Source: Prorocentrum cordatum (lineage: Eukaryota). Taken from it: 64,000 nucleotides of DNA. Location of the stretch: positions 1 through 64,000 of the forward strand of contig CAUYUJ010000038.1 of assembly GCA_963575745.1 (NCBI GenBank). Reading direction: 5' to 3'. Below, in pieces: positions 1-64,000 of the stretch. The translations under genes and the position numbers were made by a program. Below the pieces are notes generated by a model. It was not told where the DNA came from and did no database searches. It saw nothing but the letters and a program-made list of their open reading frames with translations. Every line of letters begins with the position of its first letter. Position 1 is the first letter of the stretch.

Positions 1-2
1 TC

Positions 3-24
3 TCCGTAGCCGTTTTGGCTCACA
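3..24 (+). other. Relict dinoflagellate spliced leader (DinoSL)
   Basis: TCCGTAGCCGTTTTGGCTCACA matches DinoSL DCCGTAGCCATTTTGGCTCAAG at 19/22 positions and lies ~105 bp upstream of ATG 129. Confidence 0.8.
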
Positions 25-128
25 CTTCAGGTTGTTCCGTTGACGCAATATCGTCAGGCATGGCCTGCCATCAGGCCAGCAGCCCGATCGTTAGGTTCGT
101 GGTAGCCCGCTTGGAATACTTGGCGTGC

Positions 129-1744
129 ATGTCTCAGTGCGGCAACCAGAATATGGCCACAATCTCTCAGAAAGTCATTGAGAGCATCTCGAGCCAGATA
201 TTCGTGACCGCTCTCAATGTGCAGGGCGGCACAGGGGTCATCCAGCTGGCCACCGCATCCGCACTTCTTTCGGAGGATCAGAAGTCGAGGCTGGCCGAGG
301 CCGTCGACACCAGGACCAACATGCTGGACGGTGCCAACATCGGCCGAGGCGCGTGCACCGCGCCCAAGCAGAATGCGATGCACATCGAGGTGGATCTGAA
401 GGGGTCGGACTGGCAGTTCTATTCGTCAAACGTTAGGGTGCAAGCCAAGTGCTCCACATGGCGGCCGTCATGATCCGCCTTCGCATCGCGAAGGCAACTT
501 GTCCCAGCTACGCCCATGCAACGGGTGTCGCGCTGCGCAAGCACCAGCCGCTCCCGTTGTCGGATTCCTACAGCCACACCAACGACTGGAAGGCCTATGT
601 TCGCAGGGGTGCGAATGGAGTTCAGAGGGGCCCAACGGGCTACCCCGTCTGCTTGCAGACCTTCAAGGACCAGAACCCGTCGCTGTACAACGAGGTCTAC
701 TCCATCGAGCCTCCAGTCGCTCCGAAGATCGACTCGGTGCAACTGTCGATGATGAGCAGCGGCCCATGCAGGAGCACCCGCACGGGAGTTCCGAGCGCCC
801 AGCGGTCTGCGTCCAAGAGCACCATGAGGCAGATGTTCCCGCCAGAACGTTCTTATGAACACGCGCCGTCTTGGGGGGCACCACACCCTCAGCAGCTTGC
901 GCCCCCGCCGCCGTCGGGCTGGGTACATCAGACGCGCGCAGCGCCGCATGCGATGGCACCTGCGCTGCCATGGCACGGTGCAGCATACGGCGGACCCTCG
1001 CCCGATGGGAGCCAATCGTCGGCCTTGAGTGGCGGGGTGGTGTCTCCTGGGGCTGGTTTGCAGCAGCCGTCGGCTTCTCCCGTGCTCGGTGCAGGCTGTC
1101 CAGGTACCACGCCGCCTGCTGATGGTGTGGCTTCGCAGCCCTCAGCTGGATTGGACACGCCGACCGCTGGCCCACCAACCTCTACCCCGTCACCCTCGGA
1201 CACGCTGCCAGCTAGCGGCCCCGTGGGGCCCAAGGGGAAGAAGAGCCTCGCTGACTTGACCGAGACCATCAGGAGCACGTTGATGAAGCGACCCGCGGCT
1301 GCGACCCACGGCCTGGAGGAGCTGGAGGTCGACCGCGACGAGGGCCAGGCCGAGACCGAGCCCAAGGCCACGCCCAAGGGCAAGGGCAAAACCAAGGGCA
1401 AGGCCAAAGGCAAAGCTGAAGCCACACCTACCAAAGCGAAAGCTCAGCCCAAAGCCTCGGCGAAGGGCTCGGCCAAGTCACATGGGAGCACCATGAACAA
1501 CGAGCTGAAGTTCTCCCCCAAGACTTCGGTTCCGCCCCGCCACCATGGCAGTGTGACCATCTACGCGATGCAGAAGGCACGCACGTGGAGGGCGAAGCCA
1601 GGAGTTGGCCGCCGAGATGACTGGGCCTTCCCCTGGGGCGCGGACCTCGCGACGATGAAGTCGCAGTGGACGAAGGTCGTGGCCTTGTTGAAGGATGTCA
1701 ACTACAACCCGAAGAAGCACGAGGCGCACGCGCGCTACCGCTAG
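129..1744 (+). pseudogene. Frameshifted gene of unknown function: P/S-rich middle, MKRPAA and K/A-rich basic tract, C-terminal aromatic motif; possibly a transposon accessory gene
   Basis: ORFs 15-473 and 449-1744 overlap in different frames and are intronless with coding-like composition. Motifs: LMKRPAAA, KATPKGKGKTKGKAKGKA, TIYAMQKARTWRAKP...DWAFPW. Headed by an SL relict. Confidence 0.5.
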
Positions 1745-1806
1745 GCTCGCCCGACGCTCTCGTCTCTTAGTGGCTCGGGCCCGACGCTCTCGTCTCTTAG
1801 TGGTTC
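1744..1806. repeat. Two-copy ~30-bp tandem repeat just after the stop codon
   Basis: GCCCGACGCTCTCGTCTCTTAGTGG occurs twice in tandem. Confidence 0.85.
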
Positions 1807-2054
1807 GGTGTTTTTTGTTTCTGATGCGCCCCGGGGCGCGCGTTTACTCGCGCAGGCATGTGGGATCAGCCTGCGTAGCAGCGGCGACAGTGACCAACCA
1901 GGTGCGCATTCGATCAGACGCGGGGCCGAGGCCCGCCAGTGGAGACACTAGCCGAATTGGCAGTGCTGATCTCTCCATGTCGTCACGCTGCCGACGTGCA
2001 TTGCTGCCGCTACCACATCGGGCACCGAGGGGCCCTTAAGCTCGCTCTTTTCCT

Positions 2055-2365
2055 GGATGAGGAGGGCGAGGAGGAGGGGGAGGATGAGGGGGAAGAGGTG
2101 GGGGAAGGAGAGATGAGGAGGAAGGGAAATAGGAGGAGAAGGAGGGAGGAGGAGGGGGAGGAGGAGAGGAGGAAGGATGATGAGGAGGGGGGGGAAGGGG
2201 TCGACGAGAGTGCAGTAGGAGGAGGAGGGGGGGTGGCCTCCTCCTCCTCCTCCTCCTCCTCCTCCCCTCCTCCTCCTCCTCCTCCCTCATTCGGCATCCT
2301 CCTCCTCCTCCTCCTCCTCCTGCTGTTCATCCTCCCCCTCCTCCCCCTCGCCCTCCTCCTCCAGG
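2055..2365. repeat. (GAG)n-rich tract followed by (CCT)n-rich tract (low-complexity foldback)
   Basis: Purine tract ~2055-2235 followed by the complementary pyrimidine tract to ~2365. Confidence 0.85.
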
Positions 2366-2489
2366 AAAAGAGCGAGCTTCGATGCATCGAGCCAAACCTC
2401 GAACCAAACCTGGACCAACTTTCCGCCCAATATTCGCACCACCAGCTCCTGCGCGCCATCCCTCTCCATCTCCTGGACCCCCCTCTCTC

Positions 2490-2508
2490 TAGCCAATGTG
2501 GGCTCAAG
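2490..2508 (+). other. Degenerate relict DinoSL 5 bp upstream of the transposase ATG
   Basis: TAGCCAATGTGGGCTCAAG versus SL 3' part TAGCCATTTTGGCTCAAG; ATG at 2514. Confidence 0.6.
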
Positions 2509-2513
2509 CTGTT

Positions 2514-4532
2514 ATGGCACTAGCTGTGCTCGACAGTCCAGGCCTATCCGATTTGACTAGCGCGTTGTTGGACGCGAATGTCGCCTCTCGCAGCGTCCTG
2601 GAGTCTGCCAGGCGCGTGAGGCAGGCTCGCGGGGTTCGGACGTTCTTCAGCAGCCACCTGCAGGCGCTGCGATCGCAAAACTTGCATTCGCTAGGGCACA
2701 CGGCCACGCCATACGGCACTCTGGCGCAACGAGAAACAGTTACAGGCAAGACAGGTTCTTTCGATATCGAGTATATATCGCCGCAGTCATGGCTGTACCA
2801 CGCGCCGGAGTCGTTCCCAGCTGTCAATGAGTTCTTCGCAGGCGTTGTTGCCGAGACTACAGGTGGACGTCTGCGGATAGCGCCCTACGTGGACAAAGCA
2901 ACCCCTGGGAACGACAAACGGCCAGACGCGGGGAGGAGCAGCGATTGTGTGTACTGGACGGCGCTGGACTATCCATCGTGGTATCGCTCACGATCAGAAG
3001 GGTGGACAACGTTCGCATACGTGCGGAAGAATGACATGGAAGACGCAGGCTCGACACACTCCATGTTGATGAAGTTTATTGCGTCGAAGTTCTCTGGATC
3101 AGAGTGCTGGTGCTTGAACAACGTTGGGATCAGAGTGAGTTTGAATGGGCATCGGCAACTAATCAAAGCATGCTTCGCATGCTTCCTGGCCGACTTTGAA
3201 GCACGCGCGAACGCCTTTAGCTTTAAAGGCGCGGCTGGTAGCGTGCCTTGTCCCAAGCGTAGGAACGTCGTCGGCAGGTGTATTTTTTTCGATAACGACC
3301 CCAATGTTGTTCATATATATGACCCTTCGTTCGACAGGGTAGAACCGAGATCGCACGACGATTTGCTGGAGGTCGCGGAGCAATTGTCGGACCCCGCGAC
3401 GAGGGGCAGGAATCGCGAGCTCAAGGATGCGCAACAGTACTCAGGGATCAGATATGATGGAGACGCACTGCCGTGGGACAAGGAGATGCTGGAGATTACG
3501 CGGCCTCCAACATGCATGCACATGGATTGGATGCACTGCTTGGCCGCATCAGATGGCATTGGGCAGTTTTTGCTGAACCGCGTGCTGTGGGCTCTTCTCG
3601 ACTACAACGCGGCGCTCACCTTGGAAATGGTCGACGAGTGGGCCAGCGATTTGAGGCGCCCTCGGGGCCGCCAACAGTTTCCAAAGAAGTTCTTCACTGA
3701 CCGATGCGCCCATGGAATTACAAAGCACATCCGCGCATTCGCGTCGGAGGTCCTCACGGGCGCGCTCGCGCTGTCTATGCGCATGGAAACGTTCGCGGGG
3801 CATGATCATGCATTGGGAGAACACCTTCTGTTTCTGAACATGCTCGTTGCGATCTTCGAGATGCTTGAGCGAGGGGGCCATTCGGACGCGAGGGCAACAA
3901 TGGAAGCATATCAACAGTTTGCCAAGCTGTATGCCAAGCTGTATCCAGAGTGCCTGAAGCCCAAGATACATTATACGTGGCACGCGCTGGAATCTTGGAG
4001 AGATTTTGGCATTCTCTTGCCGTGCTTCTCCACCGAGCGCAAGCATAGGACGTTCAAAAAACCATGTCGTTTGCGTACAAGTCTGCATACTCGACAGCAC
4101 TGGCCACGGAGCTCCGCCGAATGGCGAGCCATTTCTCCCAATGGAATACGTTTCAGAAGTGTTTCCTTTTTAGACCCAGTTCGTCGGACAAACAGGATGC
4201 TAGACTTGGGCGGTGGGAACCAAGCTACCGTCACCAATTGGTCCCTTGGCGTGAACACTCCCCGAGGTCGTTTCTTTAACAATGACTTGTTGTGCTGGAG
4301 GATCAATAACACTTGGCGCTGTGGTTTCGCAGTCGGGTTCATCAGAGGCCATTTTGGCATATTGCACGGCTTTGGCGCGCTTGTGCACACGTGTGCGCCG
4401 ATGGCAGGTACTTCTGCCTGGCGGAAAAGCGACGTTCTCTCATTTCTCGCAGTCGAACGCGTGATTTGTGCACTGACTTACTTGAGGTGCGATGAGAATT
4501 CATGCGAACTTCACTTTCCTTGTTCTTTTTGA
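2514..4532 (+). CDS. CACTA/EnSpm-like (CMC superfamily) DDE transposase, probably degenerate
   Basis: Ordered motifs typical of CMC transposases: YVDKATPGN, FLADFEAR..FKG..G..PCP, MDWMHCL...G, KPKIHYTWH, CFSTERKH. A likely compensating frameshift pair lies near 4060-4150 (alternative frame MSFAYKSAYSTALATELRR), and PCPKR stands where CxxC is expected. Confidence 0.7.
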   Translation: MALAVLDSPGLSDLTSALLDANVASRSVLESARRVRQARGVRTFFSSHLQALRSQNLHSLGHTATPYGTLAQRETVTGKTGSFDIEYISPQSWLYHAPESFPAVNEFFAGVVAETTGGRLRIAPYVDKATPGNDKRPDAGRSSDCVYWTALDYPSWYRSRSEGWTTFAYVRKNDMEDAGSTHSMLMKFIASKFSGSECWCLNNVGIRVSLNGHRQLIKACFACFLADFEARANAFSFKGAAGSVPCPKRRNVVGRCIFFDNDPNVVHIYDPSFDRVEPRSHDDLLEVAEQLSDPATRGRNRELKDAQQYSGIRYDGDALPWDKEMLEITRPPTCMHMDWMHCLAASDGIGQFLLNRVLWALLDYNAALTLEMVDEWASDLRRPRGRQQFPKKFFTDRCAHGITKHIRAFASEVLTGALALSMRMETFAGHDHALGEHLLFLNMLVAIFEMLERGGHSDARATMEAYQQFAKLYAKLYPECLKPKIHYTWHALESWRDFGILLPCFSTERKHRTFKKPCRLRTSLHTRQHWPRSSAEWRAISPNGIRFRSVSFLDPVRRTNRMLDLGGGNQATVTNWSLGVNTPRGRFFNNDLLCWRINNTWRCGFAVGFIRGHFGILHGFGALVHTCAPMAGTSAWRKSDVLSFLAVERVICALTYLRCDENSCELHFPCSF

Positions 4533-5122
4533 GCGTCGCTTCAGACGCTCGGCTGCGAAGCTGGCGAGGAATCCATCCTGCTCGTGGGTCCCTCCTGACC
4601 TCCCCCTCCTCCTCCTCCTCCTCCTCGTCCGCCTCCTCCTCCTCCTCCGCCTTCTCCTCCTCCTCTTTCCTCCTCCTCCTTCTCATCCTCCTTCCCCCGT
4701 CCTAGAGGCCCCGCGGGGAACCCCGACGGAACAAGAGACCTGTTCGAGCCAACGGGGCCCTCGCTCAAGACATCTAAAAGGAAAGTTGGACGCATGTTGA
4801 TTGCCACTGCGTTGGGTGCTCACGTCTCCTTTGGCGTTTTTTATCCTGGAGCCCTGAGGGCCACTCCGCCTGGCCCCTCCCCTATTCGTCGAGGCCTTGC
4901 GGCCTATCCGCAAACCCCTCTTGGGCGTTCATGGCAGTTCTAAGTGAAGGCAAGACCACGAGCCAAAATAAGTAGAACACATAGCATAAATTAACATAAA
5001 TTACCAACAATGACAACATAGTTATAAACCGTCCCCCCAAATGTTATAACACCTTTAACTTGGGACCATATGTAATTCCTTATAACTATGTTACAAAGAA
5101 TGTAAAACGCAAAATATACAAA

Positions 5123-5770
5123 GTACCGGTTCGACCCCCCCCCCCCCGTCCGGAAAACCGGGGGGGGCCACTACCGGTTCGAACCCTCCCCCCCCCGCAG
5201 CTCATCATGAAAAGGGGGGGGGTCACTACCGGTTCAAACCCCCTCCCCCCCCCCTCGAACTCGGAAACCGGGGGGGGTCACTACCGGTTCGAACCCCCCC
5301 CCCCCCTTCCTCGAAAACCGAGGGGGGGCGCGGACAGTGGCGGGGACAGTGGTGAGTGGACTGCGGGACAGTGGTGGGGGCAGTGGGTGAGGACAATGGT
5401 GGGAACAGTGGAGGCAGTGGGACAGTGGTGGGGACGGTGGTGGTGGGGACAGTGGTGTGGGGACAGTGGGAATGTGGTGGAAACAGTAGGACAGTGGAGG
5501 GTACAGTGGTGGTGGGGACAGTGGTGAAGGCGGTGGCGAGGACAGCGGTGGGAAAATGGGACAAGGTACAGTGGGGACAGTGGTGGGGACAGTGGTGACA
5601 GTGGTGGGAACAGTGGTTCGAACCAGTAGTGCCCCCCCCTTCGGTTTTCGAGGGGGGGGGGTTCGAACCGGTAGTGACCCCCCCCGGTTTTCGAGTTCGA
5701 GGGGGGGGGGGGGGGTAGGGAAGGGGGGGTTTTTTGCCGGGGGAAGGGGGGGGGGTCCAGCAGGGGGGGG
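5123..5770. mobile_element. Foldback/MITE-like element with modular inverted arms around a GTGGGGACA minisatellite
   Basis: Left arm repeats GGGGTCACTACCGGTTCGAACCCC (5123-5328). Right arm carries the reverse complement GGTTCGAACCGGTAGTGACCCC (5615-5715). The core 5330-5615 is (GTGGGGACA/GTG)n. Confidence 0.75.
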
Positions 5771-7799
5771 GATTTTCGGAGGGGGGGGGGGCATTGGCTC
5801 CGGAGGAAAAGGGCGGCAATTTTCCAAAGTAAAGCGGCGGTGGAACCTAAAGAAGGAACGAGGCCCTTTTTTCCCATGAGTTAAACTTCGATTCCCCATC
5901 GAAAACATAAGGGAAACCTGAGGCAAGCTGTGAAACACTTAAGGAACGCGGAGCCCCTCCCCAACGAAAAGGGTTCTTTCTTCAGGGCCCCGACTGTATT
6001 GATGGAGTCCCAGATCCCAGTCTATTTCAGGCGCCTTCCCACTTCAATGATCGAGTGGCTTCACCTTCTCCGTCTTCCCAAGGGTGCGGACGGAACGCAA
6101 TATTTTTTTCAACGCCATCCTACTTCATGGTTCTACCTACTTCGTCCGACCGGTGCGTAGTCGATGACTCGCGAAACCCTGAGCCTTGTAAAACGCACGG
6201 AACGGGTACTGCACATGATCGTTTCCATCATGCTAGATACCATTGTTTCTAACTGATGTTAACTGAAGTTCTCCATCCCCTGGAGTGTGTTCGCCTCGTG
6301 CGGGGTCGCGCTATTGGGTCTCCCTTCCTCCCCTCCCTCCCTCCCTCCCCCCTCCCCCCCTCCTCCCTCCTCCCTCCCTCCCTCCCTCCCCCCCTCCTCC
6401 CTCCTCCCTCCCTCCCTCCCTCCCTCCTTCAGCTGGTTCTTGGCGTGAGCCTCGCCCGCTGGGTCGCGCCGCCGCGCGCCTCCCGCGCCGTCGCCGACGC
6501 CGCCGGCGCTGGACGCCCGCCGTGTGCGCTCGGCCGAGGACCCTCTTCGTGGCGCGCGTCTCGACGCCGCAGCTGGGCTCGAAGGAGGCTGCCGCGAGGA
6601 CCCGCGCCTCGCGCGCGCTCTTCCAAGGGCCTCTTCTGGACGGCCACTGCCGCCCTGCAGGCGCCGCCCGCCCTTTCCCGCGCCTCCCGCTGCTGGCGGG
6701 GCCCCCCGCTGCCGCCCCTCGGCGGCGGCGCCGCCCGCGCGGTTGCGGCAGGAGGGCTGGCAAGGCGGAGCAGGCGGCGGCGATGATCACGGAGGACAAC
6801 AAGGGGGCCACGGAGGATGCGGCCAACGGCGGCTGCGGAGGCAGGGGGGCCCCCACGCCACCGCCCCCCCCGCTGGGCGACTCCTGGGCCGGCGGGCTGC
6901 CCTCGCGGCGGGCGTCGGCCCCAGTGGCGCCGGGCGCCGGGCGGCCTCCCGGCGGCGCGGGCCAGGCGTCTGGTGCGACCGCCGAGGCCTCGGCTGCTCA
7001 ACCCGGCGCGTCGCCCGACGACGTGGTGGCCCTCCCGCGTGCGGGGGGCTGCCCGCGCTTCTGGGCCCCCTGTGCCAGCAGGGCCTGCGGAACCGCGTCG
7101 CGGACCCCTTCTGGAGGAGAGCCCGGGGCGGCGAGGGTTGGCAGCGGGGTGCTGGCAGGGAGCTCAGGGGAGCTCGCCGCGCGGCGTGCAGGCCCGCCGC
7201 CTCTCTCCCCTCCCGTCCGCCACGCGGCAACCGCCTTGCCGTCTTTCCGGCTCTTCTGCACGGCTCCCTCCCGCTCCGCGCGGTCCGGCTGGGAGGCTCC
7301 GTGGCTGGGCCTCCCTCCCTCCTCGCTCCCCTCCCCGCCTCCTTACTTTGCCCGCCTGCGTTCTGCTTTGCTGCTCTACCTGCACCGCCACCCCCACTCG
7401 CGGCGACGCCGCGACGTCCCTCGAGTGCCCTCTGACCTTCAGCCCGTAAGCCTTCGAGTTAGCGCGGCTGCCCAGGCGGCCACCGACCTGCCGCGGAGGC
7501 GCCAACGCGCGGCCCAGGCGATAAGCTCGTTGGAGGAGGAGGAGGAGGAGGAGGAGGAGGAGGAGGAGGAGAAGGAGGAGGAGGAGGAGGAGGAGGCCCA
7601 TGACCGCTTCTGCCCATGCTTCGCTCGTGCGGGTGCCCGGAGGCTCCGCCTCCGTCCCCCCCTCCCGCCGAGGCCCTGCCTGCCCTGGCCCCCTCCCTCC
7701 TCCCACGGAGGCCTCTTTGAGGATGCCAAGGCGGCGGGGTGCCCCCCTTCCTCCCCAATTTCTTTCTCTCTCCCTGTTTTTTTGTTGGGGGGGGTGTTG

Positions 7800-7830
<31 letters not shown>

Positions 7831-8794
7831 ATCTCGAGACAGCATCATCCGTCAGAGCACAGCACCCTGCTCATGCCCTCCTCCCACCGCATCGACGGAA
7901 CCTCGTCAGCTCACTGGGCCGCGTACGCCTTCTAAGAAGGGCAGTGAGAATTTGCCCGAACTTCCCAGGGCACACGTTCGAGCCATCACGGGCCGTCTGC
8001 GGTTGTCATAGAGGCTGATCTCTCCAGGGCCCGTCGAGGTATTCACCCTCCCTTGGAGTGCTGTCGCAAGGGGTTCGGCTACGTCATTTGTAGGGCCTCG
8101 AGAACCCCATCGAACCCCTCCTCCTTCCCTCCTCCCTCCTCTTGCTCCTGCCCCCCTCCCTCCTCCCTCCCTCCCTCCCCCTCCCCAGCCTCCCTGGCTC
8201 AAGCCCTGCAGCCTGTGCCGCTGGCCCCGCGCGCCCCTCGCACGTGCTGATGCCGGGGGTGCGAGGACTTGCCTCTGTCGATGCGACTGCTCCGACTCGA
8301 AGGGTGCAGCGGAGGGCCCACGCCAAGAAACGCCCTGCTTGCTTACAGGGTGCCCTGGGTTTCTTGAGTTTCGATGGTTTTGCTGTGGAAGGCGTGACTT
8401 TCCCACGCGGCGTGGGCCTCAGGGTTGGATTTCTGGTAGAGGGTTTCGACCCCTGCCAGCTCGGCCCGACCTCGACTCTTCGGCGTGCCCACGAGCCGGC
8501 ACGGCCCGGTGCCTGCACGGCGTTGGCCGGTGGGATCCGCTCTCGACTCTGGTGCCGATGCGGCCAGATCCGATGCCTCGCGGCCGTTGCCGCCGACCCT
8601 GGAGGCCTCAGCCCTCGACGGAAATGGGAGGGAGATGGCGGGTCATGGGCCCGGGTGGGTGGCATTCTGACTCGGGCCCACCCTCCAGTGGCGTTGTTGT
8701 GCATCCTAGTGCAGCCGGTCGGATCTGATTTCTATTCTGGTGCCGATGCGGCAAGATCCGACGCACCTTTCGATTTGGGTTTCCATTCTCGACG

Positions 8795-8983
8795 AAGAAG
8801 AAATGGCATAAGCATAAACTGTTGGCGCTCCACGCGAATTTCTTGGATCCGCGCTGGGCCCCCCTGGCGGCGCCTCTGGCGCCGCCCCTGGCGCGCTCCG
8901 CGCGCCAGGGAGGGGGGTCCAGCGCAGATCCAAGAAATCCGCGCGGAGCGCCAAACGTTGATGTGTATGCCGTTTCCTTCTTC
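8795..8983. mobile_element. ~190-bp imperfect palindrome (hairpin MITE)
   Basis: Arm ..TGGCGCTCCACGCGAATTTCTTGGATCCGCGCTGGGCCCCCCTGGCG pairs with CGCCAGGGAGGGGGTCCAGCGCAGATCCAAGAAATCCGCGCGGAGCGCCA..; the outer ends GAAGAAGAAATGGCATA / TATGCCGTTTCCTTCTTC also pair. Confidence 0.75.
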
Positions 8984-9366
8984 AACATTCGGTGCTGATT
9001 GGTCTCGGGTTGGGCTAGGACACAGACTGATCGTTCCAGAGCGTTCTGGGCCGCTCTCTTTGAACGGCCGCCGCACCCGACACAGTCAGTCTCCAGAGCC
9101 GCTGGACCTCGGAGTTCCCGAGCTTGTCCCAGTCTCATGCTGTCCTGGTCTCGGCTGCGTCTTCCCAGGCATGCGACGTCCTGATTTTGTTCAGGACGGC
9201 ATCCCTGGAGGTCCCGACCCTTTCCCCAGGACAGGTTTTTCATCCTGAGCCGTCCTTTGACGGTCCCGAGGCCCGGCGAGGGCCCCCCGAGACCGAAATT
9301 TGCCAAGGTCCTCCCGTCCTGATTGGTTGTTCACGACGCGATCACGTCTGGGTTATGATCCTGCAG

Positions 9367-9437
9367 GATCGGAGTGCAGCGCATGGAGTCGACGTTCGTG
9401 ACAGCCTTCAACTCGTGCGGGTCCCCGAAGGCCCAGG
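9367..9437 (+). CDS. Candidate upstream exon of the Sec7 gene (IGVQRMESTFVTAFNSCGSPKAQ)
   Basis: Flanked by a CAG acceptor (9364-9366) and GC donors (9431 or 9438). FN...PK resembles the Sec7 N-terminal FNxxPxxG motif. The 9438 donor is phase-compatible with the exon at 37062. Confidence 0.3.
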
Positions 9438-11007
9438 GCGGCGGGCACGATGGGGGTGGCGCGAGGCTGGCAGCCCTCGAAGAAGGGAGGGGGGAGCTCC
9501 CATTCGAGGGAGCGCAGACACTTTGAGGAGGGCCGGTCGATCAGAGGAGGAAAAGGTACCCATACCACGACCCTCCGCCCGTTTTCTCCTTTTTGAGCCC
9601 TCTTGGAGGCCACCGCTGGATTCGCCTCGAAATTCTGGTCAGAACGAACCTGGGGAGAGGTCCGGGGAGTATCGGTATCGCTTCTTTTTGGGTCCCCAGT
9701 CGAGACAACGGTAAGGTGCGTGATCGTTTTCTGATTCGTTGCTTTGCCGATCGGCGCGGGCCCTCGCCCCCCCCCCCTCCCCCCCCTGGTGCAGATCATG
9801 CCTGTTTCTGGCGCCTGTTTCGAGCAGGTGGAGTCTACCCCACGGGACGCACTGCTGCAAACAGTCGCACTAAGCAGAGGTCCGGCGCCAGACCCCCCCC
9901 CCCCTCCCCCCCTTTCCGCCCAATGTCGAAACGCCGACTAAGATAAACGCTCACTACTCTGGGTCTCTTAATAAGCGTGGGGGGAACCCTCACGACGGGG
10001 GTCAACCTCGCCTCGTCGTCCCGCCGCGACGGGGGTCGGAGCGCCTTCGGCGCGCGGTGGCTACCCGCGACGGGGGCCGATGTGGGGCTGTCGGCGGGGA
10101 TGACGCCCCCCCGACGCTCATTTAGAAACTCGGAGGGTTCATGTGGCGTTGGCGCGCCAGCGACGCCGGCGAAGGCGTTCAAGGTTGAATTCTGCGACTC
10201 TCGAGCACCGAGGGGCACGGCAACGCCACTGGACCCGATTGAATTCAGCCTTGAACGATGGGGGCCGCCATCGGTTCAAGGGTGAGCGATCGACGCGGTA
10301 ACCAAAATCTTTGCGCGCACCGACGCCGCACAAACCTGCCGCAGTTGGCCTTTGGGGGCCCCCTTCGTCGCCACGGCTGGACTCGGCTCGGGAGACTAGC
10401 CCGTTTGGACCGTGGGAGGCGTCCGTGGACCGATTCGAGTTGCTGTTGTCTCCACTCTCCCTGCTCCGAAACATAAATTGCAGACGAAACCGAGTGCAAG
10501 GATCTAGGAGGAGGAGGAGGAGGGGGAGGAGGAGGAGGAGGAGGAGCAGGAGGAGGAGGAGGAGGAGGAGGAGGAGGAGGAGTAGGAGGAGGAGGAGGAG
10601 GAGGGTACCAACCAGAAGCCCACGCCGATCCTGGCCGTGCCGACCCTTGCATCCCTGCCTCTTCGGTGCATCCCTGGCTGCTTTCGAGGGCCCTCCGCGC
10701 AGGAGAAGGCTGCAGCACGGGCGCCCGCTGGGCCTGCAGCCTCATCGCGCATCCTTGCTATCGGCCTTGACCGTCGGGCGCGTGGAAAAGCGACGAGTCC
10801 CTTGTCCGTGCAGGGTCGGCGTGCTCCGCCGCCGACTGCGAGGCGGCAGTGGCCTCGCGCCTCGGGAGGCACCCTCCCCCGATCCGTGGCTCCTGCACCC
10901 GCGCCCCAGACCCACCCGTCCGTAAAATCAATGTCCGCGTGCGCCCGTCTCGGAAGCCCTCCCGTTTTCCAAGAAACCGTATTCGACGCCTCCGGGCCCT
11001 TGGACTG

Positions 11008-11175
11008 AGTCGGGCGTGTCCCTCTCTACAGGAGATTGCAAAATAGTCAAACAAATTAGTCTGAGGACGATTTGTACAGCATTCGTTTTTGACCATTTTT
11101 ATTTTGTTTTTTGTTGTTTGTTTTTCTTCTTTATATTTTCGTCGAAAATCGGCCTGTAGGGGGACATGCCCAACC
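11008..11175. mobile_element. MITE family A, copy 1
   Basis: TIRs GTCGGGCGTGTCCCTCTCTACAGG / CCTGTAGGGGGACATGCCCAACC around an AT-rich core. Confidence 0.75.
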
Positions 11176-11370
11176 CAAACCTATTCGTAATCAGTGTCCG
11201 TGTGCGCCCGTCTCGGGAAACCCTCCCGATTTTTCCAAGAAGCCGTATGTGACGCCTCCTGCTTCCGTCTCCTCAGCTTTCCTCCTACTTGTCCACTGAA
11301 CAAAAACGTGTTTGACGCCTCCGGGCCCTTGGAAGCCGGCCCACGCCCTTCGGAGAAGGGCGAGTGGATA

Positions 11371-11521
11371 GGGGGCCACATGCGAACCCTCCCCCTCCCC
11401 CCACGATTTCGGAGGGGGAGGGTGGCGTTAACTTCGTTCGAGAGCTCCCGAGCGAAGTGAACCCTACCCCTCTCCCCTCCGAAATCGTGGCGGGCAGGGG
11501 TAGGGTTCGCATGTGGCCCCC
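11371..11521. repeat. ~150-bp imperfect palindrome
   Basis: GGGGGCCACATGCGAACCCT...CCACGATTTCGGAGGGG pairs with CCCCTCCGAAATCGTGG...AGGGTTCGCATGTGGCCCCC. Confidence 0.8.
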
Positions 11522-12977
11522 GAGTGGAGGCACCGGCGGCTCTCGCGCCGCTCGAAGGCGGTCCGCAGGCGCCTCCGGGGGTAGGGGTCCAGCCTGGCCC
11601 GCTTCTCGAGTCGGGGCCAGCCGTGGCGACGAGACGCCTCCAGGATGCAGGAGGGGAACAGCACACAGACACAATGAATCCTCGATTTCCCAGAACATAT
11701 GGGAAAATATGGGAAGCGGGGGGGAGGACAAAAACCCAGAAAATGTGTCAAACTGTGGGGGATCCTGTTGTTTGTGTACATTTATTTGTGTGTCCCAGGG
11801 CCACTTCAAGGATGTCCGAAAGGATTCAAGCAGTGGCGAGGCGTCCTGGTTGGCCTATCGGCCCACAAAGCAGTGTTCGAAGAACCTGATGTGGTTTGCA
11901 CAACCTGATGTGGTTGCAGAACATTTCTGGCTGTGGCTTCTTATCTAAACTCATCGGCTTTCTGTTCTAGGAGCATGGTTTTTGTTATTAACACATTTTG
12001 GGATGTTAAGAACATGTCGTGGCAGGCCTAGAGGAATGTCGGGACGGTTGGTCCCTGCCAAAAGGATGGAAGATCTACAAGGAGGGATGTCGTTGTCTCG
12101 GCAGGCCCTTCCTCCCAGAGGGACGGTTTTCTGAAGGTCCTGTGGGCCCCGTGAGGGCCCACGAAGTCCGAAAATCGCTCAACAACCTGCCGCTGAGTTT
12201 ATCTTCGGGACGCGAGGAGGTCGGGGTTCCCCTTGTCCGCGCACGTGCCTCGTGCCCTGCTGCGCTGACCCCTCCCTCTGCTTGCATGAGCCCTTGGGAT
12301 CTGTGAAGCTGCAGGTGCCCCTACGAAGTTCTAGCGTCGGCGACTTTCTATTGCTGGGCACCTTGAGGGCGGCTCCCAATGGTATGTTATTATCCCCGTC
12401 TGCTGGTTGACGGTATGTGGATGTTTTTGTCTGTGGGTGTTTCGTTCTGCACCCCTGTCGGGGTTCTGCCACCGGGGCCAGACATCCGACAGTCTCAAGT
12501 CGAGCTATCAATTCATAATTTTGTCAAGGTGGAGCTTGTTCCCCAATCAGTGCTTGCACTGAAGAGGTCCTAGAAGAAATTGAAAGATTTGGCGGAAGTT
12601 TCCCACCGATTTTTGGTGGCTGGCTGGGTTCCCGGGTTCCCGGGTTCCTGCTTTTTGGTTCCGGGCCGAATTCGGTGGGTTCCGGGTTCCCGGGTTCGCA
12701 GTCGATGTGATCAAACCATCCACTCATTGGGGTTGTCCTTGGGTGTAATTTTGTCAAACGGGAGCTCGTTCAACTCAAAGATGTCGGCTGTGCGGCGAAA
12801 TTCTGCAGCGACATACAGATCGATGAAGCATGCAAGAGCAGCGGCAATGGAGAGAGGGAGAGGACAACGGGAGGGATGTGCTAACTGCCGTCGGGAACTT
12901 TTGGATGGCGTGTCGCTCCGCCGGTTCTGGCCCACCACGCTCCAGTGCGACATGCTGTCCATTTCCTGGCCCCCCAG

Positions 12978-13174
12978 TGTGAATAGAACCCGTGTACTAC
13001 CCTCATATATACTCCTTATCCTCACCTCTCCTGCGCCTGGCCGTTTGGGCTCAGGTATTGGGACAGATCGATCAGACCTTTGATCGTGCAGGAGGGAAAG
13101 ACATCCATCTATCTCTCCTTCCCTTTACCAGCGGATCAGGGGTTCTGTACCCTTGCACTTCAACCCCATTCACA
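12978..13174 (+). repeat. 5' LTR
   Basis: 197 bp with TG...CA ends and a 7-bp terminal inverted repeat; 6 substitutions relative to the 3' LTR by eye; TATATA at 13006-13011. Confidence 0.97.
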
Positions 13175-13187
13175 GGTTATCAGCCCT
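13175..13187 (+). promoter_or_regulatory. Primer-binding site of the half-tRNA (anticodon-arm) type
   Basis: GGTTATCAGCCCT abuts the LTR and lacks the TGG of a 3'-CCA PBS. It differs by one base from GGTTATGAGCCCT, the initiator tRNA-Met anticodon stem-loop PBS of Ty5/Drosophila copia type. Confidence 0.8.
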
Positions 13188-13239
13188 TTAAAGCTCACTG
13201 TTCATCGAACCCCGCGTCGCGATCTCGCACGCGGCCTCG

Positions 13240-16200
13240 ATGAAACCCAAGCGGCGCATGCGCCGTAAGGGGTCCATCGGGGCCTCGCGTCCGAGCTCTC
13301 CGACGGCGCGACGGCTCGGTGACGAGTTGGAGAGCCTTAGAGCGGACTGTGTTGGTGTCCCAGGTACCCCCCCCAGTTCCGACGGACCCGAGGCGCGGCT
13401 AGCTGCCGAACTTCACCGCAGCGCCGCCCGCGGGGGGACAGGAGAAGGAGTAGGAACAGGTAGGAAAGAGTTTCGCACGCCTACCTTCGATCCTCCATCT
13501 CCTCCTCAGTCGGGAGCAATCCCAACTGCGTCAGGCGAAAGCCTCACTGGTCCTGATACTCCAGGGCGCTTTCGCGCTAACCGCCGATGGACCTCAGGTG
13601 CTGGTACCCCCAGCCCTGCGACCGTTCCTGTTGCGGAGCACGTAGCCACCTTCGAGGAACTCAGTAGACCAGCGGCGGCACAGCCGCAGACGCAGCACCC
13701 CAAGGTATCATCGGATGAGACACCACACACACACACGGTCCTAGTCGCAGCTCGTCCGCGCGCAACCGTCGTGGGGCCCCAGGCCCATACGGCGAGAGTA
13801 GGTCGAGCCCGCGTACAGCCTCTCAGAGGCCAAGCACTCCTCGCGAGAGGGAGCAGAGGGAAGCGCATGCTCCCCACCTCTCCATCTCAGACGACCAGCT
13901 GGCGGAAACGTCCGCCGCAGGTGAAATAGCTGAGCTCAGAGACCAGGTTGAAACCTTCGTGTCCAGGCATTACTCTGGACTACTGCAGAGCGTTCAGACG
14001 AACGCTGCCAGTACTGCAGCCATACGCCAAGATCTTGACGGAGCCTTAGGGATCATCGATTCCAGGATTGCCGAAGATCGACGCATAATAGGTGAACTGC
14101 AGTACCAGGTTGATCGTGAGGTGTCACACTCAGTTGAACGAACGGCGATGGTCGAGAACCTGCGCAACTACCTTGCGCAGATGGAGCAACAGCTTGTGCT
14201 CGTACGCGACACAGGCGTATCCGCAGTCAGGATCCTCCACGATGAGATCCACGACCAGCTCCGCAACCGACCAACACCAGCCGAGGCCACCGACCTTGGC
14301 GACGTTCAGTCTCAGATCAATAATCTTCGATCCCACATAGACCACACTACGGCGACGCTTCGCAACGAAGCACACACCAACTCGTCGAACCTGATCGACA
14401 TGTTGCAGCGCACTGAGAGAGTCATCACTCAAAAGCTTGATGCGACCAACGCTGTCGTGCAGCCACTCGCTAACCGGATCTCTGAAATCGAGCAGCGTTT
14501 TCCCGGTGTACAGGACGCCTTGGCAGAGTTGCGTGTCGGACGAGCCCAGACTGGCCAGCTGGATTCTCTCTCCTCCCACGGTTTACGATTTCGCCCGCCT
14601 CACTGACAGGTTGCAGGAGGTTGAGAAGGCGGCGGACCACGCGCAGTTGGAGCTCTCCCAGGTTATTCGTGAGAGAGATACTGAGAAAGTACGTGTTGAG
14701 GGGCACCTCGCACGTCTGGGAAGCGAGTTGGAGGCGCAAGGCGCCCGTCTCCGAGCCTACGAGCAACGACTTGATCGGTATTCACAACGTTCTCGGGATA
14801 CTGATGAGTACACACGCCAAAAGGTGGCCCAAATACACGAAGACATGACGAGCTGGACGAATCAGCTGATCGACCACGCCAACGACACCAGTCTTCACCT
14901 TCGACCTGCAACCGACCTACACAGGCCGACGGCAGCGTCCGCCGAAGCACCACAAGCTTCTGCAGGACAACGACGACGTACGTCACCAGGAGCAGCCTCT
15001 GCGGCAGCTTCTGCACAGACACGCCATGTGTCTCCTGTGCGCACAGAACCGACTACTGACGGTGTACCGATACCCTCACAACCATTGTCTGCGGTTTCGG
15101 TCAATACCACTACTCCTATCAAGGAGTCAGACACCGTCCGAGTCCCTGTCTTGCCTAAGATCACGCAGCTGCTCGAGTGGCAGCAAAAGGTACGGAAGAG
15201 CTTTGGCGCCGCCTCAGGGCGACCATCCAAAGCATATGCTTTCCTACGCGTGGCTGAACAGCCCGAGTGTACCTTCGAGGACTTACAAGACAGTTGAGAC
15301 TTTGAGAGCATCGATTGCAAACTCGCTACCGCTCTGAGCGACATCTTATCCTCAGACTCGCGCTACCAAATCAGGCTCATCGAAACCAGAGCACAAAGCA
15401 GGACGCATGCTCAAAGGACGCCAGATCTACTGGCACATTCTACAGTCCTACAAAGTGACAGAAGTTGATGACGACCTGCACGACTTCGAGCGCCTTAAAG
15501 AACTGAGGGTGAGAAATGAAGATTTGCAGCGTTTTATTACTGACTGGGACGCTTTACTATTTGAGTGCCGAGAAGCACCCGACCCAAAGATCTTGGAATC
15601 TCTGTTTCGTACGCAGATTCGGAGACATGCCTGGATGAAACAAGACATGTACGAGTACCAGCGCATGAAGATCAGCGACCCGAATCGTACCTATGATTGG
15701 CTCCGACAGCGCGTCCTGGACGTACTGGAGCTCAAACAATTGGAGAATAATCAGGATAAGTTACGGTGCGAACATGAGACACGTTCTCAAGTCAATGTGT
15801 GCGTTGCCTGGAAGGAAGGCAATTGTCGCAATGGTGAACGATGCAAGGCTTTGCATACCTATTCCAGGGATTGGAAGAACAACATATCTTCCAGAGCATC
15901 GACAGCTGGTGGCAACTCCCGCCGCAGCGTGTCAACTCCTGCGAATCACAAGAAGCCAACATCGAAACCATTTTGCTTCGAGTTCGCCAAGCGCAACACA
16001 TGCAACAGAGGCGGCAAGTGCAACATTCCACACGTTGCACAGTGTAAAGACTTCGCACAGAACAAGTGCCCTAAGGGCGACAAATGCAAATACGCTCATC
16101 TTACACCTGGTGCGAAGACCCCCGAGCGAAGCCCGAGTCGACCACGGGCCTCCAGTCAGTATAGTCGCGGCCGATCACCACCCCGCGGATCAGGAAGCCA

Positions 16201-16636
16201 ACGTTCTTCACAACGCGTGGGGTTCCGCTACGCAAACGACTCACGCCATGGACGTGACAACCGACGCTACTACGACCGACCCCGTTCATCCTCCAGGAGG
16301 TCTCCAGACTCTCGAAGTCAATCGAGAAGTCGTTACGACAGATCTTCGAGATCTACCTCCCGAGGACGAGACAACCGTGGCGGCGGACGTGGCAGCCCAC
16401 GCGGCCGTGATAGATCGTACGGTAGTGACAGAGGGCGTGGCAGACGTTCCCCGAGCCGTGGCTCGCCCCGTGGTTCCCCCCACGCCAGAGCACGTTCTCC
16501 AGCCAACTATCGACGTTCACGCCGTTCCGACCGCAGTTACGTCATTCGTGACAAGACCCTCACGGCCAACACTAAGGTCACTACGACATCTACCAAACCA
16601 CGCCGTCGGATACGCTTCGGCACACGTAATGTGTAA
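13240..16636 (+). pseudogene. gag: Gag-like region: N-terminal low-complexity and coiled coil, helical core, three CCCH zinc fingers, RS/RG-rich tail
   Basis: Stitched from ORFs 13240-13929, 13959-14606, 14437-15297 and 15407-16636. Fingers: CVAWKEGNCRNGERCKALH, CFEFAKRNTCNRGGKCNIPH, CKDFAQNKCPKGDKCKYAH. Lies between the PBS and the protease. Confidence 0.75.
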
Positions 16637-16834
16637 TACTACCTACATACCGTATCTGGCAGGGCCAGGCTGGACGAGTGGAAGGAGATGCCGAACGAGG
16701 GTGACATTGTCATTGTACCAGACCCGATATCACAACGATGGTGGGATCAAAGTGCAGACGCTCTACGAGAATGTCAAAAAGAGGCACAGCTGTGGTACAA
16801 AGATCTATAGGACTACCGACACAACAAGGAGTCG

Positions 16835-17290
16835 GTGGTCACACCAACTGCGATCCGAGAATACGATGACGCTGTCAAGCCGTCATCAAAGACAGCCCAG
16901 ACGAAGACAACGACGATGCAAGTCGACCCACCACGCTCGACCGCTGCATTGACACGATCTTGGGTTCTCGACAGTGGTTCTGCGCATCATATTCAGGGTA
17001 AACACGAACTGACGCAGACCGAATCGGATCGCATATCTCTTCGCGAAGAGCATATTCTGGAAACTGCCAATGGAGATCGTACTGTCAACGAGCACTACGA
17101 CATACGGCTACCCTAGGTTGGCTTACATAGGTCAGCCCTTGCCTTGCCAGACTGTCCATCTTTACTATCAGTTGGGAAATTGATTGAGGTTGATGGCTTT
17201 CGGCAGCTTTGGGATCCCGAGCTGGGCTACTTGCTTCAGGATCCGGGGGGCCAATGGTATAAGATTCCAGTTAACAATAGAGTTCCAGAA
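16835..17290 (+). pseudogene. Aspartic protease (in-frame TAG at 17114)
   Basis: WVLDSGSAHHI at 16961-16993, then ETANG and LLSVGKL; same frame as the end of gag and the integrase. Confidence 0.9.
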
Positions 17291-17719
17291 TTACGACTCG
17301 ACGACCTGACACTGATACCACCACCACGTCTATGCACTTCGTCAGCACCCCGACGTCGTCAGCGCAAGCGTTCATCCGCCCGCTGCAACGACATATGTTG
17401 GTGCTGCAAAACTACAGAGCAGTCAACAACTGCAGATGAGCTGCGGCCCCACATAGGGACCTGCCCCAAGAGACCACATGTCGGCGAGGGAGGAGGAGCA
17501 CGGACCGCCACGGTCGAAGAACCTCCCGACACAAATAACCCCGAGCCTAACGTGGACACACCCACCGACTCGCTTATGTCTCAGACGCAGTGTTCTCCTC
17601 CAACATGCGGGGGGCTAGTAGAGTCAGCTCAAGCAGATACCGACATACCGACAGAGACGATCACACTAGTGCACCACGACAATGATCGCGTTCTTCCAAG
17701 TAGACAGAAGAAACCGATT

Positions 17720-18610
17720 GACCCTATGCATTACATGACCCACAGTCCAAAACACCCAGACTGTGAGATTTGTTCTCGCACGATGGCGCAGAATGCTCAG
17801 TGTCGACGACAGCGCAAGCCACATCCACCGGCAGACCCCACCGACGAGGATGCAGCCTACGAGGCTTTTATCCCGAAGAAATTTGGGGACGCCCTAACTG
17901 CCGACCATATCGTCTTGGCCAAAGACGATGCCGCAGACAAGCACGGCGACAAGTATGCACTTGTTGTCCTGGATAGATACACCGGCATCTTCATGGCTTA
18001 CCCAGCACTGCACAAAGACGCAGCTACCACAAAGGCATCCTTTCAACAGTTCATCGCCGCGAACGATGAGGTGAAGCATATCTACACAGATAATTCTGGA
18101 GAGCTTCAGAAGGCTTGCCGCCAACTGGGACGGAGACATGACACTAGTGCGCCGCATCGTCCGCAAACGAATGGATTGATCGAGCGCATCATCAAGATTG
18201 TCATTCTCGGTGCGAGAGCTGTGTTGCATATGTCTGGTTTGGGACATGAATGGTGGAAAGAGGCCATGCAAGCCTTTTGCTGTGGACATAATTTTGCGCA
18301 TCCATCCACGGGCGTTGCTGCCCTCAGCGAGGGGCACGTCGACAAGACAGCTCATGAAATACGTTTTGGAGAAAGTTTTCACGGGCACTGCATTCCATTT
18401 GGTGCTCGGATCTTTTGGAAATGCCTCAACCCCGAGATTAATAACGAGATTGCAAAGTTCAAAGAAAACACTCGGGAAGGATTATTCATGGGTTACCATT
18501 TACACTCTGGTGGACGATGGTCAGGTGATTATCTTGTCTTGGACACGGCTACATACGCCAAGACCCCCGATGGGGAACTGTGTCACGTACACAGAGTCAA
18601 AGACATCATC
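17720..18610 (+). CDS. Integrase (HHCC zinc domain plus DDE core)
   Basis: HYMTHSPKHPDCEIC; ALTADHIV (D), IYTDNSGE (D), PQTNGLIER (E); C-terminal PFGA and GLFMGY. Confidence 0.92.
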
Positions 18611-19739
18611 GTCCCCGATGGCAAGTTCACCTACCCAGTGAAAGAAGGTGCTCTGCGACACCACAACCCTGAGGCACACAACGAGGTCAAGGCATCTACC
18701 TCTCGCCCCTTGGGCGACAAACCAATGCCCGATCCCCCACTTTCCTACCCTAAAGAATGGGATGACCCGTCTATGATGACAACGGAAGACAACACCGCTG
18801 ATATCCACGCATCGGCCTCTGAAGTCGCTGCACCAGCGCCGGAGCCCGACTACTGGGAACAACGCGGATATTGCGTCATCAGCCCTATACGTATTCCACG
18901 CAAGAAATTGTTCATACCGACGGACGACGTCATGAACATACCTGTACCTGTTGATCAGCTCGACGTGACACGAGATTTCGATTCGACTTCTACCTTTGAA
19001 GGAGAAAGTGTCTTTCGCGATGTTTGGGGCGGTGTCAGCGCCAACGACCACGGGGGGTTGAGCGAGCCATGGACCGGCCTGGTTCGATTCTATGAGCTTC
19101 CAAAAATAACACCAGATGGAAAAATGGTGGTCCGTGGCCGCGAGACACGTGTACAGACTACTACGCGTCCTGATCACATTCTTCCCGAGCATTGGAAAAC
19201 CTTATCTCGTGAACAGCAAAAGAAAGAAATCGAGTGCGCCGAAGATGTTAAACGAGCTCGTGAGATTCCTGACCGAGCTGCACTTCGAGCGTGGACAAGA
19301 CAGGACAAACAGGCCAACAATTTCCGTACCACTACAGCTGGCGGACCCACATGGAATGCTGTGGAACGAAGGATTACGTACGACACTGGCAACGGCGCGG
19401 TCATCCGTGACGAAAACGTCAAGGGCGTGACGAACAAAGAAATTCTGTATGCCAAACTACCTGGTGGGCCACGTGACATTACTACGGTACTGTACTACCG
19501 CCAACCCCCACAACAGCATGCTGGAGACGAACGTGCTTCGGTGCTTGTGGATAGTGAGGGGGCCGACTTTGGGACCATGAGCCCGCTTATACGCCAGTTC
19601 ACCCAGTCGGTAGCAGTGCCCACTATGCCGCGTGAGACGACCTATACACCGGCACACAGAGACAAAATTCCCGATTCCTCATGGGCACGCCCGGCCCTAG
19701 TTACCAGAAGTCTGAGTAAGAAAGAAGTTGCCGCAGAAC

Positions 19740-22071
19740 CACGTGCACAGGAAGCCCTACGAAAAGAATACGAACGACTGGAGAAGAAACAAACGTGGAT
19801 GTTGGAGATTGTTGCAGAAAAAGCTGATATTGAGCCACAAGCTATTCGTACTGGGACGAAAGTTCATTTCTTCAATATCTTGGAGCTATCTTCAGTCAAA
19901 CACGAGGAACTTCCACTTGATCTACGCAATTCAAGGGCCGAGTGGTGGTTCAGGGCCACACAGGCAAAGATGGAACTGGTTTGGCCGCCATATTCGCCGA
20001 CGCCGCTTCCAGTGCTTCGCATATTGAGGCTTCCAAACTTTGCGATGCTACTGCATTATTGCCACAATATGCGGGCGAACAAAGTGATGCACCTGGAGCC
20101 TACACGCAGGCATTACTATACGGCGACGGACGAATCGATCCAGTTGATACTTGGATTACCATACCCAAATGGCGCCAACCGACATCCTGGTCAAAATACA
20201 AGAATCCAGTGTGCCGATTACGATTGGCACTATACGGACACCCTCTCGCAGGTGTCTTTTGGGAACGAAAGTGTCGCATATGCTTGGAAAATGCTGGTTT
20301 CGAGCCTATTCCAGGATGGGAAAGCGTATGGAGACACAACAAACTGGGACTGATACTTTCAGTATACGTGGACGACTTCAAATTAGCCGGACCAGCTAAC
20401 AATCTACAGGCTGGCTGGGACTATATCCGCAAAAGCGGTATTGACTTGGATCCACCTACTCCATACTCACAATATCTTGGCCGTGGACAACAGGCATACG
20501 ATGTACCGCAGAACATATTCGACAAGAGAATGTCTACAATACGACCTATGTTGCCCGTACACAGTGAGAAAGATTACAATACAGCCAAACAAGTTCGTGG
20601 AATTCGACATGACATGCTTGGTTTTACTGATCAGTGCATTGAGCGGTACCTGGAATGCGCTTCCAAGCGCGCCCAGGGACCAGGGTCACGTCGGAAACGG
20701 TCCGACTCGCCGAGGACTTCGCGATCCAAATCGCCTGTCTCCTCCGGGTCGGTCGCCAGACCTACTAGCGTGCTCAACGCGCGGCCGCGATTATCCAGCC
20801 CGGCAAGATCGGTCGATACACCATCTACTACAACAGAACCCATACCAGTCACATACGATGACCTACCTGACGCCGAGACCCCTGGCATCGAGGACACCTC
20901 CTTCACCGATTCCGATTGCTCCGATGAGGGCATCCTTGGCCAGGACGCAGCGAGTGTACTGATGGAGATTCTCTACCTGGCACGTTGCTGTCGTTTCGAT
21001 CTTCTACATCCAGTATGTATGCAAGCCAGAGAAATTACCAAATGGAATACCACGTGTGATAAACGTCTACATCGATTGATATGCTACATCAAAACGACGC
21101 GCACACATTGTTTACACGGATGGATAGGCGATTCGTCAGACAAGTCATCCATCATGCCCTTCACTGTCGATTGCATTCGCCATTGCAATACATCCTCTAA
21201 GTCCACTACCGGCGTCTTCGCCGCGCTTGTTGGACCTAATACGTTCTTCCCGGTCAACGCTGTGTGTAAGAAACAAACGGTTGTATCGCATTCATCTACA
21301 GAATCTGAGATCGTTGCTCTTGACTCAGCACTACGACTGGAAGGACTACCACTACTCTCATTCTGGGAAGCCGTGGTGGGAGTTGCCAACACATGCAAAG
21401 AGAAGAATTCTTGCCTGGGCTGCCAGGGACGCGCCGATACGGCGACGTGTCCGACGTTGGCCGCCAAAAAGAAGAGGCGCAAGCCGTCGCCTCGCAAGGC
21501 ACCCCCCACAAGGGGATCTTCTCCTAGCCGTAGGCAACTACCGCTGAAGACGGAGTTACCTACGCCTCCAAAGAGGCGTACGATATCCCATGAGGGTACC
21601 GCATTGCACGTGGATCCAAAACCTGCTCAGGAGATCAGCTCTCCCAAAGTGCGTCTTATCGTCCTCGAGGACAACCGGGCCGTGATCAAAATTGTCCAAA
21701 ATGGACGTACACCAGCACTTCGTCATCTTCATCGTACTCATCGTATCAACCTGGATTGGATATGTGAGACATGCCAATTTGAACATATTGAGCTCAAGTA
21801 TGTAGGTACAAAAGAGCAGATTGCAGATATGATGACCAAACATTTCGAGCCAAAGAAAGCAGACCTCTGGAAGGACCTCTTGGAACACTCGCTCATATTT
21901 CCCGTTACTCCGGTACAATGTCCTCCAAAGAAACTATGGAAACCACTGAAAGGGCCACGGAGGCCCGACGGTTTACCTCATGTTTCTGAACCTCCAAAAC
22001 TGGATGGATGTCCGGAAGTATGCAAAATCTTACTTACAGAGAATAAAAGATGGGGCGAGGTAGGATCATAA
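19740..22071 (+). pseudogene. pol: Copia reverse transcriptase and RNase H (one-base frameshift near 19929)
   Basis: KGRVVVQG, SDAPGAYTQA, LRLALYGHPLAGVFW and SVYVDDFKLAG; RNase H motifs SSTESEIVA, LEDNRAVI, RHLHRTHRINLDW and QIADMMTK. Confidence 0.95.
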
Positions 22072-22122
22072 TGTGGAATGCAATGCGTTGGATAAGCCAA
22101 TCACGAGGGCATATGTGCATGC

Positions 22123-25100
22123 ATGTACCACATTGGAGCACCCGCTGCAGCTACCGGTTCGCGCACACCTCGTTCGAGAGCACGTTCCCCGCATGGTAGA
22201 CAACCCCGCCACCCTCCCTCACCTCCGCAGAATACAGAGAGGTCTAGGACACTCATTATGCGTTCGTGCCGCAGCAATTTTACGACTCGAGCTACAAAGC
22301 GTACAAGCATCCTGTTCGCCGTGTGCGAGGCGCAAATAAGTGAGATCGGTTCTAATCCCGATACCCCCATCCCCGAGATGGATCAGGCACAGCCGCTCCG
22401 CCTCGTCGGCTGGCCCATCGGCTGCGACGCCGAGTACGACCCGAACGCCAAGGACGACGACCGCGTGGGCTTCACGTACCGCGCTCAAACTGGTCGCCCT
22501 CGTGATCCTGATGATGGATACATATACATACATCAACGGCGTGCTGATCGCAGTGCAAATTTTGAACTCCGCGTACCCGACGAATCCACTATTCGAGAAG
22601 TTGCCCGCTCTGCGTCCGCTGACGTCAAGAGTTGGATCAGCGAAACTGGTGGAACAGTCGGCGCCGACGCCAACTACGAGTACAGCACGATTACGGCTAC
22701 ACCATGGCTGTCTTTCATGAGGGCCATGTGCATGATCTCCAGCCTCTTCACTCGTAACTCGTCTGTACAAGAAAGTGTTCGTGGTTTACATGATCATTTG
22801 AACGCGGTGATCCCAGGGGCACACCGCAAGTGTCCGCCAATGGACCTTACGACGGTGATATTGAAGACGGAGTGGATTATGATTCACAACGATTGGTCCA
22901 AAGTTGGCAGTGCAGTACTGGGACAATATGCCGAGGACAGCGTTCAGGATACAAAATACTATTATGGAAATGGTCTTTGTGCACCTTCTGATGTATACAG
23001 CAATGGGTTGACAACTCCAAGCTATGCTCCTAAACTTGATCGTGGAAAGATCAAGTTACCCACGCGCCGACCTGGCTTAGCCAGGACATCAGATACTGCG
23101 GGACACATCGGCCACGCTGTCGAAGATAACCTTGTCACCGAAATGAGGGCATTTTCCGACATTAGCCAGACAAGCAAATTCCGCCGCAAGCTCAGTACAT
23201 GGCTGACTGCACGCGGAGGCTTTGGAGGTATCGGATCATACTCCAAGACGGCGGCAACACCATCCGATCACCCAGACGGCTGGCAGGCACTACCAGAGCA
23301 CGACGAAACTATGACGAGTACTTATCGTTGGCAACCATACGACGAGGGCTCTGTATTCATCGGCGAGGCCCCCACTGAGATTGACCCTGGTCTTACTCCT
23401 GGTCCTGATATTGACCCACTCGGGCTAGAACAAGCAAAGTGCAGCGCGTTTTGTGGTGGCCGGTTGGTTTCTACTCTTCTTTCAGACAACGGGTGGTACT
23501 CACTCGTACAGGAAGATCTGGGACTTCTCTTGCATCATGCCTTCGGTACATCAGGGCACGCATACAAATGGACAAACTTGTACACCGATTCAACATGGAT
23601 TCTGCAGCCCAAGAAAGGGTCCAAGGCCGCCAAGCACAATAAGTACCCAAGTCACGGCATCGACGAGCTCAACAGTCCACGGAAGCGAGACCATCTCGCC
23701 AAAGTATCAAACGTTGGTCTTGTACCGTTATTTATGCCGTGCCTCTATCGCGCGGAATGCATGGGTGGCGCTACCCTCGAGCACTTGTCGACCATCATCC
23801 GCGACGACATCATGATGTGGGCATTCTCCTTTGGCAATTACAAAGAATGGTTCAAACAGAACGACGCGCCGATTGACCAGGACTGCATTCAATTGCCAGA
23901 GGCTGGTGGAGACACCCGCTGTGATATGGCAGAGCTCCGTGAACAGCGTACGCAGACACAGGAGAGCCGCACCACAGCTATTCTCAACAACCAGTTCGAG
24001 TCCACCCTCGATCCGCGAGGCCAGAGGCCTGATGATATACAGCGACAGTGCCTCTATCAAAAAGTGGCGTGAATTAAACGAGGTCATCTGGGAATATTGG
24101 GCCAATGATTTTCCTGCATACGTAAAACAAAGGCACTATTGCAGAGGCCTCAATGCCACGGCGGCATGGAGCGCAAACGACATCGCATGTGCCAACCACG
24201 GACATAATACCGTGGACATGCGTCGCCACGGGGATCGTGCACCTACTTCTGTGCGCGAGCTCCAAAATATGGAATGTGAGGGCGGCGTCCCGACGCTTAT
24301 GCCAGTACACGTACAAGTGGATGTATCACGCTTTATTGATGTGATGCAGTACTTCCGTTGCCCTACGGTTATGGGGCCAGGCAAAGCAGCACAATGGGGC
24401 GTGCATCCGAACTTCGATTACCACACGGACGATTTGGTCAAGACGATGCAAAATCGTGGTATTACAGTTCTTCCATCAGGCCACTGGGTAGAAGCGTACG
24501 ATAGAATTACGCCTCAGGCTTGGCACGCAAAACAGAACAACCACAACATGGCGATGTTTACGACACAGTTCTGTGACGCAGTATGCTATCGTAATTTCTG
24601 TGCTTTGATCCAGTCACTGCCTTCTCAGCCGTATCCGTTCATACCTCCCATCACGACTCCTGTTACGGACGAGCAGGCCTACAGACAGGCCAAAGAGATC
24701 ATGTAGGCTCTTGACTTTAGAGAGAGGATCACAAACGAATGGAAGAGAGATCCCAGCCTCACGACGCTGATGACACAGACAGCAGGCGAGATGGCTCATT
24801 GTGCTTGGATGGCATCATGTGCCGATGGTACGCTGCCGGCATCACTGCCTGCTACCGCAGGTGACCCAAGCATACCTATTCCTGGAATCCCGGCACAGCC
24901 ACCAGCACTTGATCCTCGCGAGCCGAACAAGGCTATTCCTCAGAACGATCCACTTGGTCCTGCATATGACGAGTTATTCAGTTCCCTCTTACTGCTGATC
25001 AACGACTACCCTGGGGAATGGGCATCCTGGGATTCAGTCGAGAAACAAGAGCTCCTCCACCCCAAGATCATTAAAACAGTTGAAGATGCACATGCTGTTA

Positions 25101-28100
25101 CTTGGGTTGTGTTTGAGCAGTTTCTACAGCAGATTACCGACTTGGACGGAGACGATGAGGCGACCAAATCACGACTCATTGCAGAAGGCAACAGGTTGAA
25201 CGCCCACCGTGTAGGCCCTGCTGCCGAGAACCAACAGACCATCGAAGCATGCAAAACATTCTTCAGACAGAATGCATGGGATCGAGTGGCATTGGGGCAC
25301 GATCCCGATGTTCCGACTGCCGTATGGCGCGCGGCGGTTGAAGCGGACCAGCCAGCACCACCAGGCCCATTGCTTGAGCCACTACAGCCTGGCCCGCAAC
25401 CGATAGCCGTGCCAGAGCCATCAACGCATGGCCCGCTCCCAAACCGCACGCCAGCAGACCAGTCGCCAGCAGGACAGCTCCCGAAAGCCGAGACAGTCCC
25501 GATCCCCGATGACGGCACTGATTTAGATGCGATGGAGCTGGAGGCAACTCCTGCCGACGACGACCCTTCTCCACACACGGTGAATTTATTGTCGTGGCAG
25601 GACAGCTGCGAGAGTTCCATGTACGAGGACATCAGCCAGGTCGGGATGCTCGACAACGCATGCACTATTCGAGAGTACAAGCTTCAAGCAGGCATCGTGG
25701 ATGACCATCCGTACGTTTCTCCTGTATTGCGGGGTATATCTGCGACCAATGGATTTGCTTGCCTACAGAATGAGGAATGGTTCGATCAATTGCAACACGA
25801 CGATTGTGTGATTGCCCACGCTCCCGATATTGCACAATCTGGTTGTTTTCCGGAATGGAAGTGGATATCACTACCACATTACGACGATATACGTTATGGT
25901 CCTGAATTATTTGATGAGTGGCTCGGAGATCCTAAATACATGAGCAAAGACATCACGACGATGTTACGCCACGAGATCCACTACAAGAAGTTCCACATCA
26001 ATCAATTTCACGATCGACGTATCAACATATGGCCGAATACAACGGATCGTGAGTGGAAGATCCCAAGTAATTGGAAATCCTTTCAGGATGTGGTCAAATG
26101 GAAATTCAGTGATCGTAAAAGCCACAACGGACCATCCACCGATGCGGCCATGACGCACTTCAAAAAGGATGGTGAGAAAGATGGTACCCCGATTGGAATG
26201 ATTACTACCCGATATTCATCATTCGTGCGTTCCGGAAACATATTGACCCGCAGAAGAATCGGATTGATATATACGCCAAACCAATCCCCGAAGGAGGCGA
26301 CCCCAGCTGTTTCGATTGGAACAGCGTTATTGCCATTCGATGTGTTGGAGGCCACAGTTGCGTCAATCCACTTTCCAAACCATGGAACATGGGCTGGGAG
26401 AGCCTACAATGGACAGACGTGAAATACCTCCACCATGACACGACATTCCGTGTTTGGCGCAACATTCTCAAGACAGAGATCATTCCCGGCTATATCGATC
26501 CATCTTCTCAGAGAGACAAATATTATAAACCATCACCACGCACGGAGGCATTCTTCAGTTCCAGCACATATATAGACAATGTCCAGAAGAATCCCCACAC
26601 CTCGGTACAGTCATACAAGTTCAATCACTACAAGAACGAGGTCGAGCTGGTGATCAACATGGAGATTGCCACAAAAGCTGGTTGCAGATTTTGGTTGGGC
26701 GCCCAAGGCGCTATTATGACAGAAGACGTGGTTCCCGCAGCGGCAGTCATTGCAATTCGCCGTCTCCAACCACGCCACGCGCACGGCCAGCAGATATGGC
26801 CGGAGGGCCCGGCCTGGGACTATCCGCCATTGGCCGCGAGACAACCATTGAGCAAATGCGAAATGTGTGCCGTTCTTCCTGGGCAGGAGTTCATCGACAT
26901 CCCTCCTGGGATTACACCAGCTGACACGGATCACGACATGGATCAGCAGCCAAGGACACCATCAGCATCAGCATCTTCGGCTCAGCGACCGATTGCCCCT
27001 CAGCTGGGGGCAGCCCCTGCTGGCCGCATATCTGACGCCGACGCCTTGGACGAACAAATGGTCCGCGCTATGATCAACAATTGCGAGCACAATACAGAAG
27101 ATAAAGAATGGTTGATCGCTATGTCATACTGCCGAGAGGCTCTTCGACCCATCACATCAAATATTACACAGAAAGATTGGAATCGTCGGCCTATATTTAA
27201 TGATGTTTGCATGGGGGATTTCATTGTCACTAAGAATTGGGGATCTACCAATTGTTAGAATTATGACAAGCACTACCCCAAGGGCAATCACAACACCAAG
27301 GTCCTCATGAACAAGGGCCACATATACGGCCACATCATTCATTTCGGAGTCTTTGACATGTTCTTTGCGGTACAAATACCTATCCTCAACTACGGTTTAC
27401 GATGGGTAAACATATGGTACAACGACAAAAGCATGCCTCTCAAGGGCGTTGTCTTTGCTTTGCCAGTACGTGCCGACATCGACCCGAGAGATATGAATAT
27501 TGCGCTGGAAGGACCATCCTCATGCCGCGACAAAATACATCAGCATAAAACAGATGGTGATCTACCATATCTCGGAATGCCGAGCATTTATAAGCCACGT
27601 ATCCCACGTGCGCCGACCAGACGGCCCGCTCCTCGGACACCCGATCCCGAATAGCTGGTGGCCACACCTGCCGAGGATACTGCTCCCGCGGACGATGGAC
27701 CCCAACAAAAGGCAGGCCAATCTGCTGACCCTCTGGTTACCGTCATTGTGGATATATCAAACATCCCACTCACTGCCGAAGAGAAAGCAGCAAATGAAAA
27801 CATGAGATCAGATTTATCAGCAGAGATCCAGGCAGATGAGCACGTCGACGCGAGCATCCTCGACAATAGTATCGACCCTCCAGAGGACTCCCTCAACCAC
27901 CCCGACTACGACCCAGAGGAGGACTCAAAGTGGATCAAGCAATCATATGACCACCGCATATACCGCTGGGCATCGGAGTTGTTGGTGGACTCACCTATGA
28001 TAAAGGTGAAACAAGTCATTGAGGTGCACACGGGCGCTGATAAGATTGTGGCGGGTAAAGCACAGTCATACTTTCGATCTGGGATTCTATTTGGATCCAA

Positions 28101-30103
28101 AACATGGAGCGCGGAGACATACTATTTTGATTACAAGCATACCCACAAATGGGCACGTGACTTACCGATTTGCAGTGCAGATAGCTTCTTCAAAAAGTTG
28201 GTACACGATCTGGGCCCAGAGGTCATTGAGGAATCGACTACAGGCGTCTTCCAATGGATCTCTAAAGTGTATCAAATAATACGGCTGGACAGTATTGCTG
28301 AGCTTCGTGATTTCAGAAAAGATGCTATTCATCAGAACCATCCTGCACTCAAGACGTTGCGTGATCTATTTACACATTGCATCCAGACATTCGGTAACCC
28401 AGGCTTCCCCGTATGGAGGGAGCTGGTGGAAACACCTGCCGCGCCGCGTGACCCAGGCGCGGAGCAGAACATTCCCCAGGATCCAGGCAGCGTTGCATCC
28501 GCAGCTCCAGATCAGGAAACCATGGTACGGATCATAGCCCAACAGAAGGGAATCAACCGCGAGGAGGGTGACAACGAGTCCGCCTTGCAGGAAGAGGCTA
28601 GCCGTATCCGTACAGAAAACGCATGCCATGGTGATACTGACGACGCGGACAACGACACGACCGAGCGCGGTGGACTGCCAGGGGAAAGATTGTCCAGGAT
28701 CGAGATCGATGGAATGAGCAGATCGATCGCTTCCCGTCCGACCGCCGAGATCAACCGCGATGCCATCGATCAGATTTGCCGCAGTCTTGCTCGTGGTCGG
28801 GACACTCGCTGGGGTCTCGTGGGCACCTCACGATTGACGGAGCCCCAGAATATATTCAGCATGATACCGCGCGATGTCGGAATTGCGGTCGCATCTTATC
28901 CCTAGGGCTCGTTACAGATGAAGGTACCGTTTGTGACATATGCTGGCAGTACACCGTTGCCGTAGGTGCCACGGGTAAAAGCACCGCTGTCGAGAGCGAC
29001 CTGGCATACCTCCAGAAGCTGACCAACTGGATCAAGACGACGCTCTCCCAGGAGGGCATCACGAGGTACATGAGAGACGGAGCGCAGGTCATCATGATGG
29101 GCAAGCGCTCCGTTCCAGGCAATGAGAAAGACGTGCTGAGGAGAATGGCAAATGCTGCTAGGAAGAGGTATGAGAAGTGGGTCGCCGCTGGCTCCCCTCC
29201 TGCACACATGTGCAGATTGATGGGCGAGCGTGATGACGACAGACCTCTATACCATCCCTTTGCCAACCTCATTCAGCGCTTTCTCAATGATTTGAGTTCC
29301 ACCACCAAATGACATGCGCTCGTGCCAATAAAGACAATAACGCCTATACCATTGAGGACATGCGCGGCGCCTGTGAAATCCTCGAGACCAGCATCAGGAC
29401 TGGCCAAGCTGGTCGGAAGAAGTGGTGGTTGAACGCAGGCAGACTCGACCGAAGCACGCGGCAGGCGCGCGGACTTGTCACGATTGCCCTGCCCAGAGGG
29501 GATGGCACCCGTGAGAGAGTCACGCAGCGCAAGCTTGCCGCGCTTGCTTATGTTGAACCCGCCTTGGGTTCCACTGACCAGAGGGGGGTTGATTCAGGGA
29601 TGAGAAGCGATCCGATCGAACCTGATACATACTCCCAACACTCTGATGATGCCATGGAGCCACGCATGCCGCGGCACCCGCCGCCGCCGCCGCGCCACGC
29701 TCCTGGCGACGCTGCAGGGCCCAGCGCCTCAGGCGCGCAGGACTACATGCCCGCGGGGCCGCGCGGCACTGCAGCGCAGCGGCAGGACAGCGACGACAGC
29801 CGCAGACCTGCTACGCCTCCCCGCGCCAAGAGGGCGCGCACGACGGAGGACTACGCTAGATGGTGGCGCGACGACCTGGAGGACAGCCAGTGGGGCCCCA
29901 GATACTGGAGCTACTACATTAAATGCTGGATATACATCGCGGACAACAACGGCGAGTTCGTATACGTCCGCGACATCCAGTACAATGAGTGGTTCCGCCA
30001 CTGGATCCCGAGGGCGCCTTGGGAGACCTTCACGACGAGCTACGCGTCGCACGACGGCCACAGGATGTGGGACCGCAGGTTCTACGAGAGGGGCAACGCG
30101 TAG
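22123..30103 (+). pseudogene. Extra ~2,600-codon ORF inside the LTR element, interrupted by single stops and about four frameshifts; contains Tpt1/KptA-like, possible SGNH-like and CxxC zinc-ribbon segments
   Basis: ORFs 23831-24706 and 24770-26422 share a frame and are split by one TAG. ORFs 26389-27258, 27307-27654 and 27658-28905 share a frame and are split by single TAGs. The remaining ORFs overlap at frameshifts. Intronless and sense to pol. Confidence 0.8.
25940..26760 (+). pseudogene. Tpt1/KptA RNA 2'-phosphotransferase-like domain
   Basis: Family motifs in order: SKDITTMLRH (cf. SKxLSxxLRH), DPQKNRIDI (cf. DKxRF), IRCVGGHS at 26335-26358 (cf. IRANQGHS), YLHHDT at 26425-26442 (cf. LYHGT), NILKTEIIPG (cf. 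SIxxxGLxP), RTEAFFS (cf. RxHVHLS), and VINMEIATKAGCRFWLGAQGAIMTEDVVP (cf. IDxxxMxxxGxxFYxSxNGVWLTxxVP). Confidence 0.8.
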
Positions 30104-30800
30104 TAGAGTCGACCGCCAGGCCCACCGCTCGAAAGGCTTGAACTTCATCATTATACAAGTTCGCCTCGAGCGGTGGCTATTATATTCTTTTAGGCCACTT
30201 CACTATCCAAGACAAGTGGCCACACACACACAGATCCTTGCGATACCCAAAGCAGTCCCCTAAGGAGCAACGCCAACGGGAGTCGCCAAATACAGAATTT
30301 ATATATATGCAACTTTTTCGTGTTTATCAACACGACTTTGCGTCTGGCCAGACATTTGCTTTGATATTTAAACGTGTTTCTAAACGCGATAATGTTCATC
30401 AACACGACCTCCGAATATTTTTTTCTCGTTTATTCGTTAGACTTTACTTACATTGCGTTGAGAATGATATGATACCCAGCTCTCGACAGAGAGCTGGTGG
30501 CACCACCTGCCCCGCTTAGGCGCGGCAGCTTCTGATGTTGCTTTAACTGGCTCAGATCCTCTTTCTCCGCCCACCCGTGTCTCATTCTTCTCCGCCCTCG
30601 AGTGCCGAAGCGTTTTTGGGGGGCGCACCGAGGGGGCGCCAAAGCGTGCTTGGCGAAGAAATCGGGACCCTGGGTGTTCCTTCTTACCTTACCTTGCAGC
30701 TGAGGCTATACTGATTTTGCGTTCAGCTGCCTGACATAATTGAGGATTAGAGGAGTAAAAGGGTGACGGGATCTTTTCCTCTATTCCCGAGTCCTACCAT

Positions 30801-30824
30801 GCGGGCGGGATTCGGGACGGGGTG
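30801..30824 (+). promoter_or_regulatory. G-rich polypurine-tract-like plus-strand primer region
   Basis: GCGGGCGGGATTCGGGACGGGGTG directly precedes the 3' LTR. Confidence 0.6.
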
Positions 30825-31021
30825 TGTGAATAGAACCCGTGTAATACCTTCATATATACTCCTTATCCTCACCTCTCCTGCGCCTGGCCGTTTGGGCTCA
30901 GGTATTGGGACAGATCGATCAGACCTTTGATCGTGCAGGAGGGAAAGACATCCATCTATCCCTCCTTCCCTCTACCAACGGATCAGGGGTTCTGTACCCT
31001 TGTACTTCAACCCCATTCACA
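30825..31021 (+). repeat. 3' LTR
   Basis: 197 bp, about 97% identical to 12978-13174, followed by the TSD CCCAG. Confidence 0.97.
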
Positions 31022-31698
31022 CCCAGCGCCATTGCCCAGAGCTTTTGCGAGCCCCCGCCCCGCGGTGCGGAGCGACACGCTATCCGCTAGAAGAGCGTGG
31101 CGTATCGCCGGGGCCGCCGCCAGTACACGCTGAGCAAAAGTTCCCGACCGTAAGGTTTTTGGACCTCAAGCATCTCTTTTGGCGCGCCTGAATGGAAATT
31201 TTACGAGATCGCATTTCGTGCTCAATCGAATCATTGATCAGGGTCGCTTCTGGCCAGTCTGTTTCAAAATGAACGATCGAACATCTACTCAGAAAATTCG
31301 GCGTTCAACGGAGAGAGGGCGATGACAACGGGAGGAGTGCGCTAATTCGCCCCTCCTTCTTTCTGGCGCTTTCCCCGCGACCCACCAGCGACCCGGCCCG
31401 CGATCCACTCGCGGCCCCGCCTGCGTACATTGGCCGCTGCCCACCTGCGTGCCCGCCTCCCGCCTCTGACCTGGCTTGCGACCCAGTCGCGACCCAGCTG
31501 GCAACCCACTTGCGACCCAATCTTGATCCACCTGCGATCCAGCACGCGACCCACTCGGCGCTCCTCCCCCGCCCTCCTCCCCCACTCCGCCTTCTACTCG
31601 TCCTCCTCCTCTTCCCCCTCCGCTTCCTCCTCCTCCTTCTCCCTTTCTCCGCCTCTTCGTCCTCCTCCTCCCCTTCATCCTCCTTCTCCTCCTTCTCC

Positions 31699-31720
31699 TC
31701 CGTAGCCATGTTGGCTCAAT
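31699..31720 (+). other. Relict DinoSL at the 5' end of a LINE
   Basis: TCCGTAGCCATGTTGGCTCAAT matches DinoSL at 20/22 positions. Confidence 0.85.
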
Positions 31721-34700
31721 GCGATGATTCCCCCGTGGGCCAGAGTGGAGACCTCTGATCCGAGGCGAGTAAAATAGTTCAGTTTGGCAGGTCTTCTCCG
31801 CCTTCTCCGCGGGACCTGGGCCCCCGCACAGAAGCATTCCTGCTCTCCTGCATCGTGACGACCTCGTGCAGTCGCGCTGGCGGGTAAATTGTGGAGTTTC
31901 CAGTTCCTGCCACCCCGACTGCTGATGCCATGCCGACGTCTGGAGCAAGGTCAGACTCACCTGAGCGTGATGAGAATGATGAGTGATCACAGCCGCAGCG
32001 GTCGCAGTGCTGCTGACAGCCTACCTGAGTCTAGGCGCCGCCGTCGACGTCGCCAGGGACACGGAGGTGCTCCACGTGGCGACCGCAGGACCCGTCGTGC
32101 TCAAGAGGGACCCGCTGCCGCAAGATCCGCTGCCGCCAGTGCCACGCTCGCGGCCATGGGTGACCCTGCTGTTTTCGTCGCCGACCGCGACGTGGCCGCC
32201 ACCTTCCCAAGTCAGGAGTTGCACGTTGGCGCTGGAGTGGTGGCTGCTCCCGCTATGCGGGTGAACCCCATGGCCAGCTGTGAGCCCTGGCGGCAGGCCA
32301 TCCCCATTCACACACCTCCTGGGGCGGGTCGAGAGGCGGCAAGCAGCTCGAGCGTACCACAGTCAGGAGGCCTGGAAGATTCTATCCAGCGGATCGTTGC
32401 AGCTCAGCTCGCTTCCACGGAGTCAGCGCTTGAGTCCACAGTCTCCAACATCGTTCAGCCGTCTTTCTCAGCAATGCAGACGTCGCTGCTGGCCAGCCTC
32501 ATCTCCACCATGCGCACGGAGATGTCGCCGATGCATACGAAGCACTTTGAGCACTTTGAGCTTGAGAGGTCCGTCGCGGTCTGCCAGGCGTCCTCCAACA
32601 AGATCCAGCAATGTCAGGTCAATATGCGGGCAACCTTCGAGAAGACGGAGGACTTGCTCGCAATCGCGGAGGCGGAGACGCCACCGTGTTCCCTCCAGCA
32701 ACTGGCAGACTGGGACCGTGCAGCTGAGTCCACCATCTCCACGTGTGGCTCCCCCAGCATCTTCAGCTCGGGTGCGCTGCGGGCCGCCGTCGCCGATTAG
32801 TTCCACGCTGCGGGTGTAACTGCATATTGCATGCACATCGTCGGCCCCAGCGCCCCCAACCGCCGCTTCAGCATCCAGATCGAAGGTGGTCCTGAGGCGC
32901 CCGCACGCGCGTTGGCTCTCACGAAGGCGCTCAAGATGGGCTGCATGTGGAGGGATTTCTCGGTGCTGCACATGGAGCGCAACCCCAGGCCTCTCCATCT
33001 CAGTGGTGGCAAGTCGCCCAAAGACACCCGTCGCGAGATCCAGGCCGAGAAATTGCACCGTATCCCCACGGATGCACGACCTGAATTTCCATGGCGCTGC
33101 CAACGGGCTCGAGGGACCACCGTGGCGGAGACCATGCCAGTGCGCGGACTCAAGACCGGCAGCGATGCCAACGAACCCATCAATATCGATTGGGACCCAG
33201 AGGCCACCCAGCAATTCAGCATCGACCACGAGCGCTACAAGGTACAGTTCGCCAATATGTTGGCCAGCCCGGCTGGCCAGCTCGACGCGAGTGTGTGTGT
33301 GTGTGTGCGTGGCATATTTGGCGAACGCTGGTCTCCATGGAAGATTGGATTGCCCCGTCGAGCGCAGGCTGGCCTGAATATTGTTTCTTTGGATGCCCGC
33401 TCTTTGCTATGCACCAGGCGTCGTACTCTTGTTTGAAAGTTTTGCCACATTCTTCCTCTTCTGCGTCAACGTGCGGTGCTCGCGCTTCAGGAAGTGCGAA
33501 GGAGCCGCCTGTTGCTGCTTGAGACTCTCATGCGCTGCAAGGTCAATCACCACGTCTTCTAATCAGCTTGTGGGGCTACCTTCGCAGGCGCTGGTTGGGC
33601 GGTTATTATTGCGCCTGCGCCTGATGCAGAGGTGCTCGAGGCCACTCCAGATCACGAACGTCCGAGATTCGATCATACCGTCTTGGTTTTGGGTCGTGCT
33701 CGCGTTCTTCGTAATCGCAATTCTCGGTGGGGTTGCCCCCTATCGCTCGTGAGCATGCATGAGTTTGAGTTCTCGAGTGAGTCATTGGATATCATGGCAG
33801 ATTGTTGGCACGCCCCCTCCCGGTGGGCACATGAAGCCCATGCACATCTCGCCTTCGTGGCAATCGGTGATCCCAATCTCAATGCGTCGGCCACTGCTGA
33901 TTATCTGCGCCCGCAGGCTGCCCGGCATGCACGCGCCGCAGATCGATGCCGCCAGCACCTTCCGCAGTGGAATGCGATGTTCAATGATGGCATGGATGAT
34001 ATTGTGAGTGACCAGCTGGCCAGATATGCGAAGGACTCCTCCGCGGCGACCACCGTCGATCGTGCTTGCCTGTCGCTGCCTGGTCAATGTATGAAACGGT
34101 GGATGTGCGATCTTGAAATTCACAGGGAGGCTGCTGATTTCTCGGGTTGGTTGCTCACTGATCAGGCTATCGTCCATCTCCGAGTCCGTGCCCGCCAGCC
34201 TCGTGCACGGCGTGAACAGACCATCCCTTTTCACCTTTTTTCAAATTCAAGCAGTACGCTGTCCTTCTCAATGCCATGATGGAGGAGCTTAGCAAGTGCG
34301 CGCTGCCACCAGAGCTTCTCGTGTCAGAGAATACGCGGCCCATGGAGAAAAAAACGGTAGCCATGGCTTGTAACGCTCTCTCTTTTTTTTTCTCTCTCTC
34401 TCTCTCTCTCTCGGTTCCCCGATGGCGTTGGGCGGCTCTCGAGCGATGCTGAGAGACTCACGTTGCGCAGTATTGCTCGTTGTTTTTGGCGTCGGGATCG
34501 ACGGGCTGCTCGCGCGCTTATTCTTCGCGCTGGGCTCGGCCGCCCGCGCTCTCAAGTCACAGGCGAAGGGGTGCGTCATCTTCTGCCCGAGGAGTTCACG
34601 GACACCTGTGAGACGCAGAATCGCAAATGGCACGAGCAGCAAGTGGCAATGGTTACGCGACGCATCTCCTTCCTGAGCGACGCGATGGAGGGACTGGTCC

Positions 34701-36800
34701 TACCATGACATGCGCTCCAGATGCCTTCCCTGGAGCAGCTCCGACACGCTTTCCGCCGTGCTCGCCGCGCGGCCCCTGGGCCTGATGGCCTGCCTGTGGA
34801 TGCGCGGCCACCTTCCACCATGGCAACGGACAATGTATACCCGCTGCTCGAGAGGATGTTCTCTGGCGCAGCGCTGAGCGCAGGAATCGACGACAGCCTC
34901 GTCGCCTTTATCCCCAAGGGTGCGGCGGACGCGAGCAGGTCCGACTTGCTCGACTGCGCCCGCGCTCCCAGTGCGACGCGGCGACTGAGTTTTGAAAAAC
35001 CAGGATGCGAAAGCAATTGCGTCTGCTATCAACTATCTGCTTAAATCGGTGCCTGAGGCAAGGACTGAGCGGCCCCAGCATGGTTTCACTTCTGGCCGGA
35101 ATTTCACGAGCCACATTTTGACGATGGACGCAGCGGCTAGGATTGCCTCCTTGGACCCAAACGCGGACCGAGATCTGCCAGTTTTTATATGTTTGGATTT
35201 TGTCTCTGGCTTCTCCAGCCTCAGCCGTAGGTTTCTCTGTCGTGTTCTTCGCCGGCTTAACACCTCGGTTTGATTTGAACTCGCCTTTCAAGCGACGTAT
35301 GACCAGATGGTCGGATGGATCCGCGTTGGAGGTCAGAGCCAGCTCTCGATCCCCATCCGTTCTGGCGTTGCACAAGGATGCCCTTTAAGCGAAACCCTGA
35401 GGGTTCTCGGACTCGACCACTTCCTCCGCATTCTCGCTCGCCCACCCCCCTCTCTTTCGGTGGGCGCCATGGGTGCCTGTGCGGACGACATCGGCACCAT
35501 TCTTCAAGAGTTTAGTTCGGTGGCGGTCCTCGAGCCCCCATTCCGCCGTTTCCGGCACGTTGCCACTCTATGCCTGTTGTCTCTGATTTGCGTCGTGGTG
35601 CAATTTTGCATTACGTCGTGGTTGCTCCGTTCTAGGGGGCCCTCATTGGACCAATGGCAACGCCCGATAGCATCTGGGACTGCCCCTGTCAGAAGTACGT
35701 CGCTCGCTGTATGGAGTCAAGTATTTTCGCGAGTTCAGCTGACACAGGCGCCCGACAATGCAACTCGTCAATCGCCTCGCGCATGTCATAAATCTGCCTG
35801 CCAGTTTTATCGCTTCCCGAGGATCATTCTGAAGAGGGAGCTTTAGGGCATCCATACGTGCCTTCCTCTCCCACTTGACTCCTTCGCTCTCCCCGAGTTC
35901 CTTCCCCTGTCCACTTTGCCCCCCTCTCCCGCCCTTGCTTCACTGGCGGCCACGGCCCTTGCGTGTGCCTGGCGCACGGCTAACGTCACTCTCGCATGTC
36001 TGGCCAGGGCGGTTGACCCGTCTGCAAGAGGTTGGCGATGCCCTGGCAAGCCGCGTGGATCACATCTCCTTGCTCGGAGTACTCCAACGGGAGTTTTGCA
36101 CGCCGTATTTGCAGATGAAACAGAGCACCGCTCAGTTCTACGCGCTCCTGATGGAGCGGCCCTCCCGTGCGATTCCGCTCACCACCGCTCAGCTTCAAGT
36201 TGCTGCGACCCGTGCTGCAGAGGCCAGAGAGGAGGCTGTGGCCAATGCCCAGCGTCCCCAAACTCAAGGATTTTTTCTGCAGACGATGAGCCTTGAGGTT
36301 CATCCAGATCAGGTCGAGCATCTCATTGCTAGGCGACTAAGGTCGTTGTTCAGGATCCTTCCCGCTCTTCACCTTTGTCTGCGTTGAGGTTCGGCTCGGG
36401 AGAATATGCGCCGTGCTCCTCCGGCTCTTCGCTGGCAGTACATGAAGACGATCGCGGGAGGTTGGACCACCACTGACAGAATGCACGCCTCTGGAAAATG
36501 CTGTAGCTGCATTTTTGGATGCGACCGACCCGATCAGATCGCCCACTACCTCCGTTGTCCCCGTATTGTCCTCCTCGTCTGTCGTCCTCGCAGTGTCTTC
36601 CCCCACTGTCCTCTTTTCCGCCTTGGTCTCGGGTTGCCGTCCCAATATCTTGCGTGTGATCTGACACGTGAGAATGCCTTCCTTGCCACCGCTTTCTCTT
36701 TCTTCATTGACCATATCTCTAAGGATTGGGCGCGTAGGCAAGGTGGCTCAGCCATTGCTGTACACCAACAACTAAAGGTACTACTCACCGTCGGGACAAG
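31699..36800 (+). mobile_element. Decayed near-full-length non-LTR retrotransposon (ORF1-like region, APE endonuclease, RT, C-terminal Cys/His motif)
   Basis: APE remnants NIVSLDARSL, LALQEVR, AIGDPN, TTVDRACL, LTDQAIV (33370-34200). RT remnants APGPDGLP, AFIPKG, QHGFTSGRN, ICLDF, SGVAQGCPLS, ACADDIG (34720-35560). C-terminal CIFGCDRPDQIAHYLRCP. Many frameshifts. Confidence 0.88.
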
Positions 36801-37061
36801 ATGCCTGAGTTTAGTCTCCTGCCGCCTGGGCCGAATGCGAGCCAGCCCTACGGTTGGCGGGCATGAGGATCAAAGACATCTGGAATCTACTGGCGCTCCT
36901 CCTCCTCCTCCTCTTCCTTCTCCTCCTCCTCCTCCTCCTCCTCCTCCTCCTCCTCCTCCTCCTCCTCCTCCTCCTCTCCTTCTCCTCCTCCAACCCCTTC
37001 TCCTCCTCGTCCTCCTCTTCTTCCTCCTCCTCCTCCTCCTCCTCCCCATTTTTCGGCGCAG

Positions 37062-37196
37062 CCGGGAAGGACGTGCAGAGGAACGCCGAGGCCGCCGGGC
37101 TCTCCGCGTCGGACGCGGCCAGGCTGCTGTACAGCGCGGGCGACCGCGTGTCCGTGGACCTGCTCGGCCAGTGCCTGGGCGACCACAGACCCTTCG
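37062..37196 (+). CDS. Sec7-domain ARF-GEF exon (GKDVQRNAEAAGLSASDAARLLYSAGDRVSVDLLGQCLGDHRPF)
   Basis: CAG acceptor 37059-37061 and GC donor 37197. The phase-1 join to 38173 restores the frame. Matches the Sec7 A.FL....L....IG.YLG segment. Confidence 0.8.
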
Positions 37197-37214
37197 GCTC
37201 TGGGGGGGGGACGA

Positions 37215-37756
37215 CTATGACTAGGAGGGTGATGCTGCTGCTGATGATGATGCTGCTGATGATGATGCTGATGATGCGGACGTTGGCGATGATTGTGATG
37301 AAGATGAGGATGAGACGATGATGATGGTGGTGATGATGAGTACATGATGCTGATATTGATTATGATGATGATGCTGCTGATCATGCTGATGACGATGATG
37401 ATGATGATGCTGATGATGATGATGCTGATGATGATGGTGATGATGATGATGGTGATGGTGATGATGGTGATGGTGATGATGATGATGACGACGATGATGA
37501 TGATGCTAACGATCATGTTGATGGTGATGATGCCGATTATGATGCAGATGATGCTGATGATGATGATGATCACGATGGTGATGATGGTGATGATGATGAT
37601 GGTGATGATGATTATGATGCTGATGATGATGGTGATGATCACGATGGTGACGATGGTGATGCTGATGATGACGATGATGATGAAGATGATGATGCTGATG
37701 ATGATGATGGCGATAATGATGATGATGCTGATGATTATGATGATGATGATGATGAC

Positions 37757-37814
<58 letters not shown>

Positions 37815-37880
37815 GTGATGGTGATGGTGATGGTGATGGTGATGGTGATGGTGATGGTGATGGTGATGGTGATGGTGATG
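37215..37880. repeat. (GAT)n/(GATGGT)n microsatellite within a GC-AG intron
   Basis: Direct inspection. Confidence 0.97.
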
Positions 37881-38172
37881 AGAGAGGGGTGTGTGTGTGT
37901 GTGGCTATTTTGCAGTTTTTCTAACTTCGTACGGTCCTCGCGAGCAATATTCCTAAGCTCCACGGTCGTTTGCCACAAGAGTGTCGCGGAATCGCAAGCA
38001 TGGATTGATGCGCGAAGATTTGGGACGGGCCCCGCTTCCATACCACATTGCGCTGGCGACATGCCTCGGGGGCTGCGTTCCCGGATCCGTGCACCTGGCG
38101 CGCACGCGCAGACCCGCGGATCCCCGGTCCGTGCCAGCACGTGCTTGGAGAAACAGCACCTCCCCGGGGCAG

Positions 38173-38296
38173 GGGTCCAGCTGTGCGAGCAGTACCCCTG
38201 CAACTTCGCGCTCTCCGGGCTGGACCTCGTGCCCGCCCTCCGCGCGTACCTGCGGCGCTTCCGGCTGCCGGGGGAGTCCGCCCAGATCGACCGCAT
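38173..38296 (+). CDS. Sec7 exon with catalytic glutamate finger (ALRAYLRRFRLPGESAQIDRI)
   Basis: FRLPGExxxIDR is Sec7 motif 1; CAG acceptor at 38170-38172. Confidence 0.92.
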
Positions 38297-39408
38297 TCCG
38301 GGGCGCCCAAGGCGGGGGGCGAGGACCCGGGGATGCCCCGACGGCTCGCGCCGTGAAAGGATGCAGGCGGAAGTTGTCTGGCAAGTCTTGCTTTCCCGGG
38401 CTCTCACAAGGCCGCGGGGCCATGCCATCAAACAGTCACTCGGGATGAATCGAACATTCGTCGCAAGGAAGGGTGTCCAGACCTCTGGGCGCCCGACAGG
38501 TGAGGACTTTCTCGTCGTCGAACGGGGCGGCGGGGGAGGAAGACGTCGTTCATTCTGGAGGTTTTGCCGCCTCGGCATGCGTTTCATAGGAGCTGCGCCT
38601 CGTCGAGAGCTTTCCTATAGGGCGACATGATCGACTCGAACGGCTGCCGGAGGTCCGGGCTGCTGCCCGCAGGCCACCAGCGTATCGGAAATAGAAAGGC
38701 TGGAGTCCCTCGCAGTCTTCGGAGGCTCTGGTGGCCCTCGCCGGGCTCCGGGGTCGGCGCAGAAACGACTAGGGTTCGGTCGGGCCTGTCCCTCTACAGG
38801 AGGAAAATTCAAAAATAGTAGAAGAATAGGCTGGGGAGGATTTTCTGATTATTTGTTCGACTATTTTGAGGCATGTTTTACATTTTTAGGGGTTCTCCCA
38901 AAATCCGCCTGCAGGGGGACATGCCCGACCTCAGACCAGGGATGAGAAGCCTGTCCCCGGGAAGGGGTCGAGCTGGGGACCCCGTATTGAAAACAGTCAA
39001 GACATGGGATCTTTGGGACTAGGGTGTGTGTGTGTGTGTGTGGATATCGTTTCTGGAGGGCATGAAGTCCTCAGAGATGTCATGGCCCCCTTGTGCTTCA
39101 AGCACGCTCCCTGGCCTCCCTCCTCCCTTGTCCGCCGGCATGCCTTTGGCCATGATGCGCCAATACCCCTCTTCCTGGGCCCCCTCTCCAGTAGTCGTCC
39201 GACGTCGCGTTTTTTTCGCAACCTGGCTCCCCAGAGGTATTGACCTTCTCTTCCCAGGGGCCGACGTTTTATCCCGAGTCGTGTTCCGACAGTCTCAGAG
39301 CCCTGTGGAGGCCCCCGGAGGCAAAGCTGCCAAACCCCCTCAGTCGTGAGTTTCTCCACGACGCGAGGATGTCGTCAGGGTTACTGGCTCCCCTCTTTGG
39401 CGCACCCG
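38297..39408. mobile_element. Foldback (long-TIR) element interrupting the Sec7 coding sequence; candidate non-canonical intron
   Basis: Flanked by the direct repeat CCGCAT (38291-38296 and 39409-39414). Degenerate inverted arms ~38298-38580 and ~39135-39408. Contains a nested MITE A copy. Confidence 0.75.
38778..38930. mobile_element. MITE family A, copy 2
   Basis: GGTCGGGCCTGTCCCTCTACAGG / CCTGCAGGGGGACATGCCCGACC. Confidence 0.8.
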
Positions 39409-39414
39409 CCGCAT

Positions 39415-39537
39415 CCTAACTGGCTTCGCGCGCGCTTTCTTCCGGCTCAACCCAGCGCTGCCAGAGCCAGGGCTGTCAGGTCGCCCCTTCGAAGAGGCCG
39501 CGGTGGGCTGGTACGTGGAGCAGCCGCTGTCCAACAG
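39415..39537 (+). CDS. Sec7 exon (LTGFARAFFRLNPALPEPGLSGRPFEEAAVGWYVEQPLSN), not in the ORF track
   Basis: RILTGFARAFFRLNP corresponds to Sec7 RIMEAFAxRYxxxNP. Ends at an AG|GA donor (39538); the phase-2 join to 41437 restores the frame. Confidence 0.85.
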
Positions 39538-40214
39538 GAGCTGATCTTTCTACGTAGTGCATGAGCAGTGACCAGGGCTGGACCTAACAGGTTTTTGTGG
39601 CGAATTCGTGGGCCGTTTGCGTTTCGACTTCCTTTTGCGGTAAAGGCAGATTCGAGACGAACGCGAGGGAAAACGAAAACAAAACGACAACGAAAAACAC
39701 CGCTTAGGTTCCGCCCTGGCACTGACGTTCGGAGGCCCGCGCGGCTTTCCCGGGTCGGTGCTCCCCTCGTGCCCAGCGCGCGGCGCGCCAGGGGGGGGGG
39801 GGGGGCGGCAGAGGCGCCACCATGGGGAGGCCCAGCGCCGAGCCGAGACATCCGTGCGGGCGTCGTGAAGTTTGTGTGTGTGTGTGTGTGTGTTGTGTCG
39901 ACTCGTCTCTCTTGTGTTTTTAGCTGTGTTTAGGCGGGAGCATGTATGGGGAGTGGGGGAAGGCAAACACCTGGAGAACATGGGGAAGTGTGGGGAAGTC
40001 TGCCACGTGTCTACATTTACGTGTGTGTCCCAGGGCCCCTTTATACTTGTTCTTCTTGTTCTCCTTGTCGACAACGGGATCGCCCCCTGGCGACAGCAGG
40101 CGTTCAACAACATCCTCGCGTCGTGAAGCAATTGCGGCCAGAGGATTTTGGGAGTCTCGGCTTTATGGGCTGCTCCCTGAGCCCCAGGACAATGAGTAGT
40201 CTGGGCGACGGGCC

Positions 40215-40890
40215 CTGTTCGTCTTCGGTTGAGCTCCCTATGGGGCCACGAAGCGTGTGAGGCGTGTGCCGAAATGGGCGGGGAACCGCGTGCGAGCCCT
40301 GCCACTAATGCTTTCGGTGGATTGCGAAGCGTGCGAGGGATGTGCCAACATGGGCGGGGAACCGCTTGCGACGCTGGCACCGAGGCCTTCGGGGGAGCTC
40401 CCCGGGGCGGCCACGCAGCGCGTGAGGGTTATGCCGATGTGGGCGGGGAACCGCATGCGATCCCTGTCGCTGGGGCCTTGGGAGGAGCTATCTGTGAGGC
40501 CACGAACGTGTGGGGGTGTCCGCACGCAAGCCCTGTCACCGAGGCCTTCGGTGGAGCTGTCTATGGGGCCACGATGCGTGTGAGCGGGGAACCGCATGCA
40601 GACCCTGACACTGGGGCCTTCGGGGGGGCTTTCTTTGTGGCCACGAAGCGTGTGAGGGTTGTACCGACGTGGGCGGGGAACCGCATGCGAACCTTGCCAC
40701 AGAGGCCGACATGGGCGGGAAACCGCAAGCGAGCCTTGCCACTGAGGCCTTCGGTGGAGCTCCCCGTGGGACCACGAAGCGTGTGAGGGGTGCACCCAAA
40801 TGGGCGGGAGGCCACATGCGAACCCTGTCATTGGGGCCGTCGTTGGAGCTCCCTAGGGCGGCCACGAATCGTGTGAGGGGTGCGCCGGCA
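40215..40890. repeat. ~83-bp minisatellite (GGGCGGGGAACCGCATGCGA...GCCTTCGGTGGAGCTCCC..GGGGCCACGAAGCGTGTGAGG)
   Basis: About eight degenerate tandem units, inside a GA-AG intron. Confidence 0.9.
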
Positions 40891-41436
40891 TGGACATGCG
40901 GAGGGCAGAGGCAGGGATGGGAGGAGGGTGAGGAGGCGGAGGAGGAGGAGGAGGAGGAGCGGAGGAGAGGAGGAAGACGCGGGGCGCCATCCATTCAAAA
41001 CGAGGACCCGCAGGATGGTTGTGCAACAAGCCGGTGCTTGTGAGAGGTCCAGTTGTCCAGAGGACCATGTTGCGACAAGAGTCACTACATCGGATCTCTT
41101 GGGATCACGGGTCACGGGGGGGAGAGCGAGGACTGGGGACCAGTAGCGTCACCCTTAACCGTTCCAGTGATGACGGCGTTGCCGCGGATCGTGGCGTTGC
41201 CAGGGAGGGGGGGATGGCGGGGGGTGCGGCCCTGATAACAGGTGCTATCGCGAATGATTCGAATCAGGTGTTTGATCCAACGCAGCCGCCCAGCCTTCGC
41301 GCCGAAGACCGAAGGAAGGCGCCGAATACCTGCAGAAACCGCCGAAGACCGTCGGAAGACCGCCGAAGACCGCCCGAGGCCGATGGGCCACAGGGGGGTC
41401 CATGGTCAGACACGCAGGTTGAAAGACTGCTTCCAG

Positions 41437-41935
41437 TGGCCAGCCCTGCTGCATCCATTGCGGCGTCCTCGGCGACCAGGAAGGGCAGGAGGTGCTGGTC
41501 TGCGAGGGCTGCAGGCTGATAAGCTTCTGCAGGAGGTGTCACATGACTGCCTCTCGCCAGGGGCACGTCGACAAGGGCTGGTCATGCTTCGGCCGCGCAT
41601 GCGCCGCTGCAATCCGGGAGTCCCAGAAGCTTCCCAGGGACGTCAACCTCGACTTCGACCTGAAGGTCGGGGGACGTTATGTCGACGTGACGGTGCCAAA
41701 GGACAGTTTGCTGTGGGAGCGCGCCAGCCCCTTCCGGACGGAGGACGCGGTGATGATTTTATCGTTTGCCATCATCATGCTGACCACAAATCTGCACTCT
41801 GTCAAGATCAAGAAAGAGAAGAAGATGCAGAAGCACGAGTTCCTCGCGCAGCTCCGCGAGCAGAACGACGGCTCCAACTTCCCGGGCGATTTCTTGTCGC
41901 AGATCTACGACAATATCAAGCAGAATGAGTTCAGG
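41437..41935 (+). CDS. Sec7 exon: MYND-like zinc finger followed by Sec7 motif 2
   Basis: CCIHCGVLGDQEGQEVLVCEGCRLISFCRRCH...GH......C, then FRTEDAVMILSFAIIMLTTNLH...KMQKHEF...NDGSNFPGDFLSQIYDNIKQNEF. CAG acceptor 41434-41436; probable GT donor at 41936. Confidence 0.9.
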
Positions 41936-42189
41936 GTGGACACCGCATCTACTGCCCCCTCGCGCCCGCCTGCCGATGTGCCGAGGCTTTGTCGCTGCCG
42001 TCGCTGCCGCCGCCGTGCCGACACTTCCGATGTTTGCGTTTTTTTGCAAACCTGGCCCCCCAGAAGTGCTGACCCTTTCTAAGTGCTGACCCTTTCTCCG
42101 CGGCACGCTGTTCAATTCTGAGCTGTTTCGATCACGGTCTGGGGGTCTGGTGAGGACTTCCAGGCACCGAGAATCACACATTCTTGGGG

Positions 42190-42415
42190 ATGAGGAGGAG
42201 GAGGAGGAGGAGGAGGAGGAGGAGGAGGAGGAGGAGGAGGAGGAGGAGGAGGAGGGGAGAAGGAGGAGGGGAGGGGGGGAGGAGGAAGAGGAGGAGGAGG
42301 AGGAGGAGGAACGGGGGGGGGGAGAGGAAGAGGAGGAGGAGGAGGAGGAGGAGGAGGAGGAGGAGGTAGGAGGAGGAGGAGGAGGAGGAGGAGGAGGAGG
42401 AGGAGGAGGACGTAG
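42190..42415. repeat. (GAG)n microsatellite
   Basis: Direct inspection. Similar tracts occur at 7533-7595, 10507-10603, 36897-37045, 46258-46330 and 48750-48950. Confidence 0.95.
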
Positions 42416-44428
42416 AGGCTTCGGTGGTCGCCGCCATCATCGCCACACTTGCCGCAGTCGTCGTCTCCGCCTCCACCGTCGTCGCCGCCTCCGCCGTTGC
42501 CGCCGCCGCCGCAGCCGCCGCCGCCGTGGCAGTCGCCGCCGTGCCGCCGCGGCCGCCGCCAGGCGCACGGCGTCGGCGGAGCGACGCTTCGGCCACCGGC
42601 GCGTGCGCAGCGACGGGGGCGCCTCCATGCTGCGGCGCAGCAGGCCCCCGAGCCAGGAGCCCAGGCCGTGACGGGGCGCCTTCGGGCGGGCCGCGGCGCC
42701 CGAGAGCCCCTCAGCGGCCGGCTCCGCGGGCGCCCGTGCGTTGTCGTGAGAGGAGGCCTGCGCCGTTGGTGCCTGGAGCTCTCTAGACGGCCCCGGAAAA
42801 GTCAGGGGCGCGCCGGAGGTTCCCCGCCCTTGCGCTCACTCTCCTCCTCTTCCTCCTCCTCCTTTTTCTTCTCCTCCTCCTCCTCCTCCTTCTTCTGTCA
42901 GAGGAGGAAGTTGTCTTGTGTTGTCATGTTTGGGCTGGCCTTGAACAACTGGTCAGAACGCACCCCAGGAGAGACCCTTGGAGTAACAGTGTGGGTGAAT
43001 GTTTGTTTTCCCACTCCCCTCTCCAGGGCAAGAGTCTAGCGTGTGCGCTGTCTCCCTCTCGCCTCTTCCTCCGCTCTGGATCTCCTTGATCGGCTTTAGC
43101 TTTTCGAACCCATTGACGTCCTCGTGAGGCTCTGGCCTCCGTATGTTGTGGATGGCATCCCAGATCGAGCAACCCCGCTCGTGCCAGCGTACAGCCTGTT
43201 GATATGTGCAGGAGGGGCGATAGCGTGTGTGGTCTGTCTGTGGATCGGGGTACAGATTTTGTTGATCTCTTTCCAGGCCGCGTGGCCGACAAGCTGTAGC
43301 AATGCCTGATCTGTAAACATGTGATTGTCGGGATGCCGACCATGTCTCAAAACTTATTCTATCACTCCAATCTGGCTTTAGACGCAGGCCAAGGCTAGGT
43401 TGCAGCAGCTTGTCCGCAGAGATACTCGAAGCTGTCACTTTCATGGCAGGGGCGTGGTGTCGCAGGCGATGTTTCTCCCCCAGCCCCCAGCTTTTCGATA
43501 CAAAACTGAAGCAGCTCAGAAAATAGGGGAAACCTTGGGATCCACCCAAAGAGGGCTATTCGGACGCACCTCTATCGAGGATGGACGCCCCCCCATGGTG
43601 CATCCCAGAGTTGGGCCAAAATTGTTGGTCCATTCGGAAACCCCACCAGGCCTGGGATAGGGGCCGACACATCCCTTGATGTGGTGTCCTGAGTCCAGGC
43701 CTTTCCTAGCAGCCTCTGCCCCGCTTCTTCCTCCCGCCAGGCGTGCGGGCAGCCATTCCTGGGTCGCCCACGGTTGGCCTCGCTGTCCGATCTCGGGATC
43801 GCCCCCGGGCAAGGGCAGCGGAGTTCATACACAGACGGTGGGTTCGCGTCGTGCCGACCGGCGGCGAAGCCCGCCGCCAGCTCTCAACGTTGACCGCCGC
43901 TGGCGACCCGGAATCGGTCGACGTTGAACGATCTGACGTGTCGGGAACGGCCGACCGTTCGAGGTGGAACGATCCCCGCGGTGTCACAGGCCAGCGCCTA
44001 AGTCGGTTCGCCACGGACCTGCCGCAGCCATGGTTTCCTGCACGTCTTCTCCCCTGAGATCGTCTGTCCCCTCCTGCTCCCCGCTCCTCCCTCCTCCCTG
44101 CTGCTCCCTCCCTTCTCCTGCCAGCCTCCTCCTGCCACCCTCCTCCCTCCTCCCTGCTCCTCCTCCTGACATCGACGCTGGGCCTCCTCCTCCTCCTCCT
44201 CCTCCTCCTCCTCCTCTTCCTCCTCCTCCTCCTCCTCCTCCTCCTCCTCCCTCCTGCTCCACCCTCGTCCTTCCTGTGCGTACATCCTGCTCGTCCTTCT
44301 CTGCGGCCCCGAGGAGAGTAAAGGACGCGCTGGCGTCGTGAACCAAATATGGGCGGGGGCGGGGGCCCTCTCTGGGCCCCGGGCCCGTCGAAGAACGACT
44401 CGGGATGAGAAGCTCGTCCCTAGGATCA

Positions 44429-44580
44429 AGTTTGGCATGCCCCTCTACAGAAGGACTTTTCAAAACTAATGAGAAGTCGTTTAGGGACGACTTTCCGATT
44501 ATTTCTTTATTTTGCACGAACGCTTTTTTATGCTTTGATTTTGCGTCCAAGATCTGCCTTCAGCGGGACATGCCCGACCT
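44429..44580. mobile_element. MITE family A, copy 3
   Basis: GTTTGGCATGCCCCTCTACAG / CTTCAGCGGGACATGCCCGACC. Confidence 0.7.
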
Positions 44581-45134
44581 AACCCTGGGAGTAGGTCGAG
44601 ACCTTTATGGAAGAGAAACCTGGGATGCCGAATGTCGGGTGCTCAGGCTTGTGAAAGACACCAGCCCTGTAACTGTTTGACTGGTAGACTCTACGAGCTC
44701 CGAGACAGCAAAGCATGAGGACGCCTCGCGCGAACCGCCCGGCCCAGCCTGAAGACACGCTCGGTGATGCAGCAGGGAGTGGGGCGCTGATATGACAGAG
44801 GGATGGCGGAGGAGGAAAGGGAGTGGTGGGGGCCCTCCCCTCCCCAGAACTCCAACGCATTGTTTTTCTTCACAGCGTGGACCCCTGGAGCCAAGAGCCG
44901 TTTTGTTTGACGGTCTCGGGGTCCGAGGAGGGCCCCCGGAAGCAGAAATGTATGACGACATGCTTCCCGTCGTTGTTTTCTCAACGAGAGGAGATGGAGG
45001 TCCTCCTCTTCTTCCTTCTTCCCCCTCCTCCTCGTCCTCCTCCTCCTCCTCGTTCTCCTTTGCGTTCCAACCCTCCCCCTCCCCTCCCTCCTCTTCTTCT
45101 TCCGCCTCCTCCGGGGTTTCTCGGCCTGCCCCCC

Positions 45135-45635
45135 ATGGAGAAGAGGCGGCGGCAACGAGGCCGCAGACGCCGGCGCGCTGACGTGGACTCCATCGAGACG
45201 GCGGACGTGTCCGAGCAGGCGGACATCTCGGACCAGACGGACTCGACGGGTGGCTCGCAGCGCATGGGGATGGGCACCGAGAGCGCGCAGTCCCAGTGCA
45301 AGGACATCGATGGCGGCAAGTTCCTGCGGAACGAGGCGACCATCAAGGAGATGCACTGTGAGATCTCGGATCTGAAGGCGGGGCTTGCGGCCGAGACGGC
45401 AGCCAGAGCCGCGGCGGAATCCGCTGCCTCCGAGGTCAACGGCATTGTCGCAGGGCTCGAAGCCGAGCTTGAGGCCGTGAGGGCGGCGCTTACTTCGGCG
45501 ACCAGGGGCAGCGAGCACCTGGCGCAGCAGGTCGTGGAGCTGGAGTCCAAGGAATCGGAGGCGGAGCATGAGAAGATGAGCCTCCGAGTGGCGCTCGCCG
45601 ACGCCGAGCGGAAGCTAGACGAGGTGAAGAGGTGA
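45135..45635 (+). CDS. Coiled-coil protein fragment or exon of unknown gene
   Basis: GC3-rich coding-like codons and heptad-like E/A/L-rich sequence (EISDLKAGLAAETAARAAAE...LRVALADAERKLDEVKR); possible AG|GT donor at 45632. Confidence 0.5.
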   Translation: MEKRRRQRGRRRRRADVDSIETADVSEQADISDQTDSTGGSQRMGMGTESAQSQCKDIDGGKFLRNEATIKEMHCEISDLKAGLAAETAARAAAESAASEVNGIVAGLEAELEAVRAALTSATRGSEHLAQQVVELESKESEAEHEKMSLRVALADAERKLDEVKR

Positions 45636-46399
45636 CGCCGCCGCGGACTGCCAGCAGGCTTTCGACCTGGCGGAGAAAGTGGCGCTTGCTGGCGCCTCGT
45701 CTGGCGGGCGTCGAGACCGACAAGGTCGTAGAGGCGTTGAGGTGAAGGCCCTCGCTCTGTCCTGCTGGGTCCAAGTCGAAATTTTGGCTGCGCGTGCCTG
45801 TGTCCTCCCCTGGGGGCGGCCTCTGGAGGCCGTTGGTCGCACGTCCGTCCCCGCGGGGGTGGCTTCCGCTCCCCTGGCTTACCCGCGGGGCAGGCCAGGG
45901 TCGTGACGGGTGCCTGTCTGGGCTTCTTCGGGTTCCTTCCCTCGTGCGACCGCGGCGTCCGCGGTCGCGCGTGCGCGGCTGCGAGGACTCTCTTCTTGAC
46001 ATCGGGGCCCTGGTGGTTGTCAGCGCGCTGACGGCCGCCAGGGCCTCCTTGATGACATCCCCTCCCTCCCTCCCTCCTCCTCTTTTTCCTATTTTGTTTT
46101 CTCCCCTTTTTCCTCCTCCTCCTTCTCCTGCTCCTCCTCCTCCTCCTCCTCCTCCTCCTCCTTCTCCTCCCTCTCCTCCTCCTCCTCCTCCCCTGACGCT
46201 GACGCTGGCGGCAGCGCCGTCGCGATCGACGTGGCCGATGGCCGAGAGGCCGTGGACCTCCTCCTCCTCCTCCTCCTCCTCCTCCTCCTCCTCCTCCTCC
46301 TCCTCCTCCTCCTCCTCCTCCTCCTCCTCCGCACGTGCACGATACAAGTGGCACGCGTGCCCCGGTTCTTGTACATTTGAGGAGAGAGAGGGGGAGGGG

Positions 46400-47600
46400 C
46401 ATGCGGGGGGCGAGAGGGCCAGGGGATGGGGGGCCAGAGCCAGGGTGACAGAACCACGAACATAAAGGGTCCGGGACGAGGGCGGCTGGGGCCAGGGCCA
46501 GGGTCGGGGCGAGTGGGGGTCCAGGGCCAGGGCAGGGGGACTGAAGCTCGGACCAGGGGCCAGAGGTCCGGGCTCGAACCACGAAAATACACGGTCCGGG
46601 GCGAGGATGGCTGGGACGAAGGCCAGGGTCGGGGCGAGTGGGGCCCAGGCTAGGAAACAAGTTGAGTTCAGCCAGGGCCAGAGGGCTGGGGCTCGGACCA
46701 GAGGCCAGAGGTCCAGGTTGGGACGAGGGGGCGAGGGGGGGCGGGCCACAGCCAGGGGGACGGGGTCGAGGGGAAGCGGGCCAGAGCCAGGGGGACGACC
46801 ACGAATCACGAACCACGAAAATAAAAGGGCCGGGGCGAGCAAGGCTGGGGCCAGGGCCAGGGGGCGCCAGAGCCAAGGAGGGAGATTGGGTTCAGGGCCA
46901 GGGCAGGAGGGCGGGGGCGAGGGGGCCAGGGGAAGCAGGCCACAGCCAGGGGGACGACAACGAACCACGAAAATAAAACAAGTTTGGGGCGAGGGGGAGC
47001 GCCAGAGCCAAGGAGGGAGGCTGGGACCAAATCCAGGGCAGGAGGACGGGGGCGAGGGGGCCAGGGGAAGCCGGCCAGAGCCAGGGGGACGAAAACGAAC
47101 GACGAAAATAAAGGATCTGGGGCGAGGGGGGCTGGGGCCAGGGCCAGGGGACGCCAGAGTCAAGGAGGGAGGCTGGGTTCAGGGCCAGGGCAGGAGGACG
47201 GGGGCGAGGGGGCCAGTGGAAGCAGGCCAGAGCCAGGGGGACGACGACGAACCACGAAAATACAGGGTGTGGGGCGAGGGGGGGGCGCCAGAGCCAAGGA
47301 GGGAGGCTGGGTTCAGTGCCAGGGCGAGGGGGCCAGGGGAAGCAGGCCAGAGCCAGGGGGACGACGACGAACGACGAAAATAAAGAGTCTGGGGCGAGGG
47401 GGGCTGGGGCCAGGGCCAGGGGACGCCAGAGCCAGGGTGGGAGGCTGGGTTCAGGGCCAGGGCAGGAGGACTGGGGCTCGAACCAGGAGCCAGAGGTCCG
47501 GGCTGGGGCGCGGAGGCCAGGGGATGGGGGAGACGACGACGAGGATCGGAAGCCAGAGCCAGGGGGACGACGACGAACCACGAAAATAAAGAGGTCCGAG
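46400..47600. repeat. G-rich ~120-155-bp tandem repeat (GCCAGAGCCAGGGGGACGACGACGAACCACGAAAATAAA)
   Basis: About eight degenerate units marked by recurring ACGAAAATA. Confidence 0.9.
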
Positions 47601-47641
47601 CTCTAGAACACAACTGTGCAAGATGATGAATCTTTTGTTTA

Positions 47642-47797
47642 AGTCGGGCCTGTCCCTGTGCAGGGGGAATATTCAAAAATAGTTAAAGAAATCGTGGGGG
47701 AACGTTTTTTTGCTTTGGACTATTTCTGACGGTGTTTGCGTATTTTTGTGAATTCTCATTTTTCGTCCAAAGTCCGACTGTAGGGGGACGCGCCTGG
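47642..47797. mobile_element. MITE family A, copy 4
   Basis: GTCGGGCCTGTCCCTGTGCAGG / CTGTAGGGGGACGCGCCTGG. Confidence 0.7.
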
Positions 47798-48991
47798 TCC
47801 ACGACTACTCTCCTCTGTCCCCAGATGACGTCCAGAAGATATCCGGCCCCCCTCCTTGTATGGTTTTTTTCTCACAGGATTCCCGGAACTGGGTTCTCGA
47901 TTGGGGTATTGTTCAAAAGCTCCCGCTGAGGCGCTGGCCTCATGTTCGGGTTTGTGCTTGTTCCGAATCGTGCTCCCGCGGCAGCGCTGGCCTCATTGCT
48001 GCGTTTCAGCTCGTGCCGAATCGTGCTCCCGCAGCAGCGCTGGCTTCATTTCCGCGTTCCCGCTCGTTCCGAATCGTGCTCCCGATGCAACGGTGGCCTT
48101 CCTTCCAAATCGGCCCTGAAATTTAGAACATGCCCCCCCCCACGAAGAAAACCATCGGAAGTGATTACACATTCGGTGTCGATTCGTTGATTTTTGGGGC
48201 CGCAGAAGTATTCCACTTTGGGGCTTCGTCGTTTTCAGGGAGTATCAAGCGTGAGCCCCGCTTCTGCTGGGAAAAGATGATGTTGGAAGCGGAGCCACCG
48301 GGTACTCTCCATCAGCCGTGCCTTGTGTGGAGTTTTTCGGGGAGCCTGAGGAGCTAGACATGGAGCCACGACTCCAGACCGGCCCAGACCTTTCGAAGAC
48401 GATCCACTTCCCCTCCACAGAACCTGGCCTCATGCCATGACATGCTGTGCGGTGCGTTGTTGTGTTCTGCGCCGCTGTGCGATGCCATGCATTGCGTTGC
48501 AATGCATTGTGATGCAGTGCTTCACTGCGCAACGCCACGCCATGTTATGGCATGCTGCGCTCCTCTGAGCTCTCCCACGCCATGCCATGCCATGCCGTGG
48601 TCTACCACGCGTCGCGTACCCTCTCGCGATCATTGCCCTGCTAGACATCCGAGTGTGCGAAAAGAGAGGATATCTACGCCATGGTAAGGGATGGGAGGGA
48701 GGGTCAGGACGTGATATTTGACGCTAGCGCACCTAGCTTGTCCTACCCCTCCTGCTCCTCCACCTCCTCCTCGTCCTTCTCCTCCTCTTCCTCCTTCTCC
48801 TCCTCCTCCTCCTCCTCCTCCGCCTCCTCCCTGTCCCCCCCCCTCCCTGCCCTCCCCCTCCTCCTCCTTCTCCTCCTCCTTCTCCTCCTCCTCCCTCTCC
48901 TCCGCCTCCTCCTCCGCCTCCTCCTCCTCCTCCTCCTCCTCATCCCCTCCCTGAGGCCGCAGCGAACCTCAGGGAAGCCATTGAGGACGGG

Positions 48992-51410
48992 ATGGGTGCT
49001 GTTATATCGGTGAATCAAGCCTCCCTCGTTGCCTCGTCGGATTCGCTCGCCAAGCAGGTCAGAGACTGTTTTGGGGTGCTTGCGGGACCCGTTGTGCAGT
49101 CGGCCGTCAATCTGGGCATTGACTTTTCCCCTGGTTGTTCTCGGCGAGCCCCAAGGAGGGGTAAAAAGGCCACCGATCGAAAAAGGATGTTCAACAAAAA
49201 ACTTAGGAGGCTCAGGAGGGCCAAGCGGCCCCTGGGCAGGCATGCCGTCAAAGTTTTTACTGATGGACCTGTGCCCAGCCTTACCTTTTGGGCCGAGGTC
49301 CATGGCATTTCCAGTTTCGAATGGGAACGGCTACAGGTCGCTGCCGCCAGCACCATGCAGCCCGCTGCCAAGATGAGGTCGCGGACCTCAGTTCTCATTC
49401 TGTCCCAGGGCCCGACCTGGTACCCCGCCGTGGCTCCTATCGTGCGCTACGCCAGGGAAATATGGGCCAACCAAACTAGGCTCTTCCCGTTTGTCGCTCC
49501 TTGGGCTGAGTTGCGTTCCGCTTGGGCCTGTGTGTTTTGTTCCTCGGGCCCCAAATCCTGGCGTGGGGTGAAAGGGCCCCTTGGGGCCATGAAGCTTGCC
49601 CTGGATCGGGTGTCCTGGAGCATGCCCAATTTCTGTACCCTCCTGGATGATTTCGGGACCGAAGTTTCCCTCACCGTCACCTCCCCCGCCCTTCTGACAA
49701 AAAAACTTCTGAAGGCCGCGGTGCAGAGGACCCGCGAGCGAGCCAGTGGTACTGCCCTGCTGCCTCACACGCCTGGTGCTCGAGTCTGCCACGATGTTGT
49801 GGCTGCCACACTGCGCTCCAAGAAGGGCACACCTTTGCAGCGAGGGTGTGCCAACGCTGCCGGTTGTAATGCCACGTGGACTAGGATGAGAGCTGCTGAG
49901 GCTGGTTATGGGGTGGGCACTACGTGCGACCTCTGCGGCGTTGCTGCCGACACCATGCTGCGTCGGCTCTGGTTCTGCATCGCGTGCCATGACAAGCGGC
50001 AGGAAGTGTTCGATAGTTTCAAGGAGAGGTTTACCCTCATGCCCCCGCCCGACCTGACACGTGACAAGGATGAGGAGGATTTCCTGTTGTACACCAGAGG
50101 TCTGTTTCGGCATCCAGGAGACGTGTTTCCCGTACCTGCTCGGGACGATGTTGAGGATACTGGACTTGAGGTTGTTTGGGCCCACGACCGCTCCAGCAGG
50201 TCCCTTTGACATCGCTGGGCACATTTTTGTTGACGGGTCGTGTGATACTCATACCGTTAAAGAGCTCTCCAGGGCTGGGTGGGGAATCGTAGTTGTAGGG
50301 GACGACGGCGATGAGGTTTGCCGCATTAGTTGTCCTTTTGTGGGCCCCTAACCTCCAAACCGCCCAAGGAGGGGAATTTGGGGCCTACGCTGTTGCAGCG
50401 ATGCATGCCCAAGCGGGGAGTTCCATCTATTCTGATTGCAAAAACGTTGTGGTCCAAGCCGATGAACCTTTGTTGCGGGCCCTGTCTTATAAGCGAGTTT
50501 ACTTTGGTTTTCTGCTCCCCACCCATCGGACGTTGGTTGAGGGAGTTTCCAAGGTCAAGGCCCACGTTGAAGAATCTAGGGGCCTTTCAGACTTGGAACT
50601 ATTTTGGAAGCTAGGCAACGACCTAGCTGACAGTGTTGCTAAAAAACTCACTCGCCAGGCACCCGCCGCCCGACCCTTGTGATGTCATGTGGCTCGATCG
50701 GTGTCTGTCGATCGCGAAGTGTGTAATGCGACTCTCTGCCGAGCTGATGCCGTTACGGCCCAGGCTCGATTTGAAAGGCGTCCCTTTGGTCCCGAAGCCC
50801 CCGAAGCCCAAGGAGGATCAGCGCTTCGAATGTCTCATAGTTGCCAAGGGAGTGCCGCGTTTTAGTCCTCTTGGCCAAGGCAAGGTCGGAGGCCTAGACC
50901 CACCGCCCCCAGGCAAGTGCCTCAGAGATTCCAAGCTCGAGGCGGCGATCCTCCGCGCCCTCCAGCATAACTGGATTGCCTTGCTATGCTCGGGCGGGGC
51001 TGTGCTTACCATATGTACGCGATGCTATGACTATTCCTCACATGGGCTGCCTCGCATTTTTTTTAAAGCGCGATGACTGTCCCCAGAGTGCTGGGGCCAA
51101 GTCGGCATGGATTTCTGTGGGCACGGGTAGGCACCCTAAGCGGCGAGGCGTGTCTGTCGAGGTTGGCCCTTGGTACGTTGACCAGGACTCAGAGGAGCTA
51201 CCGCGGCGCCTTTCCGACTGGGAAAAGGAGGAGCGCACAGCCAGTCTTGTGCGCAAGCTCATTGTTGCTGCTGGGGGAACGCCTCGGCCCCCGACAGCCG
51301 TTCCAATGGAGGTTGAGCCCCCATCGCCACAGGCTGCCGCACAGAAGCAGGGAGATCGAGTCGTCAACTGTCTGTCGTCGTCGAGTACCGAGCCTGCTCC
51401 TGTGCGTTGA
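48992..51410 (+). mobile_element. 5'-truncated non-LTR retrotransposon with post-RT region, zinc knuckle and RNase H
   Basis: NLGIDF; CDLCGVAADTMLRRLWFC; RNase H motifs IFVDGS, RAGWGIV, QTAQGGEF, IYSDCKNVV, KVKAH, GNDLADSVAK; interrupted by stops and frameshifts. Confidence 0.85.
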
Positions 51411-52359
51411 TTACACCTGGGTTGGGGGTGCTGTGTCGTCCTTGCGTCGCCTTTGTGTTGTGTGTTTCGTGTGCGCGCTTGCACGTGCGTCAGGCACCCC
51501 CAGTTGTGGGGGAAGGTGCGCTGAACGCGAGATCTGTTCTGACTTTCTCTGGGCTTGGCACGGGGGCGGTGGTCAGCCCCGACCGTTGCCCTGCCCTGTC
51601 TATGCTTTAAGGCTCTGCCGCTTGTAGCCTCTGTACCCTGCGTTGGAGCGGGAGGCGGTGGGTCCTTGATCGCCCCGCCCAGCTGGCCAACGGGCCGCAT
51701 CTGGAGGGCCCATCACGGGAACACTGGCTCGGTGGTTTGAGTTGGGCCCACACCAGGGGCGTAGTATGGCCACCGTCCTGGCGTTTCAGTACGCCAGGGG
51801 TAGGCCAGCTGCGTCGTCCTGGCGTCGCCTTGTTCTTTGTTGTTCGTGTCGCTTGCGTCAGTTGCACGTGCGTCAGGCACCCCAGTTGTGGGGGGAGGTG
51901 CGCAGCACGAGTGTTCGTTTTGGCTCAGGCTTGACACGGAGGCGCCCCGCCCCGACCGTTGCCTTGTCTGTCGGCCCCCGCCCGTCTGTACGGGGGGGCA
52001 GCCCATATGGGCGCAATGCCGCCCAGGAGGTCTGCAGGTGCGCGTCGGCGCGCCTACCCTCGAAGAGGGAGGCGCCTCACGTCCGCCGCAGCTTTTCGTG
52101 GTCCGACGCTTCGGACTTGAGGTGCCCTTCGGGCCCACCCTAGGGGCGCCTTGGCCTTGACCTCTCTCTATGGTCTTGGCCTTGAGGGGGCGGGCGGTTC
52201 GCCACAGGGGATCCTCCCCGTTGTGGGAAATCGCACCGTGGCTGTCGCGCCCACCCTCCTTCTCTCCTTTTTCGCACTGCTTGTTGGACTGCCTTCATCC
52301 AGGTCAAGGAGCAGGGGACGACGGCGGATCCGTCGTCTGCTGGGCACGGTTGATGTCAA

Positions 52360-54280
<1,921 letters not shown>

Positions 54281-54289
54281 ATCGAATCC

Positions 54290-56135
54290 GATCTGGGATG
54301 TGGCCACCTCTGGTAAAAACTTTGTAGGGACGGAGCCACTTCTCATAACCATTACGGATGGAGCCACTTCTGAAAGAAGCCTACTAGTAAAGGAGACACC
54401 TCTGGTAGAATCGCATGGGCGATGGATCCGCCTCGAATCAGTAGTAATGAATGGAAAAAGCTACTTCTAATAGATTCCTAGTGTTGATGATTCCACCTCT
54501 ACTAAGATCCAAATCGGGATGTAGCTACCGCTGGTAGAACTCCATGAGGGATGCATCCACCTGTGATGGACTCCTCAAGGGCATGGAGCCGCCTGTGAGA
54601 GGACCCTATCAGGGATGGAGACACCTCTGATACAATCCGATGAAGGATACATCCAGCTCTGATGTGTCCTATCAGGGATGCATCCACCTAGAATAAAATC
54701 CGAGTAGGCATGGAGCCACCTCTGGTAGGATCCAATTGAACAAAGATCCACCTCTAAGAGAACCCGATTCGGGTTCCGGTTCCGGTTCCGGTTCGGGCGG
54801 CCGGCGGGGGGGGAAGGTAGTTCCGGTTCCAGTTATGGTTCCGGTTCGGGTGGCCAGCGAGATAGGGGGGGGGGCTAATTCCGGTTCCGGTTCCGGTTCG
54901 AGCCACCTGCGATAAAAGCCTATGACGGATGGAGCCACAGCAAATATAATCCCATTAAGGATGGAGCCACCTCTGATATAAACTTATTAGGGATGGAGCC
55001 ACCTGTGAAAATTAAGGATGGAGCCTCATTTGATATAAGCCAATGAGCGATGAAGCCACCTCTAAAATCCGAAGAGGAATGTGGCCACCTCTTACAGAGT
55101 CCTAGGAGCCACCTCTGATACAATCCCAGTACGGATGGACCCCCCTCTAGTAACCTCTAATTAAATCCTGGTAGGAATGGAGCCGCCTATCCTCTTAGCC
55201 ATGGAGCCACCTCTAACAGAATCCAAGCGAGTCCGTTAAGGATGAAGACACCCATGATCAACGCCAGTTAGGGCGCCGAAGTGAAACCTGGCGAGCCCGC
55301 GCCGCAGCGAGCGCGAAGCCCGGGGCAGCAAAACAAAAAAAAGAAAAAGCGGCTGCGCCGCTTCTTCATTTTTTAAGTGGTTTCATGGCGTGGGGTAAGG
55401 AGCAATTGTTGTTCGAAGATGTAGCCGCGATCCGCAAAACGAACTTTGCAGGAAGCCACGGCCGTCGAACAAAACTTCATGGATGACCAAACTTTCAGGT
55501 TAAGGGTGGACCACCTCTACGAGGGGTGGAGCAGCGTCTGACGGAATCCTATGAGGGATCGAACCACCTCTGATAGAATCGCACTCGGGATGGAGCCACT
55601 TCTGAAAAACTCATTTGGGAGGTGGAGCCACATTTTTATAGAACCCTTTAGGATCAACATCGCCTTTAAGATAGTCCTAGTAGGGATGGGGGCACCTCTC
55701 ATGAAATGCCAAAAAATCAGAGCCGGAACCCCCTCTGCTATTAGAGAGTCGAGGCACCTCTGATTGAATGCTCGAACGGCTGGAGCCAACTCTAATAGAG
55801 TCCTAATTGGAATGGGGGCACCCTGTAATATAATCCGTCAGGAATGGAGCCAATTAGAAGGTAATCATACTTGAGATTTAGCCACCCCTCATAAAATTCA
55901 AGTAAAGATGGAGCCGCACACCCGATCGAACCCGAGCAACGATGGCGCCACCTCGACTGCAATCCTAATAGGGAAGCAACCACCTCTAGCATAACCCTCC
56001 TAGGAATGAAGCAACTTCGAAAAATACCCGATTCGTGATGGAGCCACCTCTATTGGAATCCTGGCAGAGATGGGGCCACCTGTTATTAAAGCCCATGACG
56101 GATGGAGCCACAGCAAATATAAACGCATTAAGGAT
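54290..56135. repeat. ~38-40-bp degenerate satellite with core GATGGAGCCACCTCT; resumes at 61500-61890
   Basis: The core recurs about every 40 bp, with mutually related linkers. Confidence 0.9.
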
Positions 56136-59100
56136 TGAGCCGCGCCGTGTTTCCATGGAAATACATATTACGAATAATGCGGCGCATGTTGGCGCCACAT
56201 TGCGCGCGGGATGACGCCGCCGCGCCCGCGCGCCGCGCGCGTGCGCGCCACTCCCGCCAGCCGCGAGGGCGCCAATGCAAACCCGACGGGCAATTGCGAG
56301 GAAGGCCCTTGGGCCCGACGAGCCCGAATGCGCCAGGGCCAATTTTTTAAAACAAGGAAAGGTATTGCTAGGGCCGACGAGCAATTGCGAGGAGGGCCCT
56401 TAGGCCCGACGAGCAAATGCTCGGGCGGGCCCCCCCCCCCCCCATGGAGGGGGTTAGGGGGAAGCACGTTTGTTCGAGGAAGGCGCGGCGCTCCGCAAAA
56501 CGAACTTGGCAGGAAACCACGGCTCCCGAAAAAAATGGCACCGCTGAATATGAATTCCACGTTGGCGCGGTAACTTTCCATGTGAATTCTCTGAGTACCT
56601 CAATAGTTCTGGCCCCCCGGACTACAGGGGCCCCCCGGCTTTCAAGGGCCCCTCCCCCGGACTACAAGGGCCCCCCCCCCGGACTACAGGGACCCCCCCC
56701 CGGACTACCAGGACCCCCCCCCGGACTACAAGGGCCCCCCCCCCGGACTACAGGAACCCACCCCCGGACTACAATGACCCGGAAGCAAGGAACAAAAATT
56801 TGACAAGGGACAGGAAACGAGGAACAAAACTTGAAAAGCGAAAGGGGGCGGGAGGGGGAAGGGAGCACTGAGGGGCGACGATATGATTTTCAGTGGCACC
56901 GATGCTGCTGAAGGTCGTGCCCCCCGGGCTACAGGGACACCCCCCCGGACTTCAAGGGCCCCCCCCCGGACTACAAGGGCCCCCCCCCCGGCAAGGGCCC
57001 CCCCCCGGACTACAAGGGCCCCCAAAAAACCCACCCCGGACTACAGGGGCCCAGCCCCCGGACTACAGGGGCCGCCCCCGGACTATTGCGCACCCCAGAA
57101 CTATTGAGGGACTCAGAGTTCCCCTGGAGAGAATCTGGCGCATGTTGAGGTCGCATTGCGCGCGAGATGAAACTGTTCATGGCCATCGCGCCACCCATGT
57201 TGGCGCGTCGTGTTTCCATGGATATACACATTACGAGTAATGCGGCGCCGGTTGCTGCCACGTTGCGCGCGGGGTGACGCCGCCGCGGGCCATCCCGCAG
57301 ACAGCGTTCGCGCGTTAAGTTTTGATTTGGGCACCTACTGGGAGTAATAAAGCGCATGATGCGCATAGTAATGCGGCAATGCGCGCGACGTGAAACAACT
57401 GTTGGCCACCCCTGCGTGACTGCGTCGTAGTCTTCACCGCCTGCCAGTATGGCTGGCGCTGGCACCAGCTCGCGCGCGCGGGGCCCCCCCTGGCCCGTTG
57501 CCGGATTAATGTTCCAAATGCGCGAGAAGCCAGCCCGCGCAATCTCCGCCGAGCTCGCCGCCGCGCACGCCGCCCCTCAGCGCGGCGCGGGCGCGCCGCC
57601 CCCGCCAGCCGCGAGGGCGCCAATGCAAACCCGACGGGCAATCGCGAGGAAGGCCCTTGGGCCCGACGAGCCCGAAGGCGCCAGGACCAATACAAAAAAA
57701 GGAAAGGTATTGTTAGGCCCAACGAGCAATTGCGAGGAGGGCCCATAGGCCCGACGAGCAAACGCTCGGGCGGCCCCCCCCCCCCCCATGGAGGAGGTTA
57801 GGGGGAAGAACGTTTGTTCGAGGAAGGCGCGGCGCTCCGCAAAACGAACTTGGCAGGAAACCACGGCCTCCGAAAAAAATGGCACCGCTGAATATGAATT
57901 CCACGTTGGCGCGGTCACTTTCCATGTGAATTCCCCCTGGAGAGAATCTGGCGCATGTTGAGGTCGCATTGCGCGCGACGTGAAATTGTTCGCGGCCATC
58001 GCGCCACCCATGTTGGCGCGTCGTGTTTCCATGGAAATACACATTACGAGTAATGCGGCGCCGGCTGCTGCCGCGTTGCGCGCGGGGTGACGCCGCCGCG
58101 GGCCATCCCGCAGACAGCGTTCGCGCGTTAAGTTTTGATTTGGACACGTACTGGGAGTAATAAAGCGCATGGTGCGCATAGTAATGCGGCAATGCGCGCG
58201 ACGTGAAACAACTGTTGGCCACCCCTGCGTGACTGCGTCGTAGTTTTCACCGCCTGCCAGTATCGCTGGCGCTGGCGCCAGCTCGCGCGCGCGGGACCCC
58301 CCCTGGCCCGTTGCCGAACTAATGTTCCAAATGCGCGAGGAGCCAACCCGCGCAATCTCCGCCGAGCTCGCCGCCGCGCACGCCGCCCCTCAGCGCGGCG
58401 CGGGCGCGCCGCCCCCGCCAGCCGCGAGAACGCCAATGCAAACCCGACGGGCAATCGCGAGGAAGGCCCTTGGGCCCGACGAGCCCGAAGGCGCCAGGAC
58501 CCATAAAAAAAAGGAAAGGTATTGTTAGGCCCGACGAGCAATTGCGAGGAGGGCCCCCAGGCCCGACGAGCAAACGCTCGGGTGCCCCTCCCCCCCCCAT
58601 GGAGGGGGTTAGGGGGAAGAACGTGTTTGTTCGAGGAAGGCGCGGCGATCCGCAAAACGAACTTGGCAGGAAACCACGGCTTCCGAAAAAAATGGCACCG
58701 CTGAATATGAATTCCACGTTGGCGCGGTCACTTTCCATGTGAATTCCCCCTGGAGAGAATCTGGCGCATGTTGAGGTCGCATTGCGCGCGACGTGAAATT
58801 GTTCACGGCCGTCGCGCCACCCATGTTGGCGCGTCGTGTTTCCATGGAAATACACATTACGAGTAATGCGGCGCTGGTTGCTGCCACGTTGCGCGCGGGG
58901 TGACGCCGCCGCGGGCCATCCCGCAGACAGCGTTCGCGCGTTAAGTTTTGATTTGGACGCGTATTGGGAGTAATAAAGCTCATGATGCGCATAGTAATGC
59001 GGCAATGCGCGCGACGTGAAACAACTGTTGGCCACCCCTGCGTGACTGCGTCGTAGTTTTCACCGCCTGCCAGTATCGCTGGCGCTGGCACCAGCTCGCG

Positions 59101-61200
59101 CGCGCGGGGCCCCCCCTGGCCCGTCGCCGAACTAATGTTCCAAATGCGCGAGAAGCCAGCCCGCGCAATCTCCGCCGAGCTCGCCGCCGCGCACGCCGCC
59201 CCTCAGCGCGGCGCGGGCGCGCCGCCCCCGCCAGCCGCGAGAGCGCCAATGCAAACCCGACGGGCAATCGCGAGGAAGGCCCTTGGGCCCGACGAGCCCG
59301 AAGGCGCCAGGACCAATAAAAAAAGGAAAGGTATTGTTAGGCCCGGCGAGCAATTGCGAGGGGGGCCCTTAGGCCCGACGAGCGAATGCTCGGGCGGGCC
59401 CCCCCCCCCCATGGAGGGGGTTAAGGGGAAAAACGTTTTTTCGAGGAAGGCGCGGCGCTCCGCAAAACGAACTTGGCAGGAAGCCACGGGTGGCGAAAAA
59501 AGTGGCACTGGTGAATATAAATTCCACGTTGGCGCGGTCACTTTCCATGTGAATTCCCCCTGGAGGGAAACTGGCGCATGTTGAGGTCGCATTGCGCGCG
59601 ACATGCAACTCTTCATGGCCATCGCGCAACCTATGTTGGCGCGTCGTGTTTCCATTGACAATACATACTACGAGTAATGCGGCGCTTGTGGGTGCCATAT
59701 CGCGCGCGGGATGACGCCGCCGCGGGCCACCCAGGACACAGCGTTCGCGCGTTAAGTTTTGATTTGGGGACATACTGGGAATCATATGGCGCATGATGCG
59801 CATGATAGGGCCGCCATGCGCGCCACGTGAAACAATGGTTGGCCATCGCTGCGTGACTGCATCGTGCTCTTCACCGCCTGCCAATATCCCTGGCACTGGC
59901 ACCAGCTCGCGCGCGCGAGGTCCTCTGGGCCTGTTGCCGAACGAATGCTCCAATTGCGCGAGAGACCAGCCCGCGCAAGTTCCGCTAAGCTCGCCGCCGC
60001 GCACGCCGCCCCTCAGCCCGACGAGCGATTGCGAGGAAGGCCCAGAGGCCCGACGAGCACGTGCTCGGGCGCATGGTAGTGCGGCAATGCGCGCGACGTG
60101 AAACAACTGTTGGCCACCCCTGCGTGACTGCGTCGCAGTTTTAGTATCGCCGGCACTGGCGCCAGCTCGCGCGCGCGGGATCCTCCTGGGCCCGTTGCCG
60201 AAGTAATGTTCCACATGCGCGAGAAGCCGGCCCGCGCAATCTCCGCCGAGCTCGCCGCCGCGCACGCCGCCCCTCAGCGCCCGCGCGTCGCGCGCGGGCG
60301 CGCCGCCCCCGCCAGCCGCGAGAACGCCCACGCAAACCCGACGGGCAATTGCGAGGCAATTGGGAGGAAGGCCCTTGGGCCCGACGAGCCCGAAGGCGCC
60401 AGGACCAATTTAAAAAAGAAAGGTATTGTTAAGCCCGACGAGCAATGGCGAGGAGGGCCCTTCGGCCCGACGAGCAAATGCTCGGGTGGGTTCCGACGAA
60501 CTTGGAAGGAAGCCACGGGTTCCGAAAACAATTAGCACCGGTGAATATAAATTCCATGTTGGCGCGGTCGCTTTCCATGTGAATTCCCCCCGGAGGGAAT
60601 CTGGCGCATGTTGAGGTCGCATTGCGCGCGACATGAAACTGTTCATGGCCATCGCGCAACCCATGTTGGCGCGTCGTGTTTCCATGAAAATACATACTAC
60701 GAGTAATGCGGCGCTTGTGGGTGCCATATTGCGCGCTGGATGACGCCGCCGCGGGCCACCCAGGACACAGCGTTCGCGCGTTAAGTTTTGATTTGGGGAC
60801 ATACTGGGAATCATATGGCGCATGATGCGCATGATAGGGCCGCCATGCGCGCCACGTGAAACAATGGTTGGCCATCGCTGCGTGACTGCATCGTGCTCTT
60901 CACCGCCTGCCAATATCCCTGGCACTGGCACCAGCTCGCGCGCGCGAGGTCCTCTGGGCCTGTTGCCGAACGAATGCTCCAATTGCGCGAGAGACCAGCC
61001 CGCGCAAGTTCCGCTAGGCTCGCCGCCGCGCACGCCGCCCCTCAGCCCGACGAGCGATTGCGAGGAGGGCCCAGAGGTCCGACGAGCACGTGCTCGGGCG
61101 GGCCCCCCCCCCCATTGGAGGGGGTTAAAAGGAAAAGACGTGTTTTCAAAGAAGGCGCGGCGCTCCGCGAAACGAACTTGGCAGGAAGCCACGGGTTCCG
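56135..61200. repeat. ~812-bp tandem repeat, about six copies
   Basis: The landmark CATGTGAATTC has its GAA at 56584, 57928, 58741, 59551 and 60581, giving periods of 812 (after removing an insertion), 813, 810 and 1030. Confidence 0.95.
56589..57118. mobile_element. 530-bp non-autonomous TIR element inserted into one unit of the 812-bp array
   Basis: 24-bp TIRs CTCTGAGTACCTCAATAGTTCTGG / CCAGAACTATTGAGGGACTCAGAG (1 mismatch), an apparent 2-bp TT duplication, and internal ~21-bp repeats CCCCGGACTACAAGGG. The empty site is seen in sister units. Confidence 0.9.
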
Positions 61201-61899
61201 AAAATCGTCTATGGGTGCGACAATCTACTCTCAGCAGGTTGCCGGAGCCTGCAGCGTGTCCGGGGCCCGGGGCAGCAGCAAAAAAAAGGAAGAAGCGGCT
61301 GCGCCGCTTCTTCCTTGTTTTTTTTTTTGTGTGCGTTGCCTTCATGGTGGGGGGGGCTGCGCCGCTTCTTCCTGCTTTGTTTGGCGGGGGGTTAAGGGGG
61401 GCGGACGGTTTTTCTGCGCTTCGGCCGCGATCCGCAAAACGAACTTGGCAGGACGCCACGGTCTTGAAAAAAACTGCATCGGCGACCATAATTTCATATC
61501 TGGGGTGGGGCCACGACTCATAAAATCCGATCAAGGGGTGGAGTAACGACTCACGGAAACTTATTAGGGACCGACCCACCTCTGATTGAATCCTAGTAGG
61601 AATGGAGCCACGTCTAATAGACTCCTACTGGGGATGGAGCCACCTTTCACATAATCCTTTAAGAGTGGAAGCACTTTTACTATAGGCCTACCAGGGATGG
61701 AGCCACCTCTCATATAATCCAATTAAGGACGGAGCCCTCCCTGATATAATCCTGATAAGAACGGAGCCACCTCGACTGTAATCCTCATAGGGATGCAGCC
61801 ACCTCTCATATGATCTCAGAAGGGATGAAGCAATCTCGAATTAGTTTCCGATTCGCGATGGATCAACCAACCTCTAGTGCAATCTTGGCAGAGCACATG

Positions 61900-64000
61900 A
61901 TATGTTCAACTTCGTCTCGGGGGCGGGGCCCGCTGAGCATTGGGCGTTGCGTTGGAGACGAAGGCCGCGGGGCACATGAGTGCCGTCTAAGAGAGGGAGT
62001 TTCTCGCGTAGAGTGGCATTTTCGAAATCATATCGAATCATATGGGGCGTTGTCTCGAAGACGAAGGCCGTGCAGTACATGGGCGCTGCGTCGGAAACGG
62101 AGGCTGTTGAGTAGAATGGCATGTTCAAGCTCGCATTGGGGAGGGGGCCCGTTGAGACGTGGGGGCTGCGCTGGAAACGAAGGCTGTGGAGTGCATGGGT
62201 GCCGCGTTGAAAACGGAGGCTGTTGAATATAATGATATTATCAAGTTCACCTGGGGGAGGAAGTGACTGGGGCGTTGTTTGGGGGGGCGAACGCTATGGA
62301 GTACCTGTGTGCTGCGTTGGATGCGGAGGCTGTCGGATAGAACGATAGTTTCAAGCTCATCTTGGGGAGGGGGCCAGTGGAATAAATGGCGCTGCGTTGG
62401 GGGCGAATGCCGTGGAGTGCATGGGCGCTGTGTTGGAGACGAGGCTGCTGAGTATAATAATGTATTCAAACTCATCGCGGGGAGTGGCCCTGCTGACTAT
62501 CGGGCGTTGTGTTGGAGACGAAGGCAGTCGAGTACATGGGTGCTGCGTTGGAGACGGAGGCTGTTCAATATAACCGTGTTGTGAAACTCGGATTGGGGAA
62601 GGAGCCCGTTGATTATTGGGCATCGCTTTGGGGGCGAATGCTTTTGAATGCAAGGGGGTGCTGCGTTGGAAACGGAGGCTGTTGAGCGCAATGGCATTGT
62701 CAAGTTCAGCTTGGGGAGGGAACCTGTTGAGTATTGGGTGGCGCGTTGGAGACGAAGGCTGTGAAGTACCTGGGCGCTGCGTTGGAGACATGGGCTGTTG
62801 AGCAGAAGTCTGGCGTCGAGCTCATATTGGGCAGGGGGCGCGTTCAGTATTGGGCGTTGTGTTGGAGACGAAAGCCGCGGAGTGCCTGGGGGGTTGGATG
62901 GATGCGGAGACTGGTGAGTATAATGGTAGGTTGAAGCTCATCTTGGGGAGGGTGCCTGTTCAATATTGGCCGTTGTATTGGAGAAGAAGGCTGTGGAGTG
63001 CCCGGGTGCTGCGTTGGAGACGGAGGCTGCTGAGTAGAAGGACATGTTCAAGTTCATCTTGGGGAGGGAGCCCGTTGGGCATTGGGCGTTGCGTTGGAGA
63101 CGAAAGCCGCGGAGTACATGGGGGCTCTGTTGGAGAGGGGGCCGTTGACTATAATGACATTTTCACGTTCATCTTGAGGAGGGATCACGTTGAGCATTGG
63201 GCGTTGTGTCGGAGACGATGGCCGTGGAGTGCATGGGTGCCGCGTTGGAAACGGAGGCGGTTGAGCAGAAGTATATGTTGAAACTCAAATTGGGGATGGG
63301 GGGCTGTTGAGTATTGGGCGTTGTGTTGGAGACGGGAGCTGTGGAGTGGAAGAGTATTTTCGAGTTCATATTGGGAAAGGAGCCCGTTGAGTATTGGGTT
63401 GTGTTCGAGACGAAGGCTGGAAAGTACTTGCGTGCTGCGTTGGAGACGGGGGCCGTCGAGTAGAATTACATGTTCAAGTTCATCTTGGGGAGGGGGCCTG
63501 TCGAGTATTGGGCGATTTCTTGGAGACGAAGGCCGTGGAGTACATGGGCGCTGCGTTGGAGACGGAAGCTGTCGAGTGTAATGATTTGTTCAAGCTCATG
63601 TTGGGGGGGGGGGGGCTGTTGCGTCATAGGTATTCTGTTGGCGACGGAGGCTGTGGAGTGCATGGGTTCTGCGTTGGAGACGGTGGCTGTCGATTAAAAG
63701 GAGATGTTTAAGTTAATGTTGGGGAGGGGTCCCGCTGTTCATTGCACGTTGCGTTGGAGACGAAGGCTGTAGAGCACATGGGCGCTGTGTTAGAGGCGGA
63801 GACGGTTGAGTCTAACAATATTATCAAGTTCATCATGGGGAGGGGGCCTGCTGACGATTGGGCGCTGCGTTGGGGCCGAAGGCTGCTAGGTACCTGGGTG
63901 CTGTGTTAAGTAAATGGAAGCTGTTGAGTAGAATTGCATTTTCAAGTTCAGATTGGGGAAGGAGCCTGTTGAGCATCGGGTGTTGTGTTGGAGACGAAGG
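61900..64000. repeat. ~118-bp degenerate tandem satellite running to the window end
   Basis: Unit approximately TTCAAGCTCATCTTGGGGAGGGGGCCCGTTGAGTATTGGGCGTTGTGTTGGAGACGAAGGC...GCTGCGTTGGAGACGGAGGCTGTTGAG; about 17 copies. Confidence 0.93.

What the first reader, a model, noticed from the sequence alone, without database searches (positions are those of the whole stretch)
22123..30103. About 8 kb of extra coding capacity makes this an 18-kb copia; likely one ~2,600-aa polyprotein
Seen: eight consecutive sense ORFs tile the region almost without gaps, joined by single in-frame stops or frameshift overlaps. Established: typical copia elements are about 5-10 kb, and ORFs after pol are usually env-like. 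Here no clear transmembrane segment is visible; instead there are enzymatic-looking modules and large unknown regions (22.4-23.5, 27.3-28.4, 29.0-30.1 kb) that may hide further domains.
Basis: partly seen in the sequence, partly recalled or inferred. Interest (0 to 1): 0.72.

Follow-up and report, generated by a model that had tools for sequence, protein, structure and literature searches.

The report
Giant copia with fused enzyme cargo
This is a decayed copy of an 18-kb jumping gene of a dinoflagellate whose family reads its usual copying genes and a further 2,650 amino acids as one unbroken frame of about 5,600 residues, and the extra part holds an RNA-end-repair enzyme domain (Tpt1) and a probable esterase that likely travel in the particle with the copying enzymes.

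Summary
Confirmed and extended. The window holds an 18,044-bp copia element (12978-31021; 197-bp LTRs, 5-bp target duplication) in a dinoflagellate genome. The eight ORFs are real. Their seven internal breaks are private decay: each is shared by at most 1 of 37-38 other copies. The extra region is no nested insertion and no separate gene. It is fused in frame to RNase H: 37 of 54 copies read through the junction, the stop there recurs without tree signal at a mutation hot spot, and natural copies have unbroken frames of 5,671 and 5,541 codons. So the family encodes one Gag-Pol-cargo protein of about 5,600 aa. The cargo is under purifying selection (dN/dS mostly 0.07-0.35) and keeps its order in relatives at about 35% identity. 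It holds a complete Tpt1/KptA domain with the Arg-His-Arg-Arg tetrad, a probable SGNH hydrolase (four motif residues kept; modest structural match), and about 1,500 unassigned residues. No membrane segment was found. A second, unrelated copia family in this genome also carries Tpt1, inside gag. Likely role: co-packaged, NAD+-dependent editing of nucleic-acid ends. No activity or expression was shown.

The parts
12973..12977 (+). 5-bp target-site duplication, left copy (CCCAG)
   Evidence: 5-bp duplications in 22 of 31 copies with both LTRs
12978..13174 (+). 5' LTR, 197 bp, TGTGAAT...ATTCACA
13175..13186 (+). Primer-binding site pairing (11 of 12) with the anticodon arm of host tRNA-Met, i.e. 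half-tRNA type priming (inferred)
   Evidence: same 12-mer in 28 of 31 copies; host tRNA found and named
13240..16960 (+). gag-like region: coiled-coil part, three CCCH fingers, RS-rich tract; broken in this copy
   Evidence: Pfam zf-CCCH; first ATG
16970..22068 (+). pol: protease DSG motif 16970, integrase (HHCC 17741, rve), RT (YVDD 20365), RNase H (21664-21840), 75-codon tail
22069..22071 (+). pol-cargo junction; a stop in this copy and in 17 of 54 others, sense in 37 of 54
22072..23544 (+). Cargo module X1a, about 490 aa, conserved, no fold assigned
   Evidence: dN/dS 0.13-0.33 for its first 420 aa; pLDDT mostly under 50
23545..24634 (+). Probable SGNH hydrolase-like domain with inserts (Ser 23590, Gly 23767, Asn 24176, His 24524)
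24635..25927 (+). Long helix, helical bundle and Pro/Ala/acidic linker; unassigned
25928..26775 (+). Tpt1/KptA RNA 2'-phosphotransferase domain, both lobes, with inserts (Arg 25967, His 25970, Arg 26338, Arg 26539); split by a private frameshift in this copy
   Evidence: Pfam PF01885; alignment; tetrad counts; place
26776..30100 (+). C-terminal cargo, about 1,080 aa: two conserved modules (about 27.0-27.5 kb; 27886-28398), a CxxC..CxxC finger (28875-28943), a helical module and a Trp-rich end, with linkers; unassigned
30101..30106 (+). Shared double stop ending the frame
   Evidence: stop in 36 of 37 and 33 of 37 copies
30801..30824 (+). G-rich purine tract before the 3' LTR
30825..31021 (+). 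3' LTR, 97% identical to the 5' LTR
31022..31026 (+). Target-site duplication, right copy (CCCAG)

Best explanation
The family encodes Gag, protease, integrase, RT, RNase H and a 2,650-aa cargo in one unbroken frame of about 5,600 codons, and the cargo is likely cut off by the element's own protease and packaged with RT, where its Tpt1 domain would use NAD+ to modify phosphate ends of the element's RNA or cDNA. Shown: single frame, integral to the element, purifying selection, Tpt1 homology with the full tetrad. Inferred from known families: translation from the genomic RNA, proteolytic release, co-packaging in proportion to Pol. Odds: single frame 0.93; Tpt1 active 0.8; SGNH fold 0.75; role on the element's own nucleic-acid ends 0.45.
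For: Breaks private: frameshifts absent in 38/38, 37/38, 37/37, 37/38 copies; internal stops shared by 0/38, 1/37, 0/37. Junction sense in 37/54 copies and 7/7 older-subfamily copies aligned there. Junction stop has no tree signal (11-13 steps vs 12.0-12.3 shuffled) and is the top site of a hot spot in one trinucleotide (0.82 origins per site vs 0.08-0.27) whose type also makes stops inside pol (8/18, 6/18). Natural unbroken frames of 5,671, 5,541, 5,045, 4,721 and 3,577 codons; checked. dN/dS 0.07-0.39 in all ten cargo bins for diverged, unsaturated pairs. 13 of 20 very old relatives keep RT/RH, X1, Tpt1 and C-part. Tetrad 58/58, 56/58, 55/56, 53/55 and 12/12, 10/12, 11/13, 11/14 in very old relatives. 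Tpt1 also in an unrelated copia family. End-capping and end-dephosphorylation by some Tpt1 enzymes: PMC6182162, PMC6573784 (abstracts).
Confidence: 0.6

Rival explanations
1. The cargo is fused as described but acts on the host, not the particle: Tpt1 would alter host RNA ends or NADP/NAD balance, or blunt an RNA-based defence.
For: Cargo dN is 2-4 times that of RT, as for proteins facing host partners. Tpt1 can act on NADP (PMC10622864 passages). Host has stand-alone Tpt1-like loci, so the element need not supply housekeeping activity.
Against: Fusion to Pol ties the amount and place of the cargo to the particle; no sign of positive selection (all unsaturated bins of diverged pairs below 0.4).
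Confidence: 0.2
2. Tpt1 heals the primer: the element primes from a cut half of tRNA-Met, and Tpt1 would strip a terminal 2' or 3' phosphate to give a 3'-OH for RT.
For: PBS pairs 11 of 12 with the host tRNA-Met anticodon arm. Some Tpt1 enzymes remove terminal 2'/3' phosphates (PMC6573784 abstract).
Against: The second Tpt1-bearing family has an ordinary primer site for the tRNA 3' end (tRNA match recalled). Ty5 primes from an RNase P cut (PMC5371799 passage), which leaves a 3'-OH (recalled), and copia/Ty5 have no Tpt1 (recalled).
Confidence: 0.12
3. The cargo is a separate ORF3, made by leaky stop or from a subgenomic mRNA, as env-like and GDSL ORF3s are.
For: Stop at the junction in 17 of 54 copies including this one, 75 codons after the RNase H motif. 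ORF3s are typically separate spliced units (PMC5408684 passage).
Against: The stop is homoplastic and of a hot-spot type; young copies with identical LTRs read through; no leader-like word near the junction (13 of 21 at best).
Confidence: 0.06
4. The region is a nested insertion or captured neutral DNA.
For: None found.
Against: Collinear between the same LTRs in all 39 stretches first fetched and in relatives at about 35% identity; no own termini; purifying selection.
Confidence: 0.01

Closest known systems
Ty1/copia LTR retrotransposons (Pseudoviridae), half-tRNA-primed kind such as Drosophila copia and yeast Ty5
   Same: LTRs TG..CA, 5-bp duplication, PR-IN-RT-RH order, RVT_2, single frame, primer site in the tRNA-Met anticodon arm.
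   Different: 18 kb with short LTRs; CCCH instead of CCHC fingers; 2,650 aa fused after RNase H.
Burro/GYPSM1 giant gypsy elements of planarians (PMC6431247, passages read)
   Same: Very large multi-domain polyprotein (4,873 and 5,140 aa) with accessory enzyme and regulatory domains.
   Different: Gypsy order, extras lie before pol and include env; here copia order, about 5,590 aa from the first Met, cargo after RNase H, no membrane segment.
Bdelloid Vesta LTR elements with GDSL/SGNH ORF3; LINE ORF1 esterases (PMC5408684 passages; PMC3905857 listing only)
   Same: SGNH hydrolase as accessory of a retroelement, downstream of pol in Vesta.
   Different: There a separate ORF with clear homology; here fused, far diverged, with two inserts, and only probable.
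Cellular Tpt1/KptA/TRPT1 (PF01885; PMC10622864 passages)
   Same: Two lobes, Arg-His-Arg-Arg tetrad, GHS and HGT motifs.
   Different: Embedded in a retrotransposon polyprotein, about 100 aa of inserts, 25% identity to a stand-alone Tpt1 of this genome.
DNMT-bearing Symbiodinium retrotransposons (PMC5890265 passages)
   Same: Dinoflagellate retroelements with a nucleic-acid-modifying enzyme in the Pol frame, proposed to mark their own cDNA.
   Different: LINE and DIRS classes and a methyltransferase; that paper says the copia elements lack DNMT.

Membership tests
Ty1/copia | LTRs with TG..CA ends and 5-bp target duplication | tested here: met
   22 of 31 copies with exact 5-bp duplication
Ty1/copia | Order PR-IN-RT-RH with RVT_2-type RT | tested here: met
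   rve and RVT_2 score just under Pfam cut-offs
Ty1/copia | tRNA primer site and purine tract | tested here: met
Ty1/copia | RT tree placement among named copia clades | not tested
   no reference RT set fetched
Tpt1/KptA | Homology over both lobes | tested here: met
   PF01885 on the C-lobe, best 27.1 bits; N-lobe motifs align by hand-checked alignment; atlas top three clusters PF01885 at 0.79-0.81, a lead only
Tpt1/KptA | Arg-His-Arg-Arg tetrad | tested here: met
   58/58, 56/58, 55/56, 53/55; assignment of residues rests
Tpt1/KptA | NAD+-dependent 2'-phosphate transfer | not testable with these tools
   needs assay
SGNH hydrolase | Ser, Gly, Asn, His in four ordered blocks | tested here: met
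   54/58, 57/57, 54/58, 54/57; 16/19, 15/17, 9/12, 13/15 in very old relatives; block assignment is by eye
SGNH hydrolase | SGNH fold | tested here: inconclusive
SGNH hydrolase | Sequence-profile match | tested here: not met
env-like ORF3 | Separate ORF with membrane segment | tested here: not met
   fused frame; highest hydropathy 1.36; no SignalP/TMHMM available

The most novel reading that the evidence does not exclude
Dinoflagellate copia elements have added an NAD+-dependent step to the retrotransposon cycle: a packaged Tpt1, gained at two different places in two unrelated families, caps or heals the ends of the element's RNA, primer or cDNA, and it rides in what may be the longest single retrotransposon polyprotein described, with further new folds among 1,500 unassigned residues.
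Probability: 0.35. Interest if true: 0.85.

Novelty: new variant of a known kind. Interest (0 to 1): 0.64.

Why it matters
Copia elements are taken to be compact, and Tpt1 is a housekeeping enzyme whose role outside fungal tRNA splicing is an open question. A Tpt1 kept with its active site in hundreds of retrotransposon copies, in two unrelated families, gives a natural setting in which that second role can be tested. The 5,600-codon frame also exceeds the giant planarian polyproteins cited in PMC6431247. My paper searches listed no report of Tpt1/KptA in a retrotransposon; the library lacks most subscription journals and Repbase, and earlier AI notes of this scan describe similar elements in the same genome.

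Tried and rejected
Nested insertion, separate genes and programmed frameshifts: rejected. CpG decay as cause of the junction stop: rejected. Alternative genetic code: rejected; only 102 of 2,688 codon sites ever show a stop, mostly once. Protein searches: none among long proteins; 124, 25 and 94 hits, with no Pfam domain or informative name where such columns were shown; most named ones carry a Pyramimonas label but one is 100% identical to this genome, so they are not independent taxa; ENA/JGI fragments at 30-45% are of unknown host. NCBIfam weak only. C-terminal model unusable (pLDDT 32); its fold searches gave nothing clear. N-terminal model: Foldseek PDB and viral uninformative, wide search filled by one long helix. 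Atlas blank for the SGNH-like part. GNRA hairpin excess, noted for other families, is absent here (0-2 vs shuffles up to 2) but present in the second family (15 vs 1.1). A DNMT-like or ART-like reading of X1a was considered from earlier notes and not tested. Supplements of papers were not opened.

Full report
Observation. Eight sense ORFs tile 22096-30103 with three in-frame stops and four frameshifts. They lie inside an element of 18,044 bp with 197-bp LTRs (97% identical), a CCCAG duplication, a primer site and a purine tract. Upstream are CCCH fingers, a protease motif, integrase, RVT_2 and RNase H in copia order. The host is a dinoflagellate: the 4.1-Gb genome holds 15,271 exact copies of the spliced-leader motif (recalled motif; control 0).

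The cargo belongs to the element. A DNA search gave 42 matches from 40 of 937 candidates scored; a protein search filled its 150 rows at 86% identity or more from 1,429 candidates. All 39 stretches first fetched match the cargo collinearly (two are duplicates, and one was dropped from later counts). Of 40 copies fetched at both ends, 31 showed both LTRs, 22 of these an exact 5-bp duplication and 28 the same primer site. No inner termini were seen.

The breaks are decay. The four frameshifts are absent from 38/38, 37/38, 37/37 and 37/38 copies; the three internal stops are shared by 0/38, 1/37 and 0/37; the end stop by 36/37.

The cargo is fused to pol. The stop at 22069 is in 14 of 36 close copies and 17 of 54 overall; 7 of 7 older-subfamily copies aligned there read through. 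It has no tree signal (11-13 parsimony steps, shuffles 12.0-12.3), whereas other common variants need 0.12-0.29 steps per minor allele on the whole-cargo tree. It is the top site of a G-to-T hot spot in the AGA trinucleotide on both strands (0.82 origins per site, other contexts 0.08-0.27). Stops of the same type hit pol itself in 8/18 and 6/18 copies. Natural copies carry unbroken frames of 5,671 and 5,541 codons, 5,045 and 4,721 and 3,577; the fetched halves confirm frames running from the LTR or gag through RNase H into the cargo. The first Met after the LTR is codon 81 of the longest frame, so the protein is about 5,590 aa. Two copies have identical LTRs, so the family moved recently; this window's copy is older and dead.

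Selection and age. dN/dS is 0.07-0.39 in all ten cargo bins for diverged, unsaturated pairs, against 0.03-0.09 for RT (the near-identical pair and saturated cells left out). Subfamilies at 64-88% DNA identity keep the cargo. Of 20 very old loci picked, 17 have RT/RH upstream, 14 Tpt1, 14 C-terminal cargo and 13 all parts. In 2 of 16 the RNase H end and cargo share a stop-free frame; the others are broken nearby and say nothing.

Tpt1. PF01885 hits the C-lobe (E 0.0026 in the window; 27.1 bits, over the cut-off, in 1 of 5 hitting frames among 10 scanned). Aligned with two clearer Tpt1 proteins from this genome, the SK, LRH, KxR, RxxGHS, HGT and final Arg motifs fall in register, with about 100 residues of inserts. 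The tetrad named in PMC10622864 (passages) is kept in 58/58, 56/58, 55/56 and 53/55 copies and 12/12, 10/12, 11/13, 11/14 very old pieces. A profile search of PDB gave Tpt1 in 10 of 11 rows, but that profile included the two outside rows; one sequence alone gave none. A Pfam search of the genome showed a second family, 16 kb with 255-bp LTRs, with Tpt1 (86 bits) and a RING finger in a 2,941-aa first ORF and RVT_2 in the second. Its Tpt1 is 22% identical to this one and 32% to a stand-alone copy; its cargo shows no other similarity. Two gains are likely, but no tree was built.

Rest of the cargo. About 1,500 residues in conserved modules between Pro/Ala/acidic linkers stay unassigned; the C-terminal model failed. 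No membrane segment.

Mechanism. Copia polyproteins are cut by their own protease and assemble particles (established knowledge). A cargo fused to RNase H would be made and packaged with Pol. Some Tpt1 enzymes cap 5'-phosphate RNA or DNA with ADP-ribose (PMC6182162, abstract) or remove terminal phosphates (PMC6573784, abstract). The likeliest use is on the element's own nucleic-acid ends, in the manner proposed for DNMTs in Symbiodinium elements (PMC5890265, passages). Primer healing is attractive because the primer site pairs with the tRNA-Met anticodon arm, but the second family has an ordinary primer site. None of this is shown.

Novelty. Giant LTR polyproteins, SGNH accessory ORFs and enzyme capture by dinoflagellate retroelements are known. 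Tpt1 in a retrotransposon and a copia frame of this length were not in the listings (listings only). Earlier AI notes in this genome report the same or similar elements; they are not independent support, and one placed the host among green algae, which and contradict. Verdict: new variant of a known kind, interest 0.64.

Noticed in passing
family copies, window 21900-30100: Strong G-to-T hot spot in the AGA trinucleotide on both strands (0.82 origins per site vs 0.08-0.27). It resembles the polymerase-epsilon proofreading-defect signature (recalled); a sequencing bias is not excluded.
   Followed up: partly
L138-L136, L141-L143, L145-L147, L149-L151: Second copia family, 16 kb, with Tpt1 and RING in a 2,941-aa first ORF, an ordinary tRNA 3'-end primer site and sense-strand GNRA hairpins.
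   Followed up: partly
window 13035-13055 and 3' LTR: Worn spliced-leader-like word inside the LTR (15 of 21; 6 of 500 shuffles reach the score).
   Followed up: partly
window 15669-16952: 425-427-codon open frame overlapping gag in the +1 frame, open in young subfamilies, broken in old ones; may be a by-product of the RS-rich tract.
   Followed up: partly
whole element: Synonymous divergence between subfamilies rises from gag (0.2) to the cargo (0.6-1.2) for the same pair of copies, suggesting recombination or constraint on the 5' RNA.
   Followed up: no
P0049 and other EukProt hits: Proteins labelled Pyramimonas sp. are up to 100% identical to this dinoflagellate genome; the label is probably wrong or the data mixed.
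   Followed up: partly
L183 (G000:C20001): Tandem tRNA cluster with at least ten tRNA-Met-like copies among Ser, Ala, Thr, Leu genes.
   Followed up: no
window 54257-56156, 57000-61000, 61529-64000: Satellite arrays of 32 bp, about 813 bp and 116 bp.
   Followed up: no
L124-L130: Seven stand-alone Tpt1-like loci in short frames; host genes or retrocopies, not examined.
   Followed up: no

What the first reader, a model, noticed from the sequence alone, without database searches (positions are those of the whole stretch)
38291..39414. Foldback element splitting the Sec7 IDRI motif: candidate non-canonical, introner-like intron
Seen: exon ...GAC CGC AT and exon C CTA ACT GGC... rejoin as IDRILTGFARAF only if 1118 bp (not a multiple of 3) are removed. 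The junction is a 6-bp direct repeat CCGCAT, and no register of precise excision ends in AG. The insert has heavily diverged inverted arms of ~280 bp, so it appears old, yet the flanking exons are intact. An in-frame GC-AG alternative also exists inside the arms (donor 38312, acceptor 39378) and would add 17 aa right after the catalytic motif. Established: non-canonical introns with inverted and direct repeats are known in Amoebophrya. Inference: the insert is either spliced out precisely with structural guidance, removed via element-donated splice sites, or a dead allele.
Basis: partly seen in the sequence, partly recalled or inferred. Interest (0 to 1): 0.78.

Follow-up and report, generated by a model that had tools for sequence, protein, structure and literature searches.

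The report
Non-canonical transposon-derived intron in dinoflagellate Sec7 gene
A 1.1-kb transposon-like insert sits inside the coding sequence of a Prorocentrum Sec7 gene, lacks any usual splice signals, and yet is missing exactly from the messenger RNA, which suggests that this dinoflagellate can remove such inserts guided by their hairpin shape.

Summary
CCGCAT occurs at 38291-38296 and at 39409-39414. Removing 1118 nt restores IDRILTGF. None of the 7 equivalent registers has a G[T/C/A]..AG, AT..AC or antisense CT.. boundary.

The window matches Prorocentrum cordatum. In 4 of 4 laid runs from 4 studies (one on record as polyA RNA), one contig joins 38290 to 39409. It skips exactly 1118 nt, has 6 ambiguous letters and shows 0 differences in the flanking exons. 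The in-frame GC-AG alternative (38312/39378) appears in no run, and 39 of 39 relatives lack its 17 extra residues.

The insert has transposon anatomy: a 6-bp duplication and inverted arms that begin at its ends (z 8.1). As RNA, the arms fold into a terminal helix with pair probability up to 0.999. The gene's other four introns are GC-AG or GA-AG. The published gene model skips exons 3 and 4.

Best reading (0.62): an introner-like intron removed at the RNA level independently of boundary sequence, as in Amoebophrya. Main rival (0.2): the transcripts come from an unseen copy without the insert. I could not lay DNA reads, so this rival is not excluded.

The parts
9383..9430 (+). Exon 1 (ATG at 9383), followed by a 27.6-kb GC-AG intron (9431-37069)
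   Evidence: tblastn of P0002; boundary enumeration; the six-exon join translates to P0002 exactly
37070..37196 (+). Exon 2, followed by GC-AG intron 2 (37197-38172)
   Evidence: the loose end of the RNA contigs before 38172 matches window 37167-37195
38173..38296 (+). Exon 3, Sec7 catalytic region ...FRLPGESAQIDRI (3' end ambiguous within 38290-38296)
   Evidence: RNA contig pieces 38172-38290 with 0 other letters in 4 of 4 runs
38291..38296 (+). Direct repeat copy 1, CCGCAT (putative target-site duplication)
   Evidence: chance of a repeat of 6 nt or more is 0.0028; 'both = 6' at the joint
38297..39408 (+). Inserted element, 1112 nt. With one repeat copy it forms the 1118 nt that are absent from the RNA
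   Evidence: joint 38290->39409 'skips 1118' in 4 of 4 runs; no Rfam family at E<=1
38299..38489 (+). Left inverted arm. Its terminal part 38299-38328 forms the terminal helix
   Evidence: local alignment z 8.1, 120 matches and 55 mismatches; MFE pairs and pair probabilities 0.46-0.999
39230..39408 (+). Right inverted arm. Its terminal part 39378-39408 pairs with 38299-38328
   Evidence: arm-arm cofold gain -24.8 kcal/mol against -6.9 +/- 3.7 for 100 shuffles
38779..38931 (.). Nested 153-bp MITE-like repeat with 27-nt inverted ends, in the centre of the insert
   Evidence: inverted pair I1; further copies at about 11009-11175, 44434-44580 and 47643-47789; its arms alone match other RNA contigs
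39409..39414 (+). Direct repeat copy 2, CCGCAT
39415..39537 (+). Exon 4 (LTGFARAFF...PLSN), followed by GA-AG intron 4 (39538-41436)
   Evidence: RNA contig pieces 39409-39537 with 0 other letters in 4 of 4 runs; the loose end behind 39537 equals window 41437-41466
38312..39378 (+). In-frame GC-AG alternative intron (+17 aa); no sign that it is used
   Evidence: exists in the sequence; no such joint in 4 runs; 39 of 39 relatives lack the insertion
41437..41985 (+). Exon 5 (Cys-rich insert and C-terminal half of the Sec7 domain), followed by GC-AG intron 5 (41986-42562)
42563..42671 (+). Exon 6 with TGA stop at 42669-42671

Best explanation
The 1112-nt insert is an old, non-autonomous DNA-transposon-like element with terminal inverted arms and a 6-bp target-site duplication, CCGCAT. 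It landed inside the coding exon of a Prorocentrum cordatum Sec7 gene, directly after the catalytic FRLPGE..IDR motif. It is transcribed with the gene and then removed from the RNA together with exactly one copy of the duplication, which restores the pre-insertion reading frame. The removal does not use G[T/C/A]..AG boundaries. I infer that the two arms pair into a long panhandle whose GC-rich terminal helix (38299-38307 with 39399-39408) places the two CCGCAT copies side by side, and that cutting and joining occur at equivalent positions in the two copies. Shown here: the anatomy, the predicted fold, the exact absence from RNA-derived contigs, and the ordinary boundaries of the gene's other four introns. 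Inferred: that the RNA comes from this copy, that the helix guides the cut, and which machinery acts. That machinery could be a spliceosome tolerant of odd boundaries, as proposed for Amoebophrya, or a separate system, as proposed for Euglena. If it is spliceosomal, the likeliest register is 38293-39410 (GC...CC|G). That register keeps a GC donor, the commonest donor in this species, and a G at the start of the next exon.
For: 1; in 4 of 4 runs (4 studies; X1 on record as polyA RNA, the others guessed or unknown) one contig joins 38290 to 39409 and skips 1118 nt. Six letters are ambiguous, and there are 0 other letters over 38172-38290 and 39409-39537. The same contigs run on into sequence equal to exon 2 and exon 5 of the window, so they also lack introns 2 and 4. 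The bins 38345-38676 and 39009-39340 have depth 0 in all 4 runs.
2; protein P0002 (359 aa, from contigs of at most 1301 nt) reads IDRILTGF. The six window exons reproduce it exactly.
3; 0 of 7 registers is canonical on either strand.
4; 4 of the 4 other introns have a GC-AG or GA-AG register.
5; the inverted arms start at 38299 and 39408, at the element's ends (z 8.1). P = 0.0028 for a junction repeat of 6 nt or more.
6; the terminal helix is in the MFE fold with pair probabilities 0.98-0.999 for 7 of its 9 pairs. The arm-arm energy gain is -24.8 kcal/mol, against -6.9 +/- 3.7 (minimum -17.1) in 100 shuffles, -13.1 for intron 2 and -16.9 for intron 4.
7; of 41 hits to P0002, the only P. cordatum protein from NCBI is P0001, the window's own model. 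No insert-free paralogue is annotated.
8. The arms are about 62-69% identical, so the insert looks old, yet the exons match the RNA without a single difference. An insert-free copy that split off before the insertion should differ at synonymous sites (inference).
9. Precedent: Amoebophrya non-canonical introns with 8-20-nt inverted and 3-5-nt direct repeats (PMC7789003).
Against: No DNA run was laid, and no whole genome is held. A copy or strain variant without the insert therefore cannot be excluded. Only Logan contigs were available, not raw reads, so rare insert-retaining RNA and true expression levels are invisible. Only 1 of the 4 runs is on record as RNA. No second copy of the outer element was found in the 64-kb window, so family membership and generality are unshown. 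In the cofold test, 3 of 100 same-spacing genomic controls reached the observed arm-arm energy. The guiding role of the helix is an inference from a predicted fold of a single sequence, with no covariation data. Published descriptions of core dinoflagellates report nearly universal AG acceptors (PMC12584245 and PMC5032977, passages).
Confidence: 0.62

Rival explanations
1. The mRNA comes from another gene copy that never had, or has lost, the insert. This could be a recent paralogue, a collapsed tandem copy, a retrogene or a strain variant. The copy in the window would then be a disrupted gene that is silent or whose RNA is degraded.
For: Dinoflagellate genomes are rich in duplicated genes (PMC10666404, passages). 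No DNA run could be laid to show that the filled site is the only one (caps; no genome held). The joined contigs by themselves cannot say which locus they come from.
Against: Among 41 relatives of P0002, the only P. cordatum protein from the published annotation is the window's own model. The RNA contigs match the window's exons 3 and 4 with 0 differences in 248 nt in 4 of 4 runs, and their loose ends match exons 2 and 5. All six exons give P0002 exactly. The arms are diverged (62-69% identity), so the insertion is probably old. A disrupted copy of that age should have decayed, and an insert-free copy that split off earlier should differ at silent sites. Vegetative dinoflagellate cells are haploid (recalled), so a heterozygous empty allele within a clonal culture is not expected.
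Confidence: 0.2
2. The joined form is a laboratory artefact. Reverse transcriptase jumps between the two CCGCAT copies across the base of the hairpin, and the real RNA keeps the insert.
For: A short direct repeat flanking a structured segment is the classic setting for RT template switching. The literature for this is recalled and was not seen here. One search found nothing relevant for Prorocentrum.
Against: The joined form is the only form assembled in 4 of 4 runs from 4 studies. The unique parts of the insert have depth 0 in all 4 runs. A jump across 1.1 kb guided by 6 nt and by arms with 30-40% mismatches is unlikely to be complete. The joined product is the conserved protein form in 39 of 39 relatives.
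Confidence: 0.05
3. The insert is cut out at the DNA level in some or all cells by transposase-like precise excision at the duplicated CCGCAT. The RNA is then transcribed from the repaired gene.
For: The anatomy of a target-site duplication plus terminal inverted repeats is that of a cut-and-paste element. The removed unit is the element plus one repeat copy.
Against: The element is old and diverged, with no transposase ORF in it: the ORFs in 38297-39408 are short and were not scanned against Pfam. Cut-and-paste excision usually leaves footprints (recalled). No programmed DNA elimination is known in dinoflagellates (recalled). The assembly holds the filled form.
Confidence: 0.04
4. Ordinary spliceosomal removal through the element-donated GC-AG pair (38312/39378), or another canonical pair. 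This would give a protein with extra residues after IDRI.
For: The pair is in frame, and GC-AG is the commonest intron type in this species (PMC10666404 Table 2).
Against: No such joint appears in 4 of 4 runs; the only joint listed in the gene is 38290->39409. P0002 lacks the 17 residues. 39 of 39 relatives have no insertion there.
Confidence: 0.02

Closest known systems
Non-canonical introner elements of Amoebophrya A25/A120 (Farhat et al. 2021, PMC7789003; passages and section 11 read)
   Same: The intron is absent from RNA and has no GT-AG-type boundary. Inverted repeats at the two intron ends are predicted to form a hairpin that brings the exon ends together. A short direct repeat overlaps the exon/intron boundaries and lies within 0-2 nt of the inverted repeat. 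There is no transposase inside, and the anatomy is MITE-like.
   Different: The host is a free-living core dinoflagellate (Prorocentrum), not a syndinean parasite reported to lack U1 snRNA. The direct repeat is 6 nt, not 3-5 nt. The length is 1118 nt, above the 40-1000 nt window analysed there. Here it is 1 of 5 introns in the gene, not the majority class. No family of copies has been shown.
'Introner elements' annotated in P. cordatum, Polarella and others (Dougan et al. 2023, PMC10666404; passages and two supplementary files searched)
   Same: Same species. The introns have inverted repeats of 8-20 nt and short direct repeats within 30 nt of their ends, reported for 2.4% of annotated introns.
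   Different: Those introns come from gene models built with tools that accept only GT, GC or GA donors, so all have conventional dinoflagellate boundaries. This one has none, and the published model consequently skips exons 3 and 4 (P0001).
Introner-like elements of Symbiodinium and Polarella (Roy et al., preprint 10.1101/2020.10.14.339549; passages read)
   Same: A DNA-transposon insertion creates an intron, and splicing removes the element plus one copy of the target-site duplication. If only GCAT is counted as the duplication, it fits their GHNN pattern with the donor taken from the duplication.
   Different: In those classes the other splice site is always an AG carried by the element or the duplication. 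Here the element ends in ..CCCG(CC) and no register gives AG. Multi-copy families are not shown here.
Nonconventional introns of euglenids (Nomura et al. 2025, PMC12501133, abstract and passages; review PMC11282704, passages)
   Same: The borders are variable and non-canonical, terminal inverted repeats bring the ends together, and target-site-duplication-like repeats sit at the junctions, suggesting a MITE-like origin. With the intron taken as 38296-39413, the sequence reads N3(TTC)-CGG ... CCG-N5(CCGCA). This fits three of the four parts of the Euglena signature 5'-N3CDG-/-CH'GN5-6|R.
   Different: The lineage is unrelated. The first exon base after the intron in that register is T, not a purine. 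The helix here continues for about 30 bp and beyond, not 3 bp. The resemblance may be coincidental, and no circular intron RNA was looked for.
Identical repeated intron boundary (IRIB) sequences of dinoflagellate introns (Mendez et al. 2015, PMC5032977; passages read)
   Same: A 2-11-nt repeat lies at both intron borders and is kept once in the mRNA, which makes the splice position ambiguous.
   Different: According to that paper, IRIBs always contain GG and usually AGG, which is consistent with G[T/C/A]..AG|G splicing. The other four introns of this gene behave that way. CCGCAT contains no AG or GG.
MITE-derived non-canonical introns of Fritillaria borealis (known to me only from the review PMC11282704; passages)
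   Same: Transposon-derived introns with non-canonical ends, removed by a host spliceosome that evolved tolerance.
   Different: The host is an animal lineage. The boundary types differ. Nothing was tested here.

Membership tests
Conventional dinoflagellate spliceosomal intron (G[T/C/A]...AG, usually AG|G) | A donor GT, GC or GA and an acceptor AG in at least one register compatible with the mRNA | tested here: not met
   0 of 7 registers. The 4 other introns of the gene all meet it.
Non-canonical introner element sensu Farhat 2021 | The intron is validated by RNA and lacks canonical boundaries | tested here: met
   Joint 38290->39409 in 4 of 4 runs; registers.
Non-canonical introner element sensu Farhat 2021 | Inverted repeat of 8-20 nt complementary between the 5' and 3' ends of the intron | tested here: met
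   38299-38307 pairs with 39399-39408 (9 pairs, 1 bulge) and the pairing continues to 38328/39378.
Non-canonical introner element sensu Farhat 2021 | Direct repeat of 3-5 nt overlapping the exon/intron boundaries | tested here: inconclusive
   A direct repeat is present at the boundaries, but it is 6 nt long.
Non-canonical introner element sensu Farhat 2021 | A repeated family: other introns in the genome share the inverted-repeat motif | not testable with these tools
   No genome is held. No other copy of the outer element lies in the 64-kb window. Earlier scan notes hold nothing.
Introner / introner-like element sensu Huff, Roy and Gozashti | The element carries or recruits canonical splice sites from itself and its target-site duplication | tested here: not met
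   A GC donor can be read from the duplication (register 38293), but there is no AG at the matching 3' end.
Cut-and-paste DNA transposon derivative (MITE or foldback) | Terminal inverted repeats that start at the element's ends, flanked by a target-site duplication | tested here: met
   The alignment begins at 38299 and 39408 (z 8.1). CCGCAT flanks the element (P = 0.0028). The superfamily was not assigned.
Euglena nonconventional intron code (5'-N3CDG-/-CH'GN5-6|R) | A 3-nt spacer, CDG paired with CH'G, a 5-6-nt spacer, and a purine as first exon base | tested here: not met
   Register 38296-39413 gives TTC-CGG...CCG-CCGCA, but the next exon base (39414) is T (signature from the PMC12501133 abstract).
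U12-type (AT-AC) intron | AT or GT followed by ATCCTT at the 5' end, and AC or AG at the 3' end (consensus partly recalled; RTATCCTY as quoted in PMC5032977) | tested here: not met
   The register starting at 38295 begins ATTCCG and ends GC.
Known structured RNA or self-splicing intron families (Rfam 15) | A match to a curated covariance model | tested here: not met
   0 matches at E<=1 in 37900-39900 on both strands.
Sec7 domain protein (host gene) | Pfam PF01369 above the gathering score | tested here: met
   P0002: 133.8 bits, profile positions 9-183 of 183. The published model P0001 covers only profile positions 116-183.

The most novel reading that the evidence does not exclude
Core dinoflagellates, not only the parasite Amoebophrya, have a pathway that removes hairpin-forming transposon inserts from pre-mRNA at their target-site duplications, whatever the boundary sequence. 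Its geometry is close to the Euglena N3-CDG/CH'G-N5 code. The pathway has stayed invisible because every annotation pipeline for these genomes accepts only G[T/C/A]-AG junctions. As a result, many published gene models may skip or truncate exons, as this one does.
Probability: 0.4. Interest if true: 0.75.

Novelty: new member of a known kind. Interest (0 to 1): 0.58.

Why it matters
If the RNA comes from this locus, a free-living, bloom-forming core dinoflagellate can cleanly remove an intron that has no recognisable splice sites. That ability has so far been described among dinoflagellates only for two Amoebophrya strains.

Two consequences follow. First, the tolerance for transposon insertions in coding exons may be older and more widespread in the group than thought. 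This bears on how these genomes became so rich in introns. Second, there is a practical point. The published gene-prediction pipeline allowed only GT, GC or GA donors (PMC10666404). The published model of this gene lost the two exons that carry the catalytic Sec7 motif.

A splice-site-agnostic remapping of existing transcriptomes would show at once whether this is a one-off or a hidden class.

Tried and rejected
- **Whole genome.** None is held for this window, so copies of the arms elsewhere and an empty-site paralogue could not be sought directly.
- **Metagenome contigs.** An exact 35-nt pattern from the end of exon 3 found 0 loci. A search with P0002 confirmed 0 relatives among 594 pattern matches.
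- **Earlier scan notes.** Nothing on this genome or on look-alike sequence. A word search gave one unrelated archaeal note.
- **Outer element against the window.** No second copy; only the nested 153-bp repeat has copies.
- **Rfam.** No family.
- **Antisense canonical intron.** No register starts with CT.
- **Two-step or recursive canonical splicing.** Rejected on the sequence. The final 3' boundary would still need an AG at 39407-39414, and there is none.
- **IRE1-type unconventional splicing and archaeal-type bulge-helix-bulge cutting.** Considered by eye only, against consensus features that I recalled and did not check in a paper. Both CCG|CAT sites have T where I recall an essential G. 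The repeat is not self-complementary enough for a 4-bp central helix. I rejected both, with low weight.
- **Assembly artefact.** Unlikely, because a diverged foldback with a clean 6-bp duplication is not the form of a chimeric-read palindrome (inference).
- **Cover in the laid runs outside the gene.** Low-depth contigs over 38779-38931, 39573-39787 and 40088-40336, and a joint 40132->38733 with 37 foreign letters in X19, look like repeat-derived matches. I did not use them.
- **Prior reports of non-G[T/C/A]-AG introns in core dinoflagellates.** The searches found none. The library lacks many subscription papers, including the journal version of Roy et al. 2023.
- It failed on a search term that was not accepted and was not repeated.
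Full report
**Where the window comes from.** The window is GC-rich eukaryotic DNA (0.50-0.70 in 2-kb steps). An 80-residue translation of 41660-41899 matches, at 100% identity, an NCBI protein named 'unnamed protein product, partial [Prorocentrum cordatum]' (P0001). It matches equally a 359-residue protein, P0002, known only from contigs of at most 1301 nt from JGI and Logan sources. The published P. cordatum genome has 59.7% G+C, and its donor sites are GT 24.7%, GC 51.4% and GA 23.8% (PMC10666404, Table 2 passage).

**The observation.**
- Exon 3 ends ...GAC CGC AT at 38296 and exon 4 resumes C CTA ACT at 39415. Removing 1118 nt gives FRLPGESAQIDRILTGFARAFF.
- CCGCAT stands at 38291-38296 and at 39409-39414, and the repeat extends on neither side.
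- The seven equivalent registers begin/end CC/CG, CG/GC, GC/CC, CA/CG, AT/GC, TT/CA and TC/AT. None ends in AG, and none begins with CT, as an antisense intron would.
- In 200,000 random 1118-nt deletions of this window, a junction repeat of 6 nt or more occurred at a frequency of 0.0028.
- The GC-AG alternative (38312-39378) is in frame and would add 17 residues.

**The gene.** tblastn of P0002 on the window finds six exons at 100% identity. Enumerating the joins that reproduce P0002 gives one conventional register for each of the other four introns:
- GC-AG, 9431-37069
- GC-AG, 37197-38172
- GA-AG, 39538-41436
- GC-AG, 41986-42562

Joined in these registers, the six exons translate exactly to P0002, from ATG to TGA. 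P0002 carries a complete Sec7 domain (133.8 bits, profile positions 9-183 of 183). The published model P0001 skips exons 3 and 4 and keeps only profile positions 116-183. Intron 3 is therefore the only one of five without conventional dinoflagellate boundaries. It is also the one the annotation could not handle. This fits a pipeline modified to accept only GC and GA donors beside GT (PMC10666404, methods passages).

**RNA evidence.** A search for runs holding 38000-42100 returned 24 rows, 20 of which held part of the stretch. Their shares of 0.06-0.22 are about what the exons alone would give. I laid four runs from four studies on 37930-40400. X1 is on record as polyA RNA, X3 and X12 are guessed to be RNA, and X19 is of unknown kind.
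- In 4 of 4 runs, one contig joins 38290 to 39409 ('skips 1118', 6 letters fit either side). The shorter sides are 119, 119, 65 and 119 letters, and there are 0 other letters over 38172-38290 and 39409-39537.
- This is the only joint listed within the gene.
- The contigs' loose ends before 38172 and behind 39537 agree with the end of exon 2 and equal the start of exon 5 in the window. The same molecules therefore lack introns 2 and 4 as well.
- The bins 38345-38676 and 39009-39340 have zero depth in all four runs.
- These are assembled contigs, so rare isoforms and expression levels cannot be read from them.
- No joint 38311->39379 appears.

In an alignment of 40 family members, P0001 lacks the region and 39 of 39 others have no gap between I[D/E/Q]R[I/V] and the next residues. 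I held 43 proteins and dropped three: the 163-residue fragments P0005 and P0006, and the weak hit P0043.

**Anatomy of the insert.**
- A local alignment of the left 320 nt with the reverse complement of the right 320 nt scores 25.5, against 12.1 +/- 1.6 (maximum 17.5) for 300 shuffles.
- That alignment starts at 38299 on the left and at 39408 on the right. This is 2 nt inside the left CCGCAT copy and directly next to the right one.
- It has 120 matches and 55 mismatches over 38299-38489 against 39230-39408. blastn gives 61.9% identity over 147 nt.
- The layout is that of a cut-and-paste element: target-site duplication, terminal inverted repeats (CGGGGCGCC.. / ..GGCGCACCCG) and a non-coding interior.
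- A 153-bp MITE-like repeat (38779-38931, 27-nt inverted ends at 85%) is nested in the centre. It has three further copies in the window, near 11009-11175, 44434-44580 and 47643-47789. Its arms alone match other RNA contigs.
- The outer element has no second copy in the window.
- No Rfam family matches.

**Fold.** The minimum-free-energy fold of 38281-39424 (-504 kcal/mol) pairs 38299-38328 with 39378-39408. Arm-arm pairing continues to 38559/39187, for 105 long-range pairs in all. Seven of the nine terminal pairs have probabilities of 0.98-0.999, and the other two have 0.73 and 0.46. Cofolding the first and last 160 nt gains -24.8 kcal/mol over the separate folds. The comparison values are:
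- -6.9 +/- 3.7 (minimum -17.1) for 100 shuffles of the right arm
- -13.1 for intron 2
- -16.9 for intron 4
- 3 of 100 random same-spacing pairs from the window reached the observed value

This is a prediction from one sequence. There are no homologues to test for covariation.

**Interpretation.** The simplest account is as follows. An old transposon insertion into a coding exon is transcribed. It folds so that its terminal helix brings the two CCGCAT copies together. It is then excised with one copy of the repeat, which restores the original frame.

This is the behaviour described for the non-canonical introner elements of Amoebophrya. [quoted passage not shown]

It also resembles euglenid nonconventional introns. 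With the intron taken as 38296-39413, the ends read TTC-CGG...CCG-CCGCA. That fits N3-CDG/CH'G-N5 of the Euglena code, except that the next exon base is T rather than a purine (PMC12501133 abstract). I treat this as a resemblance only, not as membership.

It differs from three other known kinds:
- The introner-like elements of Symbiodinium and Polarella always recruit G[A/C/T] and AG from the duplication or the element (preprint 10.1101/2020.10.14.339549, passages).
- The 'identical repeated intron boundaries' of dinoflagellates always contain GG and usually AGG (PMC5032977, passages).
- The introner elements counted in P. cordatum itself (2.4% of annotated introns, supplementary note) have conventional boundaries by construction.

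**Rivals.** The main rival is that the RNA comes from a copy without the insert.
- Against it: among 41 relatives of P0002 (7041 candidates), the only P. cordatum protein from the published annotation is the window's own model. The RNA matches the window's exons without a single difference. The diverged arms also suggest an insertion old enough that a disrupted copy would have decayed and an earlier-diverged intact copy would differ at silent sites. That last point is inference and assumes the arms began nearly identical.
- For it: I could not lay DNA reads, and the annotation and assembly are incomplete.

Reverse-transcriptase template switching would need to be complete in four independent libraries. 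DNA-level excision and use of the GC-AG pair have little or no support.

**Novelty.** Seven literature searches found no report of introns lacking G[T/C/A]..AG in a core dinoflagellate. A 2024 review and a 2025 Amphidinium genome paper describe such boundaries only for Amoebophrya and 'nearly universal AG' acceptors elsewhere (PMC11453091 and PMC12584245, passages). The library misses many subscription papers. I rate this a new member of a known kind, in a new host lineage, resting on one locus.

Noticed in passing
window 9383-42671: The published NCBI gene model for this locus (P0001, 327 aa) joins exon 2 directly to the middle of exon 4's reading frame and lacks the Sec7 catalytic motif. The transcript-derived P0002 (359 aa) has the full domain. 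The cause appears to be the non-canonical intron 3.
   Followed up: yes
window 13700-30100 (+), inside intron 1: A run of long + strand ORFs has weak Pfam hits: zf-CCCH at 15338-16633, integrase core rve at 17117-20350 and RVT_2 at 19921-22068. The last two are below the gathering score. This looks like a Ty1/copia-type retroelement inside the 27.6-kb first intron.
   Followed up: partly
window 38779-38931, about 11009-11175, 44434-44580, 47643-47789: A family of MITE-like repeats of about 150 bp with ends GGTCGGGC...GCCCGACC has four copies in 64 kb. One is nested in the centre of the non-canonical intron. Its arms occur in many other RNA contigs of the laid runs.
   Followed up: partly
window 37230-37881, 36896-37045, 42188-42410: Very long trinucleotide arrays lie in introns 1, 2 and 5 of the gene: (TGA)n with 217 units, (CTC)n with 50 units and (GGA)n with 75 units.
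   Followed up: no
window 40438-40883: Tandem repeats with periods of 42-131 nt lie inside intron 4.
   Followed up: no
P0002 residues about 141-195 (window 41437-41600): The Sec7 domain is interrupted by a Cys/His-rich segment (CCxHCG...CxGC...FCRxC...GH...GRAC). The segment is conserved in the dinoflagellate and haptophyte relatives I looked at. It has no Pfam hit at E<=0.01 and looks like a zinc-finger insertion.
   Followed up: no
window 40132 and 38733 (run X19): One contig joins 40132 back to 38733 with 37 foreign letters in between. It is probably a repeat-derived or chimeric contig. I have no explanation for it.
   Followed up: no
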